Shown here: in pieces, positions 1 to 43,673 of the stretch
Numbering within the stretch: position 1 is the stretch's first letter
How the letters are laid out: every line of letters starts with the position of its first letter
Position numbers and translations under genes: made by a program
Sequence record: DRR723986_29597
Direction: 5' to 3' (one strand)
Length of the DNA: 43,673 nt
Notes under the pieces: model-generated
Told to the model about the DNA's origin: nothing
Seen by the model: the letters and a program-made list of their open reading frames with translations, nothing else
Databases searched by the model: none

Positions 1-846
1 ATTGCTTTTGGAATAATACTAGCTAGTATTGGACTAAAAGCATTTTTATTACCTAATGGTTTCTTAGATGGTGGTGTTACAGGTATCGCCCTTTTATTAA
101 ATAGACTAGTGGATATTAATATCTCAATTCTACTTATTATTTTCAGTATTCCGTTTTTAATTCTAGGTTTTTATACCGTTTCAAAACGAATAGTTATTAA
201 ATCAATTATTAGTATTTTGGGATTAGCCCTTTTTATTCACTTTGAAAATTTTGAAATCATTACAGAAGATAAATTACTTATTTCAATTTTTGGTGGTTTA
301 TTTTTAGGTGCTGGTATTGGTATTTCAATAAGAAACGGCTCTGTTCTAGACGGTTCAGAGATCTTAGGTGTCTACCTCAATTATAAATTCGGAGTGAGTA
401 TTGGAAAAGTCATCTTACTATTTAATATTATTTTATTTGGCATAACCGCATATATCATATCTACGGAAGTGGCTCTTTATTCTATCCTAACATATATTGT
501 TACAGCAAAAGTTACGGACTTAATTATAGAAGGATTTGAAGATTTTATTGGTATAACAATAGTTTCTAAAAAGTTTGAAGATATTGAAATGGCTATTATG
601 AAAGAGTTAGGTACAGGTATGACACTCTATAAAGGAACACGAGGAGTAGGGAGCTCTGGTAAGCAAGAAGATTTTGATATAATACACACCATCATTAATA
701 GAATTGATATTAAAAAAATGTATCGCATAGTGAATAGAATCGATGATAACGCTTTTATAGTAGAATTCGATGTAAATACAGTAAAGGGTGGTGTTTTAAG
801 GCATTATTTAAACAAAAAGAAAAACAAACAAATACCGACTCTCTAA
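1..846 (+). CDS. YitT-family membrane protein (5' end outside window)
   Basis: Frame is open from base 1 (IAFGIILASIGLKAFLLPNGFLDGGVTGIA...). It shows the YitT-type DGGVTG and DGSEIL motifs, several TM helices and a C-terminal IDDNAF segment. Confidence 0.9.
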   Translation: MAFGIILASIGLKAFLLPNGFLDGGVTGIALLLNRLVDINISILLIIFSIPFLILGFYTVSKRIVIKSIISILGLALFIHFENFEIITEDKLLISIFGGLFLGAGIGISIRNGSVLDGSEILGVYLNYKFGVSIGKVILLFNIILFGITAYIISTEVALYSILTYIVTAKVTDLIIEGFEDFIGITIVSKKFEDIEMAIMKELGTGMTLYKGTRGVGSSGKQEDFDIIHTIINRIDIKKMYRIVNRIDDNAFIVEFDVNTVKGGVLRHYLNKKKNKQIPTL

Positions 847-847
847 A

Positions 848-1240
848 ATGTGTGGCGAAACAAACCTATCTAAACTTATTAAAAATTTGGCACCTCAATT
901 AAACAAAGGTGAATTTGTATTTACAAGTGTCAAAGATTCGAAGATCATTGAAAGAGCAGATATAATAGGTGAATTTAAGGAAGCTGAGGGTACAACTATA
1001 ATCATTTCTAAATCTAAGGCTGATGCTTTAAAACTGCAGTACAGTTTTGTAGCGGCTTGGATAACTTTGAAAGTACATTCTTCATTGAATGCTGTAGGTT
1101 TAACAGCATTATTCTCGAGTGAATTAGCTAAGCATAATATCAGCTGCAATGTTATTGCAGGATATTATCACGATCATATCTTCGTAAATGTAAACGATGC
1201 AGATAGAGCTATAGAAGTATTAAAAAATTTAGCTCCTTAA
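848..1240 (+). CDS. ACT domain-containing protein (DUF2241/ACT_7 type)
   Basis: Motifs GETNL..L...L.P.L, EAEGTT and WITLKVHSSLNAVGLTA...ISCNVIAGYYHDHIFV. Confidence 0.9.
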   Translation: MCGETNLSKLIKNLAPQLNKGEFVFTSVKDSKIIERADIIGEFKEAEGTTIIISKSKADALKLQYSFVAAWITLKVHSSLNAVGLTALFSSELAKHNISCNVIAGYYHDHIFVNVNDADRAIEVLKNLAP

Positions 1241-1247
1241 TATAGCT

Positions 1248-1469
1248 TTACCTTCTATTCTTTAGCATATTTAAATACATCTTATCCACCTTAGCTCTGG
1301 CCCATGGAGTACGTCGCAAAAATTTTAGACTAGACTTTACTGAAGGATTATGAGTAAAACAACGAATATTGATTTGATAACCCATGTATTCCCAGCCATA
1401 ATGGGCTACTAAATCAGTAATAATCTGTTCTAAGGTAATACCATGTAAAGGATTATTGGGTTGCGACAT
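1248..1469 (-). CDS. VF530-family (DUF2132) small DNA-binding protein
   Basis: Signature [10 protein letters not shown]...YGWE...[25 protein letters not shown]. Confidence 0.92.
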
Positions 1470-1483
1470 TAGTAACGAATTAT

Positions 1484-2743
1484 TTATCTTCTTCGATTTT
1501 TGTTTCTATTGCGAGTGGTATTCCTTGAATTTTTTGAACTGTTATTTCTATGACGTCCTTGATTCCTGTTTCTATTTTGACCTGGTTTTATTGGCTCGGT
1601 AGACGCATTTGGATCTGGTTCAAAACCTTCAATAATTTCTACATCGATAGACATACCAATTAGTTTTTCAATACCACGCAGATAAGTAATTTCATCTGCA
1701 CTTACTAAAGAAATTGCTTGTCCGCTTGCTCCTGCCCTACCTGTTCGTCCGATTCTATGAACATAATCTTCTGATACATTCGGAAGTTCAAAATTAACAA
1801 CATGAGGTAATAAAGGAATATCTAGTCCTCTTGCAGCGATATCAGTAGCCACTAAAACTCTAATCTTCCCATTTTTAAATCCGGCCAATGCTTTGGTTCT
1901 TGCTCCTTGACTTTTATTTCCATGTATTGCAGCTGCTGTTATACCTGCAGATATCATTTTCTTTGTTAATCTATTTGCTCCATGTTTAGTTCTTGTGAAT
2001 ACTAACACCTGCTCCCAATTACCCTCTGAAATAAGTTTAATTATAAGTCCCGTTTTTTTTGCTTTAGCAACTCGATGCACTTTTTGATCAATTATTTCAA
2101 CTGCCGTGTTTTCTGGAGTTGCCTCAACTTGAACAGGATTATTCAGTATAGAATAGGCTAACTTTTTGATGTCTTTAGAAAAAGTAGCAGAGAATAAAAG
2201 ATTTTGTCTCTTACTAGGCATTAATTTCATTACACGCTCAATATCTCTCAAAAATCCCATATCTAACATTCGGTCAGCTTCATCTAAAACGAAGATTTCT
2301 ACATGCTTTAAGGTTAATACTCCTTGGCTTTCTAAATCCATTAATCTTCCGGGTGTAGCAATAAGGACATCTACTCCTTTTTTAATAGTTGCCACTTGTG
2401 GTTTTTGATTCACACCACCAAAAATTACTGCACTTCTTATATCTAAAAACTCGCTATACTCTTTTACGTTAGCAAATACTTGAGCTGCCAACTCTCTAGT
2501 AGGAGTTAAAATTAAAGCACGTATGGCTCTGTGTTTAAATTTTGAGATTGCCGAAAGTCTGTGTAAAAGTGGTAAAGTAAACCCAGCTGTTTTACCAGTA
2601 CCAGTTTGTGCAGAAGCTAAAATATCTTTTCCTTCTAAGATTGAAGGAATTGCCTTTTGTTGGATAGGTGAAGGGGTTTCGTATCCTTTCTTACTAACTG
2701 CTTTTAGTATAGGCTCAGACAAGCCTAGTGATTTAAATGACAT
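1484..2743 (-). CDS. rhlE: DEAD-box RNA helicase, RhlE-like
   Basis: Q motif, [31 protein letters not shown] and [10 protein letters not shown], followed by a basic N/R-rich tail. Confidence 0.93.
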
Positions 2744-2843
2744 ACATCGTTATTTGTTAAGATGAATATCTATTTAAATCTCACCTTCTTATTTTTGGTC
2801 AATTTACAGCTAATTTATTCCTCAGAAGCAGAATTATAAGATT

Positions 2844-3650
2844 TTATGAATTCCTTTCTGCTTTCCATTGCTTGTATTTAATATAAGGGTTGGTTGCAAA
2901 ATTTAAAAACCCATGAATTCCATTTGCTGTTACCAAAACAGCTGCGCCGATAAAAGTAATTGTTGTTATAATCTCATGTACTCCTTTATTGGCTACTCCA
3001 ATTCCAACTAACGCCCAGGCACCCACTAATACAAACTCTCTCATATTTCTTTTATACATGACTAATAGGTTTAACAATACCGCAACAATAATCATAATAA
3101 TGGTCCAATTAACTGCAGAAATCCCATATCCATCCCAACCTATTTTTACCAAATAACTAGATACATTTGCTATACTTGCTACGGTTACCCAACCAGCATA
3201 AATAACAATTGGCCACCAAACGAAAACTACAATTGGAAATCGTGCGTCACCCAGTTCCATTCGGTTATTTAATATGATTTTTATTAAAGAGAAGAGCAAT
3301 AGAAAAATAAACACACAAGACAAGCTTGTATATTCATAAATCCATGCAAACACCCAAAGGCTATTAAATAAACATGACAAAATAAACCACCAACCGGTTT
3401 TATTAACCACACTATCATCCTTAACATTTACAAATAAACTTCGACCTTGATATACAGCAAATGCAAATAATAACAAATAAATAATTCCCCAAATAGCAAA
3501 TGTATAACCAGCTGGTGTAAAAACAGATCTATAACCATCTGAAACATCACCAATGGTAGTGTTATTCATTATTCCTGTATTAGATAGATAATTTATAAAT
3601 ATGGTTGACCCTAATGCCAACCCGTTGCCAATTTGTAGTATTTTTTTCAT
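2844..3650 (-). CDS. Tryptophan-rich sensory (TspO-like) multi-pass membrane protein
   Basis: FTPAGYTFAIWGIIY, N..W.FAW and YAGWVTVASIAN motifs, with about 8 hydrophobic segments. Confidence 0.8.
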   Translation of the reverse strand: MKKILQIGNGLALGSTIFINYLSNTGIMNNTTIGDVSDGYRSVFTPAGYTFAIWGIIYLLLFAFAVYQGRSLFVNVKDDSVVNKTGWWFILSCLFNSLWVFAWIYEYTSLSCVFIFLLLFSLIKIILNNRMELGDARFPIVVFVWWPIVIYAGWVTVASIANVSSYLVKIGWDGYGISAVNWTIIMIIVAVLLNLLVMYKRNMREFVLVGAWALVGIGVANKGVHEIITTITFIGAAVLVTANGIHGFLNFATNPYIKYKQWKAERNS

Positions 3651-3807
3651 GACGGTCTAATTTGAATACAAGTTAATGAAACCTTGCGAAATAATACACA
3701 ACATTAGTAGAGTAAACTAAACTTATACATTTTTAATTAGCACTACATTTGTTTGATTTAAAGATTTGCTTTTTTAATTTTACATTTAATTAATAATTAA
3801 TCCACTT

Positions 3808-4230
3808 ATGAAAAATATAATTTTAGGTTTTGCATTAATCATTTCATCAGCGTTAAGTGCCCAAGAAATTGGAGTTAGATTCGGTGAAGTGTCTGGTAAT
3901 AATATTGCTGTAGACGGTGTATTCGATTTTGAAGGAAGCAGAATACATGCTAATGTTTCGTTTGGTGATGGCCTAGGGCTAGATGCTCTATATGATTTTG
4001 TTTACAAACAAATTGGTAACGAATCTCTGAACTGGTATGCTGGCGTAGGTGGATCTTCATATATTGATGATGATTTTTACCTTGGTGTTAGTGGTGAAAT
4101 TGGATTAGAATACGTTTTTAATGATGCACCAATTGTAATTGGTTTCGATTACAGGCCTACATTTTGGATAATAGAAGAAACAGACTTTGAATGGGGAGGT
4201 TTTGGCCTAAACATAAGATACGTATTCTAG
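3808..4230 (+). CDS. Small outer-membrane beta-barrel protein
   Basis: Signal peptide (..LSAQ), alternating beta-strand pattern (LNWYAGVG, GEIGLEY, GFDYRP) and C-terminal IRYVF. Confidence 0.8.
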   Translation: MKNIILGFALIISSALSAQEIGVRFGEVSGNNIAVDGVFDFEGSRIHANVSFGDGLGLDALYDFVYKQIGNESLNWYAGVGGSSYIDDDFYLGVSGEIGLEYVFNDAPIVIGFDYRPTFWIIEETDFEWGGFGLNIRYVF

Positions 4231-4310
4231 AAGTATTCAGACCCATTTTTTCAGAATCCTCTTTTATAAATGGCAGATAAGGATGATTGTGAATAAACTA
4301 TAGAGAGATT

Positions 4311-4934
4311 TCAACTTAGTTGTTCTTCAATTTCCACATCTACTGGTTTTACCCATTTTAAATAGTTCTTGCATGAATAACGGAAAAAGAAAAATATGCC
4401 CCAAAGTTTAAACAAATCTTCAAATGATAATCTTAAAACAGCATTTGATGATGCAAACGCATCTATACTTATCATAATAGCAAAGCATATTGACCCTAAA
4501 ACAATTGGTGAATTCCAATAGATTAAAGTTTTACAATAGTCTTTATAATAAAGAAAAACAAGTAATTGATAAATAGCAACACTCAATAACGGTATCGCAT
4601 CATGGATATTTAAGACATAGGCTATACGTTCATGTATCATAAAACGTTCGTCAATAGCTAAATAAAGAAAAACTAAAGCTTGAGATAAAAAAAAGAGTCT
4701 AAAGTTGTTTGGTTGGGTTGGTATGTTCTTTGCGAAAAAATAGGTTAGGATAAAATTATAACTAATTAATACCATTAGAACTGTTGTTATTGCAGTCTGT
4801 ACGCCATAAAATAAAACTGGTCCTTTTAGATCAGTTAAATAATGCCTAACATAGTCTTGTCCAAACTTAGTCTCTAAAGTAATTATTACAACACTAAAAA
4901 GGATAAGAATGGTATAATACCACCTAATTTTCAT
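4311..4934 (-). CDS. Hypothetical multi-pass membrane protein
   Basis: 207-aa ORF with about 6 TM segments, YLAIDERFMIHE motif and late FEDLFKLWG. Confidence 0.7.
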   Translation of the reverse strand: MKIRWYYTILILFSVVIITLETKFGQDYVRHYLTDLKGPVLFYGVQTAITTVLMVLISYNFILTYFFAKNIPTQPNNFRLFFLSQALVFLYLAIDERFMIHERIAYVLNIHDAIPLLSVAIYQLLVFLYYKDYCKTLIYWNSPIVLGSICFAIMISIDAFASSNAVLRLSFEDLFKLWGIFFFFRYSCKNYLKWVKPVDVEIEEQLS

Positions 4935-5084
4935 GTGAATAGCTAATTCGTAATTTAAAGATAACTTTAGAAAATGATGAGATACTTAGTTATCGTGCTT
5001 ATGCAGAAATAATCGACAACCTGCACTAAAATAAATCCTAAACATTTAATTATTAGCTAATTCAGAAATTAGAAAGAATTAGCT

Positions 5085-5843
5085 TTATCTAGTAAAAACA
5101 AGCTCTTTTTCTGTAGATAATTCTTCACTAAAACCGTAATTATAGTAATTAAAACCTTTAATATCATCAATAGTTTTAGCATCTGTATCTATAATATATC
5201 TGGTCATTAAACCACGTGCTAATTTAGCAAAGAAACCGATGGTTTTATACTGGCCATTTTTATATTCTTTAAAGTTTATTGTAATGACCGGAACTTTTAA
5301 AACCTTAGTATCTATTGCTTTAAAATACTCATTGCTTGCTAAGTTTAAAAATAACTCATGATCCTGCAACTCATCATTTAACGCTTTTGTCACTTTCTTT
5401 TTCCAGAATTCATAAAGATTCTTGTTTTTACCCACTGCCATTTTGGTTCCCATTTCTAGGCGATATGGCTGAATTAAATCTAGTGGTTTTAAAATACCAT
5501 ATAAACCAGAAATAATACGTATTGTATTCTGAGCTTTATCTAATTTATTAGTATCGATAGTATAAGCATCTAACCCTCTATACACATCACCATTAAAAGC
5601 ATAAAGCGCCGGTCTAGCATTGTCATTTGTAAACGGCAACTGCCATTCTTGATTACGCTCATAATTTAGTTCACTTAAATCAGCAGAAATATGCATCAGT
5701 TTTGATAAACTTCGTGGAGATTTCTTTTTTAAAAGTTTGTTTAATCGTTCAGCTTCAGCCAAAAAACAACTTTCTGTAGATTTAGTTGTTGGTAATTGAG
5801 TTTCAAAATCTAATGATTTAGCTGGTGACAATACAAGTTTCAT
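5085..5843 (-). CDS. yaaA: Peroxide stress protein YaaA (UPF0246)
   Basis: MKLVLSPAKSLD, AFNGDVYRGL, SGLYGILKPLDLIQPYRLEMGT, NLASNEY, AKLARGLM. Confidence 0.96.
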   Translation of the reverse strand: MKLVLSPAKSLDFETQLPTTKSTESCFLAEAERLNKLLKKKSPRSLSKLMHISADLSELNYERNQEWQLPFTNDNARPALYAFNGDVYRGLDAYTIDTNKLDKAQNTIRIISGLYGILKPLDLIQPYRLEMGTKMAVGKNKNLYEFWKKKVTKALNDELQDHELFLNLASNEYFKAIDTKVLKVPVITINFKEYKNGQYKTIGFFAKLARGLMTRYIIDTDAKTIDDIKGFNYYNYGFSEELSTEKELVFTR

Positions 5844-5863
5844 AGTTCAATTTTAATTCAATT

Positions 5864-5871
5864 CAAATTTA
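5864..5871 (-). promoter_or_regulatory. Bacteroidota -7 promoter box (TAAATTTG) for yaaA
   Basis: Matches TAnnTTTG on the minus strand, 20 nt upstream of the start codon. Confidence 0.6.
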
Positions 5872-5922
5872 CGAATTATGATGAAATTTATAATCTAGGT
5901 TTAACAAATAAAACAAATAGTA

Positions 5923-6960
5923 CTATAAATTATCTTGATGCTTAGCGTAGTTTCGCCATTTGTCAATACACAGTTGTATATCTTCCGGAATATCAGTAGA
6001 AAAACTTAACCATTTGCCTGTTGCAGGATGCTCAAACCCTAAGGTTTTTGCGTGCAGTGCTTGCCTTGGTAGAACTTTAAAACAATTATCTACAAATTGC
6101 TTGTATTTAGTAAAGGTGGTTCCTTTAAGTATTTTTTCACCACCATATCGCTCATCATTAAAGAGTGTATGGCCAATATGTTTCATATGCACGCGTATTT
6201 GGTGCGTACGACCCGTTTCTAGTTTGCAACTTAATAAAGTTACATAACCTAAACGTTCAATAACCTTAAAATGTGTAACCGCAGGTTTACCCTTGTATGC
6301 TTCATCTCCTTCATAAACCGTATTCTGTAGTCTATTTTTAGGATGACGACCTATATTGCCCTCAACCGTACCTTCATCTTCAGCTACATTTCCCCAAACT
6401 AATGCTACATACTCACGTTCACTGGTTTTTTCAGCGAACTGATTTGACAAATGCGCCATAGCATTTTCTGTCTTTGCTACTACTAATAATCCGCTAGTAT
6501 CTTTATCAATACGGTGTACTAAACCTGGTCTGTTACTTGAGTTATTTGGAAGGTTTTCAAAATGAAAAATTAACCCATTTATAAGTGTACCAGAATAATT
6601 GCCATGTCCTGGATGAACAACCATACCTGCAGGTTTGTTAACCACTAATAGATCATCATCTTCGTATACAATATCTATAGCAATATCTTCTGCAACCAGC
6701 AAATTCTCATGAGGAGGATGTTCAAATTTTACTGTGATATGATCGTTGGGCTTTACCTTATAATTAGATTTTACAGTATTTCCATTTACAAAAATACAAC
6801 CATCTTTCGCCGCTGCCTGAATTTTGTTTCTAGTAGCATTTTCTACAAAATTCATTAAGTATTTATCAATTCTAAGTGGCTGTTGCCCTTTCTCAACTCT
6901 AAAAGCATAATGCTCATAAAGTTCGTCTTCTTGTTCAGACATATCTACAATATCAGCCAT
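5923..6960 (-). CDS. rluD: RluA-family (RluD-like) pseudouridine synthase with S4 domain
   Basis: RIDKYL S4 region, NKPAGMVVHP, catalytic HRIDKDTSGL, LETGRTHQIRVH, RQALHA. Confidence 0.92.
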   Translation of the reverse strand: MADIVDMSEQEDELYEHYAFRVEKGQQPLRIDKYLMNFVENATRNKIQAAAKDGCIFVNGNTVKSNYKVKPNDHITVKFEHPPHENLLVAEDIAIDIVYEDDDLLVVNKPAGMVVHPGHGNYSGTLINGLIFHFENLPNNSSNRPGLVHRIDKDTSGLLVVAKTENAMAHLSNQFAEKTSEREYVALVWGNVAEDEGTVEGNIGRHPKNRLQNTVYEGDEAYKGKPAVTHFKVIERLGYVTLLSCKLETGRTHQIRVHMKHIGHTLFNDERYGGEKILKGTTFTKYKQFVDNCFKVLPRQALHAKTLGFEHPATGKWLSFSTDIPEDIQLCIDKWRNYAKHQDNL

Positions 6961-6962
6961 TA

Positions 6963-7517
6963 TTAATTACGCTTACCATTGCCTAAAACCAAATCTATTG
7001 TAGAAGTAAGTGGTAACATGGCACCTGGTTTAATATTTTTACCATCATGCTTCATACCTAGCACAACATCTTTACCAATATTATCAATGTATGTAATATT
7101 ACCAACTTTAAATTCTAGAGCTTGTAATTGAGGTTTTGCTTGTCTAAAAGTACGTTTAAGAATATTTGGCACTTCTACTTTTCTATAACCAGAAGGATTT
7201 AAAATTAAATAAATCTTACGGTCTTCTTTAACCTGAGAACCTGCCGCAGGTTTTTGTTCTATCACAGAATATTTAGGATAATTTGGATTATAGTTGGCAG
7301 AATCTTGAATTTTCATTTCAAGATCATGGTCTTTCAATTCAATTTTAGCAGTTTCTATAGATTTACCCTTTAAATCTGGTACTATAACAAATTCGCCATG
7401 ATTAGTTGTAATATCCAACCATTTTAAGGCAAGAAAACTTAAAACTAAAACACCAGCAACAGCCAATGCCACTTGCTTTAAAAACACTTTACTGGTAAGA
7501 AACTTAACAAAACTCAT
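6963..7517 (-). CDS. PASTA domain-containing membrane-anchored protein
   Basis: One N-terminal TM and two VPDL/VPNI PASTA starts. The ATG at 7517 is preferred over the track's TTG at 7538. Confidence 0.88.
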   Translation of the reverse strand: MSFVKFLTSKVFLKQVALAVAGVLVLSFLALKWLDITTNHGEFVIVPDLKGKSIETAKIELKDHDLEMKIQDSANYNPNYPKYSVIEQKPAAGSQVKEDRKIYLILNPSGYRKVEVPNILKRTFRQAKPQLQALEFKVGNITYIDNIGKDVVLGMKHDGKNIKPGAMLPLTSTIDLVLGNGKRN

Positions 7518-7652
7518 AAGCGAAATAATTGTAGACAAAACTAATAAAATATAACGTTATTATAACGTTGCTCAAATAAAATACGTATTACATTGAGATT
7601 TAGTTTACCAAAATAAATGATACTTTTACATTATAGCTTTTGAAATTAAAAA

Positions 7653-8630
7653 ATGAAAAAAAATATTGCAATTATTATGGGAGGATATTCTAGTGAATAT
7701 CAAATTTCCCTAAAGAGTGGCAATGTGGTCTATGATACTCTGAACAAAGACCATTACAATGCTTATCGTATTCATATATTTAAAGATAAGTGGGTTTTTG
7801 TAAATGATGAGAACAAAGAAATCTTGATAGATAAGAATGACTTCTCGGTGACGATTGGTGGTAAAAAAACTCATTTTGATTGTGTTTTTAATGCCATACA
7901 TGGTTCACCTGGAGAAAATGGCTATATGCAGGCCTATTTTGAATTGCTTAATATTCCGCACACAAGTTGCAGTATGTATCAGGCATCGCTAACGTTTAAT
8001 AAAAGAGATTTTTTATCATCATTAAAGCCATATGGTATTAAAACAGCAGAAAGTTATTATCTAAATCTTGGCGACTCTATAGATGAAGATGCCATTGTAG
8101 CAAAAGTTGGTTTACCATGTTTTGTAAAAGCTAATAAAGCTGGTAGTAGTTTTGGTATTTCTAAAGTCTACAAAAAAGAAAACTTACAAACTGCTATTGA
8201 TAATTCATTTAAAGAAGATGACGAGATAATTATTGAGCAATTTTTAGATGGTGTAGAAGTTTCTGTTGGTGTAATTACATATAAAGGCAAAACCAAGGTC
8301 TTACCAATTACAGAAATTGTATCTGAAAATGATTTCTTTGATTATGCTGCTAAATATGAAGGTAAATCTCAAGAAATCACACCTGCAAGAATTTCTGAAG
8401 ACTACAAACAGAAGACTGAGGCTGTTGCTAAGAAAATATATGAAATTATTGGCATGAAAGGGTTTTCTCGTAGTGAATTTATTTTTAAAAATGATGAACC
8501 CTATTTATTAGAGATGAATACAGTGCCTGGACTAACTAAGGAAAGTATCTTACCACAGCAAGCCAATGAGGCCGGTATTAGCTTAGAAGATCTCTTTGAT
8601 AATGCTATTAAAGAAGCATTGCGTAATTAA
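7653..8630 (+). CDS. ddl: D-alanine--D-alanine ligase
   Basis: GGYSSEY.ISLKSG, AIHGSPGENG, GSSFGI, FFDYAAKY, EMNTVPGLT. Confidence 0.97.
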   Translation: MKKNIAIIMGGYSSEYQISLKSGNVVYDTLNKDHYNAYRIHIFKDKWVFVNDENKEILIDKNDFSVTIGGKKTHFDCVFNAIHGSPGENGYMQAYFELLNIPHTSCSMYQASLTFNKRDFLSSLKPYGIKTAESYYLNLGDSIDEDAIVAKVGLPCFVKANKAGSSFGISKVYKKENLQTAIDNSFKEDDEIIIEQFLDGVEVSVGVITYKGKTKVLPITEIVSENDFFDYAAKYEGKSQEITPARISEDYKQKTEAVAKKIYEIIGMKGFSRSEFIFKNDEPYLLEMNTVPGLTKESILPQQANEAGISLEDLFDNAIKEALRN

Positions 8631-8634
8631 TAAT

Positions 8635-8642
8635 TATATTTG
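8635..8642 (+). promoter_or_regulatory. Bacteroidota -7 promoter box (TATATTTG) for coaD
   Basis: TAnnTTTG match 17 nt before the ATG at 8660. Confidence 0.55.
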
Positions 8643-8659
8643 AAGTATAAAATGTATTG

Positions 8660-9115
8660 ATGAAACGAGCATTATTCCCAGGATCCTTTGACCCGATTAC
8701 ACTTGGTCATTACGATATTATAAAACGAGGTGTTAAGCTTTTTGATGAAGTTGTTGTCGCTATTGGCATAAACGCAGATAAAAAATACATGTTTTCTGTA
8801 GAAGAACGCAAAGCATTTATAGAAAAAGCCTTTGAGCATCAACCTAAAGTAAAGGTTACTACTTACGAAGGTTTAACAGTAGACTTTTGTAAAGAAATAA
8901 ATGCAAAATTCATTTTACGTGGGCTAAGAAATCCTGCAGATTTTGAGTTTGAAAAAGCCATTGCACATACTAATAGAAAACTGTCTAAAATAGAAACCGT
9001 ATTTTTATTAACAGCTGCTAAGACTTCTTATATATCCTCATCCATAGTAAGAGATGTTATTAGAAATGGTGGCGATTATACGGTATTAGTACCCGATAGT
9101 GTAGAGATTAAATAA
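8660..9115 (+). CDS. coaD: Pantetheine-phosphate adenylyltransferase
   Basis: FPGSFDPITLGH, RGLR...DFEFE, ISSSIVR. The 3' end overlaps the convergent regulator gene by 8 nt. Confidence 0.97.
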   Translation: MKRALFPGSFDPITLGHYDIIKRGVKLFDEVVVAIGINADKKYMFSVEERKAFIEKAFEHQPKVKVTTYEGLTVDFCKEINAKFILRGLRNPADFEFEKAIAHTNRKLSKIETVFLLTAAKTSYISSSIVRDVIRNGGDYTVLVPDSVEIK

Positions 9116-9755
9116 TATTATTTCGTTTGGCTTTTTGTACAGCCTCTAGTTTATTGTGTACCTGTAGTTTTCTGTATATGTTCTCTATATGTTTTCTTAT
9201 GGTCCCAGTTGAAAGAATTAAATTTTCTGCAACCGCATTATAACTTAAACCTTTACTTAGCTGTTCTAGCACATCAATTTCTCTAGTTGTAAGCTTAATT
9301 TCCTCTTTATCTTCTTTATCCTCAATAAATGGATTACGAAGTAATTTAAGTGTTTTTAGTGCTATAGAAGGGTTCATTGCAGCACCTCCATTTATTGTTT
9401 CTAATATTCCGGAGTGCAAATCTCCTGCATTAATTTCTTTAAGCAAATAGCCATCTGCTCCTGCTTTAATTGCATTGAATATATTTTCATCATTATCAAA
9501 AACCGTTAGCATAATAATCTTTATGTGAGGATACTTTTGTTTGACCTCATAAGTTGCTTTAATACCATTTTTTACGGGCATTTCTATATCCATTAAAATT
9601 AAGTCTATATTATGATTTTCTTCGAGTTGTTCTAGTACATCTTCACCGTTCATAGCCGTAAACCGCACTTCTAGGTCATTAAAAAAAGACAGTTTTTCTT
9701 CTACTGCCTTTATTAAAAAGGTGTTATCATCTACTATGGCTATTCTTATTTTCAT
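9108..9755 (-). CDS. NarL/LuxR-family response regulator
   Basis: REC domain (VDD, LMDIEMP, LT, GYLLK) plus LuxR HTH (LTTREIDVL...TIRKHIENIYRKL). Confidence 0.95.
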   Translation of the reverse strand: MKIRIAIVDDNTFLIKAVEEKLSFFNDLEVRFTAMNGEDVLEQLEENHNIDLILMDIEMPVKNGIKATYEVKQKYPHIKIIMLTVFDNDENIFNAIKAGADGYLLKEINAGDLHSGILETINGGAAMNPSIALKTLKLLRNPFIEDKEDKEEIKLTTREIDVLEQLSKGLSYNAVAENLILSTGTIRKHIENIYRKLQVHNKLEAVQKAKRNNII

Positions 9756-9823
9756 ATGTTTAATTATAACATTTTAATAGTCTAAATTTTTAATGTAAAA
9801 AACCACACCAAATTCAACGTATA

Positions 9824-11761
9824 TTAGAATTTAATACTAATTCTTGTACCTGAACTCGGCATTGAGTCTATACTTATACTAGCGTTTATGTCAGCAGCTC
9901 TTTTCTGCATATTCAGTAATCCATTACCAAACTTTATTTTGTCTTTTTCAAAACCTATACCATCATCTAAAATGGTAATACTCATTTTACCATCTTCTTC
10001 ATCTATATTCACAGATATTTGAGATGCATTAGAATACTTTAATGCATTATTTAGACCTTCTTGTATTATTCGATAAATATTCATGCCTTTTAAAGAGGTA
10101 AATGATGCAGATTTATCTATCGAATTGGTAACATTAAAATTAAATTCAACATTCTGTGATGCAATATTTGCTTTTTCAATAAAATTTGAAATTCTTATCT
10201 GTAAGTCTTCAAAGGTTATTTCACTCTTATTCATAGCCCATATTGTATCTCTTAGCTCATATATAGTTGTGGAAGTAAATTCGCTTATGTTCTTAAGCTT
10301 TTCACCTAATTTATCTGGGATTTTAAATCCATATTTAAGATTATCAATTGATGAAATTATAAATGTAAGTTGTGCGCCAATATTACCGTGCAAATCTCGT
10401 GAGATTCTTAAACGTTGATCCTGTAATTTATTTTACGTTTCAATTTTTAATAAGGCATCTTTTAATTCATTTTCCTTTTTGAGTTGGCGATTTTTTAGTT
10501 TTTGTTGATTCTAAAATAAATAACCTAATAAACTTAAAAGAACGGCAAGTGCACCTAATCCAAGTATATAAGTATTCTTTTTACTGATATCTAATTCTTT
10601 CTCAGCTATATCAGCTCTTTGAGACAAAATTTCTTTTTCCTTTTTTTCAGTTTCATATTTAGTCTCTAACTCAAATACTGTTTTGGTTTTCTCAGTTTCA
10701 AAAACACTATCTTTTTGAACTGCGTAACGTTTAATATATGCATATGCATTCTTATAATCTCCAGTAACTGCATTTACATCTGCTAGCTGTTTTAGAGCTT
10801 TAATTTCTATTTCTTTAAAGCTATTTTATGTGATTATTTTTATAACATCTCGCAATTGTATTTTAGCATTTACGTAGTTTTGGTTGACGATATAATTGTG
10901 AGCTAAACTTACCTTTGCATTTGAAAGTTCATAGAGATTATTATCATTTTCAAATGCATTAATAGCCTCTAAATAATCTTTCTTTGCCTCGGAATAAATC
11001 TTTAAACTGTCTTTAGCAATTGCAATATTCACACGCATATAGGGTACATAGCGAGAATACCCTAAACTATCGTACATTTTTTCTGCGCGTTGCGAATATG
11101 AAATTGACTCTTTGTACTTTTCTAAATTTAACAATACAGAACCTATATTTCCATTAGTTATAGCTTCACCTATTACATAATTGTTGTTTTTGTAAATTTC
11201 TAGTGCTTTTTTGTAATACTCGATAACCTTATAATAGGCCTTTTGTTTTTTATAAACTATACCAATATTGACATAAACCATTGGCACCTTATCAAATTCC
11301 TCGGCATGTACTTCATAGATTCTTAAAGCATCAAAATAACTTTCTAGGGCTTTTGAATAGTTTCCTTTTGTATCGTATATTATTCCTAAGTTATTTAAAG
11401 TATTTGCTATACCTAAAGTATCGTTAATAATCTTTTTTACTTCAAGACTTTTAGAATGATATGTAAGTGAACTATCTAATTGTGATAAGGCTTCAAAACT
11501 ACTCGCAATACTATTATACGCAGACGTAATTGCCTGCTGATCTTCAATAGAATTCGCTACACTCAAAGCCTTTTTTCCATATACCAAAGAACTATCGGCA
11601 TTAGAATTTTTATATTCCCAAGATATTTCATTGTAGGAATGAACGAGTGCTGTTCCTTTGTCATTTTTAGATGCCTTTAGTAAGCTATCTAGTCTAGAAT
11701 GTTGTTGGGCATGAGTTGTTAGTGTACAAAACAGTGCTAATGAGAATAGAAATATTCGCAT
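9824..11761 (-). pseudogene. TPR-repeat sensor histidine kinase (HisKA_3/HATPase), interrupted by three in-frame stops
   Basis: Track ORFs 10826-11761 and 9824-10393 are in the same frame. Manual translation between them is continuous except for TAA 10826-10828, TAG 10511-10513 and TAA 10433-10435. Signal peptide, TPRs, TM, RISRDLHGNIG H-box, QEGLNNALKYS and DDGIGF are present. Confidence 0.92.
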
Positions 11762-11888
11762 ATAATGATTAGTTGGTTAATAGCTTTATGAAGATACTAA
11801 ATTATTTATTCACACATTAATTGCTGATTATAACTGAATTCAATCAACGAATGTTTCGCAAATTCATTTATAGAAGTTAATTTTTCAA

Positions 11889-12452
11889 TTAAGCGTTTAT
11901 CATTAATCTCATATCATTTAAAATATCATCAATAGATATGATAATAGAATTAAGACAATACCTTATAGAATTACAACAATTATTTAAAATGGTCTCATTT
12001 TCCTTGAGTCTAGTTTTTTGCGATTCAATTATTATTAAAGCCTCTTGGAGCTCCTCTTCTCTTTCAAATTTTTCTGTATTAAACTGATTCCGTTTAAATA
12101 CAATATATCCGATTAAAACTAATATTAGAACCAAGGATAAAATACCTATTATTTTAAAATTTCGTTTTTGAATGACTAAATCTTGTTCTGCTTTACATTC
12201 TCTGTTTACAAAACTTTGAATGTATCTTTTGTTAAGATCAAAAACTTCAGTAACCTCATTTACATTTGGATGTATAGCTCTTGTTTGTATTGGCTCATTA
12301 TAAATAGATGAATTTTGAGCATAGGTAAACTGATGTAATAAAAGGAAAATAAAAGCGCTACAACTGGAAAGCAAAAAAAGCATCAGATACTTACTGCTTT
12401 TAAAGACAGAGGAATTAACTGATGCTCTTTTAAATAAATTGATTAATAGCAT
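11889..12452 (-). CDS. Hypothetical membrane protein; truncated, His-less paralog of the neighbouring kinase's TM/coiled-coil/DHp segment (start uncertain)
   Basis: Gap-free 90-aa alignment by eye to the kinase segment AEKELD...IISSIDNL. Confidence 0.6.
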   Translation of the reverse strand: MLLINLFKRASVNSSVFKSSKYLMLFLLSSCSAFIFLLLHQFTYAQNSSIYNEPIQTRAIHPNVNEVTEVFDLNKRYIQSFVNRECKAEQDLVIQKRNFKIIGILSLVLILVLIGYIVFKRNQFNTEKFEREEELQEALIIIESQKTRLKENETILNNCCNSIRYCLNSIIISIDDILNDMRLMINA

Positions 12453-12571
12453 CAATAAGATATAACTAATTGTTAGTGTTTTTCCTTTTTTTCGATGAAA
12501 CGACAATTAAAAAGATTAAGTGTAATTGAAACTTAACTACGCCTAATCAAATAAAATCTCAACAACAAGAT

Positions 12572-12841
12572 TTATTGGTTAAGGTTATAGGCATATATGG
12601 TTTTATCATTTGGCTTATAATATAAATACCCACCAAACTCATCTACTTTATAGACTGGTTTTTTGTCTCTTAAAACAATTTCCTTTTCAACCGTACCATT
12701 ATCTTTATTTAGCTTTACCAGACCAACACCTTCCTCTAATTTTGTTAAGACAAACTGTGCGTCTTGAGTTGCAGAAGTAGCCTTAAAACGCTTCGCCATT
12801 TCGGCAAACGAAGCTGACCCAATAGCAGCAAAAGCATCTGA
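12572..12841 (-). pseudogene. C-terminal remnant of a probable beta-propeller (PQQ-like repeat) protein
   Basis: Frame reads *SDAFAAIGSASFAEMAKRFKATSAT...IYAYNLNQ. Coding-like sequence extends 14 codons upstream of the Met and then hits a stop 21 nt from the previous gene. The family call is from memory of flavobacterial proteins. Confidence 0.6.
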
Positions 12842-12862
12842 TTATGTGTGTTTTAATTGTTT

Positions 12863-13813
12863 TTAAAACGAAATTTGAGGATACTTTTCTTGTAATTCAT
12901 CTATTTCTGACTGAAGTTTTGTCAAAAATTCCTGATGAGCAATTGAGTGAGGGTTAAATGGTTTATGAGCTTTTTTATTCTGAATATTACCAACAATTTT
13001 TAAAGTTGATAAACCCTCTTCAGAAAACCAAACTGAACTAAATTTGTTCCAGATGTAGTCAACAGCTAATTGATTTGGATGAACCATATCAGACTTATAA
13101 AAACGATAATCTCTCAGTTCATCCATCACTATTTCGTAAGAAGGAAAGTAATAGACTTTTTTTCTTAAATCGACAATTTGATGTATTCCACTAAGTAAAT
13201 GAGATTTGCTTCTTGTATTTTCTACAAAACCATCTTTTAAGTGACGTACTGGTGAAACTGTTAGTAATACATTTACATTAGGATTAACACTTTTTACCAT
13301 TGCCAAAATAGCATCTAACGATTGCGTCACATCATCTACAGAAAGTAACTCTTTTAAAAAAATTTTCTGTGGATTTTTATGGCAGTTAGCAACAATCCTA
13401 TCTGTTTCAATATGTCTATAAACCCATGCAGTACCCAAGGTAATAATAACATGCGAAGCTTTTTGCAATGCATTATTTGTTTCGTCTAATTGATTGTTCA
13501 ACTCTAAAAGCAATTCTTGTTTAGAAATGTTGTTGAGCTTTGAATGCGCATCTAAACAACACCATTGTTCATTAACGAAATGAATCTCTTGGTCGGTGTA
13601 ATAATTTTTATTAACAGATCTTGTAATTAGATTTTCAATAGCCAATGGATGGAATAATATTCCGAATGGATTTACATTAGAATTAAGCTTGTAATAATCA
13701 AACTTTTCACCAATATTTTCTGAGAAACAAGATCCCAAAAGAAATAGTTTAGAGTTATAATCAATTTGATTATGAGGTTGTTTACTTAATGGTATTTGTG
13801 TTTGAAGGTTCAT
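12863..13813 (-). CDS. GSCFA domain-containing protein
   Basis: LGSCFSENIG, NPFGILFHP, ITLGTAW, TVSPVRH, YFPSYEI..DELRDYRFY..DMVHP. The ATG at 13813 is preferred. Confidence 0.95.
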   Translation of the reverse strand: MNLQTQIPLSKQPHNQIDYNSKLFLLGSCFSENIGEKFDYYKLNSNVNPFGILFHPLAIENLITRSVNKNYYTDQEIHFVNEQWCCLDAHSKLNNISKQELLLELNNQLDETNNALQKASHVIITLGTAWVYRHIETDRIVANCHKNPQKIFLKELLSVDDVTQSLDAILAMVKSVNPNVNVLLTVSPVRHLKDGFVENTRSKSHLLSGIHQIVDLRKKVYYFPSYEIVMDELRDYRFYKSDMVHPNQLAVDYIWNKFSSVWFSEEGLSTLKIVGNIQNKKAHKPFNPHSIAHQEFLTKLQSEIDELQEKYPQISF

Positions 13814-13815
13814 TT

Positions 13816-14226
13816 TTATTTTGAAGCATAATAACACGCCTGATTAAAAAGTTGATTTATATTATCATCATTAATCCAGTTATTCTTTAATCTTAACTCA
13901 GTAGTAAACTTGTCTTTCATTACATTGAAATCCTCATCTGTTTTCATTTTATAAAAATGATCAAACATATAATCTCGACCTTTATTAGTAATCTCGTAAG
14001 CCCACTTATTTTATCCTCTTATTTCCTTTCTTGACAACTTTGGAAACGCTTTTTTTAGTCTGGAATTAATTGGCTGATGCAAATTTGGTCCAAATTCCAT
14101 AGATAAAGAAAGAGCTATATTTAAAATTTCATAAACATTGAATCTTCTATATTCGGCCAAATCCATTTTGTAATCAATATCCAACGACTTGAATCTTTTG
14201 AAAAAACCAGAAAGCCAAGATTCCAT
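13816..14226 (-). pseudogene. 136-codon hypothetical protein with one in-frame TAA at 14011-14013
   Basis: After the stop the same frame continues for 64 sense codons (NKWAYEITNKGRDYMFDHFY...WINDDNINQLFNQACYYASK*) and ends 2 nt before the GSCFA ATG. Confidence 0.8.
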
Positions 14227-14231
14227 AATAC

Positions 14232-16847
14232 TTATGCTATATATCCTTTAGCTACTTTTAATGCTTCTTCAATACCTTGTGGGTTTTTACCACCTGCAGT
14301 AGCAAAGAAGGGCTGTCCTCCGCCTCCACCTTGGATATACTTACCTAGTTCTCTTACAATATTACCAGCATTTAGTTCCTTATCAGTAACTAGTTCTTTT
14401 GATATATAACAAGACAATATAGCTTTACCGTTATTTTCTGCGCCAAATAATAAAAACAAATTATTAAACTGACTACCTAACTCAAAACAAACATCTTTTA
14501 TACCACCTGCATCAAGATCGAGTTTCTTTGCCAAAAACTTAATACCGTTAATTTCGGTTAACTCATTTTTAAGCTCACCCTTAATATTTTTAGCTTTATC
14601 TTTTAATAATTGTTCAATCTGCTTTTTAAGGTCAGCGTTCTCTGCTTGTAGATTTTGCAAAGCTTTTACTGGTTCTTTGGAGTTATTAAGAAGATCTCTT
14701 ATTTCAAAATAAGCACGGTTATTTTCAAAATAAAAGTCTTTTACAGCATCATTTGTAATTGCCTCTATTCTTCTTATACCAGCTGCGACAGCACTTTCTG
14801 ATACAATTTTAAAATGCCAGATATCAGCTGTATTATTTACGTGAGTTCCACCGCAAAGTTCAATAGATTGACCAAATCTAATTGTACGAACAGTATCACC
14901 ATATTTTTCACCAAATAATGACATAGCGCCTTCTACTATTGCTTCTTCCTTGGGTATGCTTCTGTTTTCCTGTAACTGTAATTTACCTTCAATTCTTGCA
15001 TTTACAAAGTTCTCTACATCTCTTAATTCTTCAACCGTCAACTTTGAAAAATGTGAAAAATCGAAACGTAAGTACTTAGAATTTACAGCGGATCCTTTTT
15101 GTTCAACATGTGTACCTAAAACTTCTCGTAATGCTTGGTGCAATAAATGTGTTGCTGTATGATTGCACTCTGTTCTGTATCGTTGTTTCCCATCGACAAC
15201 TGCTTTTAGGACCTCATCATTATGTTTTGGTAAATTTTTCGCAAAGTGAATTATAACATTATTCTCTTTCTTAGTATCTAAAATATATACAACATCTCCG
15301 TGTTCATCTTCTAAATAACCTTTATCTCCAACTTGCCCTCCACCTTCAGGATAAAATGGAGTAATATTAAAAACAAGTTGATACATTTCTCCATCTTTCT
15401 TAGAAACTACCTTTCGATAACGTGTAATCTTTACTTGTGCTTCTAATGTATCGTATCCTATAAATTCTTCAACTTCATCGTTATGTAAAACGGTCCAGTC
15501 ATCAGTAGACATTTCACTTGCTGCTCTTGATCTACTCTTTTGTTTTTCTAAATGCTCCTCAAATCCTTTCTCATCTAACTTTAAGCCTTTCTCAGATAGA
15601 ATTAAGGCTGTTAAGTCTATCGGAAAACCATAGGTATCGTATAATTCAAAAGCTTTTTCACCAGAAACAGTGTCACCTTTGGTTTCTTTAACTATTCTAT
15701 TTAGTAATACTAAGCCTTGTTCTAGAGTTCTTAAAAAAGAGGACTCTTCTTCCTTAATCACGTTCTCAATGAGTTGTTTCTGAGCTTTCATTTCTGGAAA
15801 CGCAGAACCCATCTTTTTACTTAAAACATCAACCAATCGATAGATGAATGGTTCTTTTTTATCTAAAAACGTAAACCCATAACGTACAGCACGCCTTAAA
15901 ATTCGGCGAATTACATAACCAGCACCTGTATTACTTGGCAACTGACCATCTGCAATAGAGAATGCTACTGCTCTGACATGATCTGAAATTACACGTATGG
16001 CAACATCTACCTTTTCATCATTTCCATAATCTTTATTGGTTATCGTTTCAATTTCTCTAATTATTGGTGTAAAAACATCAGTGTCGTAATTAGATTGAAC
16101 CCCTTGTAAAACCATACAAAGACGTTCAAATCCCATACCAGTATCTATATGTTTATTTGGTAAGGTTTCTAAAGACCCATTAGCCTTACGATTGTATTGC
16201 ATAAAGACTAAATTCCAAATTTCCACAACCTGCGGATGATCCATGTTTACCAAAGATTTGCCATCAACTTTAGCTTTATCTTCTGCTGAGCGTATATCTA
16301 CATGTATTTCACTGCAAGGACCACAAGGACCTTGATCTCCCATTTCCCAAAAATTATCCTTTTTGTTACCCATTAATATACGATCCTCAGAAATAAATCC
16401 TTTCCAAAGATCATAGGCTTCCTGATCCATTTTTAGATTATCAGCATCATCACTTCCTTCAAATACTGTGACATATAATATATCTTTATCAATACCATAG
16501 ACTTCAGTTAGCAATTCCCAAGCCCACGCAATTGCTTCTTTTTTAAAGTAATCACCAAAACTCCAATTACCCAACATCTCAAAAAGTGTGTGATGATAAG
16601 TATCATAACCAACTTCTTCTAAATCGTTATGCTTACCCGAAACACGTAAGCACTTTTGCGTATCTGCTATTCTATTTTTCTTAGGGTCTGCATTTCCTAA
16701 AAAATACTCTTTAAAAGGAGCCATACCAGAATTAACAAACATCAATGTAGGATCGTCTTTTAAAACCATTGGCGCAGAAGGAACTATCAGGTGTTGCTTT
16801 CCTTCGAAGAAATTTAAAAACTTTGTACGAATTTCTTGAGACTTCAT
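14232..16847 (-). CDS. alaS: Alanine--tRNA ligase
   Basis: [62 protein letters not shown]. Confidence 0.99.
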
Positions 16848-16902
16848 AAACTGAAATTATAGCTTGTTTCTATTTAATTACCACAAATGCAAAACAATTT
16901 TT

Positions 16903-16910
16903 TATCTTTG
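16903..16910 (+). promoter_or_regulatory. -7 box (TATCTTTG) for the M23 peptidase operon
   Basis: TAnnTTTG match in the divergent intergenic region. Confidence 0.55.
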
Positions 16911-16956
16911 GTCGTTAAGCTAATAAAAAGTGCTTGCACTGTGCGCTTATTAGCTG

Positions 16957-16964
16957 CAAAAATA
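16957..16964 (-). promoter_or_regulatory. -7 box (TATTTTTG) for alaS
   Basis: TAnnTTTG match on the minus strand. Confidence 0.5.
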
Positions 16965-16978
16965 GCATAAATTAAAAC

Positions 16979-17950
16979 ATGGGTAAGGTAAAATATTATT
17001 ATGATTCTGAAACGCTTTCTTACCGTAAAATAAAGCGCAGAAAAAGAACGACTTTAAAATATGTCGCAGTGTTTTTGGTTGCCTCTGCTATTTTTGCATT
17101 TCTGTTTGTTTTTATCGCCAGCCAGTATATTGAATCTCCCAAAGAGCGTCAGATGGCAAGAGAGTTAGAAAATATGCAACTGCAGTACGAATTACTTAAT
17201 AAACGTATGGACGATGCCATTGCAGCACTTGAGAATGTTGAAGAAAGAGATAATGCAATTTACAGACTATATTTTGAAGCCAACCCAATACCAGAAGAAC
17301 AACGCAGAGCAGGTTTTGGTGGTATTAATCGTTATAAAAAGTTTGAAGGATTTGATAATTCTCAATTAATATCAGAGAGTAATAATCGATTAGACATATT
17401 AGAAAAAGCGATCGTAGTACAGTCTAAATCGTTAGATGAAATTGCAAAACTTGCCGAAGATAAAGAAAAGTTTTTATCTGCGATCCCAGCTATACAACCT
17501 GTAAACAATATTGATTTAACCCGTATGGCATCTGGTTACGGTTTTAGAACAGATCCGTTCACAAAAGTTAGAAAGTTTCATTTTGGTATGGATTTTACAG
17601 CACCAAGAGGAACACCAGTTTACGCATCTGGAGATGGAGTAGTAAAAAGAGCAGATAATAGTTCTACTGGATATGGAAAGCATATTCGAATAGATCATGG
17701 ATTTGGCTATGTGTCGTTATATGCTCACCTTTATAAATATAATGCAAGAGTAAACCAACGTGTAAAACGTGGCGATCTTATTGGCTTTGTTGGCAGTACA
17801 GGACGTTCTGAAGCACCACATTTGCATTATGAGATATTTAAAGACGGAAATCGTATTAATCCAATAAACTTCTACTACGGAAATTTATCGGCCGAAGAAT
17901 ATAGTAAATTACTAGAGAAAGCCTCTTTAGAAAATCAATCCCTCGATTAA
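16979..17950 (+). CDS. M23-family metallopeptidase with TM anchor and coiled coil
   Basis: HFGMD (HxxxD), YAHL and HLHYE (HxH) motifs. Confidence 0.96.
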   Translation: MGKVKYYYDSETLSYRKIKRRKRTTLKYVAVFLVASAIFAFLFVFIASQYIESPKERQMARELENMQLQYELLNKRMDDAIAALENVEERDNAIYRLYFEANPIPEEQRRAGFGGINRYKKFEGFDNSQLISESNNRLDILEKAIVVQSKSLDEIAKLAEDKEKFLSAIPAIQPVNNIDLTRMASGYGFRTDPFTKVRKFHFGMDFTAPRGTPVYASGDGVVKRADNSSTGYGKHIRIDHGFGYVSLYAHLYKYNARVNQRVKRGDLIGFVGSTGRSEAPHLHYEIFKDGNRINPINFYYGNLSAEEYSKLLEKASLENQSLD

Positions 17951-17951
17951 A

Positions 17952-18281
17952 ATGCATATAGATTTACCAGAAAAGCGTTACTATGGTATTGGTGAAGTTG
18001 CCAAGGCATTTAAAGTGAATGCTTCACTTATTCGTTTTTGGGAAAAGGAATTTGATGTTATAAAACCTAAAAAAAATGCAAAGGGTAACAGAAAATTTAC
18101 ACCAGAAGATATTAAAAATCTTAAATTTATTTACCACTTGGTAAAAGAACGTGGTTTTACTTTAGAAGGTGCAAAAACCCATCTAAAGGAAGAAAAAAAA
18201 CAATCTTTAGAGAAGTTTGAAATTATTTCTAAACTCGAAAGTATTAAAGCGCAGCTTATTAAAATAAAAACACAACTTTAA
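17952..18281 (+). CDS. MerR-family transcriptional regulator
   Basis: YYGIGEVAK...SLIRFWEKEF...P.KNAKGNRKF...KERGFTLEGAK. Confidence 0.93.
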   Translation: MHIDLPEKRYYGIGEVAKAFKVNASLIRFWEKEFDVIKPKKNAKGNRKFTPEDIKNLKFIYHLVKERGFTLEGAKTHLKEEKKQSLEKFEIISKLESIKAQLIKIKTQL

Positions 18282-18292
18282 AACTACTTATC

Positions 18293-18895
18293 ATGAAAAA
18301 ATTTCTACCGTGGATAATTATTGCAATTATTGCTGCAGGATTATATTTTAAAGGCAAAGGATTTTACAATAGTGTAATTGTAGAGGAAGAGAAAATTGGT
18401 GAACAATGGTCTAAAGTAGAAAGTGCATACCAGCTTAGGTTAGACTTAATTCCCAACTTAATGAAAGTTGCTGAGCGATATGCAGAATATGAACAAGAAA
18501 CTTTTAAAATTGTAACAGATGCAAGGTCTAAGGCAACTAGTATTCAAATAGACCCTTCTAATATCACACCTGAACAATTAGAACAATTTAAGCAAGCCCA
18601 AGGTAGTATGACTTCAGCCTTATCAAGACTTTTAGCGGTTTTTGAACGTTATCCAGAATTAAAGGCCAATGAGAACTATAAGGAATTAATGAATTCATTA
18701 GACCGTGTTGAAAAACGTATTAAAGTAGAAAGAGATCGCTTTAATGAAACTATTACTCCATATAACAACATCGTGAGACAGTTCCCTGGCAACCTTTATG
18801 CTAAAGTTTTTGGCTTTGAAAAGAAAGAGCGATTCAATGCTGATGAAGGTGCAGAAAAAGGTGTTGATGTAAATGATTACAAATCTAATAACTAA
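18293..18895 (+). CDS. lemA: LemA-family protein
   Basis: N-terminal TM, W..VE..YQ.R.DLIPNL, ERYPELKAN, R..FNE....YN..VRQFP. Confidence 0.95.
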   Translation: MKKFLPWIIIAIIAAGLYFKGKGFYNSVIVEEEKIGEQWSKVESAYQLRLDLIPNLMKVAERYAEYEQETFKIVTDARSKATSIQIDPSNITPEQLEQFKQAQGSMTSALSRLLAVFERYPELKANENYKELMNSLDRVEKRIKVERDRFNETITPYNNIVRQFPGNLYAKVFGFEKKERFNADEGAEKGVDVNDYKSNN

Positions 18896-18897
18896 AA

Positions 18898-19335
18898 ATG
18901 TCTAATATTGAGGATTTCCTTACAAGTGCAGAAGAACAGGAAATCATTGAAGCTATACGCACCGCGGAAAAATCCACAACAGGAGAAATTAGAGTTCATA
19001 TTGAGCAAAAATGCGAAATAGACATTTATGAACATGCTCTAGAGGTGTTTCATATCTTAAAAATGGATAATACACGTCAGCAAAACGGTGTTCTTATTTA
19101 TGTAGCTGTAGATAACAAGTCTTTTGTAATATGTGGTGACCAAGGCATTAATAATGTCGTTGGAAAACAATTTTGGAATTCTACGCGAGATATTATCACA
19201 TCACAATTTAAAAAAGGAAACTTCAAACAAGGATTAGTTGATGGTGTTATTGAAGCAGGAAAAGCACTATCAAAATATTTCCCTTATCAATATAATAATC
19301 CTAACGAGTTAGATAATAAAATTTCAAAAGGATAG
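18898..19335 (+). CDS. TPM domain-containing protein
   Basis: AEKSTTGEIRVHIE, NGVLIY, GDQGI, NELDN; usual lemA context. Confidence 0.93.
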   Translation: MSNIEDFLTSAEEQEIIEAIRTAEKSTTGEIRVHIEQKCEIDIYEHALEVFHILKMDNTRQQNGVLIYVAVDNKSFVICGDQGINNVVGKQFWNSTRDIITSQFKKGNFKQGLVDGVIEAGKALSKYFPYQYNNPNELDNKISKG

Positions 19336-20171
19336 TGAAGTTATTTAAAAAAACATACCAATCCTTTTTACTAATCGCTTGCTTTTGTATTTCTTATTCT
19401 AGCCATTCTCAATTCAATATTCCTGAAAAACCGACTGATGATGAACAAGTTTTTGTTTACGATTATATAAAACTATTATCACAAGCTCATTATTCTGCAT
19501 TAAACTTAAAACTTAAACGCTATGCAGATACAACATCAACTCAAATAGTTGTTGCAATTGTTAGCACAATGAAAGGTGATGATATTTCTTTAGTTGGTGC
19601 TGAATGGGGACATAAATGGGGAATTGGACAAGCTGATGCGGATAATGGTATATTAATTTTATTGGCCAAAGATGACAGAGATATAGATATAAACACTGGC
19701 TACGGTATAGAGTATAGATTAACTGACATTGATGCTGAACGTATTATAAATCGTGTAATTATACCTGAATTTAAACAAGGCAAATTTTATAATGGTTTAA
19801 ATAATGGTACCGATGTAATGTTTCAAATACTAAGTGGTGAATTTGACGCTTTGCCAAAAGACTATTCAGTTCGATTCCCGTACGAAATATTTATTTTCTT
19901 ATTCATCATTTTCATCATATTTATTATTGCAATATCTAGAAGTCGCGGTGGTGGTAAAGGTGGAAATGGCGGCAAAAACTATGATAGTCGCAGTATTCTT
20001 GAAGCCATTATATTAAGTAATATGGGACGTGGTAGTTACAGAAGATCTTCTGGTGGTTTTGGCGGAGGCTTTGGTGGAGGTTCATCTGGTGGCGGAAGTT
20101 TTGGTGGAGGCTTCGGAGGCGGATTTGGTGGCGGCGGATTCGGAGGTGGAGGAGCTTCTGGAAGTTGGTAA
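19335..20171 (+). CDS. TPM (YgcG-like) domain protein with TM and Gly-rich tail
   Basis: WGIGQ...DNGILIL, INTGYGIE..LTD, and a tail ending GGGFGGGGASGSW. Confidence 0.94.
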   Translation: MKLFKKTYQSFLLIACFCISYSSHSQFNIPEKPTDDEQVFVYDYIKLLSQAHYSALNLKLKRYADTTSTQIVVAIVSTMKGDDISLVGAEWGHKWGIGQADADNGILILLAKDDRDIDINTGYGIEYRLTDIDAERIINRVIIPEFKQGKFYNGLNNGTDVMFQILSGEFDALPKDYSVRFPYEIFIFLFIIFIIFIIAISRSRGGGKGGNGGKNYDSRSILEAIILSNMGRGSYRRSSGGFGGGFGGGSSGGGSFGGGFGGGFGGGGFGGGGASGSW

Positions 20172-20182
20172 TTTGATTGATA

Positions 20183-22789
20183 TCAACGTTTTAATGTAAA
20201 ATGCCCTTTTATAAGCCTTCCATCAATAAGTTTTGCAACAAACCAATAATCATCTGTGTGTAATAATTTACCGTTATACCTCCCATCCCATCTTGGATTG
20301 TTATTATTTAAAACTACTAGTAATTTACCGAATCTATTATAAATTTTAACTTGTGAAGTTACTGGAAACTCTGTTGAAAATCCTTTAATTTCCCATGTGT
20401 CATTTTTATTATCTCCATTTGGAGTAAAGAATTTTGGGTAACCAAGAAGCGAAACATTTTTAGAAACAATTCCGCAGTTGTTCTTGATATCTTTAATATA
20501 AACGGTATAAATACCTGGCTCTACATTCTGAAAAACATTTGAGGATTGATAAAAACCATTACTTTCATCCAAAGCATAGATATAAGTGCCTTCACCTTCA
20601 ACCAATGCTGTAATTGAATTATTACTAGACATATCATTAACCTCAATATCTACTATTGTAGCAATGTTAGAGGCAATCACTTCAACGGTTCTTTCAATTT
20701 CACATCCTTCTGGAGTAGAAATAGTGACCGTATAAACACCTGGAGTATTCACCGCTATTTGAGCTGTTGTTTCTCCTGTAGACCATAAATAGAAATAATT
20801 ATTAGGATTATTATTGAGAATTCCATTTCCTAAAGTAATCGTCTGAGGGAAATCATTTAAACAATAAAAAAACTCGTCATACGTCATGACTTCAGGGATT
20901 TCGTTAACCACAAGGTTTACCTCATTTATGCCATAACAGCCAGTGCTATTATTTACTCTTGCATATATAGTTTGGCTATAAGGTATTGAGTTTTCAAAAT
21001 CACCTGTTATCTCCTCAATCTCTTCCAAAGCATTGGCATAGGTTGTATAAAATGATAACGTTGCATTAGCAGGAACAGTACTCAACAAATCACTACGAGC
21101 ACCCGACAGGCTAAAGGATGTAAATCCATTAACGCTGGTTTCAACGCATTCTGACAGTATTATTTCATTTTGTAATCCAGGATTAACTTCTAAGGTTACC
21201 TCAGTAATAGCATTACAGCCAGAAATTGCATTAATGACTTCAGCATATATGGCTTGAGGATTGCTTAAATTATCGTAAGATTCTGCATTTATGTTATTAA
21301 GAAGACCAGCATCTTCATAAAAACGTACCGAAGTGAATGCACGCATTTCAGGATCTATATTCACTAATATATTATCTGTAAAATTACTAAGATTAAAAGT
21401 GGATAACCCATTTCCATTTTCACCCTCACACTGTACAATAGTTGCAGAGTTAGGCATAGGTGGTGCATATATAATTACTCTTTTTGTATTAGTAGCACTT
21501 TCTGCTCCTAAAGTTATTGTTAGTGACACATCGTATTCACCAGGCCCACTATATGCATGCTGCGGATCTACTTCTGTAGATGTATTACCATCTCCAAAAT
21601 CCCAAAAGACAGAGTCATATTCTTCTTCTATATTAGAATAAAACTGAGTAACTTCTCCTTCGCAAATATTCTCTGCTTGTATGCCCAATCTAAAGTAAGA
21701 TGGAATAAATGTCGGTAAGCCAAATACAGCTTGTCCTTCTTCGAGAAAAATTGCTTCTTGTATGTAGTCTGCACCAGGTCCTCTAATCGTTGGATTATTA
21801 ATGGCATCTAAATAAGGTGTAGAAATCTTTGCAACATAGATTCTACCATCTGGTGCTAATTGCATTGCTCCGAAACCCGTATTAGGAGCAAATGCCAAAG
21901 TAACCTGAGATGCTCTAATATCTTCCTCCTCTTCTGCTAGTAAGCTAAATTGAAAAACACCACCATTGGTTGAGAAACCACCATCAAAAAATGAGGTATA
22001 TAGTAAATTGCCATCTTGTGAAAATTCTACACCATAAAAATTCACGTTCTTCTCAATGGTAATAGCATTTGACAGAATTCCTGTAGCATTATCAAAGTCA
22101 AATAATTGAACCTCACCAACACGTGCAATAGCAATTCTATTCCCTCTGGGAGAAATTTTAATCTGACCAATAATATTTGAAACTCCTGTTATAGTACCAA
22201 TAGCTGAAATTACAGGATTAGGATTTACACCACTAGAGGTAACTTCATAAGCAATAAATTCATCACTGTTATATTTATGAGCCACCACCCAAAAACCATC
22301 ATCGTCTTGGTTCTCTATAGCGATTAAACTTTCATTAGTAGGTGCAATTAAAAACTCATTCTTAACCGATGTTACTTGGCCTAAACCATTATTAGAAGAA
22401 ATGTCTACTACAGAATATTGCAATCCATTAGGTCCTCCATCTGAATCTATGGTAAAAATGTAATACTGATTAATATTACCTGGATCAGGAAAAATAATAG
22501 CCGAGTGTGTACTAGAAAAATTACCAGAAAGGCCATTACCATTTGCCATGACCTGATGATTTTTATTATACACGGTTACACCATCAGTATAAAATAACAA
22601 CTCACCATCTGCCGATGACATGGTCGAGCAACCTTCAAAAGTTGCCAACTGACCATTAGACAAAATTTCAGGTACACCATTATTAAAATCTAAACCAGCA
22701 TTTAATCCAAAATACCAAAAATTAGCTTCCCCTTGACTTAATAAGTAAACAGGTAATATAAGTAGTATTAAAAAGGTAATTTTTTTCAA
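20183..22789 (-). CDS. T9SS type-B sorting domain protein with N-terminal beta-propeller-like region and PKD domain
   Basis: Signal peptide, WYFG..AGLDF, PKD motif WDFGDG....P.H.Y..PG.Y.V.L, and CTD YPKFFTPNGD..ND.W...DDYWF...GHFTLKR. Confidence 0.93.
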   Translation of the reverse strand: MKKITFLILLILPVYLLSQGEANFWYFGLNAGLDFNNGVPEILSNGQLATFEGCSTMSSADGELLFYTDGVTVYNKNHQVMANGNGLSGNFSSTHSAIIFPDPGNINQYYIFTIDSDGGPNGLQYSVVDISSNNGLGQVTSVKNEFLIAPTNESLIAIENQDDDGFWVVAHKYNSDEFIAYEVTSSGVNPNPVISAIGTITGVSNIIGQIKISPRGNRIAIARVGEVQLFDFDNATGILSNAITIEKNVNFYGVEFSQDGNLLYTSFFDGGFSTNGGVFQFSLLAEEEEDIRASQVTLAFAPNTGFGAMQLAPDGRIYVAKISTPYLDAINNPTIRGPGADYIQEAIFLEEGQAVFGLPTFIPSYFRLGIQAENICEGEVTQFYSNIEEEYDSVFWDFGDGNTSTEVDPQHAYSGPGEYDVSLTITLGAESATNTKRVIIYAPPMPNSATIVQCEGENGNGLSTFNLSNFTDNILVNIDPEMRAFTSVRFYEDAGLLNNINAESYDNLSNPQAIYAEVINAISGCNAITEVTLEVNPGLQNEIILSECVETSVNGFTSFSLSGARSDLLSTVPANATLSFYTTYANALEEIEEITGDFENSIPYSQTIYARVNNSTGCYGINEVNLVVNEIPEVMTYDEFFYCLNDFPQTITLGNGILNNNPNNYFYLWSTGETTAQIAVNTPGVYTVTISTPEGCEIERTVEVIASNIATIVDIEVNDMSSNNSITALVEGEGTYIYALDESNGFYQSSNVFQNVEPGIYTVYIKDIKNNCGIVSKNVSLLGYPKFFTPNGDNKNDTWEIKGFSTEFPVTSQVKIYNRFGKLLVVLNNNNPRWDGRYNGKLLHTDDYWFVAKLIDGRLIKGHFTLKR

Positions 22790-22829
22790 TAGAATTGATT
22801 ATTAAAATGCTTAATAAAACTATTTGAAC

Positions 22830-25265
22830 TTATCTCTTTAGGGTAAAATGACCCTTAATCTCTCTACCATCTATTAGCTTAGCAATAAACCAATAGTCAT
22901 CTGTTTTTAACAGCTTTCCATTATATCTTCCGTTCCAACTAGGATTATCAGCATTTAAAACAGCTAGTAATTTACCGTATCTATCAAAAATATTCACTTC
23001 ATAAGTCACAGACATTTGAGATGAAAATCCTTTAATTTGCCAAGTATCGTTTATAGAATCACCATTAGGCGTGAAAAATTTAGGAAAACCTATGACCGAT
23101 ATATCATCAAAAACAATACCACAATTATTCTTAATGTCCTTTACGAATACAGTATGTATTCCTGGTGAAACAGATTCAAAAATATTTGATTCCTGATAAG
23201 GTCCATTTTGGTCATCCATGGCATAAACATACTCGCCTTCGCCAGAAACAAAAACTGAAACCACGTTATTTTCGGAAACGTCTTCAACTTCAATAGTCTC
23301 AATTATTGCGGTGCTTGACGGTAAAACAACTACGGTGCGTCTATTTGTACAACCAGCAGGTCTGGTTACAAAAACAGTATAAGTTCCTGCTTGATTAACT
23401 TCTATATTTATTGTAGTCTCTCCAGTTGACCAATCGTAAGCAAAATTATTAGGAATATCATCAATAATTCCACCATTTAATGTAATTGTCTCAGGAAAGC
23501 TATTTAAACAATAATACACTTCCTCATAATCAATAACATTTGGTATATCTTTTACAATTAAGGTGACCTCATTTATTGAATAACATGAATTGTTAAAGTC
23601 TACTCTGGCAAAAATGATCTGGCTGTAGGGATTTGTATTAAAATAATTATCAGACAAGGCGTTTACTAGTAAAAGCGCGTCATTATATGTCTCGTAATAT
23701 GTGACTGTAGAATTAACAGTAGCACCATTAAGTACCTGAATATTGGCTTCTGTTAAATCAAAAAATGTAAATCCGTCTACTACAAAATCGTCACATGTTT
23801 CTATAAGGGCATTAACTGGTAAACCTGAATTTACACGTAATTCAATTTCTGAAATCGAAGTACAATTTGTCATAGGGTTATATACCTCAGAGTAAATAAT
23901 CTGAGGATTTGAACTATTTTGAAAACTATTGCTATTGATACTGTTTTGTAAATCCTCATCTTCATAAAATTTTATTTCTACTACCTCTAAGCTCTCCTCT
24001 GAATTACCTTCTAAAATAGCATCTATATAATTTGACATATTAAATACGGAAATTCCATCTCCGACATTATCATCGCATTGAGAAATCAATATATCATTAG
24101 CAACTGGTGCTTCAAATACGGTTATCGTTACGGGTATTCTTGGACCACCAATGCATCCTGTAAAATTAGCTGATAACCAAAAAGTCGTTGTATCGTCTAA
24201 GAATGTCTCATAAGATAATCCTGTATTAATTACTTCAGTAGAAGATGGAGTCTCATACCACAGAATCTCATCGGTATTAGAGCTAATCTCTATTTGTGCT
24301 AATCCTTGAACACAAAGTGATTCCGTAACAATATTAAGTTTAGGAGTTATAATAGTTGTAAAAGCAGAAACATTAACCTCTGGATCACCAGGCATTCCGC
24401 CGAACTCCACAATGTAACCTTGCGGATGATATGGATTAGTAGGATCTTCAGCGCCTGAGTTTGGTAAATCATTCCATGATCCTAAAATACCTATACTCGG
24501 ATCGGTGATATGAGCATAGTTTTCGCCACCACAACAATTATTAGGTTCACCTGTATTCCAAAATGCAAACATTCCATCTGGTGCAGAACCACTAGAAACA
24601 CCATTCCAAAACACTTGCCCTTCTTCAGGTCCTGTTTCCCAAATCCAAGTACCTTCATTAGATTGATCTGAGCCACCAATCCAGCCTGTACCAGAACTTT
24701 GTTCACCTGTTAATTGAGCTTCTTCTTCAGAAGTTATAGTTACTAAATAACCTTGTAAACCAAAATACGTTTGAGATTCTGCCTCGGCTTTTGCTTCCGT
24801 CCAAGAAATACCTTGGTCAGCAACATAAAAATAATAATGACCTGTTGATGGTAAAAAATTGGCATTTCCAAGATTAATAGAAAACACCTTGTCTTCAGTA
24901 AAATTTGTTTGGGTAGTTTGAAAAATAACATCAGCGATTGCATCTTCATACTCTGCAAAAGTGGCTGTGCCAGATAATGCCAAAACGCCCTCATTAACCG
25001 ACCAACTTGATGAAATATTTGGATGTGTACCTGATAAACTTAAGACATCTTGACCAGAAGTATAACCTTGTGAAATTTGAATATAAGCCTCATCTAATAT
25101 TCCAGCACCTGAAGAAATAGAAATATCTGTTACTATTGACATTTCCGCACTACCACAATATAACTGATTGCCAGTTGAAACAATTTGAGGTGTTGCTTGC
25201 GCAACGCAAATAGCAAAATTTAGGGTACAAAAAATAGAGACTAAAAATATCTTTAACCTTATCAT
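22830..25265 (-). CDS. T9SS type-B sorting domain protein with C-type lectin domain
   Basis: Signal peptide, TGHYY...SWTEAK...GYLVTITS.EE, WIG, W.WETGPE, GEPN, WND, and CTD FPKFFTPNGD...GHFTLKR. Confidence 0.93.
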   Translation of the reverse strand: MIRLKIFLVSIFCTLNFAICVAQATPQIVSTGNQLYCGSAEMSIVTDISISSGAGILDEAYIQISQGYTSGQDVLSLSGTHPNISSSWSVNEGVLALSGTATFAEYEDAIADVIFQTTQTNFTEDKVFSINLGNANFLPSTGHYYFYVADQGISWTEAKAEAESQTYFGLQGYLVTITSEEEAQLTGEQSSGTGWIGGSDQSNEGTWIWETGPEEGQVFWNGVSSGSAPDGMFAFWNTGEPNNCCGGENYAHITDPSIGILGSWNDLPNSGAEDPTNPYHPQGYIVEFGGMPGDPEVNVSAFTTIITPKLNIVTESLCVQGLAQIEISSNTDEILWYETPSSTEVINTGLSYETFLDDTTTFWLSANFTGCIGGPRIPVTITVFEAPVANDILISQCDDNVGDGISVFNMSNYIDAILEGNSEESLEVVEIKFYEDEDLQNSINSNSFQNSSNPQIIYSEVYNPMTNCTSISEIELRVNSGLPVNALIETCDDFVVDGFTFFDLTEANIQVLNGATVNSTVTYYETYNDALLLVNALSDNYFNTNPYSQIIFARVDFNNSCYSINEVTLIVKDIPNVIDYEEVYYCLNSFPETITLNGGIIDDIPNNFAYDWSTGETTINIEVNQAGTYTVFVTRPAGCTNRRTVVVLPSSTAIIETIEVEDVSENNVVSVFVSGEGEYVYAMDDQNGPYQESNIFESVSPGIHTVFVKDIKNNCGIVFDDISVIGFPKFFTPNGDSINDTWQIKGFSSQMSVTYEVNIFDRYGKLLAVLNADNPSWNGRYNGKLLKTDDYWFIAKLIDGREIKGHFTLKR

Positions 25266-25281
25266 AGCAAGATTAAAAATA

Positions 25282-26586
25282 CTATTTTTTTCTCATATAA
25301 ACACTGACAGGAACTCCTGTGAAATCGAAATGATCTCTTAACTGATTTTCAAGAAACCTTTTATAAGGTTCCTTAACATATTGCGGTAAATTGCAGAAAA
25401 ATGCAAATTGTGGCTGTGGAGTTGGCAATTGAATTATGTATTTAATCTTAACAAATTTACCTTTATATGCTGGTGGTGGGTATTTTTCTATAATTGGTAG
25501 TAAAGTATCATTAAGTACACTAGTCTTAATTCGTTTTGTTCTATTTTTATAAACTTCAACAGCGGTCTCAATTGCCTTAAAAATTCGTTGTTTATTTAAA
25601 ACAGAAATAAATACAATCGGCACATCAGTAAATGGTTCTATTTCTTTCCTAATATGCTTTTCAAATTCCTTAGCTGTTTTATTGTCTTTTTCAACTAAAT
25701 CCCACTTGTTAACTAAAATTACAATACCTTTTCTATTGCGTTCTGCCAGCCAAAAAATATTCTGAACCTGACCATCAAAGCCACGTGTTGCATCTAAAAC
25801 CAATAAACAAACATCACTATGTTCAATAGCTCTGACACTTCGCATTACTGAATAAAACTCTAAGTTTTCTTTTACTTTGGACTTACGTCTTATTCCAGCT
25901 GTATCAACGAGATTAAATTCAAATCCAAATCTGTTATACTTTGTATCAATAGAGTCTCTCGTAGTACCAGCAATATCAGTGACAATATACCTGTCTTCGC
26001 CAATAAGTGCATTAATAAATGAAGATTTACCAGCATTTGGTCTTCCTACTACCGCAAAGCGCGGTAATTGCTCTTCTACTTCTTCTTCCTTTTCTGGTAA
26101 AGCCTCGACCACTGCATCTAATAAATCTCCTGTACCACTTCCATTTATACTCGCAATGGTAAAATAGTCTCCTAAACCAAGTGAGTAGAACTCTACAGCA
26201 TCTTCTGCTCTCTTATTATTATCTACTTTATTTACAACCAGAAAAACAGGCTTATCCACTTTCCGTAACAAATTGGCAACATCTTCATCCATACCTGTAA
26301 CACCAGTCTCAACGTCTACCATAAAAATTATAGCATCAGCTTCATCTATAGCTAGTTCTACCTGTTTATCTATTTCAGATTCAAAAACATCATCGCTACC
26401 AACAACATAACCACCTGTGTCTATTAATGAAAACTCTCTACCATTCCAATCTGTTTTACCGTAATGACGATCTCTAGTTACACCACTAACTGCATCAACA
26501 ATTGCTTCTCGTCTTTGTATAAGACGATTAAAAAAAGTTGACTTACCAACATTTGGTCTACCTACTATTGCAACTATATTTCCCAT
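25282..26586 (-). CDS. der: Ribosome biogenesis GTPase Der (EngA)
   Basis: Two GTPase domains ([16 protein letters not shown] and [16 protein letters not shown]). Confidence 0.98.
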
Positions 26587-26602
26587 ACTCTAAATCTTGC
26601 CG

Positions 26603-26610
26603 CAAAGGTA
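26603..26610 (-). promoter_or_regulatory. -7 box (TACCTTTG) for der
   Basis: TAnnTTTG match 16 nt upstream of the start. Confidence 0.6.
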
Positions 26611-26677
26611 GTATTAAATCTTATATTTAATTTAAAAGAAATTATGTAAATTGAAGATGTTACTGCATTACCTGATT

Positions 26678-27198
26678 ATTGAGCTCTCTAATGAAATAAT
26701 ATTAAGACCAAGATTTAATTTTAAAGTCAATGAAATTAACAATGTGCTTTTGTCTTTATTTGAAGATAAGGGTAGAACGCAATCAGATTTCATAGTTACT
26801 CGTGTTGATGCTCATGTCTTTAATAAAATACCTAAGCAAAAGCAACACTTTTGGTCACCGCAACTCCATTTGGAAATTAATGAAGATTACGATGAGAAAA
26901 AAACCAGTATGATTTACGGGCTATTTGGTCCTAACCCAACGGTATGGACCATGTTTATGTTTTTTCATTTCGTAGTAGCTGGTTTTTTTATTGGATTTGC
27001 TATTTGAGCTTATATAAATTGGTCCTTAGTAAGCAGTTATGCAATTCAATTATTCGTTACGCTATTAATGGTAATGATATGGTCAGCACTTTACTTTGGA
27101 GGTCGTCTAGGAAAGAGGACTGGTATGGATCAAATGCACAACTTCACCATTTTATGCGAGATACCTTGAGAAGTCAAGGTATTCATTCCATTACCTAA
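26678..27198 (+). pseudogene. Conserved flavobacterial two-TM hypothetical protein, disrupted by a TGA at 27005-27007 and a frameshift near 27140
   Basis: LRPRF, HFWSPQLHLEI and GLFGPNPTVWTMFMF. After the TGA the frame continues AYINWSL...YFGGRLGK..G.DQMH, and LHHFMRDTL lies in the adjacent frame. The apparent start position reads ATT. Confidence 0.8.
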
Positions 27199-27201
27199 TA
27201 G

Positions 27202-28080
27202 TTATTGATTATAACCAAAACGCCTTAATTGGTTTTGATTACTACGCCAATTCTTGTTAACTTTTACATACAATTCTAAATGAACCTGCTTTCCAAAAAA
27301 CTTTTCTAGATCCTTTCTAGCTTCAACTCCAACACGCTTTATTGCAGATCCTTTATGTCCTATTATAATTCCCTTTTGCGTTTCACGCTCAACCATAATT
27401 ACAGAGCGCATTCTTATGATCTTTTCCTCCTCAAAAAACTCTTCTGTATCTACTTCTACAGCATAAGGAATTTCCTTTTTGTAGTGCACTAATATTTTTT
27501 CCCTGATGGCTTCATTAACGAAAAATCGCTCAGGTTTATCCGTAATCTGGTCCTTTGGATAAAATGGAGGTGACTCTGGTAGTAACTCTATAATTCTATC
27601 AAAAACATTTTTTACATTAAATCCATTCAAGGCCGATATAGGATAAAATTCTGCATTTGGAACCTTTTGTTGCCACAACTCGGATTGTTCTTCTAGTTGT
27701 TCTTGATTTGAGCTATCGATTTTATTTAGCAGTAGCAATACAGGTATTTTAGAGTTTGTGATTTTATTAAAAAATACTTCATCCTTTAATTCCTTCTCAC
27801 CTATTTCTACCATATAGATTAATAAGTCTGCATCTTCAAATGCAGACTTAACAAATCCCATCATAGATTCTTGCAATTCGTATGCAGGTTTTATAATTCC
27901 TGGCGTATCACTTAGTACAACTTGAAAATTCTCTCCATTTACAATTCCTAATATACGGTGTCTAGTTGTCTGTGCCTTAGATGTAATAATGGATAATTTC
28001 TCACCCATAAATGCATTCATCAGGGTAGATTTACCAACATTTGGGTTACCAATAATATTTACAAAACCAGCTTTGTGCAT
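27202..28080 (-). CDS. era: GTPase Era
   Basis: HKAGFVNIIGNPNVGKST, QTTR, DTPG, NKID, EIPY, and KH motif IIIGHKG. Confidence 0.98.
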   Translation of the reverse strand: MHKAGFVNIIGNPNVGKSTLMNAFMGEKLSIITSKAQTTRHRILGIVNGENFQVVLSDTPGIIKPAYELQESMMGFVKSAFEDADLLIYMVEIGEKELKDEVFFNKITNSKIPVLLLLNKIDSSNQEQLEEQSELWQQKVPNAEFYPISALNGFNVKNVFDRIIELLPESPPFYPKDQITDKPERFFVNEAIREKILVHYKKEIPYAVEVDTEEFFEEEKIIRMRSVIMVERETQKGIIIGHKGSAIKRVGVEARKDLEKFFGKQVHLELYVKVNKNWRSNQNQLRRFGYNQ

Positions 28081-28096
28081 CTAATTTATTTTTTTT

Positions 28097-28104
28097 CAAA
28101 GTTA
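28097..28104 (-). promoter_or_regulatory. -7 box (TAACTTTG) for era
   Basis: TAnnTTTG match 16 nt upstream of the start. Confidence 0.6.
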
Positions 28105-28270
28105 CAACCTTTAATTCCATTGGAGAGATTAAATCTTAAACGAAGAAAAATTGACTTTTTTAATGGATTAAAAATAGAAATATTTACATATAATTTTAAT
28201 CTTAAGTCTATTGGTATGATTTATGATACTATTAATATGTTTTGTAATCCAAGTATAATAAAAATATTAA

Positions 28271-28603
28271 ATGAAACTTTTACTTTTCCTTTTTACACTA
28301 TTTTTTGGAGTCTCGTGTTTTGCACAAAAAGTTTATTCTGTAGAATATGAAAATCAGGCAGATGCAAAGGTATACGTAGTGAACTATGAAAATCAGGCTG
28401 ACCTAAAAGTATATAAGGTTAAATATTCAAATCAGGCAATAAATAATATTGGTAAATGGTTTTTTACAACCTATCGTAATCAAGCAAGTAAGACTTTGTT
28501 TTTTGTTGATTATGAAAATCAGGCTGATTTTAAAATTTACTTTGTTGAATACGAAAACCAAGCAGGCTGGCGTAATAAATCCAAACAACATTTTATGTTT
28601 TAA
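28271..28603 (+). CDS. Secreted 13-aa repeat protein (DUF6150-like)
   Basis: Signal peptide followed by six KVY.V.YENQAD-type repeats. Confidence 0.85.
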   Translation: MKLLLFLFTLFFGVSCFAQKVYSVEYENQADAKVYVVNYENQADLKVYKVKYSNQAINNIGKWFFTTYRNQASKTLFFVDYENQADFKIYFVEYENQAGWRNKSKQHFMF

Positions 28604-28828
28604 CTAGAAAATTGGGAAAGAAAATTAATTGTAGACTTAAATGGTACATTATTTATTTCTATATTCCTAATAAGGGAAAAACCTTTATTAACGTAAGGAG
28701 TTCTATTAGTACTTAAATTTTTATGGTAACTTTTTATTTAGATTATATAACTTTTAAAAAGTTAGAATTTCAAAAGTGAACTAATTACGTTATTTTAGCT
28801 ATAACTTACCGCTTAAGAAAATTACAAA

Positions 28829-31171
28829 ATGAGACTACTATATTTATTTTTAATTGTTTCACTCTATTTTAGTTGTGATTCTAAAAAAGCCACCAAAGAA
28901 GAACCTATAGCCATTCAAAGTCCAAAAATGCTATTAACTGAAGAGGAAAAAAATGACTCTAGATGGATTAAAATAAACAATTCAGATTGTTACATATATG
29001 ATTATTGGACAGAGGATGGGGTCACATTTGAATGGGAAGGTGATTGTTTTGATGGCAAAGTAAATGGTTATGGTAAGGCGGTTAAATATTTAAATGATCA
29101 ATATTACTCTACCTATGAAGGTGAATATGTCAATGGCATAAGAAAAGGTAAGGGTAAATGGGAAAAATTCAATGGACAAATTATTGAGGGAAACTTTTTT
29201 TACATTAGTCATGGAAAAGCTAAAGCTATAGAAGTAAACGGAGAGGTTTCTGAAGGATACTTCAATATCGGATCCTTTTATACTGGTAAAAAGACTCTTC
29301 CTAATGGAAATGAAATATATTTTATTGATAACGATTCTGTAAGCAAAACAGAATATGCAAATGAAATTAAAAATAGAAATGATTTTATATATCCTACAAA
29401 TGGAACCCGAACAAAATATTATTACGATGAAAACTGGGAATCTTGTGAATTAAAAGATGCTAAATATTATCGATTAATAAACTTAGAATCCAAATACTAT
29501 CCAAAAAATGGATTAGTACAGGATTTCTATATTTCAGGTGAAATTCAAAATAGATTCTATGTCTCTTATATAGATTTGTATGATGAAAATATGATTTACA
29601 GCGGATTGAATGAAAGATTTAACGAAAATGGTCTTAAGGTAGAAGAAGAAGATTATACGCATGGTAAACTAAATTACTTGAAGAGGTGGGACGAGAATGG
29701 AAACTTATCTCAGTATAACAAATACTTTAACGGCAAATTAAGAGAAAGGAGTTACCCACAAAATAAGTTGAAATTTATTACTAACGATTCCTTATTAGCT
29801 CTTGATAAAAGTAAGTTTAACAGATATGATGATGAAGGTAATATTATAGAGGAAGGGATATTTTCGTTTACTGATGGAGATGACGCTTGGTACCCAACTG
29901 GAGTATTAAGAAAATATAATAACGATGGAAGTGGAGAAGAAGTTTACCGTGTAAATTTCAGAGATTCCGATTGGAAAAGAATATGGGATAAATCGGAAGA
30001 CAACAATATTAATTATTTAAAAAATAATGAAATAGAAATAGATCAAGGTGATTCTGGAATGATAAATTACATAGATTTAAAATCACCACTTGAGCTAACT
30101 GAAAACTTTTCAATTGAAACTAAATTTGAAAAAATATCTGGACCTAATAATAACACGTTTACTGGAATACATTTTAATTTCAAAGATTGGGATAATTATG
30201 TAGGTTTTAAAATTTCAGGTGATGGACATTACAGAATAGACAGAGCAATTGAGGGTTTAGATTTTGAAATTGAAGATTGGAAAAGAAGCAATAAAATAAA
30301 TAAATATAATGCTTCAAATACATTAAAAATTTTAAAAATTGGTGATAAAATACATTTCTCTATCAATGGAGAAATTGTAAAAAGTATAGATAGCTTCAAG
30401 ATAAATACAAACAGAGTAACATTAATAACGGGAGAATCTAAGGTGGTTTATAACTATATTAAGGTTAAAAATTTCTTAGAAAAAGAACAAATTATTAAGA
30501 AAAAACCAGATGTTGAAAAACCTGATATTGGTGATTCTGATTGGTCTGGTACTGGTTCTGGTATTATAATTTCTAAAGATGGGATTATTGCAACAAATTA
30601 TCATGTCATTGAGGATTCAAAGCATATAGAGGTTAGCTTTTTAGTTGATAATGAAATGAAAGATTTTAAAGCTAGAATCATAAAAAATGATTCAATTAAT
30701 GATTTGGCCTTACTCAAAATTGATGATATAGATTTTAATAATTTTAACTCTTTACAATATAATTTTAAACTAAAACAGTCATCAGTTGGCATAGACGTTT
30801 TTACCTTGGGTTACCCTCTAACAAATATACTTGGTGGAGAGATTAAACTAACGGATGGTAGAATAAGTTCAAGAACAGGTATTCTAGGAGATATTCGTCT
30901 ATATCAAACAACAGCCCCTTTACAACCAGGTAATAGTGGTGGTCCATTATTTGATTTTAATGGTAATTTAATAGGAATAAATACAGCAACAATTAAAAAA
31001 GAAATAGCAGAGAATGTATCATATTCTATAAAAACAATCTATTTAAAAAATATAATTGATGTATTACCATCTGAAATAAATTTACCCGATGACGATTCTA
31101 TTTCAGAATTAAAAATTGAGGAACAAGTAAAAATACTCTCAAAATATACTGTATTTATAAAAGTTAAATAA
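28829..31171 (+). CDS. Lipoprotein with MORN-like repeats, a beta-sandwich domain and a C-terminal trypsin-like (S1C) serine protease
   Basis: Lipobox LYFSC, YEGEYVNGIRKGKG repeats, and triad motifs TNYHV, DLALLKI, GNSGGPL. No PDZ domain apparent. Confidence 0.88.
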   Translation: MRLLYLFLIVSLYFSCDSKKATKEEPIAIQSPKMLLTEEEKNDSRWIKINNSDCYIYDYWTEDGVTFEWEGDCFDGKVNGYGKAVKYLNDQYYSTYEGEYVNGIRKGKGKWEKFNGQIIEGNFFYISHGKAKAIEVNGEVSEGYFNIGSFYTGKKTLPNGNEIYFIDNDSVSKTEYANEIKNRNDFIYPTNGTRTKYYYDENWESCELKDAKYYRLINLESKYYPKNGLVQDFYISGEIQNRFYVSYIDLYDENMIYSGLNERFNENGLKVEEEDYTHGKLNYLKRWDENGNLSQYNKYFNGKLRERSYPQNKLKFITNDSLLALDKSKFNRYDDEGNIIEEGIFSFTDGDDAWYPTGVLRKYNNDGSGEEVYRVNFRDSDWKRIWDKSEDNNINYLKNNEIEIDQGDSGMINYIDLKSPLELTENFSIETKFEKISGPNNNTFTGIHFNFKDWDNYVGFKISGDGHYRIDRAIEGLDFEIEDWKRSNKINKYNASNTLKILKIGDKIHFSINGEIVKSIDSFKINTNRVTLITGESKVVYNYIKVKNFLEKEQIIKKKPDVEKPDIGDSDWSGTGSGIIISKDGIIATNYHVIEDSKHIEVSFLVDNEMKDFKARIIKNDSINDLALLKIDDIDFNNFNSLQYNFKLKQSSVGIDVFTLGYPLTNILGGEIKLTDGRISSRTGILGDIRLYQTTAPLQPGNSGGPLFDFNGNLIGINTATIKKEIAENVSYSIKTIYLKNIIDVLPSEINLPDDDSISELKIEEQVKILSKYTVFIKVK

Positions 31172-31437
31172 TCTAGTTTATACATCAAAGGATAGTACTG
31201 CTAGAAAAAAAGAGTTATAAAAAGTTAATAAAGATTTAATATCAAACATTACTTCTAGTTGTATCTTTATTTTATGGATTTTCACTTTACAGACTAAAAA
31301 ATTGTGATTTATACTGATTAAGATAAACTAACTAGACGCTATACTATTGTTCTAATCACAACCCTATTTAAAAAATTTTAGTTGAGTCATTTACCCTCGA
31401 TTACTTTTCGTTGATATAAAATATCATTTTATCGATT

Positions 31438-31454
31438 AATTTTGTTTTGCAAGT
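31438..31454. promoter_or_regulatory. Candidate operator AATTTTGTTTTGCAAGT overlapping a TAATTTTG -7 box
   Basis: Related 17-mers occur at 35945, 40440 and 42195. Confidence 0.4.
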
Positions 31455-31497
31455 AATAATCACACATCTTCATCTTTAATAAATAAATTATATAATT

Positions 31498-32187
31498 ATG
31501 AAGAAATTAATTTTAACCTGTTTTGTAGCTTTTGCTACAGTATCACTTTTTGCTCAAACCATGGCTTTTACATGTATTGAAATAAAAGTAAAACCTTTCA
31601 CTCAAGATAACATCGCTGAGGCTTTTGATAAGGTATTTGAAGATGTTGAAATGAATCAAGGAGGGGTTGTTTTAGAGCGCTTCTGGAATGGTAGAACTCA
31701 TGGAATGACTCACAGAATTGTTTTTATGTACACCTTAGGTGTAGATATGGTAGATGAAGATGCCATCGATCCAAATAAAAATGATGCCTTCTGGTCAAAA
31801 ATGCGGAACTATGTAGAGGAATGGGGCACTTCCTATTCTGGACGAATATTAAGCTGGCAAGAAGGAGATACAGAAGCAAATCCTGATGTTCATATCTGGG
31901 ACATAAAAGCGGCTGATCAAAATCAATTTAAAGAAGGACATGATAAGATCGTAAGTGAATTTGCCGAGGATTTTGCTGGAAGAGTAGTTGGTTTTGGTAC
32001 ATATGACATTGGACGGCCTAATGGAGCTACACATTGGGTAGCCCTAACAGGAAAAGATAGAGAAGATCATTTAATGCTTTATGATAAACTTCAGAAAAGT
32101 CCAAAATTTATGGAGCTAATTTTATCACGAGGCGAGGTGGAAGACGTAAAAGATTATGAACTACAAATTTTGAGACGCAAACAATAA
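31498..32187 (+). CDS. Secreted hypothetical protein with two tandem ferredoxin-like (dimeric alpha+beta barrel-like) domains
   Basis: Signal peptide (..LFAQ) and internal repeat NGRTHGMTHRIV / IGRPNGATHWVA. The fold is inferred. Confidence 0.6.
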   Translation: MKKLILTCFVAFATVSLFAQTMAFTCIEIKVKPFTQDNIAEAFDKVFEDVEMNQGGVVLERFWNGRTHGMTHRIVFMYTLGVDMVDEDAIDPNKNDAFWSKMRNYVEEWGTSYSGRILSWQEGDTEANPDVHIWDIKAADQNQFKEGHDKIVSEFAEDFAGRVVGFGTYDIGRPNGATHWVALTGKDREDHLMLYDKLQKSPKFMELILSRGEVEDVKDYELQILRRKQ

Positions 32188-32214
32188 GAATTATCATATT
32201 GTTAAATAAATTAT

Positions 32215-32253
32215 AAAAAATCCTGATTTTTTAATAAAAATCAGGATTTTTTT
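32215..32253 (+). terminator. Intrinsic terminator
   Basis: Perfect inverted repeat AAAAAATCCTGATTTTT-TAAT-AAAAATCAGGATTTTTT ending in a T tract, 27 nt after the stop. Confidence 0.9.
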
Positions 32254-32305
32254 ACTTCATAATGATAGATTAACAACAATTTGTTACCTTTGTTTTATAA
32301 ATCTG

Positions 32306-32758
32306 ATGAATTTAAACCTTACATGCGCAATAGCGCGATCAACCGATTTACTCGGTGACAAATGGTCTTTATTGATATTAAGGGACATGTTGTTACACAA
32401 GAAGTCGCGTTTTAAAGAGTTTATGGAATCAAAGGAGAAAATCGCAACCAATATTTTAACGAATAGAATCAAAAATCTTATTGATGCCGATTTAATTACC
32501 CTATTAGATGTAAATAGTAATAAAAAAAGCAGGCGCTATATAGTAACAGACAAGGGTATGCTCACATTACCTATCATAATGGAACTTTACATGTTTTCTA
32601 TTAGCGATATAGCTGAATCAGATTTAAATGAACAACAGCTTCACATCAAACAACAAATTTTGTCTAACAGAGAATTATTTGAAAGTACTAAAAGGATTGA
32701 CTACCTAGCTTTTAAAAAAGGTTTATTAAGCGATATAAGCGAAATGCAATTAGTGTAA
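32306..32758 (+). CDS. HxlR-family winged-helix regulator
   Basis: TCAIARSTDLLGDKWSLLILRD...RFKEF..S.EKIATNILTNR...Y.VTDKG, with an N-terminal Cys. A -7 box TACCTTTG lies at 32285-32292. Confidence 0.92.
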   Translation: MNLNLTCAIARSTDLLGDKWSLLILRDMLLHKKSRFKEFMESKEKIATNILTNRIKNLIDADLITLLDVNSNKKSRRYIVTDKGMLTLPIIMELYMFSISDIAESDLNEQQLHIKQQILSNRELFESTKRIDYLAFKKGLLSDISEMQLV

Positions 32759-32824
32759 GCTTAAAATTATCTTATTCGTTAAAGTTGTAAGTGCTTTTCC
32801 TCTCTTAAAATTTTAAGCTTACCA

Positions 32825-33340
32825 CTATTCATTGTCTTGTTTAACCCTCTCATAAACATAAAATTTTTGAATTTCACCATTTTTAATTAAAGCATCATGC
32901 ACCTGAACTACTTTCACATCTGTACCATCCACAACTAAAGTCAAATCATGACCTGATGTTACCCACTGCATTAAGTTTCCCTCATTGTCCTCTACTTCAT
33001 TGGCGATATAATATTTAGGACTCCATTTAGGTTCATTATCTTTAAACCAGGCCATAAGGAATTCTGCATGTGCCTGCGACCCATCGATAAATTCTCCTCG
33101 TGGACCGTAAGCCTTGAATCCCTCAGCATTCATAGATTTTATTGCCTCTATGTCTCTATTGTTGTGCGCATCTATATATTTTTCCCAAATTGATACTGTA
33201 GACATTTCACCTGCATTTAAATCCAAACGCTCTCCTTTATCCGATATTTCTACACCTATTTGGGTATCTTTAGTCTCTTTCGTTTTAGAATTACAACTAA
33301 AAATTATAATTAGTACCAATAGTAAACTATACTTTCTCAT
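32825..33340 (-). CDS. NTF2/SnoaL-like lipoprotein
   Basis: Lipobox IFSC, WEKYIDAHNNRDIEAI, and terminal hairpin DALIKNGEIQKFYVY. Confidence 0.8.
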   Translation of the reverse strand: MRKYSLLLVLIIIFSCNSKTKETKDTQIGVEISDKGERLDLNAGEMSTVSIWEKYIDAHNNRDIEAIKSMNAEGFKAYGPRGEFIDGSQAHAEFLMAWFKDNEPKWSPKYYIANEVEDNEGNLMQWVTSGHDLTLVVDGTDVKVVQVHDALIKNGEIQKFYVYERVKQDNE

Positions 33341-33401
33341 TAGATTATTTTTTAAATTTTTGAATATTTAATTTATAATTTTTGTTTTAAAAACCTTGAT
33401 T

Positions 33402-33629
33402 CTATTTACCATTTTGAATGGGAGTAGTATCTGGCATCATTTTGTTCAAAATTGCATAGACAGGGCAAAATTTTGTTAATGGGCTTACTATTTGAAGTGC
33501 AGCAGTTGCCACGGCAATCCAAATAAAATCAATATTTACTTGAGTTGCTAAAATTGCTGAAATTAAATATATAAATCCCACAATAGCATCGTGAGCTCTT
33601 ACTTTTAAAATATCTTTTCTGTTTTGCAT
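33402..33629 (-). CDS. DUF2892 (YgaP-like) small membrane protein
   Basis: Two TM segments followed by LQ.VSPLTKFCPVY.IL. Confidence 0.85.
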   Translation of the reverse strand: MQNRKDILKVRAHDAIVGFIYLISAILATQVNIDFIWIAVATAALQIVSPLTKFCPVYAILNKMMPDTTPIQNGK

Positions 33630-33650
33630 AATTTTATTTTTTTATTTAAT

Positions 33651-34337
33651 TTAAAAATCCATTACTCGTACCATCATAGTCGTCGTTACTACTTTTCTTA
33701 TACCGGCTGCATCTTTTGAAAAAGATGCAAATAAATCGTCAGATAGCATTTGTTTTGTTTGCCTTAGAGACGACTCCACGTCATTAGCGCCAATCCATAC
33801 AAAGTGCGTGAAATCTTTTACCTTACCAATGATTGGATAACCAATTCCATAAGAATTATTTTCAAAACCTAATTTTTTCGCCATAGTCTGAGTAAATTCT
33901 TTAAATATATTTAGATAAGCTTGAGTATCAGAAATATCAAGCTGATAAATCATAAATGCTTGATCATTTGACCAGTCATTTTTATACCATAAAGGTGTAT
34001 TTAGTGCTTGATTAATCCCTTCTGTAAATTTTCCTAACTTTTCACCGAAAAGTTGGGCTTCTGTCGACAAACTCCACGAAGTGAAGAAATTGGCAAATGC
34101 CACTTCGTCCGGAAAACAAAATTGAATAGAATGTGTTGCTTGGTTTGGACCATTAAACTGGTAAGAAAACAATGATTTTGTTCCTTGAATGTTCTTTCCC
34201 CAGCCTGTGTCCATCATACCTTTAAGAGTACTAACTACCATTTCGGGCTCAGTTGCCTTGAAGTCAAAGAATGCACAATATTGAGCATTAACGGCCATCG
34301 TACATATAGTACAGATAATAAAAATATATTTTTTCAT
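33651..34337 (-). CDS. Secreted hypothetical protein with two tandem ferredoxin-like domains
   Basis: Signal peptide (..VNAQ) and repeated FNGPNQATHSIQF / IGKVKDFTHFVWI. Similar size and layout to 31498-32187. Confidence 0.6.
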   Translation of the reverse strand: MKKYIFIICTICTMAVNAQYCAFFDFKATEPEMVVSTLKGMMDTGWGKNIQGTKSLFSYQFNGPNQATHSIQFCFPDEVAFANFFTSWSLSTEAQLFGEKLGKFTEGINQALNTPLWYKNDWSNDQAFMIYQLDISDTQAYLNIFKEFTQTMAKKLGFENNSYGIGYPIIGKVKDFTHFVWIGANDVESSLRQTKQMLSDDLFASFSKDAAGIRKVVTTTMMVRVMDF

Positions 34338-34423
34338 AAGATAAAATTTAGTTTGTATTAATAAGTAATAAATAATTAAAATGTTGATTTTATTGTAATA
34401 GCATTTCGTAATCTCGGTAAAAT

Positions 34424-35332
34424 CTAAAAATCTCTTGCAAATTGAGTCATAGAGGTAATTTTACCATCTAAATCAAAATAGAATATTTCAAACAGCTCCT
34501 TTTCCCACACTTTTCCATTTTTAAAAACTCTTTTCTCTTTTGACATCACTTGTACTCCAGAAGCTGCGTCAGTATTATAAATTTTTAGAGGAACTATAGC
34601 ATATGGAACCCATTCTACAGATGTATATTCATCAAATAGATTGGGTAAATCTGACTTATTAAGCTCTAAACGTTCCCCTGTATATACATTTAAAACAGTA
34701 TTTTCAGCAAAAGGTTTTACAAATTCCTCAATATTCATATCGTTATAATCTTTTATGAGTTTTTCTATAATCGCTACCTCATTTCTATCAGAAAACACAA
34801 GAGGTCTGCCACTATATTCATTCTCTCCCTTTCCAATAAATTTACCACCATAAGATTTTCCAAAGTTTGAAGAATCAATGGATTTCCATTGTTTAAAAGC
34901 GTCTACTTTACCGTCTTTATTAAAATTAAAAAACTCCATTAAATCTAACTTTTCATAAGATCCATTCTTGTAGTGGCGTTCTTCTTTTGACCAAGCTAAC
35001 ACCTTAGTATCGTCATCACCCTCAAGTTGCACAGGAATAACCACATACGGCTTCATACTAATTGAATCCATAGATTCCAACCATGCTCTGGTACTTTCCA
35101 CACCATTCTCTCCTAAAAACGTTGAGTCATAATGTTTTACAAGCTCTTCAGTATTTTTTTCACTGTAGGCTTCAGATAACATTAATAGTTTATCTGCCAT
35201 TGCATCATTACCAATACTATAGGCATTGCCGTTATTATCACCCTCACCTAAATACTGACCTCCAGTAGTATTACAGCTTGTTATTAAGCAAAGAGTACAA
35301 AAAAATGCTATTCGTTTTAAAAGTGTCTTCAT
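34424..35332 (-). CDS. Lipoprotein with two tandem NTF2-like domains
   Basis: Lipobox ITSC and duplicated unit GG.(Y/F).G.G.N...PY..(I/V)P...SKE.R.(Y/F)KNG...E.F.F..DGK.....Q(W/F). Confidence 0.8.
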   Translation of the reverse strand: MKTLLKRIAFFCTLCLITSCNTTGGQYLGEGDNNGNAYSIGNDAMADKLLMLSEAYSEKNTEELVKHYDSTFLGENGVESTRAWLESMDSISMKPYVVIPVQLEGDDDTKVLAWSKEERHYKNGSYEKLDLMEFFNFNKDGKVDAFKQWKSIDSSNFGKSYGGKFIGKGENEYSGRPLVFSDRNEVAIIEKLIKDYNDMNIEEFVKPFAENTVLNVYTGERLELNKSDLPNLFDEYTSVEWVPYAIVPLKIYNTDAASGVQVMSKEKRVFKNGKVWEKELFEIFYFDLDGKITSMTQFARDF

Positions 35333-35484
35333 GATAGTTTTATTATATTATTATTGATTTAGATTTATGTTATAAGTTAAAATATATTGACCATATGTGT
35401 TTGGTTTATAGATGAATAACCATATTTAATTGATTAAAAACACAATACAAGTCCATAGCCTACCAAATTAAACCGAATTAATTA

Positions 35485-35901
35485 TCAAAGTGCCCAAATA
35501 TTAGTGACACGTCCTTGTTCATCCAATTTAAATACTTCAACCGCATCAAATTTTTCACCTGCTTTGGTCGTAAGTTTTAGATAGCAAGTTACATAAGGTC
35601 CGTGTTCGGTTATATCTACTAATTCTTGAATAAGTTCCGTTTCTGTCACAAAACCAAAAATTACACTATTGATTTCATCAGCACCTCTAGCCTCGAGGCC
35701 AAGACCTGGAGCAACCATATGATAATCTGATGTCGTGGGAACTTTTGACCATGCCTCAAACCCCTCTTGCCACTTAAAATTTATTTTATAGGTTTTAATA
35801 GCTTCAGCTGTAGCTGATAAATTATTTGAAGTCTCTTTTGATGTTTGACAAGAGAAGGAAAAGATTAGGATTACAGCTAAAATAATATGTCTTATTTTCA
35901 T
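35485..35901 (-). CDS. NTF2/SnoaL-like lipoprotein
   Basis: Lipobox SFSC, ARGADEI, and C-terminal AVEVFKLDEQGRVTNIW. Confidence 0.7.
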   Translation of the reverse strand: MKIRHIILAVILIFSFSCQTSKETSNNLSATAEAIKTYKINFKWQEGFEAWSKVPTTSDYHMVAPGLGLEARGADEINSVIFGFVTETELIQELVDITEHGPYVTCYLKLTTKAGEKFDAVEVFKLDEQGRVTNIWAL

Positions 35902-35944
35902 TTTATTATTTATTAATTCATTTAAAATGAAAAATAAAACTATT

Positions 35945-35961
35945 AATTTTAAAATGCAAGT
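35945..35961. promoter_or_regulatory. Candidate operator AATTTTAAAATGCAAGT
   Basis: Lies 43 nt upstream of the 35901 start; member of the recurring 17-mer. Confidence 0.4.
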
Positions 35962-36000
35962 AATTAAGATAGATTTGTTAGCGATTTATAAAATTTAATC

Positions 36001-36036
36001 AAAGAAAAAGAGAATCTAAAAATTAGATCCCCTTTT
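36001..36036 (-). terminator. Intrinsic terminator
   Basis: Minus strand GGGGAUCUAA-UUU-UUAGAUUCUC stem (two G-U pairs) followed by UUUUUCUUU. Confidence 0.75.
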
Positions 36037-36181
36037 AATTATTGCAGATAGCATAATATAACACAGCCATCTTAAAAGAACGCCTATCCAGAGACTAAAT
36101 CCACTACTTTTAATGTAATAAAGTGAAAAAATAGTAAGGGATTAGTTCTTCTTATTGGCCTTAATCGTATTTTCCTGTTTT

Positions 36182-36985
36182 TCAATTACTAAATGAAGAA
36201 TAATCAGTATTTGGAAATACTGGGATTAATCCTTGTTGCCCTCCCTCACAAAGAGCCATAACTTTTTGTGCCATTTTGCTTTCATCATCATTAAATCTCC
36301 AGTCAAGATATTTTTGATAATGCTCATATGATGCCCAATCTCCGTAAATATAATATGTGTAGGTCTCATCGTTAAAAAATGCCTCAAGAGATAAACTACC
36401 GTCATAGTCTCTTGTTGTTTGTAAACCATCAGGAGTATTAAGAAGATCTATTATAGCCTGTTTTTTACCTGGCAAAACCTTAAGGGTAACTAAAACCGGA
36501 TTTTTAGGACCAACAGCTTGCATCATTCCTCCATAATCAAAAAAGTCTCCTTGAGCGATAACCTTACCATCTGCATCAAAGTTAAAGTACCAATAGCCAC
36601 TTAGGTTTATCTGTTTTCCTGTAGTGGAATTTTTTCCTGTCCAGGTACCATACGTCCTAACACTTCCATCTGGTTTTAGAGACAATGTATCAACACCAGG
36701 GAGCCAAGCTTGAGCATTGTATTTAACATCCTCAAAATTATCATGATATCCTTTTAACATAGATGCATATACATCATAACCCATTGGCTCTGAAGACCCA
36801 TACATTGGTGTATATATTTTAATATCCTCACTTACTAGAGCAAGCTGTTCGTCAAGCTTCTCTTCTCCATGAAGTTCAAATAATTTTTGTGCTGTTGCTA
36901 AGTTTTTTTCATAATTAGGATTACCACTACATGAAACGAAAAGTATTACTGTAATCGCTAAAATTATTTTTTTTAAAGTTTTCAT
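36182..36985 (-). CDS. Lipoprotein: SnoaL-like domain fused to ABM-like (quinol monooxygenase-type) domain
   Basis: Start MKTLKK at 36985, lipobox FVSC, VRTYGTWTG...TGK...FNFDADGKV...DFFD, then LKVLPGK...TRDYDGSLSLE...WASYEHYQKYLDWR. Confidence 0.8.
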   Translation of the reverse strand: MKTLKKIILAITVILFVSCSGNPNYEKNLATAQKLFELHGEEKLDEQLALVSEDIKIYTPMYGSSEPMGYDVYASMLKGYHDNFEDVKYNAQAWLPGVDTLSLKPDGSVRTYGTWTGKNSTTGKQINLSGYWYFNFDADGKVIAQGDFFDYGGMMQAVGPKNPVLVTLKVLPGKKQAIIDLLNTPDGLQTTRDYDGSLSLEAFFNDETYTYYIYGDWASYEHYQKYLDWRFNDDESKMAQKVMALCEGGQQGLIPVFPNTDYSSFSN

Positions 36986-37017
36986 ATTATATAATTTATT
37001 AGTTAAAGTATTTAAAA

Positions 37018-37884
37018 TTAATATATCCAACCACCGATATTACCACGGTAATCTACAGGATAAGCTTTGATGCGCTCTCTCAAGCCTTCAGAAGTATTAC
37101 CAGCAATTACAAAAGATTTAAACGTAAACATTTTCATGAAAGTTGCAATGTTGGGTCCATTCTCAAAATTATCAACATGGTAAATAAAATCTTCTGACGT
37201 TCTAAATTTTTCAATTAAAGTAATGCGTTTGCCATCTTCAGAAATAAAATAACTATAGTCATAAGTGTTGGGTTCCTTCGTACGGATAAAATTGTTTAAT
37301 TTTTCTAAAAATGCTTTTACATCCTCTGTAGAGTAACCTGGATTAACCGTCATATCTATATTGGCAACCACTTTTTGTGATGTATTATTTGCTGCATCTT
37401 TTGCATTCATTTCTTTTTCAATTACTGATGTATCAAAAAATTGAACCTCTTTTATAATTTTATCTCCCTCCCATTGATATGATATATGAAATGGAAAAGC
37501 TACACTTTGACCCGTATATTTGCCTGTGGCAGAGAAAGTATTCCAAATATTAGTCCAAACAATACCGTTATTGTAGGTAGCGGTTTCAACCTCTGATCCT
37601 AATGCATCTCCATCCATGTTTTCCACCGTTATTTCATCAAACAGATCGTATAGATTTTCTACCCCTGCAATAAACCCTAACTTATCAAGCTTATTACCTT
37701 GTGGATTAATAAATTGCATACTATCAGAAAATATTTCTTTTAAATAATCAATATTTTCCTCACCAACTTTTTGAAATAAAGTTTTTATTATTTGAGATTT
37801 TTCATCGTTAGTTGTAAGATTAGCGTAAGGCTCGTTACATGTATACAATGACAAACCTAGTATAAGAATAATTATTTTTTTCAT
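37018..37884 (-). CDS. Lipoprotein: NTF2/SnoaL-like domain fused to ABM-like domain
   Basis: Lipobox LYTC, W....TGKYTG..V.FPFH...QWEGDKIIKEVQFFD, then EPNTYDYSYFISEDG..ITLIEKFRTSEDFIYH. Confidence 0.8.
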   Translation of the reverse strand: MKKIIILILGLSLYTCNEPYANLTTNDEKSQIIKTLFQKVGEENIDYLKEIFSDSMQFINPQGNKLDKLGFIAGVENLYDLFDEITVENMDGDALGSEVETATYNNGIVWTNIWNTFSATGKYTGQSVAFPFHISYQWEGDKIIKEVQFFDTSVIEKEMNAKDAANNTSQKVVANIDMTVNPGYSTEDVKAFLEKLNNFIRTKEPNTYDYSYFISEDGKRITLIEKFRTSEDFIYHVDNFENGPNIATFMKMFTFKSFVIAGNTSEGLRERIKAYPVDYRGNIGGWIY

Positions 37885-37891
37885 TTTTAAG

Positions 37892-38398
37892 TTATTTGAT
37901 TATTGGTCTTGAGAACTGATTTATTTTAGTTATTTTCCCGTTAACAAACTGGAAAGCTTCCATCCAATCATATTTAGCTGAATTACCATCAGGAAGTACA
38001 ATTTTAGCATTATCCCAAAGAAGCACCCACTCGTCTCCGTTATCACCTGTTACTGAAAAGTTTATATCCACTTCATAATCTTGAATTTTAATTAATGAAA
38101 AGTTGTCAGTCATATGCTTCATAACAGTTGCTTTACCCTCTAAAATATAACCATCCTCAAGGATAAAAATAATATCATCTGAAAAAAAAGTTGAGGCCAT
38201 CTGAAAATCTTTATCTATAAGATATTGATGCATCTGCTGGATTTTTAAAACCAATTCATTATTCCCAATATTAACATTGTCTAGGTATGATGCTTCATAT
38301 ATATACTCTATTTTTTCTGTATGCTCTTTTGTTTTAGTTTTTTGATCTTGATTACACGAAAATGTAATTAAAATCAAAATAAATAATAAGTTTTTCAC
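37892..38398 (-). CDS. NTF2-like lipoprotein
   Basis: GTG start, lipobox TFSC, FFSDDI.F...DG...EGK, DEWVLLW, EAFQFVNGKITKINQFSR. Confidence 0.82.
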   Translation of the reverse strand: MKNLLFILILITFSCNQDQKTKTKEHTEKIEYIYEASYLDNVNIGNNELVLKIQQMHQYLIDKDFQMASTFFSDDIIFILEDGYILEGKATVMKHMTDNFSLIKIQDYEVDINFSVTGDNGDEWVLLWDNAKIVLPDGNSAKYDWMEAFQFVNGKITKINQFSRPIIK

Positions 38399-38455
38399 TG
38401 TTTTAAATTTTATTTGATAATAGTTTAAAAACTGTCTTTGTTTTTAATTTGATTT

Positions 38456-38980
38456 TTATTCGGATTGCACCCATTTCCTAACTCCTATAATTTTATTGTC
38501 TTGAATGTAATGTTGCTCAAAAAATCTGTAAGTTTCTATTGATCCATCTTTTGTATATCTATTCTCTGTAAACGATAACATAATTTTATTCAAGGTATTA
38601 TCATAAGAAGGTATTAATGGAATTACCTCTTCTATAGTGCGTGTTATTGAATCATAAGGTGCATGCATTGATTTAATTAGAGAGATTCCAGTATCTAAAT
38701 CAAAAACTAATTTTTCCAATCCTTTCTCAGGATAAAAAAACATTGAATCCCTAAAATTCTCTTTAGACATAAAATTATAATCCTTGTTCACAAATGCATT
38801 AGAAAAGGAAACCGCTAATTCTGCTGCCTGATTACTACCTAAGGCATAATTTGAATTCTTATTGGGACCATCTAAAATAAAACCAGCAGATGTATCCACT
38901 GATTCTATATTACTTTGTTGACATCCTAACATTAAAATGAAGCATATCAAGCAGTATAATGGGGGTTTTATAGTATTCAT
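38456..38980 (-). CDS. Probable NTF2-like lipoprotein
   Basis: Lipobox MLGC. FSNAFVNKD and FTENRYTKDGSIE...FEQHYIQDNKI resemble the domains of 34424-35332. Confidence 0.65.
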   Translation of the reverse strand: MNTIKPPLYCLICFILMLGCQQSNIESVDTSAGFILDGPNKNSNYALGSNQAAELAVSFSNAFVNKDYNFMSKENFRDSMFFYPEKGLEKLVFDLDTGISLIKSMHAPYDSITRTIEEVIPLIPSYDNTLNKIMLSFTENRYTKDGSIETYRFFEQHYIQDNKIIGVRKWVQSE

Positions 38981-38993
38981 AACGTATAGTTTT

Positions 38994-39509
38994 TTAGTTT
39001 AAATGCTGACTCAAAAATCCAGTAACATCAAAAAAATCGTTAAATAAATAAATCTGACCATCACTATTGAAACGCATTAAGGCCATCCATTTATGACTTA
39101 CTGCCTTACCAGTTTCAGCATGCGTATGGTGCCAATTACCGTAAACTCTAATATCATTAGGATTATCACTTGTTTCTTCTGAACTATAGGTGCTGCCACC
39201 AAAAAACTTTATATCCCTTAACTCGTGATTATCATACATGGCTATATAACCGTCTAATGCTGCCATTAAAACCTCCTTAGTTTCATAATCATCTATTAAG
39301 ATTTTATCTGGACCACTCCATTTTAATGAATCTGCAAAATACTGAGAAAACTTATCGCTTTCTTCTGCCGACATAGCTGCCAACATAGATTTAATTCGTT
39401 CTGTATTTTCTTTAAATTTTAATTGATTTTCGGATGATATATCTTTAACCGTTTCCCCAGTTTCACAGGAGACAACTAATACCAATAATATAATTTTTAA
39501 ATATTTCAT
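38994..39509 (-). CDS. NTF2/SnoaL-like lipoprotein
   Basis: Lipobox VVSC, YFADSLKWSGP, IRVYGNW..TH.ETGK.V, MRFNSDGQI....DFFD. Confidence 0.82.
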   Translation of the reverse strand: MKYLKIILLVLVVSCETGETVKDISSENQLKFKENTERIKSMLAAMSAEESDKFSQYFADSLKWSGPDKILIDDYETKEVLMAALDGYIAMYDNHELRDIKFFGGSTYSSEETSDNPNDIRVYGNWHHTHAETGKAVSHKWMALMRFNSDGQIYLFNDFFDVTGFLSQHLN

Positions 39510-39511
39510 AA

Positions 39512-39937
39512 TTACTCTTTTACTTCAGATGCTTTAAACTTCAATGTTTTGTTTACAAAGTCAGCGATACCACTGACTATATATGTTTTTTCATTAGTAA
39601 GGTTATCAAGTGCATACATTTTAAATACTTTACCTTGTTTTCTATAAACACCTTGTGTTGTTCCTTTTATAATTTCTTCTTCCATTTGAGTCCATATAAA
39701 ACCGGTAAATTCACCGCTTTCCATACTGTCATTATGGTTTGTAAATACATAAGATAAATAAACTCTCCCATAAGGTCCTGCCTCACCTGTGGCAGATAAT
39801 TCATAATTTACTCCATCTTTGGTATGAACAGCATCGATTATAAATTCTGCATTTATCAATGCACTTGAATCCCATTTTAAATCTTGTGCAAACGAAACAC
39901 TTACAAACAAGAACAATACATAAACTACTTTTTTCAT
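39512..39937 (-). CDS. Secreted hypothetical all-beta protein
   Basis: Signal peptide (..SFAQ) and Gly/aromatic beta-strand pattern GEAGPYGRVYLSY, GEFTG, QGVYR. Confidence 0.7.
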   Translation of the reverse strand: MKKVVYVLFLFVSVSFAQDLKWDSSALINAEFIIDAVHTKDGVNYELSATGEAGPYGRVYLSYVFTNHNDSMESGEFTGFIWTQMEEEIIKGTTQGVYRKQGKVFKMYALDNLTNEKTYIVSGIADFVNKTLKFKASEVKE

Positions 39938-39965
39938 TTGATTTGTAATTAAAGTTTAAATATGA

Positions 39966-40385
39966 TTAATTCCCAGAAAGCATTTTTTTGAATGCCTCTA
40001 AATCAAATTCGTTTCCATAAAAGAGTGTGCTCATTTTCATTATATCAGCAGCAATTAAAACAGCAGTTTTAATTTCATCTTCTGTTGCACCTAATCGTTT
40101 TAATTCCGATATATGATATGGTATACAATACTGGCATTTTACGGCGGCCGAAGTTCCTATAGCAACTAGATGTGCTTCTTTCTCCGCAATTGCCCCTTCT
40201 TTGTATAACCCCATCTGTGCTTTAAAATATGCATCAGAGCTTTTTAGTATAGAACTAGGATAAACCGAATTAAATGGACTATTTTCTAAAATAGATTTTT
40301 TTTCTTCAGCTGTTAATACTCCATCTTGGGCCATACCATAAATTGAGATGAACATTAGAGCTAATAAACAAATGATTTTTTTCAT
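39966..40385 (-). CDS. Carboxymuconolactone decarboxylase/AhpD-family protein with signal peptide
   Basis: KEAHLVAIGTSAAVKCQYCIPYH....KRLGATEDEI. Start MKKIICLL at 40385. Confidence 0.88.
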   Translation of the reverse strand: MKKIICLLALMFISIYGMAQDGVLTAEEKKSILENSPFNSVYPSSILKSSDAYFKAQMGLYKEGAIAEKEAHLVAIGTSAAVKCQYCIPYHISELKRLGATEDEIKTAVLIAADIMKMSTLFYGNEFDLEAFKKMLSGN

Positions 40386-40439
40386 AATTAATTGATTTGA
40401 TTTCTTAAATTTTTTATTGAAATACAAGCTTAAATTATT

Positions 40440-40456
40440 AATTGCTTTTTGCAACT
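40440..40456. promoter_or_regulatory. Candidate operator AATTGCTTTTTGCAACT (TTGC-N5-GCAA palindrome)
   Basis: Lies 54 nt upstream of the 40385 start. Confidence 0.45.
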
Positions 40457-40679
40457 TAAATCGATAATGTCATTCTTTATTCGATAATATGACAGAAATA
40501 GAATCCATTTAGCTAGTCAGATCTTCTTATCAAAACTGAAAAATCCTTTTTCAACTTAGAATGTACTCTTTTATTTTAATAGAATTATTAATATTATTGA
40601 TAAGAGATTTAAACATATTAATTTTGATTATCCTAAGTCCATTATTTAAAGGTAACGTACAACGTAATCGATTACTAAC

Positions 40680-40949
40680 TTAACTGCCTGCAAAAGGAGT
40701 TTCAAGAATACCTACTGCCAACTCTGCCCATATTAACATAAATATTAAAACTAATATTCCAATGTATAAAAGGCGGTTTTTTACATTATTTGTTCGGTTA
40801 CTCATAAAATTAATTCCAATACTTAGCAAAAAGAGTAGAGAACCCATAATAATGAAATCAAATGGACTCCAGTTGATCTCATTAGTGATAGACATCCCAA
40901 TTAATGGAATTAACAACAGAGAAAGAGGATAGAACATTCTTTTTGACAT
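40680..40949 (-). CDS. Small three-TM hypothetical membrane protein
   Basis: LLLIPLI.M....EINWS.FDF..MG.L...LIWAELAVG, a conserved hypothetical pattern. Confidence 0.8.
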   Translation of the reverse strand: MSKRMFYPLSLLLIPLIGMSITNEINWSPFDFIIMGSLLFLLSIGINFMSNRTNNVKNRLLYIGILVLIFMLIWAELAVGILETPFAGS

Positions 40950-40961
40950 ATATAAAAACAC

Positions 40962-40995
40962 AAAAACGGTTACACCTTAATGGTATAACCGTTTT
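40962..40995 (-). terminator. Intrinsic terminator
   Basis: Minus strand AAAACGGUUAUACC-AUUAA-GGUGUAACCGUUUUU. Confidence 0.85.
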
Positions 40996-41026
40996 ATTGT
41001 TTCAGTAAACAAACCTATTTAAATAA

Positions 41027-42154
41027 TTATTCAGGTATTCCAACTCCATTTTTATTAGGAGCCCATGAGCTATGCATAATTTTCCATCCTTGATCAGTGT
41101 TAACCCAAACGGAAGAACCTCTTGTACTGTAAGCAACCTCTTTGTCGGTATCATTAAAAATATAACTTCCTGATGCATAAAATGTGAGAACAGCTGTTTT
41201 CATATCTGGAGAATAATTCACATCCATATTTTCTAATTCAAAACTTTTCCAAGTAATTACTCGTTCCCTCTCAAATGAGGCTTTATTAAACGTATAAAAT
41301 GGTGACAAATTAGAATCTCCTGTCATATGATTAATATCTTGATGCATAAACTTTGAATATGTCTCATAGTCATTTGCTGTTATTGCATCTTGAGCTTCTT
41401 TTTGATTTTTTATTAATTGTTTAGAGATATCCTCTTGGTTCACTTTTGCATAATATATTCTTGCAAAATTCCAATAAGGGGAACCAAATTGGGCAAAATC
41501 AACTGCTTTCAATTGAAGTTCTAGTGCTTTTTGATATTCCCCTATAGATGCATAGTGTTCTGCCATTGAATCATAAGAGTTTGGTCCATAGTGCATCTGT
41601 TGAGAACGTTCTACATAATCCATTGCCATCTCTTGATTTGGCTCACCATAATCTCCTCTTAAATAAGCATACGACATCATATTATAAGATGCCGACGCTT
41701 GCTCAGGAAATTTTTCAGCAAATGTTTTAAAAGTATTAAAATCAGCTGGTGTTGTAGCCAACCAGTTAATTAAGGGACTTTCCGGATGTTCTGCCATTGC
41801 TGATTTTGCAACATCAGGTCTATCTTCTCGGGAGGTCATAAGAAAACTATGCCATGTTTTTTCTTCAGCACTAAGTTTTGAAACATCTATAGCTTCAAGC
41901 TTTGATTTTTGACTTCCCCAATTTAAGTTTGGGCTACTAACAGCAGCTAAAACTAGTTGGGCACATCCACAATTTGGATCTAACAACAGTGCTGCCTTGG
42001 CAATTCCCATGGCAGATAAATACTCAAGGTTCGCTATTGATTCTATTGCTGCGTTAGTGATTTTTTCAGCACTCTTCTTACAAGATGATTTTTGAATCCA
42101 TTGAGCATTAGAAATACTCGAACTCAAAACTAGAAGAATAAATAATTTTTTCAT
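41027..42154 (-). CDS. Secreted TPR-like protein with C-terminal NTF2-like (DUF4440/SnoaL_3) domain
   Basis: Signal peptide, TPR-like ALLLDPNC, ASYNMMSYAY and PNSYDSMAEHY...GEYQKA, and C-terminal RGSSVWVNTDQGWKIMHSSW. Confidence 0.8.
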   Translation of the reverse strand: MKKLFILLVLSSSISNAQWIQKSSCKKSAEKITNAAIESIANLEYLSAMGIAKAALLLDPNCGCAQLVLAAVSSPNLNWGSQKSKLEAIDVSKLSAEEKTWHSFLMTSREDRPDVAKSAMAEHPESPLINWLATTPADFNTFKTFAEKFPEQASASYNMMSYAYLRGDYGEPNQEMAMDYVERSQQMHYGPNSYDSMAEHYASIGEYQKALELQLKAVDFAQFGSPYWNFARIYYAKVNQEDISKQLIKNQKEAQDAITANDYETYSKFMHQDINHMTGDSNLSPFYTFNKASFERERVITWKSFELENMDVNYSPDMKTAVLTFYASGSYIFNDTDKEVAYSTRGSSVWVNTDQGWKIMHSSWAPNKNGVGIPE

Positions 42155-42194
42155 GATTTTTGATATATTGATTTACATCAAACATAAAATTATT

Positions 42195-42211
42195 AATTGT
42201 ATTATGCAAGT
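42195..42211. promoter_or_regulatory. Candidate operator AATTGTATTATGCAAGT
   Basis: In the divergent gap between 42154(-) and 42292(+). Confidence 0.45.
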
Positions 42212-42291
42212 TATAATATAACAAGTATATTTATTATGTAATAAACTGTCTATTTTGACAATTAAAACTTTAAACAATTAAATTATATATT

Positions 42292-42831
42292 ATGAAAGAG
42301 TCTGAAAAAACCAATGAATCATTACCTTTTTCTGAGATAGGCCCCTATGCTGATAATTTTACCACTGAAACAGTAATCACCCGATTAATTGAAGGGTTAG
42401 GGTTCAGATATTACTGGGCCACTGATGGCCTAAGAGATATTGACCTCTCATACAAGCCTAGTGACGATAGTCGATCTTCATTAGATGTTTTAGAGCATAT
42501 TTATGGCTTAACAGAAATGGTCATTTATGCATTTCATAATAAAGAGTATCCTACAGAAACTAAATATGAAATGTCCTTTAGTGAATATAGAACTAAGACA
42601 TTGTTAAATCTTAAAAAAATGTCTGATATGCTAATAAAAGAAGTTAAAATCTCTGAAGTCTCAGTAAAAATTAATTTCGGTGGTCAAAGTATGTCTTTTC
42701 CATTTTGGAATGCTATTAACGGTCCCTTATCAGATGCTATCTGGCATACCGGACAAATCGCATCAAATAGAAGAGCTAGCGGAAATCCTTTTAATTCCAG
42801 AGCACAGGTATTCTTAGGTAAATTAATGTAG
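42292..42831 (+). CDS. DinB-like four-helix bundle protein
   Basis: GLGFRYYWATDGL...L.Y.P....RS...VLEHI and D.IWHTGQI...RR. Confidence 0.78.
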   Translation: MKESEKTNESLPFSEIGPYADNFTTETVITRLIEGLGFRYYWATDGLRDIDLSYKPSDDSRSSLDVLEHIYGLTEMVIYAFHNKEYPTETKYEMSFSEYRTKTLLNLKKMSDMLIKEVKISEVSVKINFGGQSMSFPFWNAINGPLSDAIWHTGQIASNRRASGNPFNSRAQVFLGKLM

Positions 42832-42850
42832 CGCTAAATTTTACAGTAAT

Positions 42851-42899
42851 AAAAATAAAAACGGTTAACTATATAATAGTATAACCGTTTTATTTTTTT
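42851..42899. terminator. Bidirectional intrinsic terminator between convergent genes
   Basis: AAAAATAAAAACGGTTA...TAACCGTTTTATTTTTTT inverted repeat. Confidence 0.85.
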
Positions 42900-42943
42900 G
42901 AGTAGCGGGAATATTCCAAATATCAAAACATATTTTTACACCT

Positions 42944-43207
42944 TTATCCCAAAGACGTAAATTGAAACATTTCATTTGAAATACCGTTCTTTTTGATTAC
43001 TTCAGCTCTTTCAGGAGTAGATAATATTTCTTTCAATTTACTCATGTCAACATCAAACAATAGAACAACAAAGTTATTATTGTCTATTTTACTAATTGTT
43101 GTCTTAGATTCATCACAACATTGTGCTCTTGTTTCTGACAATTCAATAAAGTCTTTATATACCGCGTTATAACTTGACGTGCATTTCCCTTTAATTACTA
43201 AATTCAT
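42944..43207 (-). CDS. Small hypothetical protein, probable ferredoxin-like (DUF3764-like) fold
   Basis: 87 aa, RAQCCDESKT...KID......LFDVDM..L. The fold is inferred from the secondary-structure pattern. Confidence 0.6.
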   Translation of the reverse strand: MNLVIKGKCTSSYNAVYKDFIELSETRAQCCDESKTTISKIDNNNFVVLLFDVDMSKLKEILSTPERAEVIKKNGISNEMFQFTSLG

Positions 43208-43312
43208 TTTTATTTATTTAAAGTTAAAAAAGCTTGTAGATGCAATCTACAACTACTAATATTTAAAGTTGCAGCACAGCTAAATAATTTGATAAATTAA
43301 AATAAGTTTTAA

Positions 43313-43673
43313 TTATTCCATTGCCGCGATTACAGGTGCTCCGAGAATTCCTACAACACTATATGTGTTTGTTAAGTCTACTAATTCAGCAAACATGGCT
43401 TCACGTTGTTGACCTAAAGTCATATGAGCCTGAACACCTTCAGGGCCATTATAAATTTCTGTTAAACCATAAAGTGTGTTTCCTGTTTCACCACTATTAG
43501 GATCGAAAGGATTATTCAATTCTGGGGACTTAAATACAGAATAAGATAAGACAATGGGTTCTTGATCACCAGATAGGTGATGGGTTTCCCGCATAAACTG
43601 TTCATGTGATGTAATAAACTGATCCATTCTTTCCGTAGCCTCATTTGGCACTACAAATGATACATGAAAACCA
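43313..43673 (-). CDS. Hypothetical ABM-like protein (5' end outside window)
   Basis: Frame is open to the window edge (GFHVSFVVPNE...). SHEQFMRETH, Y...K.PE..NP.DP.S..TG.TLY.LTEIY..PEG..AH. Confidence 0.7.
   Translation of the reverse strand, partial: GFHVSFVVPNEATERMDQFITSHEQFMRETHHLSGDQEPIVLSYSVFKSPELNNPFDPNSGETGNTLYGLTEIYNGPEGVQAHMTLGQQREAMFAELVDLTNTYSVVGILGAPVIAAME

Follow-up and report, generated by a model that had tools for sequence, protein, structure and literature searches.

The window (the whole stretch of DNA analysed, 43,673 nucleotides) ends in a dense array of genes for small exported proteins, in which 10 NTF2/SnoaL-like domains are spread over nine minus-strand genes between positions 32825 and 42154 (Table 1; genes are designated by their lowest coordinate). 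The analysis shows this region to be a mobile-looking accessory island of ~12 kb in a marine Winogradskyella-type flavobacterium. A preliminary description, made from the sequence alone, had the anatomy almost entirely right: the nine-gene, 10-domain cluster on a single strand is borne out by the gene map together with profile, hhalign and structure matches, and the export signals can be read directly in the sequence, namely a lipobox in eight of the nine NTF2-like genes and a classical (type-I) signal peptide in 41027. The enrichment in NTF2-like proteins is real: SnoaL_2 or DUF4440 is matched (E <= 0.01) at nine places in G001, the nearest genome compared (2.8 Mb), and five of these fall in the 12 kb of the island, or 0.4% of that genome. 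The paralogues are 20–27% identical to each other, and closer orthologues of each are found elsewhere; they are thus old, and recent tandem duplication as the origin of the array is rejected.

Table 1. Coordinates of genes and sequence features in and around the island
Position	Strand	Feature	Remark
26435..43673	.	stretch 95–100% identical to G001 (98–99% as a whole)	der 5' end, era, DUF6150, whole cluster
28829..31171	+	780-aa lipoprotein, C-terminal trypsin-like protease domain	Pfam Trypsin_2 E 2.4e-24
31498..32187	+	exported 229-aa protein, type-I signal peptide	tandem ferredoxin-like/ABM-type fold
32215..32252	.	hairpin, 17-bp stem, between 31498 and hxlR	terminator-like on both strands
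32271..32286	+	perfect palindrome TAACAACAATTTGTTA, 20 nt upstream of hxlR	candidate autoregulatory operator
32306..32758	+	HxlR-family winged-helix regulator	Cys7 in N-terminal helix
32825..33340	-	171-aa lipoprotein, NTF2/SnoaL-like	moderate support; lipobox IFSC
33402..33629	-	75-aa membrane protein, YgaP-like TM domain (DUF2892)	PF11127 28.7 vs 25.3-bit cut-off
33651..34337	-	exported 228-aa protein, tandem ferredoxin-like	probable distant paralogue of 31498
34424..35332	-	302-aa lipoprotein, two NTF2-like domains	BLASTP to 38456 E 1e-6
35485..35901	-	138-aa lipoprotein, DUF4904-like	DUF4904 E 1.2e-3, below cut-off
35942..35961	+	motif ATTAATT-N6-TGCAAGT	minus-strand TTG-N20-TATTTTTC, promoter-like for 35485
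36006..36036	-	terminator-like hairpin, 14 pairs then T run	3' of 36182, operon end
36182..36985	-	267-aa lipoprotein, N-terminal SnoaL/NTF2-like + C-terminal ABM	best conserved member
37018..37884	-	288-aa lipoprotein, second NTF2–ABM two-domain protein	divergent paralogue of 36182
37892..38398	-	168-aa lipoprotein, SnoaL_2	Pfam 30.2 bits vs 27-bit cut-off
38456..38980	-	174-aa lipoprotein, NTF2-like	no Pfam match; BLASTP + hhalign
38994..39509	-	171-aa lipoprotein, NTF2/SnoaL-like	BLASTP to 36182 E 4e-8
39512..39937	-	exported 141-aa protein	unnamed marine family
39966..40385	-	exported AhpD/CMD-family protein, CQYC...H motif	first gene of operon
40437..40456	+	motif ATTAATT-N6-TGCAAGT	minus-strand TTG-N19-TAAGCTTG, promoter-like for operon
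40680..40961	-	93-aa hydrophobic ORF, putative gene	no family match; region skipped in variant RNA contigs
40963..40995	-	terminator-like hairpin	directly 3' of 41027
41027..42154	-	375-aa exported protein, type-I signal peptide	C-terminal DUF4440/SnoaL_3 NTF2-like domain
42292..42831	+	179-aa cytoplasmic DinB-superfamily protein	H69, D148, H152 invariant
42944..43207	-	87-aa cytoplasmic ORF	ABM call unsupported
43313..43673	-	127-aa cytoplasmic protein, 3' part	cut by window end; unnamed marine family

The NTF2-like fold is borne out structurally for 36182, whose AlphaFold2 model (pLDDT 87) is matched by Foldseek to LEH 5aif (target-normalised TM 0.83) as well as to SnoaL2 and KSI, and by VIA-align to 1s5a (Z 16.5) and 5aif (Z 16.2). 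The true start of this gene is the ATG at 36985, a start at TTG 37030 being rejected. Among the 25 members of its family, with identities down to 44%, 38 columns are invariant, and the lipobox Cys is kept in 25/25; the invariant residues include D106, S108, R110 and Y112, which occupy every second position of one strand, Y131 and Y133 in the strand that follows, and D150, Y62 and Y80. These residues would point into the cavity. The other members are tied to this family by graded evidence: 37018 aligns with it over both domains (hhalign 93%, E 2.6e-7, 207 columns), and an alignment of 38456 with both halves of 34424 matches it at 95% (E 2.4e-8, 135 columns). Pfam supports 41027 above cut-off (DUF4440 34.7 bits, SnoaL_3 27.1 bits), the N-terminal part of this protein being helical with faint Sel1/TPR matches. 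Matches below cut-off are found for 38994 (SnoaL_2 E 2.3e-4) and for 32825, which hits three families of the NTF2 clan (SnoaL_2 E 2.5e-4, DUF4440 E 3.9e-3, SnoaL_3 E 5.3e-3). The least supported of the NTF2-like assignments is 35485, a putative member that reaches hhalign 84% against the 36182-family alignment over 85 columns, partly signal peptide, and 1% against the 38456/34424 alignment.

Six ABM/ferredoxin-like domains had also been proposed, four of which stand. The tandem ferredoxin-like fold of 31498 emerges from its AlphaFold2 model (pLDDT 77), with Foldseek matches to 3f44, 2pgc and 3mcs (E ~1e-7) and a VIA match to 2pgc (Z 17.6), the protein having no family match in the Pfam search. 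Its probable relative 33651 can be assigned to the same type with moderate support by profile comparison with the 31498 family (hhalign 78.5%, E 1.7e-5, 166 columns); the nearest named Atlas cluster, NIPSNAP (0.89), is a lead only. At the C-termini of 36182 and 37018, the ABM match is below cut-off in the proteins of the window and rises to 30.5 bits in orthologues, and the profile matches PDB 3fgv (E 5e-6). For 42944 and 43313, the ABM assignment is not supported.

The redox and regulatory genes were likewise correctly named. The AhpD/CMD protein, which begins at ATG 40385 with the signal peptide MKKIICLL..., matches CMD (E 5.4e-14) and TIGR00778 (30.4 bits versus a 27.8-bit cut-off) and carries the CxxC in its sequence; this CxxC, being periplasmic, could be nothing more than a disulfide. 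The Cys-containing regulator is an HxlR protein (Pfam E 4.1e-11, 43 bits versus a 20.8-bit cut-off), the DUF2892 gene lies above its cut-off, and the DinB-like protein is recognized through its homologues (12/22 match DinB_2; profile against PDB 3dka, E 7e-4). None of the 146 clusters that make up the family of 39512 has a Pfam assignment.

The seven minus-strand genes between 40385 and 36182 have the appearance of a single operon, which encodes the AhpD/CMD CxxC protein, the 141-aa orphan and five NTF2/SnoaL-like lipoproteins (two ending in ABM), with gaps of 2–57 nt between 39966 and 36985. Outside it, in separate transcription units, are four further exported NTF2-like proteins, the two exported tandem-ABM-like proteins, the DUF2892 membrane protein, the HxlR regulator and the cytoplasmic DinB-type protein; promoter-like sites and terminators delimit at least five units in the cluster, and 41027 has one of each of its own. 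Exactly four perfect copies of ATTAATT-N6-TGCAAGT occur in the window (31435, 35942, 40437 and 42192), all intergenic in the cluster; 20 kb of adjacent DNA in G001 contains no copy. This motif may be no more than a strong promoter. The island is transcribed in the sea, as indicated by contigs of metatranscriptome run X14 (36241–37826, 37907–39229 and 39217–40419) that bridge all operon junctions except 37884/37892, although DNA may be present in RNA libraries and such contigs do not prove that the genes share one transcript. In X14, depth over 28000–34275 is 0 in 9 of 12 bins and never exceeds 2.5 in the remaining three, and it is 0 over 42644–43673. Six RNA runs from four studies each contain 37–54% of the sampled words of the stretch. 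The co-expression raised earlier is supported in part, the seven-gene block being bridged by RNA-library contigs between one promoter and one terminator. Nothing was found that links HxlR to the operon. The palindrome upstream of hxlR has a single exact copy in the window; no operator common to hxlR and the operon was detected, looser matches being at chance level (13 versus 10.9 expected).

NTF2-like folds include the SnoaL/AknH cyclases, limonene epoxide hydrolase and ketosteroid isomerase, and ABM folds include ActVA-Orf6, SnoaB, YgiN and IsdG, all of which, to our knowledge, function without organic cofactors. The gene content agrees with the theme of the preliminary description: cofactor-free folds are exported, as is an AhpD-like protein with CxxC, HxlR bears a Cys, and the DinB-type protein has a thiol-transferase fold. 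The suggested products are cofactor-free envelope proteins that would act on, or bind, hydrophobic, oxidised or electrophilic small molecules. The best explanation of the whole, put forward tentatively, is an accessory island of cofactor-free envelope catalysts or binders for reactive hydrophobic molecules. The lipoproteins would be anchored in the envelope so as to face the periplasm, with possible exposure on the outer surface, and would work without cytoplasmic cofactors, water and O2 being the sole co-substrates. The NTF2 cones may be hydrolase-, isomerase- or cyclase-type catalysts, or tight binders, and the ABM barrels cofactor-free oxygenases or isomerases, with the CxxC AhpD-like protein adding thiol-based peroxide or disulfide chemistry. 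Likely substrates would be quinone-type compounds and lipids, oxidised or electrophilic, that reach the envelope of cells in the surface ocean or arise there; in the cytoplasm, HxlR and DinB would serve this same electrophile response. The array itself is not a fixed machine: old paralogues have accreted in a chromosomal slot of variable content, with single genes gained or lost from strain to strain.

NTF2 folds are binders or scaffolds as often as enzymes, and the cones and barrels could instead be non-catalytic, lipid-anchored carriers that, at the surface or across the periplasm, would capture or shuttle hydrophobic nutrients or endogenous lipids and pigments (carotenoids, quinones, isoprenoids, vitamins). 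Pure binders are indeed among the neighbours of the 36182 model (carotenoid-binding CTDH, Foldseek E ~1e-6; designed steroid and drug binders, VIA Z 14–15), many divergent paralogues would suit many ligands, and YceI and lipocalin-like genes adjoin the island in G001; together with the cytochrome-c-like and outer-membrane barrel genes beyond the window there, these also fit the theme of the favoured explanation. Retention in very small pelagic genomes points to carriage as well: the SnoaL–ABM lipoprotein of the 36182 family was found in 25/401 genomes of the family, its carriers being mostly free-living pelagic lineages with genomes of 1.1–2.2 Mb (21/25 at or below 2.2 Mb). However, the invariant Asp/Arg/Tyr/Ser set resembles a catalytic or polar network more than a greasy pocket, the AhpD-like CxxC protein of the same operon is left unexplained, and family searches of the window proteins found no transporter or TonB-dependent receptor. 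SusCD and PKS/NRPS did not turn up either; the preliminary description had noted the absence of these and of transporters. Carriage without catalysis is considered rather unlikely.

Absence of any common function is considered unlikely as well; here, an insertion hot spot would have gathered unrelated small exported proteins, and the shared fold would reflect the general abundance of NTF2-like lipoproteins in Bacteroidota. The cluster does occupy a variable slot adjoining era, and between an LRR gene and era the content differs in four genomes of the genus (e.g. a cytosine methyltransferase block). The array is not conserved as a unit: it was seen complete only in a near-identical record, and elsewhere its members occur singly or in differing small combinations. 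At 28 of 41 loci with a 36182 relative there is no further NTF2-like ORF, although many of these 28 contigs are short. In the genus, the 36182 family was found in only 1/61 genomes; this rarity and the lack of conservation as a unit also count against the favoured explanation. Variant RNA-library contigs lack single genes, one run skipping 33390–34377 and a second probably 37902–38419, where other letters between the two sides are possible. With at least five transcription units and no HxlR–operon link found, the 'system' announced earlier was overstated. Against a chance assembly stand the single promoter-like site and terminator serving seven closely spaced genes, the concentration of SnoaL_2/DUF4440 places in G001, and SnoaL mini-clusters with different members built independently in other genomes (L019, L023, L024, L035 and L036), such clusters being accompanied by DUF2892, DoxX_2 and HxlR. 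Co-occurrence also speaks for the favoured explanation: at least two NTF2-like ORFs are present at 12/41 loci, and a 31498-like gene lies within 10 kb of a 36182 relative at 10/41. The 31498 family is likewise found in 25/401 sampled family genomes, and 17 of the 25 genomes with either family hold the other; all these counts are over phylogenetically non-independent genomes.

Flanking core genes are 64–87% identical to G001, and left of ~26435, where the near-identity begins, identity falls to ~82% and then to 64–75%; such a step in identity stems either from a transfer of recent date or from chimerism of the contig. The block as a whole seems to have passed between species not long ago. Such exchange, gene-by-gene variation between strains and a same-strand array of small, divergent, exported proteins recall the acquired defence islands of gut Bacteroidales, and Pfam includes NTF2-fold immunity families. 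An orphan immunity array of periplasmic lipoproteins neutralising envelope-acting toxins of competitors is nevertheless very improbable: 0/19 proteins have an Imm-type Pfam family at E <= 0.1, the window lacks toxin, Rhs, recombinase and T6SS genes and G001 a VipB/TssC match, the 36182 orthologues of many lineages share 70–88% identity and an unchanging set of polar residues, unlike fast-evolving immunity genes, the carriers are mostly free-living with tiny genomes, and ABM, AhpD and DinB partners would be out of place. Least credible is a role as envelope scaffolds or assembly factors, for which NTF2-like protein–protein modules (VirB8, the PBP2a N-terminal domain, Tim44), lipoprotein anchoring and the inability of fold searches to distinguish function can be adduced, but the best structural neighbours are small-molecule enzymes and binders, family searches of the window found no partner machinery nearby, and the patchy accessory distribution is unlike that of core envelope machinery.

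The protease-domain lipoprotein gene 28829 is missing from G001 at the corresponding place (alignment gap) and is thus an insertion within the near-identical stretch.

The gene map of 31498-43673 given in the preliminary description was reproduced by ORF listing and family scans (genes are named here by their left coordinates). Its core claim of nine minus-strand NTF2/SnoaL-like genes, one of them with two domains, is borne out by Pfam scans, an AlphaFold2 model, BLASTP and profile comparison, and the paralogues are indeed mutually divergent, with 20-27% identity where BLASTP can align them at all. Only two of the nine pass a Pfam cut-off, namely 37892 (SnoaL_2, PF12680, 30.2 bits versus 27) and 41027 (DUF4440, PF14534, 34.7 bits versus 25.2; SnoaL_3, PF13474, 27.1 bits versus 22). 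NTF2-like Pfam scores of 32825, 36182, 37018 and 38994 lie under the cut-offs, those of 32825 being sub-threshold matches to three NTF2-clan families, and the family scan returned no NTF2-like match for 34424 or 38456.

The fold assignment is anchored in 36182, whose model (pLDDT 87, built on 25 family members) predicts for the N-terminal domain a cone-shaped alpha+beta fold with three helices on a curved sheet. Every top Foldseek match for residues 21-162 is NTF2-like, with E values from 2e-7 upwards and a target-normalised TM of at most 0.83, the neighbours being limonene epoxide hydrolase (LEH), SnoaL2, ketosteroid isomerase (KSI) and many NTF2-like proteins of unknown function; VIA-align Z-scores for the model reach 16.5. 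SnoaL/AknH, LEH and KSI share both fold and size with this domain (5aif, TM 0.83, Z 16.2; 1s5a, Z 16.5), and SnoaL2, KSI, AknH and Lsd19 are also among the structural matches. However, these enzymes are cytoplasmic whereas the proteins of the cluster are lipoproteins or secreted, the cluster has no biosynthetic or catabolic pathway context, and identity to solved enzymes is 8-22%. Profile comparison suggests that the fold extends to 37018, which aligns with the 36182 family across both domains (93%, E 2.6e-7), and to 38456 and 34424, since 38456 groups with the two halves of 34424 in a single family matching that of 36182 (95%, E 2.4e-8). BLASTP links 38994 to 36182 (E 4e-8), and 35485 is the least supported NTF2-like call.

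Export was claimed for all nine proteins, and reading of the sequences agrees: 41027 has a type-I signal peptide and the other eight a lipobox, [LVIFST]-x-[SGT]-C, at residues 15-20, so that these eight are predicted lipoproteins. In the 36182 family, the lipobox Cys is unchanged in 25/25 members; together with 37 other columns, it is invariant down to 44% identity. The invariant positions include D150, an alternating set of D106, S108, R110 and Y112 within one strand, and the pair Y131 and Y133 in the strand that follows. Among the related enzymes, LEH relies on an Asp-Arg-Asp triad and SnoaL on Asp/His; no SnoaL, LEH or KSI enzyme aligns with the 36182 family at the sequence level at E <= 10.

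Concerning the ABM/ferredoxin-like proteins with which the NTF2-like genes were said to be interleaved, the claim stands for 31498, for the C-termini of 36182 and 37018 and probably for 33651, but not for 42944 and 43313. The last 100 residues of 36182 and 37018 are the part that matches ABM (PF03992; 16.1 and 17.9 bits, both under the 23.1-bit cut-off), 36182 orthologues score 23.3 to 30.5 bits, and the 36182 family profile finds 3fgv at E 5e-6 and IsdI at E 1e-3 in the PDB. With the beta-alpha-beta-beta-alpha order across residues 163-256 of the model, these C-termini show both the ABM family profile and a ferredoxin-like domain. A conserved family Trp aligns with the IsdI Trp in 'WES'. At the expected IsdG His position, ten residues past this Trp, the family has Y226/L227, a placement that follows the IsdG numbering, and the first strand has no preceding Asn; an IsdG-type Asn/Trp/His catalytic triad thus appears to be absent from the family. 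In comparison with the ABM enzymes ActVA-Orf6, SnoaB, YgiN and IsdG/IsdI, the ABM domain of the cluster is lipid-anchored and sits behind an NTF2 domain. Source labels among the relatives of 36182 are 'hypothetical protein', 'quinol monooxygenase YgiN' and 'antibiotic biosynthesis monooxygenase'.

No Pfam family is matched by 31498 in the family scan. Its model is a tandem ferredoxin-like barrel (pLDDT 77) that superposes across ~200 residues on 2pgc (Z 17.6, rmsd 2.9), 6qpa (Z 15.8) and 3f44 (Z 15.4) in VIA. The closest structure, PDB 2pgc, is a marine-metagenome protein of unknown function, and further neighbours are the tandem 'putative monooxygenases' 3f44 and 3mcs, sulfur oxygenase reductase and the anthrone-oxidase-like 5f9p; what distinguishes 31498 from all these is its export and the lack of a sequence-level PDB match. 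The sole match of its family profile among PDB chains, a designed WD40 repeat aligned via 'hIWDIk', is an artefact. Invariant in the family alignment (A4) are T71-H72-R73, H148, H179, E60, E107 and D170, and a metal site is conceivable. The second-best structural neighbour, sulfur oxygenase reductase, is an iron enzyme. Probably, 33651 is a distant paralogue of 31498. As to the two rejected candidates, 43313 gave only LsrG at E 0.47, nothing relevant in the PDB with its family profile and 0.2% in hhalign against ABM-containing families, and searches with 42944 gave nothing. The 43313 gene is truncated at the end of the window; its full form has 127 aa and no signal peptide.

The partner genes proposed alongside, namely an exported AhpD/CMD CxxC protein, DUF2892 (33402), a DinB-like protein and a Cys-bearing HxlR regulator, were all confirmed by family scans or through homologues. 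Thus, 39966 matches CMD (PF02627; 52.4 bits versus 23, E 5.4e-14) and the AhpD core domain (TIGR00778; 30.4 versus 27.8), and is predicted to combine an AhpD/CMD domain with a CxxC...H motif (KCQYCIPYH) behind a signal peptide; it scores far under the equivalog cut-offs for AhpD or PcaC. It differs from the AhpD/CMD family in being exported and in having no AhpC partner, none being detected by family scans in the window. The HxlR domain of 32306 (PF01638) scores 43 bits versus 20.8, with a candidate sensing residue, Cys7, within 'TCAIARSTDLLGDKW' in the N-terminal helix. HxlR/YodB/HypR-type redox and electrophile sensors likewise combine an HxlR domain with an N-terminal-helix Cys, sensing by Cys7 being putative, but no operator common to hxlR and the operon was found in the window. 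A perfect palindrome lies just upstream of hxlR; elsewhere in the window, it has only 2-mismatch matches at chance level, so HxlR control of the operon is not supported. Without a Pfam match of its own in the family scan, 42292 is placed in the DinB superfamily by its homologues (22 aligned; DinB_2 in 12, DinB in 10, MST in 7) and by its family profile (3dka, E 7e-4; 3gor, E 5e-3), with H69, D148 and H152 invariant as a His/Asp/His metal triad. Lastly, 39512 belongs to an unnamed marine family, Atlas and homologue searches returning only unnamed clusters. A partial match to 1zmb (E 0.0025 across 73 residues) is considered spurious, since that fold would need a larger domain.

Small gaps (2-57 nt, 39966 to 36985), a promoter-like motif and terminator-like hairpins (see table) indicate that 39966, 39512, 38994, 38456, 37892, 37018 and 36182 are most likely one operon, from which 41027, 35485 and the genes from 34424 down to 32825 are most likely separate. 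The motif, ATTAATT-N6-TGCAA(G/C)T, has exactly four perfect copies in the window according to a repeat finder, all intergenic and within the cluster, and is absent from 20 kb of adjacent DNA in G001, the nearest compared genome. In three of the four copies, upstream of 35485, 39966 and 41027, it reads in gene orientation as TTG, 19-20 nt and a TAnnTTTG-like box, which presumably fits the Bacteroidota promoter consensus. Generic scans of the window for TTG-N19-TAnnTTTG (3 found versus 1.9 expected, chance level) and for sigma-70 sites (80 found versus 71 expected) gave no signal.

Features of the cluster, with genes designated by their left coordinates
Feature	Coordinates	Strand	Position	Basis
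NTF2/SnoaL-like genes	32825, 34424 (two domains), 35485, 36182, 37018, 37892, 38456, 38994, 41027	minus		family scans, model, profiles
Terminator-like hairpin	40995-40963		after 41027	hairpin search
Terminator-like hairpin	36036-36006		after 36182	hairpin search

The co-expression asked for in the preliminary description is partly borne out: transcription is seen and RNA contigs span the operon junctions but one, but a single transcript is beyond contig evidence. Sampled words of 33400-41000 are present at 37-54% in six metatranscriptome runs of four studies, chosen for holding this stretch. In one run, X14, contigs covering 36241-37826, 37907-39229 and 39217-40419 bridge every operon junction but 37884/37892, and depth is zero in 9/12 bins of 28000-34275 and at 42644-43673. 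Given this selection of runs, and because a single transcript cannot be proved from contigs, the contigs are taken as evidence of transcription, consistent with the operon, and no more. In X14, the end of the contig across 38994-39966, at 40419, lies within a few bases of the promoter-like -7 box, on its downstream side; as RNA ends cannot be read from contigs, this is taken as no more than a coincidence. Hairpins related to one another (AAAACGGTTA...TAACCGTTTT) are found at several gene ends, both in the window (40955-41002 and 42851-42898) and beside the island in G001 (C5 near 150122, 155612 and 156498), and look like a common terminator-type element. One RNA-library contig connects 42867 back to 40977 via these hairpins.

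Clustering of such genes is real and recurrent, with a fluid composition, as seen from a locus scan, from mini-clusters elsewhere and from the concentration of the genes in G001. A scan of species-representative genomes with 36182 yielded 42 loci. The whole array is found in L008 only (99% identical); L035 has part of it, and L021 and L009 carry fragments. Among the 41 other loci, many on short contigs, at least two NTF2-like ORFs occur in 12, one in 28 and none in one, and a 31498-like gene lies <=10 kb away in ten loci. The triad of NTF2 lipoprotein 32825, HxlR 32306 and tandem-ABM 31498 is also present in L019 and L035, while L012, L015 and L038 have parts of it. Four loci (L019, L023, L024 and L036) have SnoaL mini-clusters of their own, with other members and with DUF2892, DoxX_2, DUF4396 or HxlR. 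In G001, SnoaL_2 or DUF4440 is present at nine places (E <= 0.01), five of them within these 12 kb, i.e. 0.4% of the genome. Neighbourhood conservation therefore holds for the clustering itself, but not for the full array, whose members vary.

At a larger scale, the 36182 protein is present in 1/61 sampled genomes of the genus (E <= 1e-10), and its family profile in 25/401 genomes and 17/302 genera of the family (E <= 1e-40), with the full two-domain form in 8 genomes; 21/25 carriers have <=2.2 Mb, the sizes being rough as several are incomplete MAGs. The 31498 family is also found in 25/401 genomes, and 39512 in 4/401, all four with the 31498 family too. Scattered homologues with no co-occurrence had been named as evidence against a system; 17 genomes hold both the 36182 and 31498 families, but these counts, like those involving 39512, come from genomes that are not phylogenetically independent. 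In a large protein collection, 36182 has 234 relatives/sequence clusters at E <= 1e-5, all unnamed or auto-named.

The domain organization of 36182 varies among its relatives. G001 encodes outside the island (C4:145452-145925) a second, single-domain paralogue of its NTF2 domain (174 aa, 45% identical), and the single-domain form is the commoner one among small pelagic genomes. In another genus (L035:9968-10783), the orthologous NTF2 domain (70% identical) is fused with a 35485-like DUF4904 domain that replaces ABM, which is a deletion or a domain swap within the array. In L036 (10007-10800), the SnoaL and ABM halves are two overlapping ORFs, owing to either a genuine split or an assembly frameshift.

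The island occupies a variable slot, as seen from the differing gene content beside era across genomes of the genus. Beyond the right end of the window, G001 (L007:13402-19375) continues the island with further exported small-molecule-type folds: an AraC regulator, a lipocalin-like lipoprotein, two cytochrome-c-like lipoproteins (CxxCH-like motifs) and YceI, then a DUF5777 outer-membrane barrel and an acetolactate-decarboxylase-like lipoprotein. This extension is followed by an LRR gene and an RND efflux system. In G017 and G006, of the same genus, a stretch of 4.5-10 kb with other genes separates the LRR gene from era, and in two further genomes of the genus the era neighbourhood is different again.

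The relation to G001 changes abruptly inside der (25282-26586, minus strand). Over 1-20171, the window is collinear with G001 at only 64-75% identity, another genome of the genus (G031) being closer (85%). Identity to G001 is 64-87% left of the break, with der ~82% identical up to 26434, and 95-100% from 26435 to the window's end (98.7% at 27019-28747; 98.4% at 31171-43673); mismatches occur every 3-15 nt through 26434 and are sparse afterwards. The break is either a recent inter-species exchange of at least 17 kb, including the whole cluster, or an assembly chimera joined inside der. The exact 100-nt junction pattern had no match in metagenome contigs and a search with the left-specific T9SS protein gave only 52-66% identical relatives, results that do not discriminate between recombinant and chimera. 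The existence of the cluster is secure, since G001 and L008 both have it intact.

Gene-skipping RNA-library contigs, together with the domain fusion in L035, point to ongoing gene-level turnover in the island. A contig of another strain is devoid of 33390-34377 (DUF2892 and 33651), and others skip 37902-38419 (37892) or 40412-40991 (40680 and the operon promoter region), where other letters between the sides are not excludable. In its same-strand small ORFs and its gain or loss of single genes between strains, the island resembles gene-cassette arrays and acquired immunity islands, and the NTF2-like cassette protein Bal32a (PDB 1tuh) is among the structural neighbours of 36182 (Z 15.4). Unlike in cassette arrays, however, the core gaps are too short (2-57 nt) and promoter-like sites belong to the genes themselves. 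Family scans found neither integrase nor recombinase in the window, where a repeat search gave only terminator-like hairpins and promoter-like motifs and no attC-like repeats; the island shows no sign of being an integron-type cassette array. A plasmid collection gave no match to island DNA or to the 36182 protein, the window has no tRNA genes, and 26000-43673 holds no Rfam families.

The reading that best accounts for the cluster, tentative and somewhat short of an even chance, is that its proteins handle small molecules of a hydrophobic, oxidised or electrophilic kind in the envelope and do so without cofactors. It is favoured by the NTF2 cones and ABM barrels, by export, by 39966 as first operon gene, by the invariant polar pattern of the 36182 family and by the HxlR, DinB, DUF2892 and DoxX-type company, here and elsewhere. 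Exported proteins would work without access to NAD(P)H, ATP and CoA, so that their chemistry would be cofactor-free, and the cofactor-free chemistry of SnoaL, LEH and KSI enzymes is feasible outside the cytoplasm. The main rival, that the proteins are a non-catalytic carrier set, is rather improbable. That an insertion hot spot has gathered genes with no common function is doubtful; were they unrelated lipoproteins, the finding would be ordinary. An immunity-protein array and a set of scaffold proteins, for all the likeness of the former to acquired immunity islands, are both unlikely, as there is no Imm, toxin, recombinase, T6SS or defence-system match and orthologues are highly conserved. 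Indeed, cluster proteins hit no immunity or defence Pfam family at E <= 0.1, the window has no toxin genes and PADLOC gave no match for the 19 cluster proteins, so that nothing found places the cluster in Imm-NTF2 immunity or anti-phage defence. Nor does it resemble a biosynthetic cluster or a PUL, in agreement with the preliminary description: the 48 scanned ORFs of the window include no PKS/NRPS core enzymes and no SusC/SusD pair.

Extended to its full scope, the envelope small-molecule reading becomes an unlikely proposal: pelagic Flavobacteriaceae would have an undescribed class of lipid-anchored, cofactor-free envelope enzymes, with a core of SnoaL-ABM fusion lipoprotein and exported tandem-ABM protein, varying NTF2-like lipoproteins and an exported AhpD-like thiol protein, a set that would act outside the cytoplasm on oxidised lipids, quinones or algal electrophiles, detoxifying or converting them, and would here be expanded into a mobile island exchanged between species. 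All folds and families of the cluster are already known. At the level of listings, a full-text literature search found no description of the SnoaL-ABM lipoprotein family, of its pairing with an exported tandem-ABM protein or of NTF2-like lipoprotein arrays in marine Flavobacteriaceae. If the role is true, periplasmic cofactor-free small-molecule chemistry would take place in bacteria that are abundant in the surface ocean and whose very small genomes retain little beyond their needs. Transcribed in natural communities and represented by 234 clusters, the SnoaL-ABM family is a concrete, tractable target, and since L008, a cultured record, has the whole island, knockouts and biochemistry are possible. 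For marine Flavobacteriaceae, the island also illustrates turnover of single genes and, possibly, a recent exchange between species.

Several differences from G001 lie left of the cluster. Two large T9SS-secreted proteins are encoded at 20183-25265 (868 and 811 aa; CHU_C sorting domain, PKD/Ig domains); both are missing from G001, which has ~90 nt at that place, and their closest metagenome relatives are 52-66% identical. Between der and era, a ~94-nt patch (26925-27018) does not align to G001, its flanks being 96-100% identical. Within the near-identical stretch, 28748-31170 is an insertion relative to G001 that corresponds to a 2.4 kb gene (28829-31171) for a 780-aa trypsin-domain lipoprotein; its protease domain, the one PADLOC hit, matches protease models of that collection, the common feature being that domain alone. 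Finally, three imperfect direct repeats (~39-63 nt each) at 28336-28563, inside the DUF6150 gene (28271-28603), give the encoded protein an internal repeat.
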